DNA of 60,229 nucleotides from Patescibacteria group bacterium (GTDB lineage: Bacteria; Patescibacteriota; Patescibacteriia; JAXHNJ01). Positions 1-60,229 of the stretch are shown here, piece by piece. The stretch lies in contig JAXHNJ010000002.1 of the NCBI GenBank assembly GCA_034520665.1, positions 1 to 60,229 on the forward strand, read 5' to 3'. Under the pieces are notes generated by a model, which was given only the letters and a program-made list of their open reading frames with translations, was not told the origin of the DNA and ran no database searches. Position 1 is the first letter of the stretch, and every line of letters starts with the position of its first letter. The position numbers were made by a program, and so were the translations under genes.

Positions 1-228
1 GCCGCGTCCTTGTCGAGGTGGCCGAATCGGGATGTCTGGTAGCGAACCATGGCGACAGTACCCCGATAGTGTAATATTTCATCCTGGAGCTCGAAGGGAA
101 GAGGTGCTCGTATGGGTTCTCGTAGTTAGTTGGTATAATTATTTTTATTAAAAGGATCATACCTTAATGTTTATATAAGATTTAGTGACTGTACAGGGGG
201 CCGGGAGCTCTGTTAAAATAGGTCGCTT

Positions 229-1650
229 ATGAAGACAAGATTTTGCCCCAGCCCTGACCGGGCTCATACATATTGGAGACATGCGCACAGCGCTGTCTAA
301 CGCCCTGATTGCCAAGCACAATAAAGGGGTCTTCCTGCTTGCGCATTGAAGACACCGACCCTGAGCGCTCCAGAAAGACGAATTCATCGACCACCTGGCC
401 GAAGATTTGCGTTGGCTCAGTTTAGAGCTGGGAAGAGGGTATTGAAGTAGAAGGCGAGCATGGCCCTTATCGCCAATCCCAGCGTAATGGATTATCTACG
501 ATAAATATTATAAGCAGCTCGAAGATGCGGGCCTTGCTTACCGTTGTTTTTGCACGGACGAGCAGCTCAAACTCTCGCGCAAATTGCAGCGAGCAGCGGG
601 TCAACCGCCACGCTATGATGGTCGTTGTGCGCGTTAAGCGCGGATGAGGCCGCAAAAAAAGAAGCGGCTAATATTCCCTCGACGCTGACGTTTTAAAATT
701 CCGCCGGGCGAAGAAGTGAATTTTGTGGATTTAGTGCAAGGCGAAAAAACCTTTAAAACGGACGACATCGGCGATCTGATCACTTCGGCGCGCCAACGGG
801 ATGCCAGCTTTTAGCGTTCTGTAGAATGCAGTTGACGATCTCTGATGGGTGCGACATATGCACTTCGAGGCGGAGACCACCTCACGAATACACCGCGCCA
901 GTTGCTCATGTTAAAAGCTCTGGGCTTAGCGTCGCCGCAATATGGACATTTTGCTTTGATCAATGGTATCGATGGCGCACCTTTATCTAAAAGCGCAAAT
1001 GGTAGCCAAAGTATTAAAGAAATGCGCGCACCACGGCTGATTGGCCCGAAGCTGTTGTGAATTATTTATCACGCCTGGGGCATTATTATCCCGAAAACGA
1101 TTACATGCATGTGGCAGAGTTGGGCGCGATATCTGAAAAATGGATCGACTCGGGCGATCACCTGCACGCTACGACCGAGCACAACTCGAACGATCGGCAA
1201 AAAGAAACCTTTAAAGTATAAAACGCCGGAACAAGTTTGGGAATGGATGGGTGACGCCTGTGCACGCACTTGCGCCTGCCGAGAGAAAAGACGATTTTGT
1301 TGAGCGAGTTACGCCCAGTATTTTATTGCCTGCTGAAGCCGAGCTTCGGGCGCAGCGCGCGTTTGCAGATGATCTGCCTTTATCAGACGAATGTAAATCT
1401 GCACGGCAAGGCGTGGACCCACAAATTTTTCAGCATGCAACTCCGCCGCCGTGGAACAGCACGGCCTGGACGATAAAGCCTGGGTTGAGTATTTAAAAGA
1501 ACATGCAGGCGTAAAGGGAAAGCAATTGTTCCAGCCTCTGCGCATTGCGTTAATGGGCACCTTGCACTGGCCCGGAAATGGATAAAAATGGGTCGCACTT
1601 ATTGGTGATTTCAGAAAAAAGTAATCAATCGTCTTCGCCTCCTTGCTTAA
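229..1650 (+). pseudogene. gltX: glutamyl-tRNA synthetase, multiply frameshifted
   Basis: Translated pieces are [63 protein letters not shown] and [22 protein letters not shown]. They lie in different frames on the + strand, with at least 8 frame breaks by manual reading. Confidence 0.8.
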
Positions 1651-1689
1651 GGGGCAGCCACAGCGTAGCTGTGGCGGGGGGGTTGCTAA

Positions 1690-3120
1690 TATTAAACTGA
1701 GGAAAAACGCGAAAAATTTACAACAGCCTAACGCAAAAAAAAGAAGAATTTAAACCCATCAACGACGGCCACGTTAATATGTATGTCTGTGGCATGACCG
1801 TTTACGATTATTGCCACCTAGGCCACGCACGCACAGTCGTGGCTTTCGATATGATTTATCGTTATTTAAAAGCCAGCGGCTACAAAGTCAATTACCTACG
1901 CAACATCACCGATATCGACGATAAAATTATTAACCGCGCGGATGAAGCTGAAGAAGAGGTATCAACACTCACCGAGCGCTTTATAACATACATGAACGAA
2001 GATTTTGATGCCTTGGGCGCGACTTGCTGACGCTGAGAACCGAGCAAGCTGACTGAACATATGCCTAGCGATATTGTCAGCACTGATTGAACAGCTTATC
2101 GAAAATAAACATGCTTATAAAGCCGACAATAACGATGTTTATTTTTCAGTTAAATCAATTGAAAACTATGGGCGCATTATCTAAGCGCAGCTTAGAAGAC
2201 ATGCGCGCGGGCGAGCGTGTAGATGTAAACCCATTCAAGCAAGACCCCATGGATTTTGTTTGATGGAAAGCGGCAAAACCTGGCGAGCCGTCTTGGGATT
2301 CGCCTTGGGGCAAAGGCCGACCTGGCTGGCACATTGAATGTTCAGCGATGGCAACGGAACGACCTAGGAACAAAGACATTCGAATATTCATGGCGGCGGT
2401 TTTGATTTGCAGTTCCCGCATCATGAAAATGAAATTGCGCAATCCGAAGGTGCCACAGGCGAGAAATCTTGTCAACACCGGCACTATAACACTGGCTCTG
2501 TCAATGTCTGATGAAGAAAAAATGCTCGAGTCGCTTAAGAACTTTTCTACCATTCGTGGAGTAACCTGTTGACGACGCCGAAACCATTCGTTTTACTTCT
2601 TGCCGGGTAGCGACTGTCGCAGCGCTTTAAACCATACGCCGGCAAACTGCAGCAAAAGCACGTGCTTGGCTTCGTAGCGGTCTTTATACCGCTTGACGGT
2701 GGCGGCAATCTTGATGGCCTTCATCCAGAACCAGAGATGATTTCGACAAACGTTTTCATTGAAGCCATGAACGATGACTTCAACACGCCGGAAGCATCAG
2801 CCGTGTTGTTTGATTTATCGCGTGAGTATTACAATAAACAAGAAGATCCTGAACGTGCCGATGAGCTAGCCCTTAAGCTGGTCAAGCTGGGCGAGATTTT
2901 AGGTATTTTACAACGCGACCCAGAAGTTTTCTTGCAAGGTGCACATGACGATGAAGACTTTGAAGCCGAAGAAATTCACGAGTTGATTGTCGAGCGTAAC
3001 CGCGCCCGCATGGCCAGCGATTTTGCTCGGAGCGATGAAATTCCGTGACCAGCTTGGAGCAAAGGGCATTATCCCTGGAAGATGGGCCCGGCAAGGCACC
3101 ACTCTGGCAACGTCGCGCTA
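1690..3120 (+). pseudogene. cysS: cysteinyl-tRNA synthetase, multiply frameshifted, start region lost
   Basis: Translated pieces are [84 protein letters not shown] and NDDFNTPEA, scattered over three frames. Confidence 0.85.
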
Positions 3121-3175
3121 AAAACCCCCGTCGACATCCGCCCTTTGGGCTCATGTGCCTGCCCCCTCGTTGGGG

Positions 3176-3210
3176 GGCTATCTATTCAGCTTTCGCCCCC
3201 TTTCTTAAAG
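3176..3210. repeat. 35-bp direct repeat, copy 1 (GGCTATCTATTCAGCTTTCGCCCCCTTTCTTAAAG)
   Basis: An identical 35-mer recurs at 4604..4638. The two copies bracket the IS110-family element. Confidence 0.9.
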
Positions 3211-3229
3211 TATAAACCTGTCTTACCTG

Positions 3230-4203
3230 TCAAGTATTTTTTGCGATTATATTGGGGTCAAAGGGTTTTCGTGACTTAAGTATTCCATAGATGATGTGCA
3301 CGAGTTTTCGCATGACTGCCCCTATGATAGCCATGGGAGCTTTACCTGCTGCTTTAAGTCTTTCACAGAAGGTTTTAATGAGCGGATTATGTCGCATAGT
3401 AACGATAGCGGGCATATAGAGTGCTTTACGTACGCGGGCATCCTCGATTTTTGAAAGACGTGTGTGGCGTTTAACTGAGCTTCCTGAGCTATGTTGTTTT
3501 GGGCTCAGGCCAAAGAAGGCAGCCATCTGTTTAGCATTTTCAAAGTGCTCAACACTTCCGATACTGCCAAGTACTTGTGCCATGGTTCTATCTGCGATAC
3601 CTGGAATGGTCAGTAACAAGCGACTATCTGAGTCTAAGTCATCGTGGTCTTTGATGTGTTGTTTAATAGTTTTTTTAACTTGTTTGATTTCATTGTTCAA
3701 GGTAGCTTGTACGGTGATAATGGAACCTTTGACACAAGGTTGGGCGACATCTAAACGGTTAGCTTCTTGTTGTGCTAATGCCTGTAATGCATCTAACCTT
3801 GCGACCAGTGCTTGGAGTTCGCGAACACGCTTAGGTTTGGGCTTCCAAGCCTTTGGCTGCATGGCCTGGCAAAAGCGAGCAATGATTTTAGCATCTGCTT
3901 TATCTGTTTTGTTTTTAGCGTGTTCGGATTTGGGAAAGCCTTTGTCACTTGGGCTGGATTGACGACACTCACAAGATAAGCTGCATCATGTAAATAATGA
4001 GCCAAGGCATCGCCATAGACGCCGGTAGCTTCCATACAGAAATGGAGGGGTTGGGTTGTTTGTTGACTTAACCAGCTGAGTAGTTGGTTAAAGCCATCAG
4101 TATTATTTTTAAACACTTTGGATTTTATTTTGTTATTTGGTTTAAGTAAGGCGATATCGAACTTAGCTTTGCCGATATCGATTCCGACAATAAGTTTTGA
4201 CAT
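3230..4203 (-). pseudogene. IS110-family transposase with a single frameshift near 3947
   Basis: The N-terminal ORF 3793..4203 (MSKLIVGIDIGKAKFDIALL...CMEATGVYGDALAHYL..VVNPAQV) is a DEDD-type domain. ORF 3230..3862 carries the C-terminal transposase_20-like part (IPGIADRTMAQVLGSIG..F.NAKQMAAFFGLSPKQHSSGSS). The frame-B extension reads KGFPKSEHAKNKTDKADAKIIARFC. Confidence 0.85.
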
Positions 4204-4478
4204 AAGTACCTACCTTTTAGTAGCATGTGAGTGATGTGTAAGCACCTGGGTAAGTTTTTGTTTCAAAACCAACCTCGTAAATTCAGGTTCATCTGGTTTT
4301 ACCAAAGACCTATGATACCGTCCGGTTTTATAGAACAAATTAGGGATAAGGCGCTAATCTTTAAAGCAGGATTAATGTCCTTAGGGGGCAGACAGCGTCC
4401 TTATCCCTTCACCTAGGGGCTTTCCCTATAATGATTCAACCATATCTGGCCGATAACCTCAATATACGAGGGGCAGCT

Positions 4479-4500
4479 CGCGCAGCGAGCGGGGGATTTT
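4479..4500. repeat. 22-nt direct repeat copy 1 (CGCGCAGCGAGCGGGGGATTTT)
   Basis: The same 22-mer recurs at 4645..4666. It contains the small palindrome GCTCGC/GCGAGC. Confidence 0.85.
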
Positions 4501-4603
4501 GCGCCGCGTCAGGAGCAAAAATTCTCATTTTACAACAACGCCTTGACGCTGAGCCGCGAGTTCATCGAAATACCAAAGCATTGCCACAAAGCCTTTTAAA
4601 GGA

Positions 4604-4638
4604 GGCTATCTATTCAGCTTTCGCCCCCTTTCTTAAAG
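4604..4638. repeat. 35-bp direct repeat, copy 2
   Basis: Identical to 3176..3210. Confidence 0.9.
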
Positions 4639-4644
4639 CAGCGC

Positions 4645-4666
4645 CGCGCAGCGAGCGGGGGATTTT
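4645..4666. repeat. 22-nt direct repeat copy 2
   Basis: Identical to 4479..4500. Confidence 0.85.
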
Positions 4667-4669
4667 GAA

Positions 4670-5762
4670 ATCGTGTATAAATCCATCCAGCCGCATTATA
4701 AATACTCAATGCAATGACTATCGGATAACAGATTTTAATGATCGGCGCGAACCAAACGAGCAAACCTGAAAAACCTAGTGTACTCATTATCCAAGTTACA
4801 CCCAGCGTAATCACTAATCCCCAAATATAGGAAATTCGGTTTTTAGAAATATCTTGTAAAAACTCAGCGAACAGTTTCGTTAGAGCAAGCGCGGTGGTTA
4901 GGCAGGCTAGAATAACAATCATACTGGCGAAAATACCTAATTTACCTGGCAACAAATAATAGGCTAACGCAGTTAAAATCTGCTCGGGCGGAATATTATT
5001 CTGCGCTAGCATATGGCCATGTTTTGCGCTGACGGCAGCAAGGCCTAGAATAAATGATCGCCCAGCATACCGCCACCAATTAAACTGGCCGAAACAGCTA
5101 AACGTAAGGTGCCATATTCGGGTGAATTTGGTCTTTGGCAAAGCTACGCAAGCTAGTGAGCAACAAGCCAGCAAAGAACAGGCGGCAATCGCATTGAAGG
5201 TGAAGTAACCTTCGACTAAGCCATACATAAAGAAGTTTTGTGGTACAGCCTGAATATGGACCACCTCAGGATTCACAAACAGACCTGCAGAAATCATTAC
5301 CAAGCAGAAGATAACCAGCAGTGGCGTTAGAATATACCCCAAAATATAGGCAAAAATATCTCACGAACCGTGCCCAAAAGAGATCAAAACACAGAACAAC
5401 AATGAGAATAGCGGTAATGGCATCAGCAACAGGTCAAAATCCAAGGCGGCATGGGCTACCGTTACAGTACGCGGAATAACCATCAGAGGCCCTAAGAGGC
5501 TTATTCCCAGCAGAATCAGCACCCAGCCAGGCCAGCGGCCCAATCGGTGAAAAAGGCCTTATAGTCAGCTTTGAAGAGCAGCATGCTCAGCAGGCAGAGA
5601 ATCGGGGTGGCAACGGCTGCGAGCAAGCAGGCCACTCATTGCCCAGCCATAGTACTGCGCCGCGTGCTGGCCAACCAGCAACGGAAAGGTGACATTACCC
5701 GCACCAAAGAACATTGCAAAGAGGGTAAAGCCCGTGAGCCATAGAGAGCGTTGTTTCCACAT
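4670..5762 (-). pseudogene. brnQ: branched-chain amino acid transport carrier (LIVCS/BrnQ family), frameshifted and 3'-truncated by the repeat/IS block
   Basis: MWKQRSLWLTGFTLFAMFFGAGNVTFPLLVGQ is a typical BrnQ N-terminus. The gene is split over ORFs 5565..5801, 5361..5543 and 4614..5342. The last about 20 codons of the final ORF read through the repeats. Confidence 0.75.
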
Positions 5763-5875
5763 CACACCATTGTACAGCTTAAGGGGGCCGGGCGCCAGCA
5801 AAGATTAGTCGTATAGCTCAAATAGGTTCGATTTCAGATTGATCCGTAATGCATTATCGAATCTTTCACTATTAC

Positions 5876-5902
5876 TGCGACGCTAACCAAGTATTGTGCA
5901 TC
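5876..5902. repeat. 27-nt duplicate of the folD 3' end
   Basis: TGCGACGCTAACCAAGTATTGTGCATC is identical to 6323..6349, which covers the last nine folD codons. Confidence 0.9.
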
Positions 5903-6318
5903 TAAAATTTGAAGGGTAGTTAATCAGATATCACTGGTACTTCACTAAAGGAATTTACTTATGTTAGTATCAAAGTTTGGGTGGTTTTCAGGAGTATGAC
6001 AATGAACAAGTTAAACTGGGTTGGTGTAAACGTTATGTCTGCTGCGCTTGCTATAGGGGAATCCTTGATGCAAACAGCAGCAGCTCCAGTTTCTGGCAAT
6101 ACTCAAGGCGTACTTGAGTTGCGGAAGAAAGTTCGGGTGACGATAAACCCTTGTTATCAGGCTTAGAAACTTTAGCTCTGGTCTATGGGGTTGCGGCCTT
6201 GACGTTTTGTGGCTTGCTCATATGCTGTAAAAATATGAGAGGAGGTTCTTACTATTCGTTCGAGGATGATGATGCCAAGGAAGCCATGTGCGGAGCTCTA
6301 CATATGGTTCACCAGCAC

Positions 6319-7154
6319 TCAATGCGACGCTAACCAAGTATTGTGCATCAGCATGGCGACGGTCATTGGGCCAACGCCACCAGGTACGGGCGTGATAAAG
6401 CTGGCGCGCTCGCAGGCGGCCTCAAATTCCACATCACCTTTGATGTCGCCATTATCGAGCCGGCTGATGCCCACATCGATGACCACAGCGCCAGGCTTAA
6501 TCCATTCGCCTTTCACCAAACCAGGCTTGCCAACAGCGGCAATCACAATATCAGCTTGCTTAACGTAGATGCGGCAGGTCTGGGTAAAACGGTGGCAATC
6601 GGTAACGGTGGCACCTTGCCAGCAACAACTCTAAAATCATAGGCCGACCAACAATATTAGAAGCGCCGACGACGACAGCGTGCTTGCCCGTGACATCAAC
6701 GTTAATGGCTTCGAGCATGAGCATAATGCCGTAAGGGGTGCAGGGGCGCAGGCCGGGGCGACGCTGGGTCAGGCGGCCTAAATTATATGGGTGAAATCCA
6801 TCCACATCTTTGCGCGGGTCAATGCGCTCGACAATATTGTCTTGGTTAATATGACGCGGCAGCGGCAGCTGCACTAAAATGCCATCAACGGTGTCGTCTT
6901 GGTTGAGTGCCTCGACGAGGCTAAGCAACGCTTCTTCGGTCGTATTTTCGGGTAGTGTTTGCAGATCAGACTCAATGCCTGTTTCTTAGCAGCCTGGGCT
7001 TTGCGTTTCACGTATAAACCAGAGGCCGGATTATCGCCTACCAAGATCACTACCAGACGTGGCGCACGGCCCACCTTGCTGCTTGATCTTTATCAGCAAT
7101 CTCACTTAGTAGTTTGTCGGCGATGGCCTTACCATCAATTAGTTGTGCGCTCAT
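6319..7154 (-). pseudogene. folD: methylenetetrahydrofolate dehydrogenase/cyclohydrolase, at least 3 frame breaks
   Basis: Translated pieces are [52 protein letters not shown] and [16 protein letters not shown], in successive ORFs 7050..7247, 6874..7074, 6560..6928 and 6319..6546. Confidence 0.85.
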
Positions 7155-7249
7155 AGGGATATTATACCGGAGTTTGGAGGTTGTCGCGAACTGTTGTAAG
7201 GGTCGCATTGTATGGAACCCGGTCGATCCAGGCTTATGCTTATTCACCG

Positions 7250-7808
7250 TTTGAGTGCTGTTTGAGCCTCTGGGTTTACCGGCCTTGCCACCAAGCCACT
7301 TTGTGAGAGCTTTACTTCATATTGTGCACCATCGGGCCATCGGGCATAGACGGCACTGCCGTACATGGCGTTGAATCCTGGCACCCAGCGTTGGTGACGT
7401 TTTAACACTTGCCACAAATCATAACTGGGTGAATCGCTCAGCCCATAAACCGTGCGCGGGGAATTCTAATTCTTCGTTCACATCATGGTAACGCCCGGCA
7501 AGCCGATCAAACGATAGAGTGACATCAAAGCCCAATACATTACTGCTCGCTTTCCATTTAATCACCCGCGCATCAAGTTGCCAGTCATTGCCATTCAACA
7601 CATACGTTTCGTTTAAGGTGGAAACAGCGTTTCACATTACATTGTCGCTTCAAACGTCGTATCGTTTAAAATTTCAAAGGCAATCAAACACACGGGTTGT
7701 TCGAATGTTAAGCGGGAATAAATTAGGAAGTTGCTGAAAATCAGAAAGAGCACCGGCTGCAACAGTTAGCAGCAAACTCCAGCGGAAGATTTTAAATTTA
7801 CGTTTCAT
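7250..7808 (-). pseudogene. secreted protein of unknown function, fragmented
   Basis: ATG at 7808 gives MKRKFKIFRWSLLLTVAAGA, which is signal-peptide-like. The downstream reading frame is broken several times, and no family was recognised. Confidence 0.3.
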
Positions 7809-7954
7809 AGCAATATCTTACCTCAAAACTAATAAGTTAGTGTATTGTATTATGGTGTTTAACTTTTTCTGCATTCAGCAGTAAACACGAGGCCACGCAA
7901 ACGCTCGATTGCCATTTAAATTTTCACTCGCAAGCAATGTGCCTCAGCTTTAAT

Positions 7955-7982
7955 TTGACGCCGCCCGGTACTCAGGTATAAT
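7955..7982 (+). promoter_or_regulatory. sigma70-type promoter for tRNA-Pro
   Basis: TTGACG (7955-7960), a 16-bp spacer, then TATAAT (7977-7982). The -10 element ends 10 nt upstream of the tRNA 5' end. Confidence 0.55.
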
Positions 7983-7992
7983 AAGCGAGTTT

Positions 7993-8066
7993 TCGGGGCA
8001 TAGCGCAGTTTGGTAGCGCACCTGGTTTGGGACCAGGGGGTCGGGGGTTCAGATCCCTCTGCCCCG
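7993..8066 (+). tRNA. tRNA-Pro, anticodon UGG
   Basis: Cloverleaf folded by hand. The acceptor is CGGGGCA/TGCCCCG, the D stem GCGC/GCGC, and the anticodon stem CCTGG/CCAGG with loop TTTGGGA. The T stem is GGGGG/CCCTC with one G-U pair. The T loop is TTCAGAT, with G at the usually A58 position. No CCA is encoded. Confidence 0.85.
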
Positions 8067-8219
8067 ATTGATTTCAAGACGTTTCATAGCGTTTCTAGCC
8101 ATTCCAAAATAGACATAAATTCTCTACAAATCAACATGTTATAATGTTCTCACTATAACAAATTGATTTCAATTACTGTTCCAACTTGATTCAGCTGGGT
8201 TTATTAAAATCCGGTCATT

Positions 8220-8292
8220 TTGGAACCCCCAGTGGAACCCAGTGGAACCCCGGTGGAACCCCAGTGGAACCCCAGTGGAACCCCAGAGTGGA
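8220..8292. repeat. tandem array, about 6.5 copies of GTGGAACCCCA (10-11 nt units)
   Basis: Read directly as TGGAACCCCCA GTGGAACCCA GTGGAACCCCG GTGGAACCCCA x3 GAGTGGA. It ends 4 nt before the integrase ATG. Confidence 0.9.
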
Positions 8293-8295
8293 GAA

Positions 8296-9555
8296 ATGCA
8301 TATGAAACAGAACCTCACAGACAGATTTATTCAGGCTATCAAACCTTCCGGATCCGATTGTATGCAGGTGTACTGATCGAAAAGTATCAGGCTTAGTGCT
8401 TAGGGTCACTAAAACGGGAGTGAAGACCTTTTCCTTCCTTTATCGCATGCCTGATAGCGATGTTAAGCGACGGCTTAGTATTGGCAAATACCCCGTTATC
8501 AGTTTGGCTGAAGCTAGAGGTGTGGCGCTTGAAGCAAGTAACAAAGTGTTAAAAGGGGTAGATCCTGCGCAAGAAAAACAACAAGCAAAAGCCACCCCTT
8601 CTTTCAAGGCATATGTTGAGGAGTATAGAAGCAAACACCTAGTTAAGTTGAGGACGGCAGAGGAACAATATCGCATTTTAACTCGAGATGCGGTGCCCGC
8701 ATGGGGCGGTAGAAAAATTACACGAATCACACAGCAAGATGCCTTCAAACTATTGGAAGGGATTAGAAATGGTCAAAATCGAAAATCACCTATTGCGGCA
8801 AATCGTTTACTAGAGCGACTGCGTCATTTGTTCAATGTGGCCAAAAGTGAAGGGGTTATAGAAAAATCCCCCATGGAGGGCAGCAAAAAAACCAAAGAAG
8901 TATCGCGCAACAGGGTATTAGAAAATACTGAGATTAAAAAATTTTGGCAGGGGGTGGATGCTTGTGGTCTTAGCCCACAATTACCATTGCTTTGAAGCTT
9001 GTATTAGTTACAGCACAACGTTCAGGCGAGGTGGCTGAGATGCGTTGGAACGAAATTGACTGGGATAACAAAATTTGGACTATTCCTGCTAGCAGAGCGA
9101 AGAACGAGCAAGAGCATTGCTTGCCACTAAGTGGCATTGCCCTTGAATTGCTTCAAGAGGCGAAAAAACATACAGGGGATAGTAGTTATGTCTTTCCCTC
9201 AACATCAGACCTGCCGATGCGACGCGCTCCTATTGGCCGAGCTGTTAAACGTCACCATAGAGAATGGAATTTGGACCGATTCACCCCCCATGATTTACGC
9301 CGCACAGCACGCACTAAATTAGCTGAGATAGGCGTGAGTGATATTGTTGCTGAACGCGTATTGAATCATAAGCAACAGGGCGTACAAGCCATTTACAACC
9401 GACATAGGTACCTTGAAGAAATGCGCGAAGCATTAGAGCTATGGGGAAAAGCACTATTGAAAATTGTAAATGAAGAGGACTGCGATGGTGATAAGTGGCG
9501 GCAGATATTACGTGAGCTAAAAAGCGGTGGTTCCATGATGCCGATTAGTCAGTAA
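8296..9555 (+). pseudogene. P4-type tyrosine integrase, at least 2 frameshifts (about 8365 and about 8990)
   Basis: LTDRFIQAIKPSG and GLVLRVTKTGVKTFSFLYRM form the DUF4102-like arm-binding N-terminus. LVLVTAQRSGEV, HCLPLS and FTPHDLRRTART..VLNH...Y form the catalytic-domain R..HxxR..Y pattern. Confidence 0.8.
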
Positions 9556-9764
9556 AAAAGAGAAAATTGAGGGTATAAAAAAGCTGCTGACCGATTCTAT
9601 GGGTTAAGGAAGCTGCTAATGATCGAACAAGCTTAGAGTTGCTTGCCATGAAGCTCTTTGACGAGGTGGCTGAACCAAATAATTTAACAGGCTAAATGAC
9701 TTCCAAATATGAAAATATGTTTTACATTTTTGGATAACGATTGTATGGTTTGGTAATTGGAGGA

Positions 9765-10435
9765 ATGATGGAAAAAGAACAATTAAAATTAGTTAAAAGC
9801 CCCAAAAGCATGCTGGCTTCACGCCTGCACGATTGTTTGGCTGACAAGAATATATCTTTGCTTGAACTTTCCAAGATAATCAACATACCGTATGCAACGT
9901 TATATCGTCTATTTAACGACAACACCCCTGATCCAAAAGTATCTGTGCTTAAGGCCTTGGCAGAATATTTTGGACTTTCCCTAGATGCGTTGCTTGACCT
10001 GTCGGATGAGGCTGGCGAAATGCCACATTGTATCCGTGATTATTGATTGGGAGCAGGCAGAAAGTTTAGATAGCGTTGGTCAGCTTGACTTAAACCGTCA
10101 TACGCAGTGGCAAACCTTAGCTAATGAAAGTGCTGAAGGCTTATCTAGCGAAACGCTTGGCGTTAACGAGCAAACCATCTATGTCCCCGCGTTTTCCAAA
10201 AGGCACAGTATTTATCATCGATAAACAAGAGCCACCCCGTGATGGAGACTTGGTGCTGGTAAAGATCAAAGATAGCGAGGGTTTAACGTTGCGCGATCTG
10301 ATGGTTGACCCACCACAGTGGCGGTTGCAGCCAGTCGTACAAGGTTCTGAGCCTTTGGTTTTTGCAAAGGGTAGGCATGAGGTTGTGGGTGTTGTGATGA
10401 TGACGTTGTTTCATGCGCAGGGTGTCGGTATTTGA
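9765..10435 (+). pseudogene. CI/LexA-like repressor (XRE HTH + S24 peptidase), frameshifted between domains
   Basis: The HTH is LASRLHDCLADKNISLLELSKIINIPYATLYRLF. The S24 part is SMSPRFPKGTVFIIDKQEPPRDGDLVLVKI, in a different frame. An RBS-like GGAGG precedes the ATG at 9765. Confidence 0.7.
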
Positions 10436-10568
10436 TGAAAAAACCCATCACCAAGTTAGTATTATTTTATATGGGTAGTTTTTTATTCTGCATTGGCTTG
10501 TTATCTCCTTTCTATCATGAATACAGGCTTGTGGGCACTTCACTTGAGTTTATAAAACTGATATCAAG

Positions 10569-10865
10569 GTGTTTTTTTATGTTGCTGCAGGCATAGTAGC
10601 TATAATTGGATTAAGCTCTTGGCGAGAGGAGCATGCTGAGAAAATGTTCATGATATGGTTACAACAAGTCGTTACCCATAAGAAAATATGCACATTTAGT
10701 AATCGACATTATTACATTGAATCATTGATCAGTTGCTTATATGATGATGAATTTAGTAAAGATATTGGTGTGAACGAGAAAACGAATTATATAAAAACTG
10801 CAAAAAGTATCCAGGGAATATTTAAGAGTACAATGAGAATGTTTATAATTACCTACGTGTTTTAA
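10569..10865 (+). CDS. hypothetical protein with N-terminal hydrophobic segment
   Basis: Open reading frame only, in an AT-richer cargo patch. No family was recognised. Confidence 0.3.
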   Translation: MFFYVAAGIVAIIGLSSWREEHAEKMFMIWLQQVVTHKKICTFSNRHYYIESLISCLYDDEFSKDIGVNEKTNYIKTAKSIQGIFKSTMRMFIITYVF

Positions 10866-11141
10866 AATTAATGCTTGGGTGCGAAGGACAGATAATTCCA
10901 AGTCGATAGAACTTTCCTCGGTCCAAACTTAGTGATATTGCTAGCGCCCACTTTTTAAGAATAAAGAGCAAGCTTGATGCTGGGGAAATGAATGACTTGG
11001 GTTTAACGAATAATGAAAGGGATAAAGAGGTGGAGAGGGTCCACTCTATTTTGGATAATATTAATGGAAAGTTGGGTGGGTCTTTAGATTTTAAATAAAT
11101 TGGTAGAGTTATGCGCTTGGCGAAGATTCAAAGAGGGAAAA

Positions 11142-11504
11142 GTGAAAAATATTTGTTTGGTAGGGTTTATTTGCTTCTTGATAGTAGGATGTGCCCCCGA
11201 TAATTCAGAGACTGAGAATGCACTTCGTGAGGAGTTGCTATCAATGCAGGATAAGTTGCAATATTTAGAGTCTGAAGTGTCTGGTATTAGCGCTTATGTT
11301 TACGTTGATGGGAAAGCCACAAATAAAGGAGTGGAAATATTTAAACCAAATGATAATGGAGTAGCGACCCTAACAACTCTAGAAGGAGATAATTTTCTAG
11401 TTAGACTGGCTGAAATTAACAAATATGCAAATGGATATAAAGTTACTTTTTACATTGGTAATCCAAATTATGCCACCTATTCTGGGAGTGAGGGCTTATG
11501 TTAA
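11142..11504 (+). CDS. putative lipoprotein
   Basis: A GTG start preceded by AGAGGG gives KNICLVGFICFLIVGC, with an L-I-V-G-C lipobox-like motif. The C-terminus may be frameshifted. Confidence 0.4.
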   Translation: MKNICLVGFICFLIVGCAPDNSETENALREELLSMQDKLQYLESEVSGISAYVYVDGKATNKGVEIFKPNDNGVATLTTLEGDNFLVRLAEINKYANGYKVTFYIGNPNYATYSGSEGLC

Positions 11505-12378
11505 TTGGTTAGGAGATGATGGAAATCTAAAGACTTAGAACAGTTCTAGAGCATTAATAAGCAGGTATTACCCGGTGTTTGGAATGCTGTGGATATTATT
11601 TTTCCAGCCCCTGCTAAAGAATCTTGAACTTGGTGAAATAGGCTTCAGCACCTGGATATCTGGAACGGTTGCGTTGCTCCATGATACCAGAGAGTGAAAA
11701 AATTGTTATCAGCGATTATTTTGTGCCATGATTTTTAAACCTAAAGGCCGCAATTCATTAAAATAATGAGAATTTTCATAGGTATGTTGTCTCAACGTAT
11801 CGATAATACTTTGCAGTCGAATGGCTCATTTTTCTGGGAAACAAATAGTAACGGCCTAAACTCTTTACTACGAGTCAATGCCACCCCCAAGCTATCAGCG
11901 ACATGTGGGTTCACGCTACTTTAATAAGCTCAACGGGCGCTTATGAACGCTTTTAGCGGAAAGCTTCTTTTGCGAACAATAACCACTTCTTGGGCGTTGC
12001 GCTTGAAAGCAATGATATGAGTATTTGCGTCTGACTGTGATTCAAAGGTTGCGGCTTTCTACCGGAGCCCCAGAGTGCATCTTTTCGCCAATAAGAATAC
12101 CCAAGAAACAGGCTTGCTCTGGGCATTAGCGCCGATACTGATCTCTTGTATCTAGTTCAGAGAGTTTTTTAGTGAAAATAAGCTCGGCTGTTGTAGTGTC
12201 CAAAATTGATGATCTGTTTCGTGTTGTCAAATCCCAGCACAACATAGCGCATACGCGTCTTCAGTCGCTCTTGCGTGAGAGTTTTCGGTTTTTTCAGCAG
12301 AGGTATCATATATTAAGTTTCTTGCATGAGACGCTCACCGATGAGAAAAGGGTAGGGCTGCCAGTAGGCAGTGGGGTG

Positions 12379-13041
12379 TCAGGTAACGATATTTTCTGCT
12401 GAGCGAATCATTTTTACTGCCAACCAAAGCGCAGGGGTTAATAAAGTGACATAAACGATTTTAAACAACATGATTAGCAAGGTATTGCCTGTGGTAAATG
12501 CTGCGTTCGCATGGTGCATAGTATGCAGCAAAAACATTAGTAGTGTATCAACCATCACAGCAATGCTCATCGCAAAAAACACCCGCAGTAAAAAAACTTA
12601 CCGCGGGTAACTAGGCACAGTAACGCCAATAGCTTGGCATTACAACTCTCGGAAACCAAATAGGCAATGCTAGAGACTAACAATAAATAAGCAAGGCCTT
12701 GTTGTAAGCTGATATATCTATCACTCACAGGTGATAACGGTAAATAGGCATCTAACACCACTAGTGCGGCGACTAAAAATGTACAGAGTGTTACAGTATA
12801 AATCACCTGTTTGGCCGCTTTGTAGCCATATATCTCAGTAATCAATGCGACCAGGATAAAAGTCCAGGGAAAGATTGCCATACCCAATGTGACCTGTAAA
12901 CCCATAAGTGAGATATAGCGTTGTCCTAAAAGGCAGGCTGCGATTTGTACCACAAATACCAATACTGCTAGGGTACAAGATAGCGAAAATGAAAATCACG
13001 AAAAGCAAGTTGGCGACTTAGTTTGTGTGTGTGCTGTTGCA
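12379..13041 (-). pseudogene. YhhQ/DUF165 (VUT family, queuosine-precursor transporter-like) membrane protein, fragmented
   Basis: FPWTFILVALITEIYGYKAAKQVIY resembles the conserved D/E-x-YG motif region. The gene is split over ORFs 12567..12962 and 12379..12582, and the upstream part is broken. Confidence 0.45.
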
Positions 13042-13258
13042 TAGCATTCCATAACGGTATGGCAGTAACACGATGTTAACTAAGATGTGGGTTTATGGCA
13101 AGCCTGTGATGCTAGCTAATCAAAAACATAAAATAATTATTCAAAAATGGATAATTTTGATATATACTGCTTTGCAACAGTGCATGTTGGTTGTTGCTTA
13201 GCTTAAAAACTAATTAGTTGTATTCAGGCACTTACTTTTATTTCAAATAGGAGAAGAT

Positions 13259-13534
13259 ATGAATACGACAACGGAAATCACCATTGATGCACTTATCAAT
13301 CAATGGCAGCAATCTAAAAAGCAAGCCATGTCAGCTAAATCAGAGCAGCTTGCTATCGAAAAAGCCATTTGGCGACAACTCAAGCATTCGCATATTGGTG
13401 TGTTTGAGCAAATGGAAGGCAAGCTTGCAGAGTTCATGCAAGACGATGCAGCCGATAAAGAGGTTCCATTAAGCCTACTTCTCAGTAGCAATTTCAATGA
13501 GCGGGGAGGGCCTAGCCATGCAGAACCTGCTTAA
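13259..13534 (+). CDS. phage hypothetical protein
   Basis: Intact ORF with AGGAGA RBS-like sequence upstream. It overlaps the start of the AAA_24 gene. Confidence 0.4.
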   Translation: MNTTTEITIDALINQWQQSKKQAMSAKSEQLAIEKAIWRQLKHSHIGVFEQMEGKLAEFMQDDAADKEVPLSLLLSSNFNERGGPSHAEPA

Positions 13535-14252
13535 TTCTATTATCAGTGAAAAAGCGCTCCACCCCCTACGTGTTGTTGTTTATGGCGTAGAGGGGGTGGG
13601 TAAGACTGCTTTTCGTGCGGCAGCGCCTAAGCCAGTATTTATTACCACCGAAGATGGAGCGGCACACCTTGGCGTTTCTCGCTTCCCAATGGCAGATTCC
13701 TGGAATGCTGTATTGCAGGCTGTAGAAGCCTTGCTAAGCTCTGAACATGATTATCAAACCTTAGTGATTGATAGCGCAGACTGGGCAGAACGTTTAGCAC
13801 AAGCAGCTGTATGCCAAGAAAACCATCACAGCAGTATTGAGGGGATGGGTTATGGGCGTGGCTATACTTTCGTTGCTGAAAAGTTTTCTCAATTGTTACA
13901 AGGGCTGAGCAGGCTTGGCAGTCAAAAAAAGATGCATTGCATTTTTACCGCGCATACACAGATACGTACTTTTAATGACCCCTTGTCTGAAAGCTATGAC
14001 ATGTACCAGCTCAAGCTGCAAAAGCAAGTAGCGGGACTGTTAAAAGAATGGTGTGACTGTTTATTATTCGCCAACTTTAAGACGCTTGTGCGTGATTCTG
14101 ATGGTCGCAAGCAGTGCGTTTCTTATGGCGAGCGACTATTGCATACGGAGCATCGCAGTGGCTTTGATGCAAAGAATCGATTTGACCTTCCAGAGACATT
14201 ACCTTTAGATTTTAAAGCGTTATATCAACCCTATCAAACATATTTTAGTTAA
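13497..14252 (+). CDS. Sak4-like AAA_24 family ATPase (phage ssDNA-annealing / RecA-like NTPase)
   Basis: The Walker A is RVVVYGVEGVGKT. LVIDSADW and FTAH follow the family layout. It is the only long unbroken ORF in the left half. Confidence 0.75.
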   Translation: MSGEGLAMQNLLNSIISEKALHPLRVVVYGVEGVGKTAFRAAAPKPVFITTEDGAAHLGVSRFPMADSWNAVLQAVEALLSSEHDYQTLVIDSADWAERLAQAAVCQENHHSSIEGMGYGRGYTFVAEKFSQLLQGLSRLGSQKKMHCIFTAHTQIRTFNDPLSESYDMYQLKLQKQVAGLLKEWCDCLLFANFKTLVRDSDGRKQCVSYGERLLHTEHRSGFDAKNRFDLPETLPLDFKALYQPYQTYFS

Positions 14253-14262
14253 GGAGAAGACC

Positions 14263-14710
14263 ATGCAAACACATTCAGCATTTGATTACGGTATTAACCT
14301 GAAAGATATTACTACTGAAAAACCAATTCTACCTGCGGGAAGTATGAAGTGAAAGTTTGTGACTATCAGGCTCGAAACAATAAGGCTAGAACAGGACATT
14401 TCTGCGTATATCTTTTGAAGTCAGCAAAGGTGAATATATGGGGGTGAAGCTCTTTGAAAACTTCAATGTAGAGCATCCAAATAAGCAAACCGTAGAAATT
14501 GCATTTAAGTGGCTTAAAACCTTATGTTTAGCCTGCGGTCTGCCTGATGAAGGCGTTGTCAATGAATCGCTTATTCAAGCGCTAATAGGCAAGCACTGTT
14601 TGGTGACTGTTGTTACGGAAGAAAACGACTACGGAAAAATGAATCGTGTTCGTTATTACGAAAAACTTGGTGTATTAGCGAATACACCCCCATATGGCCC
14701 ATCATTCTAG
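14263..14710 (+). pseudogene. DUF669-family phage protein, frameshifted
   Basis: AAGGAG RBS then ATG at 14263. ILPAG.YEVKV.., GEYMGVKLFENFNVEHPNKQTVEIA and the position after AAA_24 are typical of the family. Confidence 0.6.
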
Positions 14711-14827
14711 ATAATCACACAAGCCTTCAAAACTCAAGTCAAGCCAAAGCAAAATTTAAATCCAGGAGCAAGGGGTCTTTTCTCAAGGCCCTTTGTTAAT
14801 ACATGTTTTGTTTTTTAAAAAGGAGGT

Positions 14828-15650
14828 TTGATTGTGCAAACTACAGCCTTGGGCTTTACTTTACCTATTTATAGTTATGATTATTTAGAAGAAACATCGC
14901 CTATGCTTCCCGAGCCATTTTGGCGTGAACGTATATTAGCGCAAGGGTACAGGGTGCTGATTGCAGGCCACCCTAAGGTAGGCAAAAGCGAATTCTTCCT
15001 TGAGATGGCTGTGAGGGCTGCCTGCGGGGTGTTTTTTTAGGATATCAGTTTACACGGCCATTAAAAGTTTTGTACTTGCAGTCTGAAATCCATAATGCGT
15101 ATCTACGAGAGCGAGTGCGCACCTTCACCAAAAGTGTAAGTTTAGAAGAAAGACAGCTGGTAGGAAAAAATTTGCATGTCTCATCTCGACTAGCTGTTGA
15201 TTTAATGGGCAGCCATGACAAACAAAGTGTCGAAGAAGTAATTAACGCACTGAGCCAGATATCATCGGTATTGACCCTGTTATTTCTTTTGCGCAGCTGG
15301 AGGAAAACAGTAGTTCTGACGCTTCGAAGCTTCTTTATGATTGCATAGTATCGCTACAGCATTGTATTAAGCCAAATCCAGCTATTGTCCTGGTGCATCA
15401 TCTGCGTAAAGGCAGTCGAGAAAAGGAAGAAGAGAACTTTCAAAGTATTCGGGGAAGTAGTGCGTGGCAAGGTTGGTACGATACTGGCATCTTGCTTTCA
15501 GGTAAACCACAGGCTATACAGCTGCAATTTGATTTGCGTAATGGGCAAACACCTCCGAAAGGGAATATCTTTTTAGATCGCAAATTGGTGCTTGGCAGAG
15601 CTGTCAGAATAAACCGGATGAGAGGGTTACTTGGATCATCGAAGTTATAA
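14828..15650 (+). pseudogene. AAA_25 / RepA-DnaB-like replicative helicase-type ATPase, fragmented
   Basis: The Walker A is LIAGHPKVGKSEF. LVHHLRKGSRE...IRGSSAWQGWYDTGILL lies in a second frame. Confidence 0.65.
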
Positions 15651-15847
15651 AACAATACCCTGATGGCATTGCTTCGAACTGTCTTAAGCAAAAGATTATG
15701 GAAACGTTGAAGGTGTGCAGAAGTTCTGCATTTGGTTTGCTTTCATCGCTGAAAAATCATCCAGATATAGTCATCAAAAACTCTGGAAAGAATGTTTTTT
15801 ATCGTCACGAAACGAGGGAGAGTAATTGTGATCAATCTTAAATTATT

Positions 15848-16043
15848 AGTCCAGATATGGTTTTGGACTTATTGGCAAAAATCATGGGTCCAATCAGGGT
15901 TTTGGACCAAAAAACAGAAGGAGCTTGTTTGAAAACAAATAGTTACAAAAATTGTATTAAGTCCAAATATTTTGGTCTAAAAAATTTTACTTGGACCAAT
16001 ATATTTTTCTTTAAATCAACAAGCTGCACAAGTCCACTAGTCC
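15848..16043. repeat. cluster of about 9 TTGGAC(C/T) / (A/G)GTCCA motifs in both orientations (putative phage origin iterons)
   Basis: Copies read at 15848, 15863, 15887, 15902, 15961, 15972, 15991, 16031 and 16039. A CTCCC-TAC-GGGAG hairpin follows at 16046-16058. Confidence 0.5.
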
Positions 16044-16827
16044 GTCTCCCTACGGGAGAGCGTGCCGCAAAGGCTTCCGCTCTTCCCGTCAGAGGATAGC
16101 GAGTATGTTTGTCGGGGGTGCTGCATGAGTATTTTACTCAAATTTATTGACACGGTTAAGTCTCAGCGGGGTAACGCATGGGAGTTTTCGGATGGCAACG
16201 CTTTGCCAGGAATCACCGCACAAGACGTTGCGGCAGCCCTACGAGGGCTGCCCGCCAGCAAGCTGGTGTTTGGCACAGTGGTACGGTACCGGGGGGACTG
16301 AGCTATGCTCTGGCCAACCTCCGCCAAACTGTTTTATTGCCAGTATGTCCAAAAAATTGGCAGATCTACTGAAAAGTGGCGATGCCGGGAAAGATACAAA
16401 AGCTCCTTGCAAGATTAACGCTTGCAGTTATCCAGGAAGGGCTGCAGACCTCCGATATGCAAATCATTGCCAGGGTACAGGTGTGCGTCCTGGCCAACCT
16501 TGTGAGAATCTTGTCATGGTACTGGGCAAGGCAGAGTGCCACGCGTTTTGCTAGCCAAGCGTTGTGGCGTTTCACATAAGGATCCACGGGCACGTTACGT
16601 GGGAACCAAAATACCAAGCCGCCATGATTTTATTGTTTCGTTATGAACATCTCTTGGAAAAACAATTGAAGAAGAGAACTTATTTGGCAAGATATGTGAT
16701 AACGCAAAACGAGGAAATGAGAATAAAAAATAATTCACACGAAATAAATCAAAATTACTTTAGCAAAACGCTTGACGCAAGTCGGATGTTTCAGGTATCA
16801 TAATCGCATAGTCAAAAGCTATGTCAC

Positions 16828-16851
16828 AACCCCTCTCTTGAGGGGTTTTTT
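16828..16851 (+). terminator. intrinsic terminator
   Basis: CCCCTC-TCTT-GAGGGG stem-loop followed by TTTTT, upstream of the lysis-region ORFs. Confidence 0.65.
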
Positions 16852-17236
16852 ACTTCTCATGAAAATTTCAGAACACCAAAAGATCGAATGGTCGGTTAAA
16901 ATCATTCGTAAACCCGTTGATGATTATTGAGCTAGACGCAGTCTCCTCGATGAGGCATATGCCGATCTGAATATTTGCGATCATTCAACAGGCAGTCTAC
17001 GACTTGAATTTGTCACCAACACGAATCTGCAAATCAGAAACTAATTGAGGATGCCAGAAGATTTTTCTCTTCTGACAGTTTTGAGCAATATGCAAGAGAT
17101 GATTGGACTGGAATGGAGAGTCCTGTGTGTGAGCTGCTTTTAAAAGCAAAGTTTCTGGACAAGAAAAGTTTACATAAAGCAGCCTGATGGAAAAACTGCC
17201 TCAACCGCAAACTGTGCGTGAAATCGCATTGATTTT

Positions 17237-17488
17237 TTGTTCGTCTTGTCGGCGATCATTATCACAAGCCTTGCAGGTTACCTTAAACGCCACGGGCACA
17301 AACCAGGATGGCATTGGTTGCATTTTCTGCAGGACTTACTGATAAGTGTCACCGTTGGTTTTATGGGATATTTCCTGATGATGGGCGCCACAGGCAATGA
17401 ATGGTTGGCGGTGGGTGCTGCAAGTTACCTTGGGCATGTGGGGCCGATGGGGTTGGATTTGATAAAAAATAAAATTAAAGATTTATGA
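17237..17488 (+). CDS. small multi-TM protein, holin-like by position
   Basis: 83 aa with 2-3 hydrophobic segments. It lies between the terminator and the terminase region. No family match could be verified. Confidence 0.35.
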   Translation: MFVLSAIIITSLAGYLKRHGHKPGWHWLHFLQDLLISVTVGFMGYFLMMGATGNEWLAVGAASYLGHVGPMGLDLIKNKIKDL

Positions 17489-18479
17489 ATCTCTTCAGCT
17501 ATAATAACAGCCAATTAGTTTTTTAAGGGGAACACTATGATGAGATATTTTTAAAATAGAGCCAATAGAAAATTTTGATATCAACTTGACAACCGATCTT
17601 AAAGTTATGCCAGGAATGTATATCATAATGGCAAAAAATGAAGAAGAGGCTAGGCGCATATACGGCAAATATATAGACACGGTTTCTTTCGATAAAGGAG
17701 ATAACACAAGAGGGTGGCAAGACTAGATACTCTGGACTCTGGAAAAATTTAAACCATTTTCCTTGTAAGGTAGCTTTCAAAAGAGGATGCAAAGAAGGGC
17801 AAGCGTGTTCCCTGGGAATCCTGATGAAGTAAGTTTTTCCCCAAGGTTGGCGAGCAATATAAGCGGTAACAAACAGCGAGTTGAAGAATAAAAAACATAG
17901 CCAATTTTTAGCGGGTCCTTCCCAGCCCTCTAAACTTCTACGGGTATAAGCACCGCGGGGTTTGCAGTGTTTTTTAGTTTGAAAAAGGGATGCCCTTCTG
18001 CCTTTCTTCTTATAAATGTATTCAGATGATGCATACAGTTTAACAGAGCAGAGTTTTGCCACGATAATAGGCAAAAGTGCACGGGTTGTGGGTCGCTCAC
18101 ATTTGAAGAAGGTATGCCCAGTTGAGAAGAAGGGCGTTAGAAAAAGGCGACTGATGGCAAGGGGCAGTCTTATTCATCGACACCGTTAAAGCTATTGATT
18201 GGTTAATGGCACGCGATCTTAAAAAACCAAACAGGCAGATCGCAGGATGACCGAAATCACCAGCCGACCACCACGAAAGAGGGTGAAGAAATACCAGACT
18301 GCTGAAAGCGAAAGCCGATAAGCAAGAGGTTGATAATGCCGAGCGTGCAAAAGAACTACCATTCACATTGAAGATTTTGATTGTATTAATGGTGAAATGG
18401 CTCAAATCTATTGTTCACAGCTTGATGCGCTTGCTTCCAGGCTTTGCTCGCACTTTCACGAACCAGCCACAGCGAGGCA

Positions 18480-20407
18480 GCACATTTTAACTGAATGCCG
18501 AGCGTATAAGAAAATCAAACAGCGGATGCACTCTTGGACTATACCGACACGCTTAATCGAGAAGCGTGAAAGGCTTCGGCGCAACAGATTCATGCGAGCC
18601 TACCCAGAACGCCACATGAGTGGGCAGACGCGCACCGGATTTATCTTGAAAGGAATCGCGCGGGAACCTGGCCCTTGGCAAAGTTTGCGTAATCACGATT
18701 ACGTGAAACGCCATCCAGTCAGCTTTTGCAAACCCAAAATACAAACGTATTGTGTTTGTTGTCATGGGTACGCGAATGGGTAAATTCGGCTGCCACGCAA
18801 AACATTATTGGTTGGCGATTGGATGACGACCCTGCACCCGTTGATTTATACTGGACCTACACAAAGTAATATTGATACGGTGGTTGAGCCAAAAATTATG
18901 GCGATGTTCAAAGAATGCGATTTCACTCTGGAATAAGCTGTTAAAAGGCCAACAGTGTACAAAACATTCACAAAGTGGTGAGCTGGTGCAGTGATTGCGA
19001 TTAGCGTGGGCCGGAAGTGCCTCTGAAGTCGCGTCAGACTCAGCTGCTGTTATTACGCTTCTCTGATTGAGCTTGATCGCGTTAAAATCGAATGCCGAGC
19101 GGTGAGGGCGATGTGGTCGAGCTGGCGGAGGCGCGAGGTGATGCTTTTATCCTGACAGTAAGCTGGGTGTTACCAGTACGCCAACAGTCGGTAAGGTTAC
19201 CACAGAGGTTCACAATATAACAAAAATGCAACATTGGGCCGTATCGGCAATATTGCTTCGCCATCTTTGGCGCTTATGGCAAAGTGGTTCTCGTCACAAT
19301 GAATGGGCTGTTACCACGCCCAGAATGTGAAATTTTCTTTATCCCACGTAGTGAGCATCTAAATTTCCCAAGTGATGCTTTGCCAGATATAGCAAGACTT
19401 GAGGCTAAGCTTGCTTGTCCAGATTGTGGAAGCTTACTTAGGAGACAGCATCGCATTCCTCTGAATGCGAAGGGAGTCTGTACTGCTCCAGGGCAATATG
19501 TAAACAGGGAAGCGGGGAAATGAGTTGGCACTGCTGATACAGACAACAGTGATACAGCATCTTTTTGGGTGTCGGGGCTTTTGTTCTTTCAGTGCCAAGA
19601 GAAGCTACGGATTTACTGCACAAAAATTGCAACAAGCCAAATTAGACAATGACTCCCAATCAGCTGATGAGCGTCTTACAATACAGCCCTTGGTGAAGTT
19701 TTTGAGCAAACAGGTGATGCACCCAGTTGGCAGGCTGTTCATGATTGCCGTAGTGATTATAAGCAGGGCGAGTTACCTAAAGCTACACATGTTTGTATCG
19801 TTGACCGTTGATGTGCAAGAAAATCGCTCTCGTTTATGCTATAAGAGGCTGGGGAAAGAGTTCAATTCTTGGCTTGTTGATCATGGAGAGCTGTGGGGTG
19901 AGACGGACAAGCCAGATGTTTGGTCTGATTTAGACCAGCTTTTTACATAAACCTATCAGAAACAATTTAATTCAATATGCAGCGATAGACTCAGGGTATG
20001 GCACTGGGCAGGCGTATGCGTTTTGTAGTCGCTATCCGCAAACTGAGTGTTTGCCGACTAAAAGGTACATCAAAAGCTTGAGAAGCCCTTTTAAGGCTAA
20101 ACAAACTGGAAGTTAATAAACAAGGCAAGATAAGGCGTAATCGCTTGCAGCTTTGGCATATGGATGCCAGTTTAGCTAAGTCGATGGGTTACGTGGTCGT
20201 ATAGATTGGCCAGATACGAACGCAGGGAGATGGTGTTTGCCATGTGATATTACAGAGGATTATTGCAAACAAATTGTCGCGGAAAGCCGTATTACCGAGA
20301 ATCATCAAACCAAATGGGTTAAAACAGCCAAAGACAACCACTACCTAGATTGTGAAGCAATGCAGTACATGTCGTCGAAGATTAAAAACATTTGCAGTTT
20401 ATGCTAA
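18480..20407 (+). pseudogene. phage terminase large subunit, GpA family, heavily fragmented
   Basis: Fragments are ACPDCGS (zinc-ribbon-like), NTALGEVFEQTGD..W, ..VDVQENR, IDSGYGTGQAY.FC and NHYLDCEAMQYM, in lambda gpA order across several frames. The 5' limit is approximate. Confidence 0.7.
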
Positions 20408-21228
20408 TCCGGCTCGAAAAACCTAAACGTAAAAGGGAGGCTGTACAACGCATTATCATGAAGAAATTTATTAAGCAGTATCACAAAAAGACAACCCTTC
20501 GCCTCTTCCTTGGGTCGATTGTTTCCAAGACCATGCCTACTCAGGCAAGTTTTCCCAGAAACTTTAATGTTATTGTGCTGCAGTGGTACACGTTCGCGGA
20601 AAATATGGTAACGAAGAGCCTAGAAAAAAGTGCCAAAATTGCACCTTTCGTAAGTCAAATTGAAGGCCTGGGATTACCATTGTATAGATTTACGACAACA
20701 GCACTAAAGCGTGTGGCTGAGAAGCAAATGGATAGCTATGTTGCGTTTGCTAAAGCTAGAAAGACTGGCAAGGTTTTCGACGATTTATTAAAGCAAAAGT
20801 CGGAAGTCAGAGAATGAAACACCAGCCAGCAGGGAAAAGCTTAAGCTGGCAAAGCCGATGGTATTTGTCTACTGTGCTAGAAGATACAATAAAAATTAAA
20901 ACTCTTGAAAAAATTGTCAAGCCATTCTCGACAAGGCTCTAGGCTTATCTAAAGCATGGGCAAAACCGGGGAGCACTTGCCAAGCATAGACTGAAAGACA
21001 GGGCTTGCAACTCAGATTATGTCAGCAAAAATTCGCGCGCAAAAGTAGCTAAATACTACCAGAGAGCATGTTGAGTTTTTCAACAAGCATCCTGAGAGGT
21101 TACTGCAGGCTCTATTTGGCAAGCGATAGAAGACTTTTGTCTAACGACTTTGCTGTGTTTTCTATCGACACGATCAGAGGCAAAAGCAACAGTATATTGA
21201 GGAGGCGAAAACCGAGGTAACGAATGTG

Positions 21229-21450
21229 ATGAAAATTAAAAAAATAATGTACACGAAACGCGATTTAATAGCTGTCAAGCGCGCTATTCTCGATTGAGCA
21301 AAAGGCAAGCGAGTGGTGGTGGTGCCAATTAACGGCGATAAGCTTACTTACGCTCAGGCTAATATGAATGAACTTTTAAAGCTACAAGACGACATAAAAC
21401 AGTATTTGAATCGCGCTGATAATAAGAGCGAATGGATATTATCTTTTTGA
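21229..21450 (+). pseudogene. gpW-like head-tail joining protein with in-frame TGA at 21295-21297
   Basis: YTKRDLIAVKRAILD*AKGKRVVVVPINGDKLTYAQANMNELLKLQDDIKQYL fits the gpW family pattern. The same frame continues on both sides of the stop. Confidence 0.6.
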
Positions 21451-22131
21451 GCAAGTGACGAAGGTACTTTAATTTGCCCCTTGTTGAAAACAACCAGTCA
21501 GCCAGTCGGGTATTGTTTTTGCTAAGAGCCTAGAAAAGCTAAATTTAACGCTAATTATTGTCGCGGCTAGCATAGGTGCGGGTTTTGATATGTTTCTAGG
21601 TTGTGTTGTTGGAGGGGTTAATTTACTTTGTTATATTTGTGTGTGTTGTTGGCGGCATAAACAAGAAGACCGCCACTTCCGATATTAAAAGTGAGCAAAG
21701 TCCAGCTGTCTATATTCCTGATAAGAAAGAATATCGAAGACACGAATGTTTTAGAGCGAGGAAAGAGTCGAGCGGCTCTTTCAAGCCTTTTCGGTAGGCA
21801 ATGCAAGAAGATATGTCATCTGAGCTAAAAATTGTATTGCTGGGTATTTTAAATATTAATGATTCTCATTTGCCATTTACTGGGTATCATCATCTAGATT
21901 TTTGCTATTAGATAAAGTATTTATGTTTGAGGGGATGGCGTGGGAGATGCAAAAATTGGCCACGAAGATTTGGAAAATGTTTTATGTGAAATAACTGGTT
22001 TGGGAAAGTGCCGGTCTAGACGACTACACTCAACGAAAGAATCAGTGATAATAATGTTTTGTTAGATAGAGATTATCTCCTCTGCGGAAAAGCAACAAAG
22101 GCTGTGGCAAGTATTATGCCAGGCTGGATGT

Positions 22132-22377
22132 ATGAAAAACTCATTAAATCCTGACATCAGAAACAGTTCTCAACCAAATTTAGATGTTATGCTAACTATC
22201 GGGATTTTTGTGTGGGCTGGCGGATTGCATTTATACAATAGAGTGGTTAGAAGAGAGATTGAACACAATGCAGTACTGCTTGAACAACATTATAATAATT
22301 TAGAAAATCACCTCATTCGGCTGATGCAAACAGAAATACCACTACCAGAATCTGGCGAAGAACTAACACGGGCTTGA
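22132..22377 (+). CDS. small membrane protein, unknown function
   Basis: Intact 81-aa ORF with one TM segment, in the AT-richer patch inserted between gpW and portal. Confidence 0.3.
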   Translation: MKNSLNPDIRNSSQPNLDVMLTIGIFVWAGGLHLYNRVVRREIEHNAVLLEQHYNNLENHLIRLMQTEIPLPESGEELTRA

Positions 22378-22599
22378 AAAAGCTTCCATGCATCTGGGAA
22401 AGAAGAGCTACTGCTACGAGCTATCCATTAGTAGTTCTGCATAGAGCAATTCGACAAAAAGAACAGGTAATAATAAATCATAGGGCTGAAAACCATTATT
22501 CACCATGAATAAGTTCTCCCTCAGTGTGCATAGCTAATATTTCTTATTATATTTTCTATACGGAAATAATACTGAAGCTACTACTAACTCGTGTTTTAA

Positions 22600-24091
22600 A
22601 TCTTTAAATAACCTATTCAAACCTTCCCCTAAAGCCCACTGACGACGCTGCCTCACAAAAGGGGCGGTTTAGTCGTTGGCAGGTGGCAAAGCGGCGGCCC
22701 ACATTGCGGCAACATCTGGTTCATTGGCCACATTGCGTCATCGCTCGCGAGAAGTGCTGCGCAATAACGCCTATGCCAACAGTGCGATTGAATCGTTTGT
22801 GGCTAACGCTGATTTCGGCACGGGGATCGTGCCGCGTCTGGCAATTAAGCGATGCACAGACCAGAGAGAAAATACAAAACCTTTCGGGCGAGATGGGTTG
22901 ATGAATGTGATTGATTTACTGGATTAACGAGACTTTTACGGTTTGCAAACATTGGCTTGCCGTAGTGTGATGGAGTCTGGCGAGGTGCTGGTTCAACTTG
23001 TGCCTGCGCAAATTAAAGCATGCGGCGCTATTCCGTTGCAGTTACAGATTATAGAGGCAGATCGCCTGCTTGAAGAAGACAAAGTTCTCTCAAATGGACA
23101 TCAGATTCGTAATGGGTGTGGAGTTTGACAAACGTGGTAAACGCGTTGCTTATCACTTGTTGAAACAGCATCCTGGCGAAGGCGATAGCATGAGCCAAGA
23201 GGCAGTTCGCGTTCCAGTGGACAACGTGATTCATCTATTTAGAACGTTGCGCCCTGGGCAAGTGCGGGGCGTACTCCTGGCTTGCACCTGTTTTAAGCTT
23301 ATTGCACCAATCTGAGGAGTACAGAAGATGCCAGAGCTGACTCGCAAAAAGCTTGCCGCACATGTTGTGTGGTGCGATGGAACGTCTGGTCAGGAGATGA
23401 CTTTACGGAACCAAGTATCGGGTCTGATGCAGGGCGAAACTGACGATAATGTGGCGCTGCGCAACTTGAATCCTGTGGCTGGTTATTCAATTGCTTGATG
23501 GAGAAAACCCCTGAGCTAACCCAACCAGCGGATGTTGGGCCACGTCATGAGGCTTGGATCAAGCAACAGTTACGTGGCATGGCTGCGGGTATTGGTGTTA
23601 CGTACGAACAGTTATCAGGCGATCTGCGTGGGGTTAATTATTCCAGTATTCGTGCTGGGCTTTTAGAGTTCCGTCGTAAAGTCGAAAGCCTGCAATATCA
23701 TCATTATTCACCAGCTCTGTCGTCCTATTGCGCTCAAGCGGATGGATTATGCTGTTGCCAGTGGTGCACTCGCCATTCCAGATTATAAGGCCAACAAGCA
23801 GGCTGATCAAACTATTCATTGGCAGCCGCCCAAATGGGATTGGTAGATCCAGTCAAAGATTGCATGGCCGATGTGATGGCAGTGCGCGCGGGGTTTGAGT
23901 CGCGTGGTGATGTCGTTGCCCGTCGAGGCGAGGATGTTGAAACGCTGGATAACACTATCGCAGAAGACAAAGCGAGGAGCGAAGCATTTAACTTAATCTT
24001 TGACTCGGATGCATCACACACCGACCAAAAGGGAAGCATACAGACTTTAACTGAACGTATGACACAACATTTAATTAACGAGGAGGAATAG
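22600..24091 (+). pseudogene. lambda-family portal protein, fragmented (5' limit approximate)
   Basis: Translated pieces are LATLRHRSREVLRNNAYANSAIESFVAN..GTGIVP, GIGVTYEQLSGDL..VNYSSIRAG and W.PP.WDWVDPVKD..A....R.G, in several frames. Confidence 0.75.
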
Positions 24092-24890
24092 ATGCAAGAA
24101 CAACTTCATCTTTAACGATAACATAGGGTCCAATGGCATTACTGCCAAACAGCTTATTCATGACCTGGAGTCACTTGATAAAGCTGATAACATCACTGTT
24201 CGCATCATAGTCCGGGCGGTTGTGTATTTGATGGCTTGGCTATATATAATGCCTTGAATCGACATAAAGCGAAGATTGATGTTTATATAGATGGCATCGC
24301 ACTTCTATGAAGATGATTGCCATGGCGGGTGATAATATCTACATGGCTGAAAATGCTTTAATGATGATTCATAACCCGTTTACAAGTGTTCAGGCGATGC
24401 AAAAGAACTTCGCAAATCAGCGGATACTTTGGATAAAACAACGGATTCACTGGTTAAGGCTTATGTGCTAGCCAGCAATCAACCTGAGGAAAAAATTCAA
24501 AACTGGGATGAATGATGAAACCTGGTTTATGCACAAGAAGCGTTACATGTAGTTTATTCATCACATTACGCCAAGTAACAAAATGGTAGCGCAGTTTGAT
24601 GTTAGTGGGTTTAAAAATGTGCCTAAACAGATAGAAAAACTATCACATGACGGCACTCAACAAGAGAGGGAGCGTTGTCAAGCCATTGTGGCATTATGCG
24701 AACAGGTCAATATGGTAGATGCAGCAGCTAGGTTTATGTAAGCTTGGGCTTAATATTAGCCAAGCAAGAGAAAGACGATTCGATGTTGGCCAAGACACAA
24801 AATCTATCCATAATCATCATCATTTTATGAATGAGTCATCGAGTCCATTAATTGATGATGCAAAAAAACGAAACATAGGAGATGCGAAAT
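24092..24890 (+). pseudogene. ClpP/S49-type head maturation protease, fragmented
   Basis: SPGG.VFDGLAIYNALNRHKAKIDVYIDGIA, MAGDNIYMAENALMMIHNP and DETWF motifs lie in shifted frames. The ATG overlaps the portal stop. Confidence 0.7.
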
Positions 24891-25245
24891 GAATGAATTA
24901 CGTGAAGAAAAATACATCGGTGATGTATTGCACTGGGAAGAAGATGCCTATTTTAGCCGCTAAGTGGTAGAGATAAACCAGGAGGGTTTACCTATTGGTA
25001 GTTTGCTTGGACAAGTAACAGAAACGGGTCAGTGGGTTCCGCTCAAGCTTAATGGCGCAAATGATGGCAGCGAGCAAGCCAGAGCTATCGTGATTGCTGC
25101 AACAAAAAAAGAGAGCAAATATCTTATTATTGCTCGTCATGCCATTGCCAAAGAAACCGGTATTGTTTGGCCGCAAACCAAGTCAGAAACGATTGAAGTC
25201 ATTAAGCAACAACTAGAAGCCCGTGGCATTCTAGTTCGTCTGTAA
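24889..25245 (+). pseudogene. head decoration protein (gpD-like) with in-frame TAA at 24961-24963
   Basis: MNELREEKYIGDVLHWEEDAYFSR*VVEINQEGLPIGSLLGQVTETGQWVPL reads in one continuous frame interrupted by a single stop. Confidence 0.6.
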
Positions 25246-25258
25246 ACAGGAGAGTAGT

Positions 25259-26235
25259 ATGCAAAACCCATTCAACAATCCAGCCTTTGAAACAGCAACA
25301 TTAACAAAAGCCATTAACCTGCTGCCTAACAGTTATGGTCGATTACGAGAATTAAACTTGTTCCCTGAGAAGGGTGTCCGTGATAGAACGATTGTTGCTG
25401 AATTCAAACAAGGACAGCTCAATTTGTTACCCACAAAGCCTGTGGGGTCAGATGGAACCAAATATATTAATGCAAAGCGACATGTGCGTTCGTTTCACAT
25501 TCCTCATATTCCATTTGATGGTGAAATATTGCCAGATGAATATCAGAGTATCCGTGCGTTTGGTAGTGGTCTGAGCTAAGCCAGCTCGCACAGCTTATGA
25601 ATGACAAACGGCAAACCATGCGCAACAAACATGCGATCACATTAGAATATCAGCGGATGGGTGCATTAAAGGGCCAAGTTACCGACGCAGATGGCAGTCT
25701 TATCTACGACTGGTTTGATGAATTTGACATGAAGCAAAAATCTTTCAATTTTAAATTTATTTAAGACAGACGTTAAAAAACTTTGTCTTGATATTAAGCG
25801 TCATATCGAAGACAACTAAAGGGGAATACCATGACTTACGTGCATGTGCTTACCTCAAGCGAATTTTTTGATACGCTTACTGGTCATGCGCAGGTTAAAG
25901 AAGCTTATGAACGCTGGCAATCAGGCGCCATGTTACGTGATGACATGCGCAATCATTTTACCTTTGCAGGTATCACCTTTGAGGAATATCGTGCCTGTGT
26001 GAGTGATAGCAACGCGATCAAGCATTGATCCAGCCTGGCGAGGCCTCATGCTTTCCCTATGGGTACACAAAACACTTTTCAAACTGTCGCGCCCGTGACT
26101 TTCTGGAAACAGCAAATACCTTGGGTCAGGTAATATATGCCAAGCAAGAAGTCAAAAGTAGCTTTCAACGGCGTGCGCATTCATACACAATCCAACCCGC
26201 TGTCAATTTGTTATCGGCCTGGGGTGTTGGTTAAG
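25259..26235 (+). pseudogene. major capsid protein, lambda gpE family, fragmented
   Basis: Translated pieces are MQNPFNNPAFETATLTKAINLLPNSYGRLRELNLFPEKGV.., LEYQRMGALKGQVTDADGS.IYDWF and TFAGITFEEYR, across frames. Confidence 0.75.
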
Positions 26236-27321
26236 CTGGCAGGCGGATAAATTGATAAGACTTAGGTGTTAAGGGTTGGTGCAGGTCCTAGGCTGCCCAA
26301 GAAAGGGCTTGGTGTTGCTCATTAAAGATGTAATCTGTCCGGCAGTACGAACGGCTTCAGCGTCGTGCATAGTCTAAGGCATAACATATGGCATCTAAGA
26401 AACTTGTTGACTGCCTAGTGAGCCAGGCTGGCCAGATATATTTTTCAATAAGAATCTATACCGATCAACGGCGGTAGAGTTTTGGTCGGTCGCCATTGGT
26501 TTAGCTATAACATAACAATCAAGTTTTGTCGCCAATATAAGTTTCCCGCTTCAGATCAGTATGCGTCATTTCTCTGAACTGTGGGATTATCCAGTTAAGC
26601 ACTGCGTCAAACGGTAAGCACAGAAATGAATTTTTATTTTGAGGGACTAGATGAACCAGCTTAAGGGCTGGGCCTGCTGGAGCGTCAGCTTTGAGCATAC
26701 CCATAGTCGGGATGTTGTTATTATATTGCCAGATATGTAATCAACCAAATCACGTCCAGCACGATTGTTGCTGAATGCACATGTGCTGGCTTTGAGGTCC
26801 ACATCGTTGTGCGAAAAAGTGGCGAGCGTATTATTTTCCCATTTGCAGATTGTCGTTCATTGCTGGGATTGAAGCCACCAAAGATTAAAATAACATCTGA
26901 AAGCTTGCAACATAATCAGCATAGCCATGGTTGGCCATATATTCAACAATATTATCGCGAAGGTTCATTACAGGGATTGATCCAGGAAGGACTACAGTGC
27001 TGTCTATATGGGCAAATACTCATTTAAAACAAAAGAGACATTAATTCAAGGCAGAATTCTGTTTATATGCAGGATAAGCATGAACCCAACTTCATTTCCT
27101 GCAATGCACAAACTAAATAGCCTGCCTTGAGGAGCAGAATATCTTTTTGCTGTGTCGTGATATTTTCTCTTACTACCCTCTGGGTAGTGGGGTTTTGTCC
27201 TGGTGATTGGCTTCCTTGTCTCTGTATCAAGGCAACAATAACGAAACTATGCTTTTTGCGGCCATCGCAATAGCCAGTCATAGCTGCATCTTAGTGGCTT
27301 TATAGCTTGTAATTTGGACCT

Positions 27322-29604
27322 TTGGTGGGAAATTTCTTTCAAAATTCAATTATGGAGCACTTTACGGGAAATGCCTCTGAATGGTCAATTTATATTGGCT
27401 TAACTGGCTTGTTTTTTCTTTTGTTCTCTTTCTTTATTAGAAAGAAATATAAAAATTTAAAGTTTTGGCTTTTTGTTTTTCTTTTCTTTTTTATTATATC
27501 TTTAGGTCCCTTCCTCCATGTCCTTGGTACAATTAAGCCAAAAATTCCTCTGCCCTATTTATTTATTTACCATTATATTCCTTTTTTCAAAAACATAAGA
27601 TCTGTCGGCCGAGCCTTTATTTACGCTTCGCTGTCAATTTCTATAATCAGCGCCTTTGGTTTTTCTTATATTTTTCAAAAACTTAAAAACAAGCAAACAT
27701 TACTAAAAATTTGTTTTCTAATATTTTTTTCGATTATTATTATTGATTTTTGGGCCGTACCTAATACCACTTCCGTTGAGATTCCCGAGATCTACCATCA
27801 GATGGCCAAAGATAAATCAGATTATAAAATTCTTCTGCCAACTATAGATATAAGCCATGGCGTTGGCTCTATGTCAAAATATTATAAAACTCTGCACGGA
27901 AAAGATTATGTGGCCGGCTTTCACTTTGCCCGAGAAAATCCAGAACTTTTCAAAAAAGCCAACCGAACACCAGTAGTCAATAATCTAATTTATGCCTTGC
28001 CGTACGGTCGTCCTACCAATAGTTTTATAGAACAAGACATACCTCTTATCAGTAATAAAACACTTAATGAAAATAATATTAAATATATTATTCTCAATAA
28101 ACAATTTATCGGCAAAGATATTACACTTGATAATTGGGTAAAAATAAGAAATTTTATTGAAGATAATATTAAGGTAAAAAAAGTTATAAATGATAATCAT
28201 GGTCTGGCTTATAAAGTTTTGCCCTCAAAAAATAATGACATAGTAATTCTACAAAAAAATAACGGTTGGACTGATACTAGACTACTTAATACCGGCGAAT
28301 TTGTGGCTGATGCTTCAGAAAACAATCCAAGCTTATTAATCAATAATTATAGTGCAAATAATAAAAATATAGCACTTACTTTAAATATTCGTTCCAGTCA
28401 ACCAAATCGCAAAATCTCATTAAAACTAAATAATAATGAGATTAAAAATTTTGACCTAAGTCAAAAAAGATCAATTATAAAAACTTTAATTGAAAATATT
28501 AAACCAGGTGAAAATAGACTTGATTTTATATTAAAAGACAGCTTAGGCCAAAAAATTGAAATCTCAGAACATGACACTTTCACTCTAAGCTTAAACTATA
28601 AAGAATCTAAAAACTTTTCTTACCCCCAATACTACGATGATCTAGCCCGTATAATTTCAGATAATAATGTTATCCAAACTCCGCTTATTATTTATGATTC
28701 TAAAAATAATAATATTAGTAAAAATAATATTCTCAGATTAAATACACTTGAACAAGATGAGGCCTGTTCTTGTTTAAAAATAGATGATTATAGTAATTTT
28801 GATTCTTTAAAAGAAACTATCGCCACCAAAGACATTAATTATCAAAGAATAAATAGTCAGTTATGTTTAAAAAAATATAATATTAAATATATTATCATTA
28901 ATAAGGAATTTTTAAGTGCAAACGAATACAGTAATATGATCAGTTATATTGCCTATTCTATACCTTATAAAGAATTAATACATAACGATAATAAACTGCA
29001 AATCTATCAAATTCTTGAGCCAGATAGTAAAAATAAAACCTGGATCTCCAACTTTGAAAAAAATAATATAAATGAATGGGATAATTTCTATGGCTCTTTT
29101 AATGATATTACTATCACTAAAGACTCACACACAGGTAAACACTCGGCGCAAATAAACTTTCAACCAGGACAAAATTTCAATGGCTTAATTAAGCTATTCA
29201 ATACCCCAAAAATAGAAGCCTCTGTTGAAGGTTGGATAAAAGTCAAAAATTGGTCCGAAGGATTTGTTAGTATCTATTTTGATTTTATTAAAAACAAAGA
29301 TCACTTCTACAAGCCTAAGTTAATAGTAAACGACAGCTTTTATTTACCATACCATTATACCGGACATTTATACCATAATAATGAAAAAATTAATTTTCCG
29401 CATAATTTGCCAAATGAAAAATGGATAAAAATGAAATTAGAGATAAAAAACAGCCACCTGTATGTATATCAGGATGAAAAAGAAATATTAAAAATAAATA
29501 ATTATGTTCATTCCCCGCTTTATGGTTTTCGACTGGGTGTGGGAGGATGCTGCCCGGAATCTAATATTCAAATGCTAATTGATGACTTTAAAATAACCTA
29601 TTAA
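27322..29604 (+). CDS. 5'-truncated membrane protein with large extracytoplasmic region and C-terminal LamG/ConA-like domain
   Basis: The frame opens right after the TAA at 27310-27312 and has no ATG or RBS. The N-terminus reads like the middle of a polytopic (YfhO/GT-C-like) domain. There is an internal duplicated segment (IKYIILNKQF.. / IKYIIINKEF..). The C-terminal beta-rich domain ends ..LIDDFKITY. Confidence 0.6.
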   Translation: MVGNFFQNSIMEHFTGNASEWSIYIGLTGLFFLLFSFFIRKKYKNLKFWLFVFLFFFIISLGPFLHVLGTIKPKIPLPYLFIYHYIPFFKNIRSVGRAFIYASLSISIISAFGFSYIFQKLKNKQTLLKICFLIFFSIIIIDFWAVPNTTSVEIPEIYHQMAKDKSDYKILLPTIDISHGVGSMSKYYKTLHGKDYVAGFHFARENPELFKKANRTPVVNNLIYALPYGRPTNSFIEQDIPLISNKTLNENNIKYIILNKQFIGKDITLDNWVKIRNFIEDNIKVKKVINDNHGLAYKVLPSKNNDIVILQKNNGWTDTRLLNTGEFVADASENNPSLLINNYSANNKNIALTLNIRSSQPNRKISLKLNNNEIKNFDLSQKRSIIKTLIENIKPGENRLDFILKDSLGQKIEISEHDTFTLSLNYKESKNFSYPQYYDDLARIISDNNVIQTPLIIYDSKNNNISKNNILRLNTLEQDEACSCLKIDDYSNFDSLKETIATKDINYQRINSQLCLKKYNIKYIIINKEFLSANEYSNMISYIAYSIPYKELIHNDNKLQIYQILEPDSKNKTWISNFEKNNINEWDNFYGSFNDITITKDSHTGKHSAQINFQPGQNFNGLIKLFNTPKIEASVEGWIKVKNWSEGFVSIYFDFIKNKDHFYKPKLIVNDSFYLPYHYTGHLYHNNEKINFPHNLPNEKWIKMKLEIKNSHLYVYQDEKEILKINNYVHSPLYGFRLGVGGCCPESNIQMLIDDFKITY

Positions 29605-29627
29605 AAAATGAATAAAAATATGTATTT

Positions 29628-30050
29628 TTATTTTTTATCTATTTTCATTATTAAGTAAGAAACTAAAATTATTAATAACCCCAATAAAGCAGAAATTAAA
29701 AAACTTAAATTGCCAAGATCTCTGGTTTTATAATAAATTACTAATACTGAAATTAAAGTAATAATAATCACTGAAATATATTCTAAGATAATAGATTTTC
29801 GTGTTTTTTTAATTTCATTATCTTCAATAATCTTCTTATTTGAATCATTAAAACCAATAGCTAAGATACCGAAAACTATAACCAATAAAAGATGATAATT
29901 TAAATTATAAAATTTGGTTACAAAACCATCCGATAATAATTCAATTAAATAGTAAAGTAAATAAAAAATTAGAGAATTAACAAAAGCTACATAAATCAAT
30001 TTTTTTATAAATAATCTTTTTATTATTTTATTATCTTCCTCTAAATTCAT
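29628..30050 (-). CDS. small 4-TM membrane protein
   Basis: Intact ORF lying 9 nt downstream of the preceding gene in the same operon. Confidence 0.5.
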   Translation of the reverse strand: MNLEEDNKIIKRLFIKKLIYVAFVNSLIFYLLYYLIELLSDGFVTKFYNLNYHLLLVIVFGILAIGFNDSNKKIIEDNEIKKTRKSIILEYISVIIITLISVLVIYYKTRDLGNLSFLISALLGLLIILVSYLIMKIDKK

Positions 30051-30059
30051 GTTCTTAAA

Positions 30060-31577
30060 TTAAAATATCTTTTTAATTAGTGTTTTTAACCTATTAATTA
30101 CTGAATTAATATTTAAGGGCTGGCCTTCTAATTTCATTTTGATATAATCTATCTTTACTTGAGCATTATGACTATAAAGACCCGGCATTCTTAAATTAAA
30201 ATAAATTTTATCATCATATTTCATTAGATTATCCAAATTATAATTCTCTGAAATAATAATATCCCCAAAAGTATCTTTTGGTTGGTATTTTGCTAATACA
30301 TAATTTATTTCTTCCAAATTATTTTCAATGTCTTCGGTGGTATAATAAATATCTACTTGCGGCAAATAATCAAATTCTTCAAAAATAAAATCTTTGCCGG
30401 TTATATAAATATCTGCCTTGGCTAGAGAAAAAATGCTATTTTCGGTTAAATCTTCAAAATAGTATTCTTCATTGGCATTCTTTAGCCTTAGGTTTTGATT
30501 ATTATTTAAGTTTTTATTTAAATTTATTTTTTGATCTAAAGCATCTTCATGAATAGCTACAAAATTTATCCTCTCTGAATTAGTTTTTATATTTAATTCC
30601 TTAAATTCATTATCAGCAAAATACTCCGGACCATCAGCCAAAAAAATTTTACTATTAAAATAAAAATATTTTTGAAATGTTTTTAAATTGCCAAATAAAA
30701 TATCTTCATTGGCATCTATCTCAAGCCGATACAGACCGGTTTCAAGATTAGATTTATTAATCTCAAATTTTTGAATAGGCCCGTTTTCATTAGTAGCCTT
30801 GTCTTCTCCGTCATCTTTTATGGTCTGGGTATAAACCAGTTGATCCCCTAAATACATTCTAAAATTTAAGATATCACCATTGAATTTACGGTTTAAATCA
30901 ATTTTGTCAAAAGATAAACTGAATTTTTCGTTATCAATATAAGTATAGAGAGTGTGTGATCCTCTGAAATAGTGCTTTATTGTTCTGACCTTTTTACTTG
31001 ATTCATAGTTTGGAATATGATAAAAATTTCCTTTTGGTATTCCAATTATACCCACATTTTGATTTTCATCTTTTAAAAAATTATCAACCGATTGATATTG
31101 TTTTATTTTATTACTATCAATATTTGGTCTCTGCCATAATTTTAATTCATTTTCAGTGTTATTAATAAAAGGCCAATTCAAGTTGTCTAAAAACTTATTT
31201 CTGATTATTGCTCTATATTCCCCTTTTTCCACTCCACCCTGAGCTAAAAGTTCAATATCGGGCTGGGATATGTTATCCAGAAATATCTCCAAACTAACCT
31301 GATCAAAATTACGTAATAACTTGGCCGTGAATTTTAAATTATCTGTATTCTGATACCACTTTAATTCATTATCTTCATCTAATAATCCTTTAACACTATC
31401 ATTGGTATCTAAATTAATAATATTATTCTGGCCAATATCTTCTGGCTGCCAAGTATAGGTAACCGAACCGGTTAAAGCGTAGTTTTTGTTAACTAGCCAA
31501 AACAAAATTAAAAAGCCCAAAACCCCCAGGCTGATATTAATAAATTTTAAATAGTAATGGTATTTATTTTTGGTCAT
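30060..31577 (-). CDS. N-terminally anchored extracytoplasmic protein, unknown family
   Basis: 505 aa with a single N-terminal TM segment. It overlaps the upstream GT-C gene by 14 nt, suggesting translational coupling. Confidence 0.55.
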   Translation of the reverse strand: MTKNKYHYYLKFINISLGVLGFLILFWLVNKNYALTGSVTYTWQPEDIGQNNIINLDTNDSVKGLLDEDNELKWYQNTDNLKFTAKLLRNFDQVSLEIFLDNISQPDIELLAQGGVEKGEYRAIIRNKFLDNLNWPFINNTENELKLWQRPNIDSNKIKQYQSVDNFLKDENQNVGIIGIPKGNFYHIPNYESSKKVRTIKHYFRGSHTLYTYIDNEKFSLSFDKIDLNRKFNGDILNFRMYLGDQLVYTQTIKDDGEDKATNENGPIQKFEINKSNLETGLYRLEIDANEDILFGNLKTFQKYFYFNSKIFLADGPEYFADNEFKELNIKTNSERINFVAIHEDALDQKINLNKNLNNNQNLRLKNANEEYYFEDLTENSIFSLAKADIYITGKDFIFEEFDYLPQVDIYYTTEDIENNLEEINYVLAKYQPKDTFGDIIISENYNLDNLMKYDDKIYFNLRMPGLYSHNAQVKIDYIKMKLEGQPLNINSVINRLKTLIKKIF

Positions 31578-33171
31578 TTTTGGTTAACTGGTAGATTTCA
31601 TTATTTGGATCAATTTTTTCAAAACTTAAACGGTAAACCGATAAATTATTATTTACTTCATCGAGGTTTGAAGCTAAATTGCCGTCTAAATAGATAGGCG
31701 CTTTTTCGTATAACTGAGGCAATTTATTTTGAAGAGAAGCAGTTAATCTGGAGCCATTATAGCCAATCACTTGGCGGTCGGGAAAATAAAGCTTATCATT
31801 AGCTCCGGCTATTATAATAGCATTTTCCCCCGTATTTTCCAAGACATAATCAAGCTTATTATTACCTTCTTGACTTTTAGTAAATAACATGACCTTAAGA
31901 CCGTAGTAATCATCCAGAAAAATAATATAAATACTGCTAAAGATAATTAACGATAAAAGTAAAGTGGTAATAATTTTATTAAAACGGTATTTTCGAAAAA
32001 ACTTGAAAATAAAATAAACGGCCAAAGGCAGACAAAAAACATACAAAGGTAGCCAATAGCGGGCGTAAGATATACCAATTAAGGTGGTGCCCTGGCTGAT
32101 GAACTCGATGAATCTAAAACTACCGTAATAAATCATCAGCCAAACCGAGACCAATAAAAACCACAATGAATAGCTAAATATATTTTTATTTACCTCTTTC
32201 TTTATAAATTTTTTAATAACTATAACTAAGCCAAAAAAAGACAAACCAAACCAGAGAAACATTAAATAAAAAGAATAATCAAAAAAACGTTTCACAAATA
32301 AATCCGAGTTAAAACCAAAGGGTAAAAGTATTTTCATAAAATTCTTGGCACTCAAACCGCTTTCACTGCCAGAAGAAGCAGTAATATTTTTGGTATAACT
32401 GGTGGTTAAAGCCTGGCCAAAGGTCTGGTTTTGAAAATATAATAAAGGAGTCAATATTACTAAAAAACCAATGGCCGCTAATATCAAATATTTATAATTT
32501 AATTTTTTATAATTAAAACCTAAAATTATTACAGCTGATAATAAAATCCAGAAAATCTCTGAGGTGCGAGTGATCAGAGCTAGTCCCAAAAAAATACCAA
32601 AAAATAAATAGTTAAGCCAGCTTGAATTTTTAACCATTTTAATAAAAAAGTAAGCCGTGATAATTAAAAAAGCGACAAAGAGACCGTTATGCCAAAACGG
32701 CCGCATGGCATAAAAAACATAAACCGGCTGGATAAAAAGTAAGAGACTGGCTATAAAAGCAATTTTCTTGATAAAAATTTCTTTTAAAAACAAATAAAAG
32801 AAAAAAACGGCCACTGAGCCGATTAAAGGGCCCAGATAATAAATAATCCAAGAACCAAAAATCTTGCCAAAAAAACCATAGATCAAGGGCAAGCCCAGAA
32901 AAGAACCAGGCACTATATAGCCATGATGATAAGAGAAGCTTCTCGGCTTGACTAAACCATTAAACTCTTGATTTAACGGCTCCTGATATTTAAAATTAGT
33001 ATTTTCTATAAAATGCTTAGTAAAAAAGTGATTAAGGGTTTCGTCGGGCGAGGAGAATTTGTGGACATGATTAAAGGCGAAAAGTGAGTAAAATATAAAG
33101 AAAATTACTAATAAAAAAAATAATGCCGTAATAAGTATTTTATGCCCCTTTCTGTAAAATTTAGTTAACAT
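31564..33171 (-). CDS. GT-C fold glycosyltransferase (ArnT/PMT, GT39/GT83-like)
   Basis: 535 aa and polytopic, with an SPDE motif in the first predicted loop. Its size and topology are typical of polyprenyl-phosphate-sugar dependent transferases. Confidence 0.75.
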   Translation of the reverse strand: MLTKFYRKGHKILITALFFLLVIFFIFYSLFAFNHVHKFSSPDETLNHFFTKHFIENTNFKYQEPLNQEFNGLVKPRSFSYHHGYIVPGSFLGLPLIYGFFGKIFGSWIIYYLGPLIGSVAVFFFYLFLKEIFIKKIAFIASLLLFIQPVYVFYAMRPFWHNGLFVAFLIITAYFFIKMVKNSSWLNYLFFGIFLGLALITRTSEIFWILLSAVIILGFNYKKLNYKYLILAAIGFLVILTPLLYFQNQTFGQALTTSYTKNITASSGSESGLSAKNFMKILLPFGFNSDLFVKRFFDYSFYLMFLWFGLSFFGLVIVIKKFIKKEVNKNIFSYSLWFLLVSVWLMIYYGSFRFIEFISQGTTLIGISYARYWLPLYVFCLPLAVYFIFKFFRKYRFNKIITTLLLSLIIFSSIYIIFLDDYYGLKVMLFTKSQEGNNKLDYVLENTGENAIIIAGANDKLYFPDRQVIGYNGSRLTASLQNKLPQLYEKAPIYLDGNLASNLDEVNNNLSVYRLSFEKIDPNNEIYQLTKNDQK

Positions 33172-33198
33172 AAGGATATTATATCACTTTTATATTTG

Positions 33199-33227
33199 TT
33201 TACAAAATAACCATTTTCTGTTATATT
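33199..33227 (+). promoter_or_regulatory. candidate promoter of the + strand glycosyltransferase operon
   Basis: TTTACA, a 17-nt spacer, then TATATT. The -10 element ends 24 nt upstream of the ATG at 33252. In AT-rich DNA a chance match is plausible. Confidence 0.3.
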
Positions 33228-33251
33228 AGAGATAAATAAATTTATATATTT

Positions 33252-33938
33252 ATGAATAATAATAAAATATATATTATCATACCAGCCTTTAATGAAGCTC
33301 AAACCATTGGTAATGTTTTAAATGATTTAAAAGATAAATATTCTAATATTGTAGTAGTTGATGACGCTTCTGATGATAACACGGCAAAAATCGCTAAAAG
33401 TATGGGGGTTATTGTTTTAGAACATTTAATCAATCGCGGACAGGGAGCCGCTCTAAAAACCGGCATTAATTACGCTTTAAATAATAAAGCTGATGTTATT
33501 GTCACTTTTGACGCTGACGGCCAACATCAAACAGATGATATTGAGAAACTAATAAAGCCTATTATAGAAGATAATTTTGACGTAACCTTGGGCTCTAGAT
33601 TTCTTAATTCCGATTCTGTAAAAAAAATACCGCCCTTAAAAAAAATTATTTTAAAAACTGGTTTAATTTTTACCAAAGCCTTCTCTCATTTAAAGATTAC
33701 TGATACCCATAATGGTTTACGGGCTTTTTCTAACCAGGCAGCTCAAAAAATTATAATTAGACAAGATCGTATGGCCCATGCTTCAGAAATATTAGATGAA
33801 ATATCCAGAAATAATATTAAATATAAAGAAATTCCGGTAACTATTCATTATACAGATTATTCAAAATCAAAAGGTCAAAGCTCTTTAGCTTTTGGCAAAA
33901 TATTATTCAAATACTTTATTGGTAAATTAATGAAATGA
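33252..33938 (+). CDS. GT2 polyprenyl-phosphate glycosyltransferase (DPM1/GtrB/ArnC-like)
   Basis: IIIPAFNEAQTIG, VVVDDASDDNT, TFDADGQH and TDTHNGLRAF motifs. Confidence 0.85.
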   Translation: MNNNKIYIIIPAFNEAQTIGNVLNDLKDKYSNIVVVDDASDDNTAKIAKSMGVIVLEHLINRGQGAALKTGINYALNNKADVIVTFDADGQHQTDDIEKLIKPIIEDNFDVTLGSRFLNSDSVKKIPPLKKIILKTGLIFTKAFSHLKITDTHNGLRAFSNQAAQKIIIRQDRMAHASEILDEISRNNIKYKEIPVTIHYTDYSKSKGQSSLAFGKILFKYFIGKLMK

Positions 33939-34288
33939 TTATAAAAATAATAATTAGTGTTCTAGTCTTATTTTTCATTTCTCGAGTCTATTTAAGATTC
34001 CGAGACGGTTCTTTAAGTTTATTAGCATTTATCATTTGGGTTTTACTCTGGTCTGGTATTACTTTTTTTACCTGGTGGCCGAGATTTAGTGATTTTATTG
34101 CTAATAAAATAGGTGTTGGTCGCGGGGTTGATGTTTTAGTTTATTTTTCTATTATCTTTCTTTTTTATAGCGTTTTTCGTATATATATCAAACTAGAATT
34201 TATTGAACATGAAATCACTTCATTAGTCAGAAATATAGCTTACAAACAAAAAAGAAAAAATAAAAATGAAGATATTAATAATCACTGA
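33935..34288 (+). CDS. DUF2304 family small membrane protein
   Basis: 117 aa with 4 TM segments. The IGVGRGVDVLVY motif matches the family signature, and it shows the typical pairing with a GT2. It overlaps the GT2 stop by 4 nt. Confidence 0.75.
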   Translation: MIIKIIISVLVLFFISRVYLRFRDGSLSLLAFIIWVLLWSGITFFTWWPRFSDFIANKIGVGRGVDVLVYFSIIFLFYSVFRIYIKLEFIEHEITSLVRNIAYKQKRKNKNEDINNH

Positions 34289-35405
34289 GTTTTTTCCCAA
34301 ATCAGAAAAGGGTGAATTACGGGGAGGTGTAGAAGCTCGGGCTTTTTACATGGCTAAATATTTAGCCGAAAAATATGAAACTCATATTATTTGCTCTAGA
34401 GAACCCCATACCTCAGAAGAGGATAATATAAACAATATAAAAATACATCGCTGTGGGCCTATTAGAAATTACACCCAAGGCGGTTCAATAACAAAGCGTC
34501 TGAGTTTTATTTATCAGACCATTAAAAAAGCGCGTAATATAAAACCTGACTTAGTTGATGGATATAATTGGATTTGTTATTTGGCGACTTTAAAAATTGC
34601 TAAAAAATTAAATATACCATCTATAGCCACTTATCATGATGTTTGGATCGGAGATTGGATCAAAAATATGGGTTTAATTTCCGGAATTTTAGGCAGCATT
34701 ATGGAAAAATATATTCTTTCAAAAAAATGGTCACTGTTTATCGCTAATAGCAAAGTTACAAAAAATAAATTAATTAAACAAAATATTAAAGCAGATAAAA
34801 TAAGCGTGGTCTATAATGGTGTGGATTTTAAAAAATTCAATAATATTAATACTCAAAAAGATGTAGAGCCAACAATTTGCTATATTGGTCGTTTAGTAAA
34901 ATACAAAAAAGTGGATATATTAATTAAAGCTCTAAAAAAAATAAAAAATAATTTGCCACAAATAAAACTAAAAATAATCGGCAGCGGCCCGGAAATAAAT
35001 AAAATAAAGACTTTAGCTAAAAATTTAGATTTGGAAAATAATATCACATTTCTTGGATTTATTAAAAATCATGAAAAAGTCATCGCTCATTTGAAAAAAT
35101 CTCATGTTTTTTGTCTTCCCTCTATTGTCGAGGGTTTTGGTATGGTAGCTGTGGAAGCTATGGCTGCTGGCATCCCTTATGTATGCACTAATATTCCCCC
35201 AATTAGAGAGGCCACTAAAAACGGAAAAGGTGGTTTACTTTTTGAAAAAAATAATATAAATGATTTAAAAAATAAACTGCTTAAAATTTTACTTGATAAT
35301 CAGCTCTACCAGTCTTTAGCAAATGAAGGACCTGTTTACACTAAAAGATATGATTGGTCTAAGATAGGACAAGAATTAGAAAAAACTTATTATAATTTAG
35401 TATGA
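34266..35405 (+). CDS. GT4 (Glycos_transf_1) glycosyltransferase
   Basis: C-terminal PSIVEGFGMVAVEAMAAGIPYV motif (E-x7-E type). Confidence 0.85.
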   Translation: MKILIITEFFPKSEKGELRGGVEARAFYMAKYLAEKYETHIICSREPHTSEEDNINNIKIHRCGPIRNYTQGGSITKRLSFIYQTIKKARNIKPDLVDGYNWICYLATLKIAKKLNIPSIATYHDVWIGDWIKNMGLISGILGSIMEKYILSKKWSLFIANSKVTKNKLIKQNIKADKISVVYNGVDFKKFNNINTQKDVEPTICYIGRLVKYKKVDILIKALKKIKNNLPQIKLKIIGSGPEINKIKTLAKNLDLENNITFLGFIKNHEKVIAHLKKSHVFCLPSIVEGFGMVAVEAMAAGIPYVCTNIPPIREATKNGKGGLLFEKNNINDLKNKLLKILLDNQLYQSLANEGPVYTKRYDWSKIGQELEKTYYNLV

Positions 35406-36421
35406 AAATAGCTTTACTGACAGCTACATTTTCTAAATTTAGCGGTATTGACCGCGTAGTTGAAATGCAGGCTAAAAAATTAGCCTCGCAAGGACATAAA
35501 GTATTAATTTTAACTCTGGAGTCTGATTTAAAATTAATAAAAGATAGTATAAAAATTATTAATTTGAAAATGCCAAAAAATATTTTTTGGCAAAGAATTT
35601 ATCGTCTTTTATTTTTTTTAGATTTTAAAAAAATAAATAAAGCGGCTGAATTAGTTAGAGATTACGATAAAATATACAGCCATCAATATCCGATGAATTT
35701 AATCGCTTTAAAAGCAAAAAATAAATTTGGTGCTAAATATATCTATTATAACCATGGCCTGGCTCCAGCTGAAACATTTAATAATTTATTTGAAAAAATA
35801 TACATTATAATTTTTAGATTTCTAACCAATATAACCGCCAAAAAAGCGGACCAGGCTATATCAATTAGTAAATATTTATCTAAAATACTTAAAAAGGAAA
35901 CCGGACTTGAAAGCGATATAATCTATGATACTATTGATAAGAAAAAATTTAATGAAAATTTATCGGGCCATAAAATTAGAAACAAATATAATTTAAATAG
36001 TAATCCAATAATTCTATATGTCGGACGTATTTCACCCCATAAAGGTATTCATCTTTTAATCAAAGCTTTTAATAAAGTTTTAAAAAAAGTTCCTAAGGCT
36101 CACCTACTCATCGTTGGTAAAGAAACATTTTCTGGCTACAGTAATAAATTAAAATCTTTATCAAAGAAAAATGTTCATTTTACTGGTTACGTGTCTGATT
36201 CTGACTTGCCTTTGTATTACGCAGCCGCTGATATTTATGCTTCAGCCAGTTTATGGGAAGGGTTTAACTTACCCCTTCTAGAAGCACAAACTTGCGGCCT
36301 ACCAGTTATTGTCTTTGATATAGGGCCTCATTCTGAAGTTATTGATAAAAATGGTATTCTTGTTGATAAAAAAAATATACCAGCGTTTGCCAAAGCCTTA
36401 GAAATAGGAATAAAAAAATAA
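35402..36421 (+). CDS. GT4 glycosyltransferase
   Basis: YVGRISPHKG and SLWEGFNLPLLEAQTCGLPVI motifs. Shares a 4-nt overlap with the previous gene. Confidence 0.85.
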   Translation: MKIALLTATFSKFSGIDRVVEMQAKKLASQGHKVLILTLESDLKLIKDSIKIINLKMPKNIFWQRIYRLLFFLDFKKINKAAELVRDYDKIYSHQYPMNLIALKAKNKFGAKYIYYNHGLAPAETFNNLFEKIYIIIFRFLTNITAKKADQAISISKYLSKILKKETGLESDIIYDTIDKKKFNENLSGHKIRNKYNLNSNPIILYVGRISPHKGIHLLIKAFNKVLKKVPKAHLLIVGKETFSGYSNKLKSLSKKNVHFTGYVSDSDLPLYYAAADIYASASLWEGFNLPLLEAQTCGLPVIVFDIGPHSEVIDKNGILVDKKNIPAFAKALEIGIKK

Positions 36422-36437
36422 TATTATAAAAGAAAAG

Positions 36438-37943
36438 ATGTTTATTAGTAAAAAAAATTTATTAAAGATAAGTATTTATATTATTATTTTCGCATTAATT
36501 TCTATTTTTTATTTTTCTTTAATTCCAAAATTTAATGGATTTCCCACTGGTACTGATGCCGCTGCTCATATTACCTGGGCTCGTTCCATAGCTGACGGTT
36601 CTTATCCTCCAAATTATTTATGGAAAGGAGAAAATCCTAGTCCCTACCCTTTGCCAGAAATAATTTTTGCCTTTATACATAAAACTACTAATTATCCACT
36701 GATAAAGTTATTTCCTATTATTGTTGTTATATTTATTTTAATTAATATATTTATTGCTTCATTAATTGCTAAAAATATATTTGGTTATTTTTCTGGTATA
36801 GTCACTCTAATCCTAGGAGCTGGTTTTCCCTTTTTATCTGATCATTTAACTGTTGGCACAATGCCAGAAATTTTTGGTATGATTGTATTCTTATTAATGA
36901 TATATTGTTTTGTATTAAAAAAATATTATTATATCCCTTTATTATTCATTATCGGACTATTTTCTCATCCCTTTGTCGGTCTTATTTCGACGGCTATTTT
37001 TGTCTCTATTTTACCATTTTCTTTATTATCAAATAAATTTAGAATTTATATTAATAAGAAAAAGAAGTTTATTTTTTTTATTATTTTATCTATTATTTTA
37101 TTAGCAGTTTTATTTTTAATATTTAGAGAATCTCTTATAAGAATGCGGTTATTTAATATGCTCCTTGCTGATACATTAATTATCAGTGGAGGAAAGAGTT
37201 ACTTACCAATTGAATTAATTAATAAAATAAAAATTTTACCAATTTTCTATATATTTTCATTATTAGGTATTATAGCTTTATTATTTAAAAAAAATTCCAT
37301 TAATAAAAAAATTGTTATATTTTTTATCCCAGTTATTTTATTGCTTTGTTTCAATCATCTTTTATATATTAATATAGAACCCTATCGTTTTATTCCCTAT
37401 TTAGAAATCATGATTTCTATTTTTGCCAGTGGTGGTATTTTATTTTTAATTAATAAACTAAGTTTTTTTTTCAAAAGAAGAAAAATCTATTTACTTTTTA
37501 TTTTTCTTACCCTCTTATTCCCATTACTCTTAGTTATTGAAAATCATAACCGCATACAAAAAATTATTAACTGGTACTCAAATCCAGAAAGTATGGCAAA
37601 ACTCCCCCAAGAAGATTTAAAAGTCATGCAATGGATTAACAAAGAAAATATAATAAGTAATAAAGATTATATTTGCAGTCTTTATAAATGGGGCTATTGG
37701 ATTCCGGCTATAGCTCAAAAAAAAGTTATCTTTGGTGGTTATGAAAAAGTAAGTAAAGATACTGCCGAAGGATGTAATCAACTATACTTAAAAACAAATA
37801 AAGAAGAAATACAAAAAATTGCTAAAAAAGAAAATCTAAAATATATTTATTTTTCTTCCCACCAAACAACAAATCCAGAAATAATAAAAAACTTTGAGCT
37901 TCTCTATCAAGAAGGGAAAGCTGCTATTTATAAATTATATTGA
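36438..37943 (+). CDS. polytopic membrane protein, GT-C-like (putative glycan transferase/polymerase)
   Basis: 501 aa with more than 10 TM segments. It has an early-loop GTDAAAH motif and a C-terminal soluble domain. The family assignment is tentative. Confidence 0.55.
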   Translation: MFISKKNLLKISIYIIIFALISIFYFSLIPKFNGFPTGTDAAAHITWARSIADGSYPPNYLWKGENPSPYPLPEIIFAFIHKTTNYPLIKLFPIIVVIFILINIFIASLIAKNIFGYFSGIVTLILGAGFPFLSDHLTVGTMPEIFGMIVFLLMIYCFVLKKYYYIPLLFIIGLFSHPFVGLISTAIFVSILPFSLLSNKFRIYINKKKKFIFFIILSIILLAVLFLIFRESLIRMRLFNMLLADTLIISGGKSYLPIELINKIKILPIFYIFSLLGIIALLFKKNSINKKIVIFFIPVILLLCFNHLLYINIEPYRFIPYLEIMISIFASGGILFLINKLSFFFKRRKIYLLFIFLTLLFPLLLVIENHNRIQKIINWYSNPESMAKLPQEDLKVMQWINKENIISNKDYICSLYKWGYWIPAIAQKKVIFGGYEKVSKDTAEGCNQLYLKTNKEEIQKIAKKENLKYIYFSSHQTTNPEIIKNFELLYQEGKAAIYKLY

Positions 37944-37944
37944 T

Positions 37945-38205
37945 ATGAAATTATTTATAAACTTCATTATAATAATTATTTTTTTATTCTGCTTTTCCCG
38001 TAAAAAAGATGTTTTTATAATAGTAGCTTCAATAATAATGACTTTTTTTCTTATTTTTAGGCTTAATTTTGCTCAAATTTTCCAATATTTAATAAATTCT
38101 GGCCTAAGTACTGTTATTTCTTTAATCCTAGGCATATTTATTTTAAGCCTTATAACTTTAATAAACTTTATTTTGTTAAAAAAAATAAAAAAATTATTTA
38201 TTTAG
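37945..38205 (+). CDS. small 3-TM membrane protein
   Basis: The ATG lies 1 nt after the upstream stop and is in frame with track ORF 37894..38205. Confidence 0.4.
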   Translation: MKLFINFIIIIIFLFCFSRKKDVFIIVASIIMTFFLIFRLNFAQIFQYLINSGLSTVISLILGIFILSLITLINFILLKKIKKLFI

Positions 38206-39331
38206 ACATTATCTCCTGATAATATTTATAAGTTTTATCAGCTATTTTTGACCAAATAAATTTTCCATTTATTTTTTTAGTACCACCTTTTATTTTGCTT
38301 ATTAATTTTTTATTATTGTAGAGCTGAAATATTTTTTCTCTTAAATCTTTTTCAGAATTATATAAAAGCATATTTTCTTTATCCCTAAAAATTTCATTTT
38401 CTGGTCCTTTTTTTGTTATCACTGGAAGGTTATGAGCCAGTGCTGTCAAAAGACTACCTCTTCTCAAGGTCGCTCCTTCCTTATAGGGTAAAACACAAAT
38501 GTTAAGAACGCTTAGTATTTTCGATACCTCTCTGGCTGATAGATAGCCAGTTATTTTTATACTATTTTCTAAATTGTTATTTTCAATATACTTCAGTAAT
38601 TTACAATGATAATTATTGTTTCTATTTAATTCTCCAATTATTATTAATTTAAAAATTTTATTTTTTGCATTATTCATAAAATTAAATAGTTCTTCTAAAC
38701 CCTTACTTGAATCAACAAACCCAAAATATCCCAGAAGAAATTTATATCCCTTTAATAATTCTAATTTTTTTTCTTGTAATTTATTTTTTTCAAAATTAAC
38801 TTTTTCAATATTTGAACCGATGTGAATTATCTTATTAGGCTTATTATTTTTATTTACAAGTAAGGCATTTTTTTCATTTTGAGATGTAAAAATAAGATAA
38901 TCAGAAAATAATACCAATAATCTAATCCAAGGTTTTGCATACCAAGGTGACTGTGAATACTCATGTATTGTAGTCATAATTTTCTTATTTTTAAAATACC
39001 CTTTTAAAATAGCCGGTAAGATAAACTGAAACAAATTTTTCCCGTATTTTTTAGAAGGATGCTGAAAATGAATAATATCAGGATTATTTTTTTTTATTAT
39101 GGCCTTGATTTTATTAAAGGAAAAAATGTTCCATTTTTTAATTATAGGGTAAATTTTAAGATCATCAGGAGTTTTTTTATTAATATATGAATTATTTCCT
39201 GTAATAACAGAAATTTTTATATTTGGATAATTTTTAAGGCTTAAAAGTAATTTCCATGTATAATCGGCAATGCCACACTTCGTTGGAGGCAGATTGCCTA
39301 CAATTAAACATATCTTTAAATTATTATTCAT
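38198..39331 (-). CDS. GT4-like glycosyltransferase
   Basis: Two Rossmann-like halves and a degenerate C-terminal motif, LPYKEGATLRRGSLLTALAHNLPVI. Confidence 0.75.
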   Translation of the reverse strand: MNNNLKICLIVGNLPPTKCGIADYTWKLLLSLKNYPNIKISVITGNNSYINKKTPDDLKIYPIIKKWNIFSFNKIKAIIKKNNPDIIHFQHPSKKYGKNLFQFILPAILKGYFKNKKIMTTIHEYSQSPWYAKPWIRLLVLFSDYLIFTSQNEKNALLVNKNNKPNKIIHIGSNIEKVNFEKNKLQEKKLELLKGYKFLLGYFGFVDSSKGLEELFNFMNNAKNKIFKLIIIGELNRNNNYHCKLLKYIENNNLENSIKITGYLSAREVSKILSVLNICVLPYKEGATLRRGSLLTALAHNLPVITKKGPENEIFRDKENMLLYNSEKDLREKIFQLYNNKKLISKIKGGTKKINGKFIWSKIADKTYKYYQEIMSK

Positions 39332-40236
39332 ATATTTTGTTTCCCCATTTTATTTTGGAAAAAATCTTTTTGGGCTTTTACTAAGACTTTTATTTTTTCT
39401 TTGGCTTTGAATTTATATTTAAAAATCCAAAAAATAATATAAAGAATAGATTTCAGAAAATAGTAAATATAAAATACTAAAAAATGTAAAGGATTAAAAA
39501 ATTTACTAGCAAAAAATAAATTATTACGCCAATAATAATAAATTAATACTGGAGAATTTTTAACCATAGTACTAGAAACTTTGTGCCAAACTTTAGACTT
39601 AGGAGTAAATAAAATCCGAAAATTATCTTTTGTGGCCCGCCAGCAAAAATCACTTTCTTCAAAAGTTAGAAAATACTTTTCGTCTAAAAATCCAATTCTA
39701 TTAAAAACATCTTTTTTTATCATCATACTACAACCAGAGGCTCTTTCTATTCCGTAAATTTTTTTGTATTTTTTAGCATCTTCTTCGTTCAATCCTATAT
39801 GACGACTTTCTCCATTAAATTTATTAAAATTTGCCCCGGCATACCAAATTTTATCTTTTTCACTATAATAATATATTTTTGAAGTTGTAATACCAATTTT
39901 TTTATCACTGAATGGCTTCAATAAACCCCTAATATAATTTTGACCGACTACTGTATCATTATTTAATAATACAACATAATCGGCATTATTTTTTAAAGCA
40001 TTTTTTATTCCCAAATTGTATCCACCAGCAAAGCCTAAATTATTTTTACTATATATAATTTTATATTTATAGCTAAAATGTTTATACAAAATATTATATT
40101 CGTTATTCTTAGAGTTATTATCAATAACTATAACTTTATAGTTTTCATATTTAATCCTTTTCAAAGATTGTAAACATTCTTTAGTATCAGAAAGTCCATT
40201 ATAATTTACTATTATTATGTATATTAAAGGTTGCAT
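39328..40236 (-). CDS. GT2 glycosyltransferase (rhamnosyltransferase-like)
   Basis: IIIVNYNGLSDTKECLQSL, VIVIDNNS and LLNNDT motifs. Confidence 0.8.
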   Translation of the reverse strand: MQPLIYIIIVNYNGLSDTKECLQSLKRIKYENYKVIVIDNNSKNNEYNILYKHFSYKYKIIYSKNNLGFAGGYNLGIKNALKNNADYVVLLNNDTVVGQNYIRGLLKPFSDKKIGITTSKIYYYSEKDKIWYAGANFNKFNGESRHIGLNEEDAKKYKKIYGIERASGCSMMIKKDVFNRIGFLDEKYFLTFEESDFCWRATKDNFRILFTPKSKVWHKVSSTMVKNSPVLIYYYWRNNLFFASKFFNPLHFLVFYIYYFLKSILYIIFWIFKYKFKAKEKIKVLVKAQKDFFQNKMGKQNI

Positions 40237-41018
40237 TAATTTTTTTTATTAAATATTTTAAACTTTAATTTATTGAATAAATTCCAATTTTTATGTTTAT
40301 AACTAATATTTTTTAAAGTAGCTCTTTGTTTTTTATAATTTCTCATCCAAGCATCAACTCTTTTTTCAAACAAATTTCCGGCATATCTCGGATATCTTTT
40401 GGAAAAAGGATGAATTTCATTATATATCCTTTTTTTAAAATCCTTCAATTTAATCATATAACACTGGTCGGAAAAATACCCTTCGGAAAGAAAATAATTG
40501 TCTTTTTCTTCTATTGACTCATTTTTAACTTCATTAAACTTCCCATCCCAGCAAGGATTAACGACTGATACGTTATCATTTTTAGTAAAAATTAATTTCC
40601 CTTCATCAATCCAATTATATTTTTTTTCCAAAATTGAATCTCCAGAAAAATGAACCAAGTAATCGGTTTTTGCGTAAAATATTTCAAAAAGTTCACAGAT
40701 ACTGTAAAGATATCCATCCTTATTTTTTTCAAAAAAACTTTTTCTCGAAATATTAAAAAAATCTAAAATATTATCTTCGTATTCTTCAACAAAAAAATAT
40801 CTATCTATTACCCCATTTCTTTTTTGTTTTAGGGCTGCCTCTTCTACTTTTTTTTTATTTTTTATATTATTTATAACTAATATTTTTTCATCAAAATTAT
40901 AATTATTTCTTTTAATCATTTTATCTAAAAAACCCGCCTCTAGAATTACAGACCAATCATTTTCCCAGCATTTGGTGGAAAAAGTAACAGAACTTTTTAT
41001 TTTTTCTTCAGCTTCCAT
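40236..41018 (-). CDS. uncharacterised soluble protein embedded between two GT2 genes
   Basis: Intact 260-aa ORF overlapping both neighbours. No recognisable motif beyond a possible acidic FSGDS segment. Confidence 0.5.
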   Translation of the reverse strand: MEAEEKIKSSVTFSTKCWENDWSVILEAGFLDKMIKRNNYNFDEKILVINNIKNKKKVEEAALKQKRNGVIDRYFFVEEYEDNILDFFNISRKSFFEKNKDGYLYSICELFEIFYAKTDYLVHFSGDSILEKKYNWIDEGKLIFTKNDNVSVVNPCWDGKFNEVKNESIEEKDNYFLSEGYFSDQCYMIKLKDFKKRIYNEIHPFSKRYPRYAGNLFEKRVDAWMRNYKKQRATLKNISYKHKNWNLFNKLKFKIFNKKN

Positions 41019-41758
41019 AGTTTTCGATAAGTTAAAAATTTGTATCTAAACATTAAACAACTTAATTTAAAGCCATACCATCCATCTAAAAATCCCTTTC
41101 CCAAAATAAAACGCCAAACAAATTCTTTTATTGGAAAATATATTAACTGCCAAATATAAAATTTTTTACCACTCGAATATAATTTCTTTGCCTCTATATT
41201 TGTATAGCGTCCAGTTTTTTCTTTAAAATGATCAACATCCCTATAATTGTAATGAATAACGGCATTTTTTTCTTTTGCTGGTAAATAATATTTACGCCCT
41301 TCTGAGTTTTCAAAATTATGAATATTATCCGTATACTGCATAAATTTTTTTTTAAAAAACCTTGGATGGTAATCAGGCCACCACTGAGTGTGTTTGATCC
41401 ATTTACCAAAAATAATATTTTTCCAGGGCAAGTAAACTACATCCGCTTTATCTTTTTCTGAAATATTTTTCAGAACACTAACTAATTGAGAAGGTAATCT
41501 TTCATCCGCATCCAGAACAAGCACCCAATCACCTTTAGCTTTAGAAAGTCCAAATTGTCGGGCCGGATCAGCATAATTCATTTTTTTATGAAAAAAAATT
41601 TTATCTGTATAATTACGAGATATATTAGCGGTTTTATCTTGGCTATACATATCAATAATAATAATTTCGTCGCACCATTTTAGTGTATCTAAACAGGCAG
41701 CGATATTTTTTTCTTCATTATAGGTATGAACAATACCTGATATTTTTATATGTCTCAT
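40997..41758 (-). CDS. GT2 glycosyltransferase (WaaE/KdtX-like)
   Basis: ISGIVHTYNEEKNIAACLD, IIIIDMYSQDKT and VLVLDADERLP motifs. Confidence 0.8.
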   Translation of the reverse strand: MRHIKISGIVHTYNEEKNIAACLDTLKWCDEIIIIDMYSQDKTANISRNYTDKIFFHKKMNYADPARQFGLSKAKGDWVLVLDADERLPSQLVSVLKNISEKDKADVVYLPWKNIIFGKWIKHTQWWPDYHPRFFKKKFMQYTDNIHNFENSEGRKYYLPAKEKNAVIHYNYRDVDHFKEKTGRYTNIEAKKLYSSGKKFYIWQLIYFPIKEFVWRFILGKGFLDGWYGFKLSCLMFRYKFLTYRKLWKLKKK

Positions 41759-41761
41759 AAT

Positions 41762-42793
41762 TTAATTTAAGTTATTAAGTATCTTTGAAGCCCTATTTTT
41801 ATAGGTATGTTTTTTTATTACAATTTTTCTAGCTTCATTAATCTTAGCCTTTCGAGATTTACTATTTTTAAGATAATATTTTACTAAATTTTTCAAATCT
41901 TCTAAATTTTCATAGCAAACTATCTCATTATTAGGAAACATTTCCTTTATTGCTTTTTTTTCTTCCGCTAATTGGAATCCACCAGCACTGGCAATTTCAA
42001 AAGTTCTTTGAGCAGTCGAGAGTCTATTTTGACCATGATGAATATTAATAATAATTTTTGATGCATTATATATCATATTGGTTTCCTTGGAACTAGTAAT
42101 TTTATTTTGAAATGAATTCTTTAGATTTGGGTATTTATCTATTATTTTTTTCCATCCAGGATCACCATATATTTTTAAATTATAATTACTGAGAGAATTA
42201 AGAATTTTGCCTCTTAATATTCCATTTTTATCGGCATTATAAGAATGGCCAACAAAAGCTATATCTGAACGAAAAAAATTATCAATTTTATTCTTTAATA
42301 ATGGATGATAAATTTCCTCATCAGTGGCATTGGGAATATAAGTTATTTTTCTAGCTCCTTTGTCAGTTAATAAATCAACATGACTGGGTTCAGTAATAAA
42401 AATATTATCATAATAAATAATCTTTTCCTTTAATTCTATAAAACGTCTTGGATCATCACCAATCCAATTAGCTAAAATAATTTCATTTTCTTTTAAAATT
42501 TGTAGGGTATTGGCTTCTATTTGCAGACCATTAAAAATTATTATTACTTGAGGTTTAAACTCCTTAGTTTTTCTAATTAATCTATTATTTATTTTTCTTT
42601 TATAAAATTGCTTCAATCTTTCAGAAATTATAGGAATATTAGCATCTCTTAAACTAAAAAATTTTTCATATAATGACTTATTTGGATAATTATAATACAT
42701 AACTTCTACTCTGTGCCCCAAATTTCGAAATGCCTTAGCATAGAAAAATTCTACATTTCCGTACCATTTTGTACCAACAATTAATATCTTCAT
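41762..42793 (-). CDS. CgeB-like glycosyltransferase (DUF3880 + Glyco_trans_1_2)
   Basis: Shows the family-typical layout and a C-terminal ..KKHTYKNRASKIL.. motif. Confidence 0.6.
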   Translation of the reverse strand: MKILIVGTKWYGNVEFFYAKAFRNLGHRVEVMYYNYPNKSLYEKFFSLRDANIPIISERLKQFYKRKINNRLIRKTKEFKPQVIIIFNGLQIEANTLQILKENEIILANWIGDDPRRFIELKEKIIYYDNIFITEPSHVDLLTDKGARKITYIPNATDEEIYHPLLKNKIDNFFRSDIAFVGHSYNADKNGILRGKILNSLSNYNLKIYGDPGWKKIIDKYPNLKNSFQNKITSSKETNMIYNASKIIINIHHGQNRLSTAQRTFEIASAGGFQLAEEKKAIKEMFPNNEIVCYENLEDLKNLVKYYLKNSKSRKAKINEARKIVIKKHTYKNRASKILNNLN

Positions 42794-42795
42794 AT

Positions 42796-44223
42796 TTATT
42801 TATTTAAAACCACTTGTTTAAAAAAGATAATATCTTTTTTATTAATACCTCTTAATAAAAATAAAATTATAAAATAAATCAGACTTCCCAATAATATCTG
42901 AATAATTACATATAAATTATTAACTAATAATAGAAAAATTGCCATTGCTAGCGAAGATAAAATAGGTCGCCATAAATTTTTAGAAATTTTATAAGAAATA
43001 ATCTTCCTTAAATTTATATGCATATAAATAACTACGGCTATTTCTGCTGATAGGGTAGCAATAGCAGCACCGTATAAACTAAATAATGGTATTAATATAA
43101 TATTAAGAATAATATTCATTAAAGCACCTAACCCCACACCAAATAAATGTTTTTTTTGTTGATCACAAGCTTGTAACGTAGGTCCAAAAATAGAACTAAT
43201 GTAAATAATTGAAGCTGTCCAAATTAGTATTTGGAAAGCCAAAATACTTTTTGTGTATTCAGCTCCAAATAATAATATTATTAAATCATGTCCGACCAGT
43301 ACTCCTCCAATAGCCATTGGTATACTAATAATAAAAATAGTTTTTGAAAATTTATAAATAAGATTTTCAAGTCTATTAATAGATTGCTTATATAATTTAG
43401 ATATTGCCGGAAAAAAAGCAGTAGAAATAAGCCCAGATACCATAATAAGAAACATAATTGGACGATAAGCCGCATTATACCAACCAACTTCTTTATCCTG
43501 GCCCATAAAGCCCAGCATCACTGAGTCCATATAATAGTAAATCATAATAAACATAGCACTTAAGGCAAATGGCCACGATTTTTTTAATAGTTCTTTCCAA
43601 AATTTGAAGTTAAATTTCAAAGTTATTGAGCAAAAATATTTTTTTACAAATAATATTGCAATCAGTGCCGAAACAAAAACAGATAAAACATAAAACCAAG
43701 CTAAAAAAATAACATTTAAATTTAAACTAATAGTAATTACACCTAATATAAAAATATTGGTGACATAAATAACCTTTATTAAGGCCTCATATTTCATTTT
43801 TTCAAAAGCTCTAAAAACTGACTGAAAAAATGTAGAAAATGAATTCAATATCATCCAAATACTCATTAAATATAATAAAGTAATAGTTTGGTTATCTTTT
43901 TTTACTATAAATAAAACAACAAATAATAATATAAAAGCAATAATGCTTAAAAATATTTTTATACTTATAATGTTAGCAACATATCTTCTTACTTCATTTT
44001 TATAACGAGCCACTTGTCGAGTAAATAAACTTGTTAAACCAAAATCGGTAATTATAGAAAAAAGATTAACTATACTTATTGTAAACATCAATTTACCATA
44101 TACAGTCGCACCTAAATATCTCGCCAACCATATAACTAAAAAAAACATTAATACTCCATTTATTAATTCTGCTGCACCTAACCAAAAAGTATTTCTAAAT
44201 ATTGTTTTTAATATCCTGCTCAT
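42796..44223 (-). CDS. Wzx-type polysaccharide flippase (MOP superfamily)
   Basis: 475 aa with about 12-14 TM segments. N-terminal NTFWLGAAELINGVLMF.. is typical of polysaccharide biosynthesis proteins. Confidence 0.8.
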   Translation of the reverse strand: MSRILKTIFRNTFWLGAAELINGVLMFFLVIWLARYLGATVYGKLMFTISIVNLFSIITDFGLTSLFTRQVARYKNEVRRYVANIISIKIFLSIIAFILLFVVLFIVKKDNQTITLLYLMSIWMILNSFSTFFQSVFRAFEKMKYEALIKVIYVTNIFILGVITISLNLNVIFLAWFYVLSVFVSALIAILFVKKYFCSITLKFNFKFWKELLKKSWPFALSAMFIMIYYYMDSVMLGFMGQDKEVGWYNAAYRPIMFLIMVSGLISTAFFPAISKLYKQSINRLENLIYKFSKTIFIISIPMAIGGVLVGHDLIILLFGAEYTKSILAFQILIWTASIIYISSIFGPTLQACDQQKKHLFGVGLGALMNIILNIILIPLFSLYGAAIATLSAEIAVVIYMHINLRKIISYKISKNLWRPILSSLAMAIFLLLVNNLYVIIQILLGSLIYFIILFLLRGINKKDIIFFKQVVLNK

Positions 44224-44237
44224 AAATACACATTGAA

Positions 44238-44264
44238 AAGATTAACTTATTATTAGTTAATCTT
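44238..44264 (-). terminator. hairpin between ugd and wzx
   Basis: AAGATTAACT-TATTATT-AGTTAATCTT, a perfect 10-bp stem with weak flanking T tracts. Confidence 0.4.
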
Positions 44265-44281
44265 TAATAAATTTGATATTT

Positions 44282-45565
44282 CTACCGCCCAATACTTTCA
44301 TAAATGAAACCTAATTTTTTCATCTTCTCCGGATCCAACAAATTACGCCCGTCTAAAACAATGGGGCGACGTAAAAGATGCTTTATTTTTTTCCAATCAA
44401 AATCTTTATAATGCGGCCATTCAGTAGCAATAATAAGAGCCTGAGAATTTTCACAAGCTTTATAGGGGTCTTCCCAAAAAATTATATTATTTAAAACTTT
44501 AGCGGCATTTTTCTGAGCCACTGGATCGTAGGCCTGTACTTTGGCGCCCTTTTTTTGCAGTCTTTTTATTATTTCAATAGCCGCTGATTCACGAATATCG
44601 TCAGTATTATTCTTAAAAGCCAAGCCAAAAATAGTGATTTGTTTATTTTTTAAATTCTTTAATATTTTTTCAGACCTTTCAACTAAAAGCTGGCGCTGGT
44701 AGTTATTAACTTCAATCACTGCTTTCAGTAATTTAAAATCATAGCCATGAGTGCCGGAGATTTGATTCAAACCCTTAACATCCTTAGGAAAACAGGAGCC
44801 GCCATAGCCAATGCCAGCCCGTAGAAAATACTGGCCAATTCTCCGGTCCAGCCCCATGCCCCGAGCCACTACTTCCACATCAGCTCCCACTCGCTCGCAA
44901 ATATTGGACATTTCATTAATAAATGATATTTTAGTGGCTAAAAAGGCATTTGAAGCATATTTTACTAATTCCGCATTTTCCAAATTAGTAAATATTTTTT
45001 TGACTTTCATTTTCTTAAATATTTCTTTCATGATCTGACAAGATTTTTCACTTTCACAACCAACAATAATACGGTCGGCCCCAAAAAAGTCAATCACAGC
45101 ACTGCCTTCCCTTAAAAATTCAGGGCAGGAAACTACGTCAAAATCACCTTTATATTTCTTTTTAATTATCTTTTTTACTTCCTTGGCTGTACCCACCGGC
45201 ACGGTACTTTTATTAACTATCACTTTATAACTTTCTATATTCTCGCTTAATTGTTTGGCTACTTTATAGACATATTTTAATTCAACCGATCCGTCTTTTT
45301 TTGAAGGGGTCTGGACACAAACAAAAACTGTCTTAGCTCCTTTAATACCCTTTTTTAAAGAATTTGTAAAAGATAAATTATTTTTTTTAATATTTTTGAT
45401 TACTAATTCTTCCAGCCCTTGTTCATAAATAGGAACAATACCTTTTTTCAAATTGTTTATTTTCTTTTTATCAAGGTCAATACAGGTAACCTTATGACCT
45501 AGGTCTGATAAACATGTTCCGGTGACCAACCCAACATAACCAGTACCGATAATGGCAATTTTCAT
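44282..45565 (-). CDS. ugd: UDP-glucose 6-dehydrogenase
   Basis: MKIAIIGTGYVGLVTGTCL, GYGGSCFPKDV catalytic Cys motif, 427 aa. Confidence 0.9.
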   Translation of the reverse strand: MKIAIIGTGYVGLVTGTCLSDLGHKVTCIDLDKKKINNLKKGIVPIYEQGLEELVIKNIKKNNLSFTNSLKKGIKGAKTVFVCVQTPSKKDGSVELKYVYKVAKQLSENIESYKVIVNKSTVPVGTAKEVKKIIKKKYKGDFDVVSCPEFLREGSAVIDFFGADRIIVGCESEKSCQIMKEIFKKMKVKKIFTNLENAELVKYASNAFLATKISFINEMSNICERVGADVEVVARGMGLDRRIGQYFLRAGIGYGGSCFPKDVKGLNQISGTHGYDFKLLKAVIEVNNYQRQLLVERSEKILKNLKNKQITIFGLAFKNNTDDIRESAAIEIIKRLQKKGAKVQAYDPVAQKNAAKVLNNIIFWEDPYKACENSQALIIATEWPHYKDFDWKKIKHLLRRPIVLDGRNLLDPEKMKKLGFIYESIGR

Positions 45566-45569
45566 ATAT

Positions 45570-46856
45570 TTACCTCCCCATCCCCTTATAAATTATACCC
45601 ATTTCTTCTATTTTTTCTTTATTTAAACAGTTTTTACCATCAATAATTATTTTTATATTATTATCTTTTAATTTATTTAAATCCACATTAACAAATTCAT
45701 TATGATTAGTAACTACAACCAGAACTTCTGATTTTTCTATTAATTCATCCAAATTTTTAACATTTGATTCTTTCTTAAAATAAGGATCATAAATTAATAA
45801 ATCAGCATCTAATTCTTTAATTAATTTTTGAATATCGGAAAAAGGAGTTTCTCTTTTGTCACTGACATTGGCTTTATAAGAAATACCGAGCAAGCCAATC
45901 TTAGTGCCCTTGATTGATTTATTTATCTGATTTAAGGCCAGCATAAGCTGATTAACCGCATAACCAGGCATGGATTTATTAATTTCCCGGGCTAATTTCA
46001 AGAATTTATGGTCAAAACCGGCGCTTTTAGCTCTTTTAATTAAATAATAGGGATCAACCGGGATACAGTGACCGCCGACACCAATAGAAGGATAATGAGC
46101 CATAAAAGCAAAGGGTTTGGTGGAAGCCCCTTGAATAACATCATAAACATCAATACCGAGCTTATCAAAAGAACGGGCTAATTCATTAACAAAAGCAATA
46201 TTAATATCTCGGAAAGTGTTTTCCACTATCTTAGTGGCCTCGGCTTCTTTAAGCGACTTCATCGGCCTGACCTGGCCTTCTAAAATACTTTGATAAAACT
46301 TAACCGCTTTTTCCAGGCCTTCTTTAGCATAAGCGCCGACTACCCGCGGAATATTACGCACGTTCCACTTTTTATTACCCGGATCTATCCTTTCCGGACA
46401 ATGGGCCAGATAAAAGTCTTGGCCGGCTTTCAGGCCTGACTTTTCCAATATTGGTAAAACCACTTCTTGACAGACTCCGGGATTAACCGTTGATTCAAAA
46501 ATTATTAGTTGATCCTTTTTTAAATGCTCAGCCAGACTAGAAGCGGCGCTTTTAATTGGGGTTAAATCCGGCATATATTCTTTATCCACCGGTGTTGGTA
46601 CGCAAACCATAACAATATCAGCCTTTTTAATAATAGAAGAGTCCGTAGTCGCTTCAATATCCACTTTTTTTAGCCACTCTATAACTTCTTTTTCTTTAAC
46701 CGGACTTTCTTTTTTATTTATCATGTCTACTTTTTCTTTATCCTTTTCTAAACCAAAAACATGATATCCTTTTTCAGCCGCTAAACAAGCCAAAGGCAAA
46801 CCGACATAGCCTAAACCAATCACCACTACATTTTCTGTTTTATTTTTATTAGTCAT
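45570..46856 (-). CDS. nucleotide-sugar dehydrogenase (UDP-N-acetyl-hexosamine dehydrogenase, WecC/WbpA-like)
   Basis: VVVIGLGYVGLPLA, GVGGHCIPVDP motif, 428 aa. Confidence 0.85.
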   Translation of the reverse strand: MTNKNKTENVVVIGLGYVGLPLACLAAEKGYHVFGLEKDKEKVDMINKKESPVKEKEVIEWLKKVDIEATTDSSIIKKADIVMVCVPTPVDKEYMPDLTPIKSAASSLAEHLKKDQLIIFESTVNPGVCQEVVLPILEKSGLKAGQDFYLAHCPERIDPGNKKWNVRNIPRVVGAYAKEGLEKAVKFYQSILEGQVRPMKSLKEAEATKIVENTFRDINIAFVNELARSFDKLGIDVYDVIQGASTKPFAFMAHYPSIGVGGHCIPVDPYYLIKRAKSAGFDHKFLKLAREINKSMPGYAVNQLMLALNQINKSIKGTKIGLLGISYKANVSDKRETPFSDIQKLIKELDADLLIYDPYFKKESNVKNLDELIEKSEVLVVVTNHNEFVNVDLNKLKDNNIKIIIDGKNCLNKEKIEEMGIIYKGMGR

Positions 46857-47087
46857 ATGATATTAAAAAAATTAGTATTAAGATAAGTATATTAGCATTC
46901 AGGGTCTGGGGGGATTTTTTTCGCTATTAGTATTTATTTAGTTTGTTTCGCCTCGGAAAATTAATCACCCCAGGGCTCTTTGTTTCTTTCTGGCCACAGA
47001 AAGAAAAAACAAAAATAAATTATTAATGGGATTTCTTTGTTCGACCCCTATGGGATCTCAGTCGAAAGGGGGCTTATTTTTAATATT

Positions 47088-48005
47088 TTACACGTTTTCC
47101 CTAAACCAATCAATAGTCCTTTTTAAGCCCTCATCTAAAACCACTTTAGGCTGCCAATTTAAATCACTCTTTATTTTCTGATAACTTAAATTGCTTTTTT
47201 GCTGTTCACCAGGCAGGGCCTGGCCGTGTTTTTCTTTAAAATCAAAGCCACCTATTTGCCTCATTTTATTAAATAATTGATTAACACTGGTTTCGACTGA
47301 AGTGCCAACATTATAAATGCCTTTAACTTCCTGAGGCAGAGAAAACAGATTAGCTCTAATTACATCATCCACATAAACATAGTCTCGGGTTTGCTTACCG
47401 TCTCCATTAATTACTGGCGGCTCTTTATTAATCATTTTAGTGGCAAAAATAGCCACTACCCCGGCTTCGCCTTGAGGGTCCTGGCGAGGCCCGTAGACAT
47501 TAGCATAGCGCAGAGAAACCCAAGGTAAATTGTATTGCTTTTCATAATAATATAAATACTTTTCAATAGATAGCTTGGCAATACCATAGGGGCAAACTGG
47601 TTTTTCCTCATGGCCTTCGGGAGTTGGCACTTGATCAGTATCGCCATAAATAGCCCCGCCGGTTGATGAAAAAATAAACTTTGACTTTAGCTTTCGGCAA
47701 TTTTCCAGTAAATTTAAAGTGCCGACTATATTGACCTCGGCGTCAAAGCCCGGGTCTTCAACCGACAAACGTACATTTTTCTGAGCGGCCAGATGAAAAA
47801 CTATTTCCGGTTTAAACTGATTGAAAATATTTTTTAATTTTTTATCTCTGATATCAATTTTTTCAAAGTTTGCTTTTTTATTAACATTTTCCTTTTTACC
47901 GTAAGATAAATCATCAATTACTAATACCTGATGGTTTTCTTCAATTAAAGCGTCGGCTAAATGACTGCCGATGAATCCGGCTCCGCCGGTGACTAATATT
48001 TTCAT
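47088..48005 (-). CDS. NAD-dependent sugar epimerase (UDP-glucose 4-epimerase-like)
   Basis: MKILVTGGAGFIGSHL and YGIAKLS (YxxxK) motifs, 305 aa. Confidence 0.8.
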   Translation of the reverse strand: MKILVTGGAGFIGSHLADALIEENHQVLVIDDLSYGKKENVNKKANFEKIDIRDKKLKNIFNQFKPEIVFHLAAQKNVRLSVEDPGFDAEVNIVGTLNLLENCRKLKSKFIFSSTGGAIYGDTDQVPTPEGHEEKPVCPYGIAKLSIEKYLYYYEKQYNLPWVSLRYANVYGPRQDPQGEAGVVAIFATKMINKEPPVINGDGKQTRDYVYVDDVIRANLFSLPQEVKGIYNVGTSVETSVNQLFNKMRQIGGFDFKEKHGQALPGEQQKSNLSYQKIKSDLNWQPKVVLDEGLKRTIDWFRENV

Positions 48006-48033
48006 ATTGTATTAATAAATTAATTTTTTAATT

Positions 48034-48418
48034 CCTCTCAATCTCTCGCACCGTCTCGACTGAGGACTTGACCTTAAGTATAATCGAAGGGAAAGGACGA
48101 ATGGAGAGATCCTTAGGGCTGCTTTAGTAGGATTTCTCCGCGAGTATAAACCCTAGCCCCATCAAACCCTCGTACCATCTCGAGCGTAGTCGAGAGATCC
48201 TTATGGTTAATTTAACAGGATTTCTCCGCTCGGTCCCTACGGGACCTCAGTCGAAATGGTAAGGTGGGGAGCGTCGGCTTGCCCCGAGCTATGATGGGGG
48301 CCTGTCCCGAGCGAGCGAACAAAGTGAGAGAGTCGAGGGAGTCGAAACGGTATGGAGAGCCTCGGCCTGCCACCCGCCTGCCTCTGTGAGGCACGAACGG
48401 GCCGGCGCGAGCCAGCTA
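48034..48418. repeat. GC-rich island made of several hairpin-forming repeat units
   Basis: It stands out by eye from the AT-rich flanks. There are two copies of the hairpin GAGAGATCC-N15-GGATTTCTC (48103-48137 and 48192-48226). TCGAAA(T/C)GGTA and its complement occur four times. It also contains a GGTCCC-TAC-GGGACC hairpin. Confidence 0.7.
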
Positions 48419-48560
48419 ATCTATTCTAGAAAAATTCAAAGTACCAATTTCAAAATTCAAAGCAAATTTTAATCTAGTAAATTTTAAGCCATTTTTTAAT
48501 ATTTGAATTTTGACTATTAATTATTATTTTGAATTTTGGGATTTGGGATTTGAATTTCAT

Positions 48561-49721
48561 TTAAAGCCCGGCTTCCTTTTTTAGTATCTTTACTTTATCT
48601 GTCTTCTCCCAGGTAAAATCCTTATCATTCCGCCCAAAATGGCCGTAAGCGGCGGTTTTTTGGTAAATCGGTCTTTTCAGTCGTAACTGTTTTATTATTC
48701 CTTGTGGGGTCAGATCAAAAACTTTTCTGATTATTTTTTCAATAATAGCCTCTGAAACCCGGCCGGTATTAAAAGTATTAACCAAGACACTGATTGGCTC
48801 GGAATAGCCGATAACATAAGCCAGCTGAATTTCACATTTTTTTGCCAGTTTAGCGGCCACTACATTTTTAGCTATATAACGGGCCATATAGGAAGCGGAG
48901 CGGTCTACTTTGGAAGGATCCTTGCCCGAAAAAGCGCCGCCGCCATGAGCTCCCATGCCACCATAAGTATCAACAATTATTTTCCGGCCAGTGACTCCGG
49001 CGTCAGCGTAAGGTCCGCCTTTAACAAACTTACCAGTGGCGTTTATATAGTATTTGGTTTTCTTATCCACCCATTTCTGACAGACCGGATCAATCACCTT
49101 TTTTCGGATATCTTTTACAATCCGGCTGTGCTTTATCCCCTCTTCATGCTGAGTAGCCACAACAATTGTATTGACATGCTTTGGTCGGCCATCGACGTAT
49201 TCAACCGTCACCTGACTTTTTCCATCCGGTCCCAAGTATTTTAAAAGTCCTGATTTTCTTACCTGAGCCAGTTTTTTGGTAATTTTATGAGCCAAACTTA
49301 TAGGTAGAGGCATTAATTCCGGCGTCTCATCCGTGGCAAAGCCAAACATCATACCCTGATCCCCGGCTCCCTGGGCTTTATACTGTCCTTTACCCTTAGT
49401 TACTCCTTGAGAAATATCCGGGCTCTGCTCTTCAATATGGGTTAAAACAGCGCAGGTCTCCCATTCAATGCCCAGTTCCGAGCGGTTATAGCCGATATCT
49501 TTAAGAGTTTGTCTGACAATTTTCGGAATATCAACATAGGTCTTGGTGGTTATTTCTCCGGCCACCATAACCATACCGGTTTTAGTCAGACATTCAGCAG
49601 CTACTCGGGAATTCGGATCATCCTTTAAACAGGCGTCCAAAATCGCGTCCGAAATCTGGTCGCAAATTTTATCCGGATGGCCTTCAGTGACTGATTCTGA
49701 GGTAAAAAAATACTGACGCAT
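48561..49721 (-). CDS. metK: S-adenosylmethionine synthetase
   Basis: [31 protein letters not shown] and [16 protein letters not shown] motifs. Confidence 0.95.
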
Positions 49722-49746
49722 TTTATTTATTTCTCCCTTTTATTTT

Positions 49747-50784
49747 TTATTGATTAATAAAACTTTCTATGCCGACTGACTTAAGCCCCTGCATAAACTC
49801 AATCGTCTTGGCCAGGCCTTGGTCAATACTAACCATGGGAAACCAGCCTAGTTTTTGTTTGGCCAGGGTAATCTCGGGCAGGCTTTGCTTGATGGAGTAT
49901 TTTAAGTCTTCGCTTTCCCGCACTTCCTTAATCTGACTTTGACTCTCTGACAATTTAATAATTTTCATGGCTACTTCTTTGAGCTTCAAGGGCTCCGGAT
50001 TGCCCAGATTTACTGGCTGATTATAAGTGGACTGGGCTAGCCGGATCAAACCTTCAATTAAATCACTGATATAGCAAAAAGAATTGACTTTACTATAATC
50101 GCCATAAATTTGCACTGGCCTACTTTCAATAGCCTGTTTGATCATATCCGGCACCATGCGGCCGTCATTTAGTCTCAAGCGCGGGCCGTAGGTATGCCAG
50201 ACCCGGGCAATTTTAGTGTCTAAATTATATTTTTTATGATAAGCATTTACCATGGACTCGCCAAATCTTTTGCCTTCATCATAAACACTCGTTTCGCCAA
50301 TCGGGTTAACATAACCCCAATATTCTTCGTTGATATAAATATTTTCTTGATCCATGATTTCGCCGTAAATAGTGGAGGAAGAAAGATAAATAAATTTACT
50401 CTCATATTTTCGGGCTATTTCCAAAGCGTTATATGTAGCGTGGCTATTGGCCAAAAGAGTCTTGACTGGGTGTTTAAGATAATCAGCCGGTGAAGTCGGG
50501 CAGGCCAGATGATAAACCTCTTGAATACCCTGAAAAGGAAGTTTAAAATCGTTTAATTCGTTAACCTCTTCCAAATCAATCTTTTTAGTTAAATCATGCT
50601 TAATAAATTCAAAATCCGGATTAACCAGCAAGTGATTAATGTTTTGTTCGAGACTGGTCAGAAAATTATCCAGGCAAATTACTTTGTTTTCTTTAATTAA
50701 ATTATCGCAAAGATGGCTGCCGACAAAGCCGGCCCCGCCGGTAATCAGTATATTTTTTTTATCAAATATTCTTTTTTTTGCCAT
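49747..50784 (-). CDS. UDP-glucuronate decarboxylase (UDP-xylose synthase-like SDR)
   Basis: ILITGGAGFVGSHL, YDEGKR, TYGPRLRLNDGRMVP and NLGNPEP motifs typical of UXS. Confidence 0.8.
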   Translation of the reverse strand: MAKKRIFDKKNILITGGAGFVGSHLCDNLIKENKVICLDNFLTSLEQNINHLLVNPDFEFIKHDLTKKIDLEEVNELNDFKLPFQGIQEVYHLACPTSPADYLKHPVKTLLANSHATYNALEIARKYESKFIYLSSSTIYGEIMDQENIYINEEYWGYVNPIGETSVYDEGKRFGESMVNAYHKKYNLDTKIARVWHTYGPRLRLNDGRMVPDMIKQAIESRPVQIYGDYSKVNSFCYISDLIEGLIRLAQSTYNQPVNLGNPEPLKLKEVAMKIIKLSESQSQIKEVRESEDLKYSIKQSLPEITLAKQKLGWFPMVSIDQGLAKTIEFMQGLKSVGIESFINQ

Positions 50785-51484
50785 TTTTAAGTCTTATTTT
50801 AAGTTTAATTAATGTTTTAAAAAATAAAAGGCTATTTTTTATCAGTTTAAAAGGTGAACCGAGCAAAGCCGAGCTTTCAATTTCCTGCCATTTAGTCGGT
50901 ACTTCTTTGATTTTAAAGCCATATTTTCGGGCCAGAACCAATAACTCAATATCAAACATCATATTATTAATTTTCATTTCGGGCAATATTTTTTTGATCA
51001 GTTCCCTTTTATATATTTTAGCCCCGCACTGAGTGTCAAAATAAGGTAGATGAAAAAGAAGTTTAGAAATCAGACGAAAACCGCGGGAAACAAATCGGCG
51101 CGTTAAAGTCCTTTTAGCCTGAGCTCCCGGAGCGTAGCGCGAAGCCATCACTCCGTCATAGTCCTTTAAATTATTAACCAGTTTTTTATATTCATAAGGA
51201 CTAGTAGCCATATCAGCGTCGACAAAGCCGATATATTGGCCCTGAGCCGCCTTAAAGCCTTCTCTAATGGCTCCGCCTTTGTTAATCGGTTCTTTAATAT
51301 CCAAATATCTTAAATTACTGTATTTATTTTGCTTTTCTTTAACCACCGCTAAAGTATTATCATGACAGGCGTTAAGAATTACCCAAAATTCGGTATTTTT
51401 ATCAAAAGCTTTTAAATATTGCTCTAATGTGCGGCCGATTCTTTTTTCTTCATTATGGGCCGGTATAATAATTGAAAGATACAT
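50762..51484 (-). CDS. GT2 polyprenyl-phosphate glycosyltransferase (DPM1/ALG5/GtrB-like)
   Basis: SIIIPAHNEEKRIG, FVDADMAT and FDTQCGAK motifs. Overlaps the UXS start by 23 nt. Confidence 0.8.
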   Translation of the reverse strand: MYLSIIIPAHNEEKRIGRTLEQYLKAFDKNTEFWVILNACHDNTLAVVKEKQNKYSNLRYLDIKEPINKGGAIREGFKAAQGQYIGFVDADMATSPYEYKKLVNNLKDYDGVMASRYAPGAQAKRTLTRRFVSRGFRLISKLLFHLPYFDTQCGAKIYKRELIKKILPEMKINNMMFDIELLVLARKYGFKIKEVPTKWQEIESSALLGSPFKLIKNSLLFFKTLIKLKIRLKNGKKKNI

Positions 51485-51514
51485 AATTATATAACAAATT
51501 ATACAATATTTTAG

Positions 51515-51970
51515 CTATTTTTCCAAATCTTCCCTGACTGGTCTTGCTTTACGAAAAGTCCAAAATTTATTGGCAAAAAAGTTCCAAAATAATACTACAA
51601 TAATAGCCCCTAGCTTGGCCCAGTTATACCAAAAGCCAAAATACTCAATTAATAAATACATCAGACCCAGATTAATCAGTAAACCAATAACACTGACAAA
51701 TATAAACTGAAAAAACTGAACATGTGATTTAGCTAAGTAAGCTTTTTTATCTTTAAAAGTCCAGTATTTATTTAAAACAAAATTATTAATCACTGCTAAA
51801 ATAAAAGAAATAGTAGCCGCTAAATAAACCATGACCTCAAAGACCTGGTGCAGCAAATTAAGAAAACCAACATCAATTGCTGTACCGATAAAGCCAACAA
51901 TACCAAACTTTATCAATTGTGAGATACTAGTTTGATGGCGATAATATAAACTTTTAAAGCGAGAGATCAT
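51515..51970 (-). CDS. GtrA family membrane protein
   Basis: 151 aa with 4 TM segments. LIKFGIVGFIGTAIDVGFLNLL and ..NKFWTF repeats are typical of GtrA. Confidence 0.8.
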   Translation of the reverse strand: MISRFKSLYYRHQTSISQLIKFGIVGFIGTAIDVGFLNLLHQVFEVMVYLAATISFILAVINNFVLNKYWTFKDKKAYLAKSHVQFFQFIFVSVIGLLINLGLMYLLIEYFGFWYNWAKLGAIIVVLFWNFFANKFWTFRKARPVREDLEK

Positions 51971-51973
51971 TAA

Positions 51974-53215
51974 TTAAGGGGATAATTTTTCTAAGGTAAC
52001 TTTTATTTCTTTTTCGGTGCCTTTCCTTAATATTTTAAGATCAACTATTTCACCGACCGAATAGGCTTGTATCTTTTCTGCAAAATTAAAGCCGTTTTTA
52101 ATTTCTTCTTTATCTATAGCTATAATAATGTCTTTTTTAGATAAGCCCACTTTATCGGCCGGCGAGGAGTCTATGACAGCCTCTTGGTCTCCATTCCAAA
52201 TTAATAGGCCTCTATTTCTTTCCTGGGCCAAATTTTCTGAAATATTAAGAGCCTGGCTCAAATCAACATATTTGAGACCAAGAAAATTACGCAGTATCTC
52301 CCCTTCCTTAACCAAGGAATCAACTACTGAGTTAAAATAAGTAGCGGGAATAATAATATTTTTATTATTTTGATCATAACTATAAATTCCAATCACTTTA
52401 CCGTTATTATAAACCAAAGGACGGCCTTCCCAGCTAGGCTCTAAATTATGTTCAATGGTTAAATAACTATTTAAATTTTCCGAAGATTTAATCAAGTCGT
52501 CATTTTCTTCAAGATTTTCATAATAGAGCTGCTGAATTTTTGAGTCTAAAAATATAGGCGAGGAAGAAAAATTATCATAGCCAAAAATAAAGCTATTTTC
52601 TCCCAAGGAGATGTTTTTTCGGGCCATGGTCTGAGCCGCACTCAAACCTTCAGCTTTTATTTTAATAAAGACAAGATTAGTGACCGGATCATTTAAAATC
52701 TGGCTGACCGAGTAAATTTTATCGTCTTTGGTTATAACTTTATAAGACGACTCCCGATCATTAATGACTTTGTTGGTGGTTAAAATATAACCATCTGAAG
52801 AGACAATTAAACCGCTGCCTTTTCGGTCAGGCGGTGAATAAAGGCCCTCTAAGGAATCTTCAGTTTTTTCTTTAGATAAATAAATATCAACAATAGAAGG
52901 GCTGACTGTTTGATAAATTTGATTGTATTTTATTTTTGGGTCTAGTGATGAATCTTTATTAATGACCACAGTCTGTTTTTCATTTTCAAAAATACTAAAT
53001 TTTTCCGGATATTCATAAACCAGCCATTTAAAAAGAAGGCTGCCTAAAAAACCGGCCAAAAGAGCTAGAATAACACTTATAATAATAGTAATAAAAAACT
53101 CTTTTCTTCTCTGAGGGTCGGGTTGATCAATTTTATGGGGTGAGTTTTTTTTATAAAGTTTTTCCAGTTCTTTTACTTTATATTTGGGTGAAGTCGGTGG
53201 AGTTTTTGCTTTCAT
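51974..53215 (-). CDS. membrane-anchored HtrA/DegP-like protein with PDZ domain and substituted catalytic triad
   Basis: GSGLIVSSDGYILTTNKVIN, DPVTNLVFIKI and EPSWEGRPLVYNNGKVIGI align position for position with DegP GSG..TNNHVV, DP.SDIALIQI and RGNSGGALVN..G.LIGI. The C-terminus is PDZ-like (SPADKVGLSKKDIIIAID). Confidence 0.75.
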   Translation of the reverse strand: MKAKTPPTSPKYKVKELEKLYKKNSPHKIDQPDPQRRKEFFITIIISVILALLAGFLGSLLFKWLVYEYPEKFSIFENEKQTVVINKDSSLDPKIKYNQIYQTVSPSIVDIYLSKEKTEDSLEGLYSPPDRKGSGLIVSSDGYILTTNKVINDRESSYKVITKDDKIYSVSQILNDPVTNLVFIKIKAEGLSAAQTMARKNISLGENSFIFGYDNFSSSPIFLDSKIQQLYYENLEENDDLIKSSENLNSYLTIEHNLEPSWEGRPLVYNNGKVIGIYSYDQNNKNIIIPATYFNSVVDSLVKEGEILRNFLGLKYVDLSQALNISENLAQERNRGLLIWNGDQEAVIDSSPADKVGLSKKDIIIAIDKEEIKNGFNFAEKIQAYSVGEIVDLKILRKGTEKEIKVTLEKLSP

Positions 53216-53238
53216 ATAAATTTAATTAAATTTTAATA

Positions 53239-53997
53239 TTAAACCCATTGGGCCGTTAAAAATATGAGTAAAGAAGAGGCCAAGCCAAAAGAAAGATAAC
53301 GAAATAGAGTCTTATTATTCAACTCTTTCAATATATTAAGACGCATAATGTTTAGGATAACATAAAAAAACAAAGTTAGAAAAAAACCATTAACTAAAAA
53401 ATGGGTCGGTAAAAAAATTATAGTCCAAAAAATTTCAAGCGATAGCAAAATCATAACTATAATATAAAGATAATTTTCTTTAATACTAATATTCTGAAAT
53501 TTAAAATCAGTTAAAACCAAAATAAAAACCAAAATTAGAACAAATACTATCAGCCAAAAAAGATTAAAACCCATAAAAATTCTTAAAGCAAAAAAGCTAG
53601 TAAAAAAGAAAAAAGCCGACAAAAGAGAGGTGTAATTAATTATATTAGGCAGATTAGATTTATGAATATTAATTTTTCTAAAATAATTAAAATAGCTTCT
53701 CAACAAAAATAAATGGTAAAAACAAATACCGATGATCAATATCTGCTTGAGAGTATTGGACTTAACAAAATATAAGTAAAGAAAAACACTGCTTACTAAT
53801 AAAGCCAGGGTTAAAAAATGAAGCCATAGCTTTTTTTGTTTGTAGGAATAACCACAAATATAACGAACCGCTAATAAAATTACCATTAAAATCAGAATTA
53901 TTAAATAAAAAGCGCCCGGCCATTTAAGCAGAGACTGAAAGGCCATAAAAACCAATAAACTGGCTATTATGGGGTAATTTTTAACACGTTTTAGCAT
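53239..53997 (-). CDS. polytopic membrane protein, unknown function
   Basis: 252 aa with about 8 TM segments. It is the first gene of the tightly packed minus-strand operon. Confidence 0.5.
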   Translation of the reverse strand: MLKRVKNYPIIASLLVFMAFQSLLKWPGAFYLIILILMVILLAVRYICGYSYKQKKLWLHFLTLALLVSSVFLYLYFVKSNTLKQILIIGICFYHLFLLRSYFNYFRKINIHKSNLPNIINYTSLLSAFFFFTSFFALRIFMGFNLFWLIVFVLILVFILVLTDFKFQNISIKENYLYIIVMILLSLEIFWTIIFLPTHFLVNGFFLTLFFYVILNIMRLNILKELNNKTLFRYLSFGLASSLLIFLTAQWV

Positions 53998-54116
53998 ATA
54001 CAGATAAACTTTTATAAAAAGATTATAGGTATATTGTAATGCTTTTGGCGGTTATTATCAAGCTTTATATTTTTAAAAATAAAAAAAATTCCTAAGTTAG
54101 GAAATATATTTTTTTA

Positions 54117-54629
54117 TTATTTAGTTTTATTTTTGATAATACGTTTGATGGCCTGATTATAAAGTAAAATGGAAGCTAAAATATTTTGCACCTCCAGTTT
54201 AATTTTTTTTATATATTTATACTTTTTATAAAAATTATGTTTTTCCTTATTACCACTAAATATAATTAAGCTGATAATTTTACCTTCAAGATAAAGGGGT
54301 ATTAGAGCATAAATTTCGTAATATTGAATTTTTTTCTTTAGACTCTCTAAAACCACAGCCTCATGCTTTAAATAAGTAGTCCCGGCCAATTCTTCCTGGG
54401 GATAAATAACCTCTTTCCCCTTATTAAGAGATAAACAGCTTATTTCCTCTTTACTGAGATAAAAATTCTTTTCTTTAGCCGGATACTCCAGCCAAAAGGT
54501 GTTTTTTTGGCTATGGCGCCTAAAAAAATAAATACTTTTCAAGTTTTGTTTCTTGAATTCACGGGCCGCTAATTTAAAAAAATCGGCTGGTTTTATAATT
54601 TTTTCTTTAAGAATATTAATTTCTTTCAT
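54117..54629 (-). CDS. hypothetical cytoplasmic protein (possibly GAF-like)
   Basis: Intact 170-aa ORF divergent from the XRE gene. The fold assignment is a guess. Confidence 0.4.
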   Translation of the reverse strand: MKEINILKEKIIKPADFFKLAAREFKKQNLKSIYFFRRHSQKNTFWLEYPAKEKNFYLSKEEISCLSLNKGKEVIYPQEELAGTTYLKHEAVVLESLKKKIQYYEIYALIPLYLEGKIISLIIFSGNKEKHNFYKKYKYIKKIKLEVQNILASILLYNQAIKRIIKNKTK

Positions 54630-54630
54630 T

Positions 54631-54695
54631 GTTGCCTATTTAGGTAACATTTAACTGCTCAATTTATATTAATTTATGTTACCTGTCAAGGCAAC
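54631..54695. promoter_or_regulatory. two 18-bp operator-like palindromes GTTRCCT-N4-AGGYAAC
   Basis: Site 1 is 54631-54648 (GTTGCCTATTTAGGTAAC) and site 2 is 54678-54695 (GTTACCTGTCAAGGCAAC). Both lie in the divergent intergenic region, with centres 47 bp apart. Confidence 0.45.
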
Positions 54696-54779
54696 TTATC
54701 CACAGCTAGCCCTTCCCTACTTTACTTTATTATTGTTATAATTAATATATCAATAATAATTTAAATTAAAATAGTCTAA

Positions 54780-55115
54780 ATGCTCGGCCAATTAATCAGA
54801 ATTTTGAGAAAAAAACATAAAATAGGCGTGCAGGAGTTTGCCCAAAAACTAGGTATTAACCGCATTTCACTTTTTAGAATAGAAAAAGAGAAAAGACAAC
54901 CCTCTGAACAAACCGCTATTAAAGCTTTTAAAATACTAGGTTTATCTGAAGAAAGTATTTATCAAATTTTCATACTCTCTGAATTAATTAAAAAAGGCAC
55001 TATTTCAGAAAAAGCCAAAAATAAAGAGGCTCGAGTCTTTTTAAAAAGATTGAAAAAAAATGACAAAAATAGTAAAATAATACACAGATACTTCAAAAAA
55101 ATCTTAAAATCCTAA
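54780..55115 (+). CDS. XRE-family HTH transcriptional regulator
   Basis: LIRILRKKHKIGVQEFAQKLGINRISLFRIEKEKRQPS is a classic HTH_3. Confidence 0.75.
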   Translation: MLGQLIRILRKKHKIGVQEFAQKLGINRISLFRIEKEKRQPSEQTAIKAFKILGLSEESIYQIFILSELIKKGTISEKAKNKEARVFLKRLKKNDKNSKIIHRYFKKILKS

Positions 55116-55117
55116 AA

Positions 55118-55528
55118 ATGGTTAATAAAAGACCTAAAAAAAATAAAGGTAAAATACTCTTTGCTGAAGATGACAAATTTCTGGCCGAAATGTTCCGCCA
55201 AAAACTTAAAATTGAAGGCTATAAGCCGATAATTGCCCACACGGCCATTTCAGCCATTTTAGCCTTAAAAAATGAAAAACCAAAAGCTATTATCTTAGAC
55301 ATTGTTTTACCTGATTCTGACTGTTGGATGATTATGGAGTATTTAAAAAGAAAAGGTAAAAAAAAGGTACCGGTGATGCTCTTGACTAACTGGGGTAATA
55401 ATGAATACCGCCAAAAAGCCAAAGAGTTAAAAGCTGATGATTTTATGGTTAAAGCCAGTACTACACCGCAGGAAATAGTTAAAAGAATGGAAGAGTTAAT
55501 AAAAAAATACCAGTCAAAAAATAAATAA
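55118..55528 (+). CDS. stand-alone response-regulator receiver protein
   Basis: Conserved receiver positions are EDD, ILDIVLPD, LLTNWG and MVKAS. There is no output domain. The start lies 2 nt after the XRE stop. Confidence 0.85.
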   Translation: MVNKRPKKNKGKILFAEDDKFLAEMFRQKLKIEGYKPIIAHTAISAILALKNEKPKAIILDIVLPDSDCWMIMEYLKRKGKKKVPVMLLTNWGNNEYRQKAKELKADDFMVKASTTPQEIVKRMEELIKKYQSKNK

Positions 55529-55542
55529 TCTTTACCAAATAT

Positions 55543-55573
55543 AAAAACCAAACTAAAATAAAGCTTGGTTTTT
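55543..55573 (+). terminator. hairpin between convergent receiver genes
   Basis: AAAAACCAA-N13-TTGGTTTTT followed by T/A, so it could act bidirectionally. Confidence 0.45.
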
Positions 55574-55597
55574 TAATTGAGGCTAATTAGATTAAAT

Positions 55598-55966
55598 CTA
55601 TTTATCTAAAAACCGCTCAATCCTGGCCATCATCTCACGTAAGGGGATTTTTGATTTGACTATAAAATCCAAGGCTCCTAAATTCATAGCCTTTTTAGCC
55701 ATTTCTTGTTTATTTAAATTAGTGACCACTATAGCCGGTATATCTTTGGTTTTTTCCTCTTTTTTTAATTTTTCTAAAACTTCCAATCCGCCCATTTTTT
55801 CCATTAACAAATCAATTAATATAATATCTGGCTTTTCTTGTTTAGCTTTTTTCAAGCCCTCAAGGCCGTTTTCAGCAGCCAGAAAATCATGACCCGAAAG
55901 CTCAAATTTTGCTTGATACATCATAATCTGATCAGCATCGTCTTCTATTAATAGTATTTTTGACAT
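55598..55966 (-). CDS. stand-alone response-regulator receiver protein
   Basis: ILLIEDDADQ, ILIDLLM, VVTNL and IVKS motifs, 122 aa. Confidence 0.85.
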   Translation of the reverse strand: MSKILLIEDDADQIMMYQAKFELSGHDFLAAENGLEGLKKAKQEKPDIILIDLLMEKMGGLEVLEKLKKEEKTKDIPAIVVTNLNKQEMAKKAMNLGALDFIVKSKIPLREMMARIERFLDK

Positions 55967-55969
55967 GTT

Positions 55970-56362
55970 TTATTTATTTAAAATTTCTTTAATTTTTTCC
56001 ACTAGTTTTGAAGGGGTAACCTGTGATTTTATAATAAACTCTTTGGCTCCTAATTTCAACCCCTTATCCCGGGCCTGGCGAGTGCCATAATTAGTTAAGA
56101 TAATCACTGGAATATTTTTAGTTTCTTCTTGTTTTTTCAATTTTTTCAAAATTTCAAAACCAGTCGGCACGGTTAATTCTTTTAAAAGAAGATCCAGTAA
56201 GATAATATCCAGTTTTTCTTTTTTGGCTCTATCCAGGCCTTCTTGAGCCGTATCAGCGGAAATAAAAGCAAAACCAGAAAGTTCAAATTTATTCTGATAC
56301 ATCATAATCTGATCAGCATCGTCTTCGATTAATAAAATGGTTTTTTTGGCTTGGTGATTCAT
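55970..56362 (-). CDS. stand-alone response-regulator receiver protein
   Basis: ILLIEDDADQ, ILLDLLL, ILTNYG and IIKS motifs, 130 aa. It is a tandem paralogue of 55598..55966. Confidence 0.85.
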   Translation of the reverse strand: MNHQAKKTILLIEDDADQIMMYQNKFELSGFAFISADTAQEGLDRAKKEKLDIILLDLLLKELTVPTGFEILKKLKKQEETKNIPVIILTNYGTRQARDKGLKLGAKEFIIKSQVTPSKLVEKIKEILNK

Positions 56363-56380
56363 ATATTTATAATAACTAGT

Positions 56381-56450
56381 CTCTTAAAATACCTCGACTG
56401 GTCCCGGTTCGATGAACGAAGTGAAGTTAGGCGGGGTCTTCAATTAAGAG
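56381..56450. repeat. 70-nt three-tier hairpin element with GC-rich core
   Basis: The outer stem is CTCTTAA/TTAAGAG. The middle stem is GGTCCCG/CGGGGTC with two G-U pairs. The inner stem is TTCG-ATGAA-CGAA. The core resembles units of the 48034-48418 island. Confidence 0.6.
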
Positions 56451-56636
56451 AATTTTTCCTTACTTATAGGTTTATTATAAGCTTTTTACCGCAATTTTTC
56501 AAGAAAAAAACTAGTCATTAGCACTACTTTTTGGAGAGATAAAATTTCTAATAGAAGTAAGATTTTTTCTTACTGCCATTAGAGATTATTCAAAAGCGGT
56601 TTTTAAAAAATCCCCACCTGCTTTAGATAATCATAT

Positions 56637-58853
56637 TTAAGTGCTTCTCGGCGGTTTTAAAGGCAGAAAAACGGAAAAAGTTGTCCCCTGTCCCATTTTA
56701 CTTTCCATAGAGACTCGGCCCTGATGACCCTTAACAATCTCTTTGACAATAAAAAGCCCTAGCCCGGTACCATCTGTGTACATTTCCTTAGCATTAGAGG
56801 CCCGGCTGAATTTTTTAAATAGTTTTTTAACCTCTTTTTGAGGTATACCAATGCCATTATCCTTAACTTTTATTTGAGCGTATTTTTTATCCTTTTTTAC
56901 CGAAATAATAATTTTGCCTTTTACTTTGGTTTTTTCATTTTCTGCTGGCGTATACTTAATGGCATTATCTAATAAATTACCAACGGCTTCTTCCAGAAAT
57001 TTTTCTTCGCCATAAATAGTTTTAACGGCCAGGGGTTTTTCTAATTTGATTTTAATATTTTGCTTTTCAGCTTCCAGCTTTTTATAATTAACTACGCTTT
57101 CTAAAAATTGTTTAAGATCAATTTTTTCAAAATCTTCTAATTCCAGCTTAAAAGGGGCTGAATCAAGCTCAGAAGCGCGTAAAAGGTCAGAAACTATTTG
57201 TTCCAGCTTTCTCGCTTTAAGATAAGCCCCGGCCAACTGTTGTTTCTTTCTCTCTTGGGGCAGTTTGTCTAAGTCCCCGCTAGTGGCCATTTCCAAAATG
57301 CCGATTAAAACCGAGGTGGGGGTGCGCAGTTGGTGGGAAGTGATATCAAGAAATTCAGATCTCATTTTCAGTAATTTCTCTAAGTGGACATTCTTTTGCT
57401 TAATATCCCGGGTTTGCTCATCCACTTTCTGCTGAAGAGTTTTAGTAAAGTCCTGCACTTGCTGATACAATCTGGCGTTTTCTAAAGCAATGGAAGCTTG
57501 GTTGGCTAGGTTGGAGAGAAGCTCAATATCTTCTTTGGTGTAAGCGTCTTTAGAAATTTTATGACCTAAAACCATAAGACAATTAATTTGGTTTTGAATC
57601 ACAAAAGGCAAAACAATGGCCACGCCAGTGTCTTTTAAGGTCTGGATCTGCTCAATAAGTTTTTTGTCCATTTCTTCTTTTTGATGAGACAGAATTTCTT
57701 CAATCACGGCCGGGGACTTGGTCTGCTTTAAATAATGACAAAAATGTCGACCAGCGCAGATATTTTTCAGCTTTTCCTGATTAAACCCAGCCACTTGACG
57801 CAAAATAAATTCATCTCGGTGATTATTTCGAGGCAAAGCCACCGCCAGATTATCCAATCGCATGGTATTTTGAATAGTGCCAACAATAACCTTAACTACT
57901 TCATCAAGATTGATGGTCTGAGTTATTTTTCTGGCAAAGGTTTCCAGAGTTTCCTGGTAATCATAAAGCCCGGAAAAGAAGTATTTATTAGTGAACCTTT
58001 TAAGAAATTTGTTTAAATAATTAAAGCTTAGGAGAAATAAGGGGACAATTAAAAGAGCTGCAAGATAAGCGCCTGGGGTATAGGGGCTTTGAAAAAAGAA
58101 ACGGTCAATCCAGAGAGTGAGGTAATAGGCAAGGAAGACAAAAAGGGCCAAACCGACATAGATGAAAGATTTTCGGAGGACAAAGCGGATGTCTAAAAGA
58201 CGATGTTTAATTATGGCATAACTAATAAATGATATCAAGATTAATAATGAAAAAGGTCCTACGGAAGCATAATTTTTAGTGCCAAATAATGGTAATAACA
58301 AATTAGTTAGTATACCGAATATCAATGTAATAAATATTCCCCAAAAAACATATCTTATTTGATTTTTTTCTATTCCTAAGGCATTTTTGTAACTAATCAT
58401 AAGATTTCTAAATCCAGCAGCAAAAAATATTATAAAATAAATTAACAGAAACCAATATAATGGTCCGGCTGTTGTTTCCCATGTATTGTTTATAAAATTC
58501 ACTCTTGGAACATTATAACTTGTTGGAATAAAAAATAAAAAAATTAAAGGTACTAAAAATAATAACCATTTAATTTTTACTTTATTTTTTTGAGGAAAAT
58601 AATTAGTAAATAACAAAAATAATGCCGGTATAAATATTGGTCCCAAAATAGTCATTCTGCTCCAAAAAAGAGCGGAATTATTCGAAGTTGACTCATCTAC
58701 CATTAAATTAGTAAATATCCATATTAAACCTGCTAAGGTTATTAACGAGAGCGTAATATTAGCAGGATTTTTTCTACGACGAAAATATATTATTAAAGCT
58801 AAAATTAACAAAAAAACTGAGATAATAATAGAAATTAATGAAATAATCTTCAT
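56637..58853 (-). CDS. sensor histidine kinase (N-terminal 7TM region, GAF-like, HisKA, HATPase_c)
   Basis: The N-terminal third has seven or more TM segments. The H-box is SEFLDITSHQLRTPTS, the N-box is LLDNAIKYTP, and the G-boxes are DNGIGI and GTGLGL. Confidence 0.9.
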   Translation of the reverse strand: MKIISLISIIISVFLLILALIIYFRRRKNPANITLSLITLAGLIWIFTNLMVDESTSNNSALFWSRMTILGPIFIPALFLLFTNYFPQKNKVKIKWLLFLVPLIFLFFIPTSYNVPRVNFINNTWETTAGPLYWFLLIYFIIFFAAGFRNLMISYKNALGIEKNQIRYVFWGIFITLIFGILTNLLLPLFGTKNYASVGPFSLLILISFISYAIIKHRLLDIRFVLRKSFIYVGLALFVFLAYYLTLWIDRFFFQSPYTPGAYLAALLIVPLFLLSFNYLNKFLKRFTNKYFFSGLYDYQETLETFARKITQTINLDEVVKVIVGTIQNTMRLDNLAVALPRNNHRDEFILRQVAGFNQEKLKNICAGRHFCHYLKQTKSPAVIEEILSHQKEEMDKKLIEQIQTLKDTGVAIVLPFVIQNQINCLMVLGHKISKDAYTKEDIELLSNLANQASIALENARLYQQVQDFTKTLQQKVDEQTRDIKQKNVHLEKLLKMRSEFLDITSHQLRTPTSVLIGILEMATSGDLDKLPQERKKQQLAGAYLKARKLEQIVSDLLRASELDSAPFKLELEDFEKIDLKQFLESVVNYKKLEAEKQNIKIKLEKPLAVKTIYGEEKFLEEAVGNLLDNAIKYTPAENEKTKVKGKIIISVKKDKKYAQIKVKDNGIGIPQKEVKKLFKKFSRASNAKEMYTDGTGLGLFIVKEIVKGHQGRVSMESKMGQGTTFSVFLPLKPPRST

Positions 58854-59812
58854 AATAATTTTTTAGCTTTAATTAAAATATTTTGATTTTCATATGTTTC
58901 GCTAATATCTAATATCTTGTATTTATTTAACATTTTAGTAAGCTCATTTTTGGTGTAAAAATGTGTATAATTCTTATCAGATTCCTGTATAACTATTATT
59001 ATATTACATAACCATAGTAATAATAATGGAAAAAAATATAAAATATAGAAAAATATATTCTTCCTTTTTTTATAGTCACTTAAAAATAATTTAAATAAAC
59101 TCGAATTTCTTTTTGGCTCAGATATTAAAAAAAATCCATCGTTTTTTAAAAATCGTGATATACTATCCAAAATAAATTGTGGCTTTTCGGTTGTGTATAG
59201 TGTATTGTTTATTACTATTAAATCAAATTCTTCGGTAAATATTTTGTCAAAATTTTCAATATCTATATTAATAAGTTTGGTATTGGGAAATTTTATTAAT
59301 TTTTTTTCTGCTTTTTTTATCATTATCTCCGAAAAATCTATTCCAATTATTTCATAATTGTTATATTGAGCCAATTGTTTTATCAGATTACCTGTACCAC
59401 ATCCAAGATCTAAAATTTTTCCTCGCTTCTTTAATTTTCTAATTTCTTCTACTAGTTGGGTAATAAGAATTTTGTAAGGATAGAATTTGTTCAATACATC
59501 ATAAATATTAGCATAAATATTCCAAAAATATTTTTTTTTGTTTTCAATAATAATAAATCTTAATAATAACAGTAATGGAATTCCGATAATTACTGACTTT
59601 AATTGCCAATTAATTGAATCTAGGATTATAAATAAGTAAATAAACGGTAATAAATATATAAAAATAAAAATTGGTAATAAAAAAAATAATCTTTTATATC
59701 TTTTTTTTATTACTGCTAAGATAATAAACAATAACAATATCCAACATGGAATAAATGTTATTATATATAAAAAACTAAAAAATGTTATACCTTTATAAAT
59801 GTCTAAAGACAC
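58850..59812 (-). CDS. membrane-embedded class I SAM-dependent methyltransferase
   Basis: Motif I is ILDLGCGTGNL. The domain is flanked by about 3 N-terminal TM segments and a C-terminal hydrophobic hairpin. It shares an ATGA overlap with the kinase start. Confidence 0.8.
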   Translation of the reverse strand: MSLDIYKGITFFSFLYIITFIPCWILLLFIILAVIKKRYKRLFFLLPIFIFIYLLPFIYLFIILDSINWQLKSVIIGIPLLLLLRFIIIENKKKYFWNIYANIYDVLNKFYPYKILITQLVEEIRKLKKRGKILDLGCGTGNLIKQLAQYNNYEIIGIDFSEIMIKKAEKKLIKFPNTKLINIDIENFDKIFTEEFDLIVINNTLYTTEKPQFILDSISRFLKNDGFFLISEPKRNSSLFKLFLSDYKKRKNIFFYILYFFPLLLLWLCNIIIVIQESDKNYTHFYTKNELTKMLNKYKILDISETYENQNILIKAKKLL

Positions 59813-59854
59813 AAGATTAGTAAATTAATTTTTATCATGAGGATTTTTTAATAT

Positions 59855-60229
59855 TTAATGTATTGTATAACTATTCCCTTCACCATTATACTTAATGAGT
59901 CCTTTTTTTAAGTACTTCCATAAGTTTACATTTTCATTTTTAAGGTTTTCTTCCATTTCTGAAATATCTAAAATAAAAGGCGTGGTAATCCCCTGATATA
60001 ATGTCGGCGGACCAATTTTTTTAAAAGGAAAACCAAGTTTAATTAATATGGGGTATAAATTATCATCCATAACGGCAAAAACGTGAGTAATATTCTTTTC
60101 TTTCACAAAAGTGTACATGCCTTTAATCAGGGCCAGAAGGAGAAAATGCTTCCGGTATTTTTTAGCGACAATCAGACGGGATATTTCAGCCAATTTGCTT
60201 CTGTTCTTTTGAAGGATATCAACTTCAAT
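59855..60229 (-). CDS. GNAT-fold N-acyl amino acid synthase / autoinducer-synthase-like protein, partial (5' end beyond the window)
   Basis: EISRLIVAKKYRKH...GMYTFVKEKNITHVFAVMDDNLYPILIKLGFPFKKIG..TLYQG..TPFILDI resembles the FeeM / PEP-CTERM-associated acyltransferase (Acetyltransf_5) core. The frame stays open to the window edge. Confidence 0.5.
   Translation of the reverse strand: MEVDILQKNRSKLAEISRLIVAKKYRKHFLLLALIKGMYTFVKEKNITHVFAVMDDNLYPILIKLGFPFKKIGPPTLYQGITTPFILDISEMEENLKNENVNLWKYLKKGLIKYNGEGNSYTIH

What the first reader, a model, noticed from the sequence alone, without database searches (positions are those of the whole stretch)
27240..27340. Abrupt junction between decayed mid-GC proteobacterial DNA and intact, very AT-rich DNA, cutting an ORF
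Base composition, codon style and gene integrity all change within under 100 bp. To the left almost everything is a pseudogene. To the right more than 30 consecutive ORFs are intact despite abundant A/T homopolymers. The first right-hand ORF is open only from the TAA at 27310-27312 and has no ATG or RBS. It begins inside what looks like a polytopic membrane domain, so it is truncated at the junction. No integrase, IS end, tRNA or direct repeat marks the boundary.

Three explanations are possible:
- The contig is chimeric, through mis-assembly or an artificial join.
- A CPR-like AT-rich genome carries about 27 kb of dead proteobacterial (possibly host-derived) DNA inserted into a membrane-protein gene.
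- A decaying proteobacterial genome recently received a large AT-rich block.

The second would be biologically remarkable.
Basis: partly seen in the sequence, partly recalled or inferred. Interest (0 to 1): 0.75.

Follow-up and report, generated by a model that had tools for sequence, protein, structure and literature searches.

The report
Chimeric contig join, not biology
The sharp switch from mid-GC "dead" proteobacterial DNA to intact AT-rich DNA is almost certainly an assembly artefact that glued an error-ridden, low-coverage stretch of a gammaproteobacterium onto a well-polished Patescibacteria (CPR) genome, so it is a data-quality problem, not gene transfer.

Summary
GC drops from 0.44 to 0.30 within about 100 bp, and the first right-hand gene is truncated. 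The biological readings fail.

1. An independent Logan contig (SRR26473340_780) matches window 27318-41577 at 14,259 of 14,261 positions. It runs straight through the breakpoint, carries the intact 1041-aa gene, and continues into more AT-rich genes.
2. The missing 281-aa 5' part is in NCBI as a "partial" protein (MDZ7799159.1, Patescibacteria group bacterium). It sits at the end of an 85,398-bp contig that stops within a few bases of the breakpoint.
3. The only two differences from the Logan contig lie within 12 bp of the breakpoint. The 54 bp to their left (27264-27317) are a roughly 72%-identical, garbled copy of the CPR gene.
4. The left-hand "pseudogenes" do not look like natural decay. 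Six genes, including the normally essential gltX and cysS, are collinear with intact orthologues or homologues over all or nearly all of their length. They carry about 70 one- or two-base frameshifts, about 1 per 100 nt, at most 6 in-frame stops, and no larger deletions. This fits uncorrected long-read error. The right side matches the Logan contig exactly across 56 long A/T homopolymers.
5. Both sides are cut mid-element: a lambda-like prophage on the left and a membrane-protein gene on the right. No repeat, att site or mobile-element end lies at the join.

Verdict: chimeric contig. Low interest.

The parts
1..27263 (.). Gammaproteobacterial chromosomal segment, GC 0.44, present as a low-accuracy consensus. 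It holds gltX-cysS-[IS110]-brnQ-folD-tRNA-Pro followed by an incomplete lambda-like prophage.
   Evidence: Syntenic with the intact folD-brnQ-cysS-gltX block of GCA_021773275.1 (L006). The closest FolD is 81% identical; the closest named one is Aquicella siphonis at 65%. Composition.
226..1636 (+). gltX (glutamyl-tRNA synthetase). Collinear with residues 1-461 of the 469-aa orthologue, 76% aa identity, 20 frameshifts, 0 in-frame stops.
   Evidence: Frameshift-aware alignment against the L006 orthologue. The nucleotide alignment shows mostly 1-2-nt insertions.
1713..3114 (+). cysS (cysteinyl-tRNA synthetase). Collinear with residues 3-458 of 459, 78% aa identity, 15 frameshifts, 4 in-frame stops.
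3230..4203 (-). IS110-family transposase, split into two overlapping ORFs. It lies between cysS and brnQ, where the relative has nothing.
   Evidence: Pfam Transposase_20, E = 8e-27. ORFs. Synteny comparison.
4667..5762 (-). brnQ. Matches 364 of 374 residues, 84% aa identity, 8 frameshifts, 0 stops.
6324..7154 (-). folD. Matches 277 of 279 residues, 83% aa identity, 4 frameshifts, 0 stops.
7993..8068 (+). tRNA-Pro(TGG), the likely integration site of the prophage.
   Evidence: ARAGORN and Rfam at 63.7 bits.
8396..9555 (+). Phage-type tyrosine integrase, split by one frameshift near 8990.
   Evidence: Pfam Arm-DNA-bind_3, Phage_int_M and Phage_integrase. Three-frame translation.
13497..14252 (+). 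Phage AAA_24 ATPase. It is the longest ORF on the left at 251 aa and appears intact.
   Evidence: Pfam AAA_24, E = 3e-53. Its 90% cluster holds only the window's own copy, and the next relative is 50% identical.
22635..24038 (+). Phage portal gene. Collinear with residues 28-496 of 512, 16 frameshifts, 1 stop.
   Evidence: Frameshift-aware alignment against Ralstonia phage YO026_2. PHROG portal hits.
25259..26248 (+). Phage major capsid protein E gene. Matches 334 of 334 residues collinearly, 54% identity, 7 frameshifts, 0 stops. No recognisable tail gene and no attR follow before the junction.
   Evidence: No att-like repeat of the tRNA region was found.
27264..27317 (+). Garbled junction zone. 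These 54 nt align to 61 nt of the CPR gene just upstream of the breakpoint at about 72% identity with a net 7-nt deletion. The zone contains an exact 13-mer, CTTAGTGGCTTTA, at 27289-27301.
   Evidence: Anchored extension score of 11, against a decoy maximum of 6-7 (0 of 400 and 0 of 400 decoys reached it). Alignment shown.
27318..27330 (+). First CPR bases that align cleanly. They hold the only two differences from the Logan contig: T for C at 27321, and GGG for GGGG ending at 27329.
   Evidence: BLAST btop string '3TC8-G14248'.
27322..29604 (+). 3' 760 codons of a 1041-aa Patescibacteria membrane and extracellular protein of unknown family. The first 281 aa are missing. NCBI calls it as 750 aa, starting at the ATG at 27352.
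   Evidence: No Pfam hit reached the threshold.
27331..41577 (.). Stretch identical to Logan contig SRR26473340_780 at 14,248 of 14,248 positions, including 56 A/T homopolymers of 7 nt or longer.
27331..60229 (.). Patescibacteria (CPR) segment, GC 0.30, with intact genes. It encodes a cell-envelope glycosylation cluster (GT2, GT4, PMT_2-like GT-C, a Polysacc_synt (PF01943/PF13440) polysaccharide-biosynthesis membrane protein, UDP-glucose dehydrogenases, epimerases, GtrA), plus metK, an HtrA-like protease and a histidine kinase.
   Evidence: NCBI names the adjacent genes 'Patescibacteria group bacterium'.

Best explanation
The junction is an assembly artefact in a public metagenome-derived genome; the window's source contig is 698,002 bp.

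Two unrelated DNAs were joined. One is a well-covered, fully polished Patescibacteria chromosome, on the right. The other is a low-coverage stretch of a Legionellales-like gammaproteobacterial chromosome, on the left, which survives only as an uncorrected long-read-quality consensus. The true CPR chromosome continues across the breakpoint into the rest of the 1041-aa gene. In the same or a sister assembly, that continuation was left stranded at the end of an 85-kb contig.

Shown:
- the native CPR context exists elsewhere;
- the stranded 5' gene part exists;
- the errors are localised at the join;
- the left half carries an error-type indel spectrum.

Inferred:
- the join came from one or a few chimeric long reads, or from a wrong path or gap-fill in a long-read or hybrid assembly graph;
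- polishing with genuine CPR reads stopped about 10-70 nt short of the join, which left the garbled zone.
For: 1. Logan contig SRR26473340_780 (38,666 bp) equals window 27318-41577 at 14,259 of 14,261 positions. It continues for at least 7.2 kb past the breakpoint with the intact 1041-aa gene and five further AT-rich genes.

2. NCBI MDZ7799159.1 is annotated 'hypothetical protein U5L76_06195, partial [Patescibacteria group bacterium]'. It is 281 aa long and is the missing N-terminus. It lies on an 85,398-bp contig next to MDZ7799158-55, which are identical to the Logan genes beyond the breakpoint. It ends '...ITPGFSAP' where the intact protein reads '...ITPGFLHPWW'. So that contig stops within a few bases of window 27321, apparently with a 1-nt insertion at its end.

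3. The only two differences from the Logan contig are within 12 nt of the breakpoint, and 14,248 identical bases follow. The 54 nt to the left are a significantly similar but roughly 72%-identical copy of the CPR gene (0 of 400 decoys reached its score).

4. In the left half, gltX, cysS, brnQ and folD were compared with intact syntenic orthologues. They show 47 frameshifts, at most 4 stops, no gap longer than one codon, and 76-84% aa identity over all or nearly all of their length. The portal and capsid genes add 23 frameshifts and 1 stop. At nucleotide level there are 70 insertions and 16 deletions, all 3 nt or shorter and mostly outside homopolymers.

5. From established knowledge, natural bacterial pseudogene decay is deletion-biased, has a broad indel size range, and produces many substitution-derived stops. 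A living bacterium also cannot normally lose its only gltX and cysS.

6. Long-read errors are known to mimic pseudogenisation (PMC12007338 abstract). ONT per-base error is given as 1-2% (PMC13087279 abstract).

7. The right side is error-free at 56 long homopolymers.

8. Left-half proteins occur only in the NCBI record. Right-half proteins also occur in Logan. No FolD more than 81% identical exists anywhere in the collection. This fits a rare organism.

9. The prophage on the left is cut after its capsid gene, with no recognisable tail gene and no attR, and the CPR gene is cut at codon 281. No repeat, TSD or shared sequence lies at the join.
Against: - No reads could be mapped, so spanning support and depth are not measured.
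- It is not proven that the 698-kb and 85-kb contigs belong to the same assembly, because accessions for the window's own proteins are hidden.
- No sequencing adapter was found at the join.
- Frameshift density is uneven on the left. The AAA_24 gene has none in about 0.75 kb and the integrase has one in 1.2 kb. This needs variable local coverage to explain.
- A rare real variant would also be low coverage and poorly polished.
- The sequencing platform of SRR26473340 is unknown.
Confidence: 0.9

Rival explanations
1. A real but rare variant of the Patescibacteria genome exists in which at least 27 kb of gammaproteobacterial chromosome was inserted into the 1041-aa membrane-protein gene. Its low abundance would explain the poor consensus and the co-existing wild-type contig.
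For: The assembly-graph picture would also arise from a minority insertion allele: the wild type runs through in Logan, the 85-kb contig ends at the node, and the 698-kb contig takes the other branch. The window contains no Ns, so there is no gap at the join.
Against: - The junction zone is about 28% divergent from the CPR sequence over 54 nt, while the rest of the left half has roughly 1-2% error. A real junction seen by several reads should be as good as its flanks.
- The 'insert' is a random chromosomal chunk, made of housekeeping genes plus half a prophage, not a mobile unit. No TSD, repeat or recombinase lies at the end.
- Its indel spectrum is error-like, not decay-like.
- From general knowledge, transfer of tens of kb of dead DNA between phyla into a streamlined CPR genome has a very low prior.
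Confidence: 0.04
2. A decaying, pseudogene-rich gammaproteobacterial symbiont genome recently acquired a large intact block of Patescibacteria DNA.
For: The contig is long at 698 kb. An IS110 element and a prophage are present, as in recently host-restricted bacteria.
Against: - gltX and cysS carry 15-20 frameshifts each. That is normally incompatible with a living cell, yet they keep 76-78% identity across essentially the full length of their orthologues.
- The indel spectrum is insertion-biased, with all indels 3 nt or shorter.
- The CPR block differs from a free-standing CPR contig at only 2 positions over 14.3 kb (14,248 consecutive identical bases), and that contig continues past the join.
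- The acquired block begins in the middle of a gene.
Confidence: 0.02
3. The join was made by post-assembly processing, such as scaffolding, gap closing, contig merging or bin 'reassembly', and not by the primary assembler or a chimeric read.
For: There is a quality step exactly at the join. The garbled 54-nt overlap zone could be a forced merge of two contig ends. Hybrid gap filling is known to insert long-read-quality sequence; this is general knowledge and was not tested here.
Against: There are no Ns or linker at the join. No shared sequence between the two sides could justify a merge. This rival is a variant of the artefact explanation and cannot be separated from it without the assembly logs.
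Confidence: 0.04

Closest known systems
Inter-genome chimeric contigs (misassemblies) in long-read and hybrid metagenome assemblies and MAGs
   Same: Two taxonomically unrelated genomes are joined in one contig without any biological boundary marker. Each element is cut mid-gene. The true continuation is stranded at another contig's end. Consensus quality changes at the join. Chimeric contigs in long-read and hybrid metagenome assemblies are discussed in PMC7881036 and PMC11261854 (found).
   Different: The read-level cause could not be established here. It could be an in-silico or ligation chimeric read, a wrong graph path, or gap filling. No adapter remnant was found.
Apparent pseudogenisation caused by long-read indel errors
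   Same: Genes are broken about every 100 nt by 1-2-nt indels while remaining collinear with, and similar to, intact orthologues. PMC12007338 (Kastor) and PMC8011154 (Homopolish) describe the phenomenon.
   Different: The spectrum here is insertion-biased and mostly outside homopolymers. That differs from the homopolymer-deletion pattern usually described for polished nanopore assemblies. It points to very low coverage or raw-read-like sequence, or to another platform.
Genuine large inter-domain or inter-phylum transfers of dead DNA, for example Wolbachia DNA in insect nuclei (recalled from general knowledge)
   Same: On the surface both show a block of non-functional foreign bacterial DNA next to intact resident genes, with an abrupt composition change.
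   Different: Real cases show junctions supported by many reads and natural decay, with substitutions, stops and deletions. They do not show a coexisting identical 'uninterrupted' chromosome plus a stranded gene half at a contig end. None of the real-case features is met here.
Lambda-like prophage integrated next to a tRNA gene (left half only)
   Same: A tRNA-Pro is followed by a tyrosine integrase. Further on lie terminase, portal, head decoration and major capsid E genes in lambda order.
   Different: The element stops about 1 kb after the capsid gene at the artefactual join. No recognisable tail gene and no attR are present.

Membership tests
Chimeric (misassembled) contig | One side's native, uninterrupted context exists in an independent assembly. 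| tested here: met
   Logan SRR26473340_780 runs through the breakpoint. It matches 14,259 of 14,261 positions on the right of the breakpoint, and carries the intact gene and five more CPR genes beyond it.
Chimeric (misassembled) contig | The part missing at the join is stranded at the end of another contig. | tested here: met
   MDZ7799159.1 is 281 aa, annotated 'partial', lies on an 85,398-bp Patescibacteria contig, and ends within a few bases of window 27321.
Chimeric (misassembled) contig | Coverage or quality discontinuity at the join. | tested here: met
   This is a proxy only. The left has about 1 small indel per 100 nt. The right has 0 differences in 14,248 nt. Errors are concentrated in 27264-27330. 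Depth itself could not be measured.
Chimeric (misassembled) contig | Few or no reads span the join. | not testable with these tools
   No read data are accessible.
Chimeric (misassembled) contig | The other side's native context also continues elsewhere. | tested here: inconclusive
   No copy of the left organism exists in the searched collections. The exact 62-mer is absent from the GTDB and JGI sets, and the best FolD is 81% identical. Only synteny of 1-7.2 kb with a relative could be shown.
Horizontally acquired genomic island or integrative element | Boundary marked by a tRNA or att direct repeats, an integrase or transposase, or a target-site duplication. | tested here: not met
   There are no repeats or recombinase at 27.0-27.6 kb. 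The tRNA-Pro and integrase lie about 18-19 kb away and belong to the left organism's own prophage.
Naturally decaying pseudogenes (reductive genome evolution or dead transferred DNA) | A mixed spectrum with substitution-derived stops, deletion-biased indels of many sizes, and loss of collinearity. | tested here: not met
   About 70 frameshifts against at most 6 stops. Insertions outnumber deletions 70 to 16, and all are 3 nt or shorter. Collinearity with intact homologues is complete or nearly complete, and gltX and cysS are affected.
Patescibacteria (CPR) genome segment (right half) | Sequence identity to DNA annotated as Patescibacteria, plus an AT-rich, compact gene organisation. | tested here: met
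   The adjacent genes on the native contig are NCBI 'Patescibacteria group bacterium' proteins. GC is 0.30 and open frames of at least 100 aa cover 95%.

The most novel reading that the evidence does not exclude
A minority lineage of this Patescibacteria population really carries at least 27 kb of gammaproteobacterial chromosome, possibly derived from a host or neighbour, inserted into a large cell-envelope protein gene. The poor sequence quality would then only reflect its rarity.
Probability: 0.04. Interest if true: 0.8.

Novelty: not a real feature. Interest (0 to 1): 0.07.

Why it matters
It matters mainly as a warning.

A public genome record contains a 698-kb contig that fuses two phyla. 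Fragmentary, frameshifted 'proteins' from the low-quality half are already in NCBI nr. Taken at face value, this would suggest spectacular inter-phylum DNA transfer, or a pseudogene-rich symbiont. It could also contaminate taxonomic, pangenome and HGT analyses.

The case also gives a practical recipe for spotting such joins without reads:
- look for the intact gene in another assembly;
- look for the stranded gene half at a contig end;
- look for errors localised at the join;
- look for an error-like indel spectrum (small, insertion-biased, few stops, collinear with intact orthologues).

Tried and rejected
- **Sequencing adapters at the join.** ONT, PacBio, Nextera and TruSeq adapter sequences, recalled from memory, were aligned to 27001-27340. 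No score exceeded the background from other left-half chunks.
- **Fold-back or palindromic chimera, or a shared repeat that could mediate recombination or misassembly.** The 21-nt, 81% inverted match (26875-26895 against 27308-27328) does not extend. Sensitive blastn of the left half against the right half and against L001 found nothing below E of about 0.06.
- **Prophage attR or a direct repeat of the tRNA-Pro region before the junction.** None was found.
- **Recovering the window's own contig, the left parent or the 85-kb contig by exact DNA search.** Nothing was found in the GTDB representative genomes or in JGI metagenomes.
- **Exact-protein look-ups of the AAA_24 protein, P0001 and P0131.** None was on record.
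- **Literature look-ups.** SRR26473340, GCA_021773275, JAJFKJ, GCA_964443025, U5L76 and MDZ7799159 gave no papers.
- **Organism names for the closest FolD relatives.** None is given by the sources. The left-half taxonomy therefore stays at 'gammaproteobacterium, closest named relative Aquicella (Legionellales) at 65% FolD identity'.
- **Pfam family for the truncated 1041-aa protein.** Only a sub-threshold DUF1822 hit was found.
- **E. coli proteins as references for frameshift counting.** This worked but was too distant for precise counts. It was replaced by the 76-84% identical orthologues from L006.
Full report
**1. The observation**

The window changes character abruptly near 27.3 kb. GC is 0.441 for 1-27263 and 0.300 for 27331-60229. 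Open frames of at least 150 aa cover 15% of the left part and 88% of the right part. The longest conventional ORF on the left is 251 aa. The right side is a continuous series of intact genes.

The only RNA gene is tRNA-Pro at 7993-8068. Nothing marks the boundary itself: no tRNA, no recombinase, and no direct or inverted repeat of note. The two halves share no sequence.

**2. What the two halves are**

*Right half.* This is a Patescibacteria-type cell-envelope glycosylation cluster. It encodes GT2 and GT4 glycosyltransferases, PMT_2-like GT-C proteins, a Polysacc_synt (PF01943/PF13440) polysaccharide-biosynthesis membrane protein, UDP-glucose dehydrogenases, epimerases and GtrA. It also encodes metK, an HtrA-like protease and a histidine kinase. 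NCBI labels the genes that natively adjoin it 'Patescibacteria group bacterium'.

*Left half.* This is a chromosomal stretch of a gammaproteobacterium: gltX, cysS, an IS110-family transposase, brnQ, folD and tRNA-Pro. A tyrosine integrase follows, then a lambda-like prophage with an AAA_24 ATPase, terminase, portal, head-decoration protein and major capsid protein E. The housekeeping block is syntenic with an intact folD-brnQ-cysS-gltX block in GCA_021773275.1. The frame-corrected FolD is 81% identical to that genome's FolD. The best named relative is Aquicella siphonis at 65%.

**3. The native context of the right half exists elsewhere and runs through the breakpoint**

The 505-aa protein next to the truncated gene is also encoded on Logan contig SRR26473340_780 (38,666 bp). 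That contig matches window 27318-41577 at 14,259 of 14,261 positions.

Where the window turns into mid-GC DNA, the Logan contig continues. It carries the rest of the gene, which is 1041 aa as called. It then carries a 709-aa membrane protein, a GT4, 421-aa and 231-aa proteins, and a Polysacc_synt (PF01943/PF13440) protein. The window's ORF at 27322-29604 is therefore the 3' 760 codons of this gene.

**4. The missing 5' part is stranded at a contig end in NCBI**

The 90% cluster of this protein has three members:
- the window's 750-aa call, from NCBI, on the 698,002-bp contig;
- the Logan 1041-aa protein;
- MDZ7799159.1, 'hypothetical protein U5L76_06195, partial [Patescibacteria group bacterium]', 281 aa, on an 85,398-bp contig.

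The next four genes on that contig (MDZ7799158-55) are identical to the Logan genes beyond the breakpoint.

The partial protein ends '...ITPGFSAP' where the intact protein reads '...ITPGFLHPWWGNFF'. So the 85-kb contig stops within a few bases of window 27321. Its last codons are shifted, most simply by one extra T in a T-run.

**5. Errors pile up at the join**

Against the Logan contig, the window has T for C at 27321 and GGG for GGGG ending at 27329. After that come 14,248 identical bases.

To the left of 27318 the similarity does not stop cleanly. Window 27264-27317 aligns to the 61 nt of the CPR gene upstream of the breakpoint at about 72% identity, with a net loss of 7 nt. The stretch includes an exact 13-mer. 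The anchored extension score was 11. None of 400 decoys from other left-half positions, and none of 400 from other L001 positions, exceeded 7.

A sequence that is perfect for 14 kb, then has 2 errors in 13 nt, then about 28% divergence over 54 nt, and then becomes unrelated is not a pattern of natural divergence. It is what a join supported by poor or conflicting read evidence looks like, with polishing by genuine CPR reads stopping short of it. This last step is an inference.

**6. The left-hand 'pseudogenes' look like sequencing error, not decay**

I wrote a frameshift-aware protein-to-DNA alignment and ran it against intact orthologues from L006.

| Gene | Reference residues aligned | aa identity | Frameshifts | In-frame stops |
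|---|---|---|---|---|
| gltX | 1-461 of 469 | 76% | 20 | 0 |
| cysS | 3-458 of 459 | 78% | 15 | 4 |
| brnQ | 1-364 of 374 | 84% | 8 | 0 |
| folD | 1-277 of 279 | 83% | 4 | 0 |

No gap in these four alignments exceeds one codon.

I ran the same alignment against a Ralstonia phage. The capsid gene matches 334 of 334 residues collinearly, with 7 frameshifts and no stop. The portal gene has 16 frameshifts and 1 stop. The total is about 70 frameshifts and at most 6 stops in about 7 kb, roughly one frameshift per 100 nt.

Nucleotide alignments of the four housekeeping genes show 70 insertions (53 of 1 nt, 16 of 2 nt, 1 of 3 nt) and 16 deletions, all 3 nt or shorter. Most lie outside homopolymers.

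The following rests on established knowledge, not on tests run here:
- Natural pseudogene decay in bacteria is deletion-biased and has a broad indel size range.
- It is accompanied by many more substitutions than indels, so in-frame stops should be at least a sizeable fraction of the frameshifts.
- gltX and cysS are normally essential single-copy genes. Fifteen to twenty frameshifts in each, with conserved motifs otherwise intact, cannot describe a living proteobacterium.

Long-read errors that fragment genes into apparent pseudogenes are well documented (PMC12007338, PMC8011154). Per-base error of 1-2% is quoted for current nanopore reads (PMC13087279).

By contrast, the right half agrees exactly with the Logan contig across 56 A/T homopolymers of at least 7 nt. 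Accuracy therefore steps at the same place as composition. That is an indirect sign of a coverage step.

Abundance data point the same way. Left-half proteins are found only in the NCBI record, while right-half proteins are also in Logan. No FolD closer than 81% exists anywhere in the protein collection.

**7. Both sides are cut mid-element**

The prophage stops about 1 kb after its capsid gene, without recognisable tail genes or attR. The CPR gene is cut after codon 281, inside its membrane domain. The left DNA is an arbitrary chromosomal chunk, not a mobile unit. This fits a random join of two molecules or two graph paths. It does not fit integration.

**8. Mechanism and remaining uncertainty**

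The most likely cause is one or a few chimeric long reads, or a wrong traversal or gap-fill in a long-read or hybrid assembly graph. This connected a rare gammaproteobacterium's DNA to the abundant CPR chromosome, and the true CPR continuation ended up as the terminus of the 85-kb contig.

Several points remain open:
- I could not find adapter remnants, fold-back structure or a shared repeat, so the precise cause is unresolved.
- Frameshift density is uneven. It is highest in the first 3 kb and is zero in the 0.75-kb AAA_24 gene. I attribute this to variable local coverage.
- I could not map reads.
- I could not prove that the two NCBI contigs come from one assembly.
- I could not find the left organism's own continuation.

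A rare genuine insertion allele would produce a similar graph and a poorly polished insert. I give it about 4%, mainly because of the garbled junction, the non-mobile nature of the 'insert', and its error-type indel spectrum.

**9. Verdict**

It is not a biological feature, and interest is low. Its value is as a flag on a contaminated public record.

Noticed in passing
window 8221-8284: A short tandem array of an 11-nt unit (TGGAACCCCAG-like, about 5-6 copies) lies between tRNA-Pro and the prophage integrase. It may be part of the attachment or regulatory region (family D1).
   Followed up: no
window 3230-4203: An IS110-family transposase gene, split by a frameshift, sits between cysS and brnQ. 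In the syntenic relative GCA_021773275.1 those two genes are adjacent, so this is a lineage-specific IS insertion.
   Followed up: partly
window 46000-50000: There is a local GC rise to 0.38-0.44 inside the AT-rich half. It coincides with conserved housekeeping and sugar-nucleotide genes (UDP-glucose dehydrogenase, epimerases, metK), not with a second junction. By coordinate arithmetic, the Logan contig ends near window 48.2 kb.
   Followed up: partly
window 27322-44223 and L001 11974-21518: The CPR segment encodes an unusually dense set of very large, polytopic, family-less membrane proteins (1041, 709, 535, 505 and 501 aa), interleaved with GT2 and GT4 glycosyltransferases. Only one of them hits PMT_2. 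They may be uncharacterised GT-C-type glycosyltransferases of the CPR cell envelope.
   Followed up: no
window 1-3100: Indel density and net length inflation are highest in the first 3 kb: gltX is 28 nt and cysS 34 nt longer than the matched part of the orthologue. This would fit the window starting near a low-coverage contig end.
   Followed up: no
window 13497-14252: The prophage AAA_24 ATPase is the only sizeable left-half gene without any frameshift. Its closest relatives in 5.8 billion proteins are only about 50% identical, so the prophage lineage is poorly sampled.
   Followed up: no
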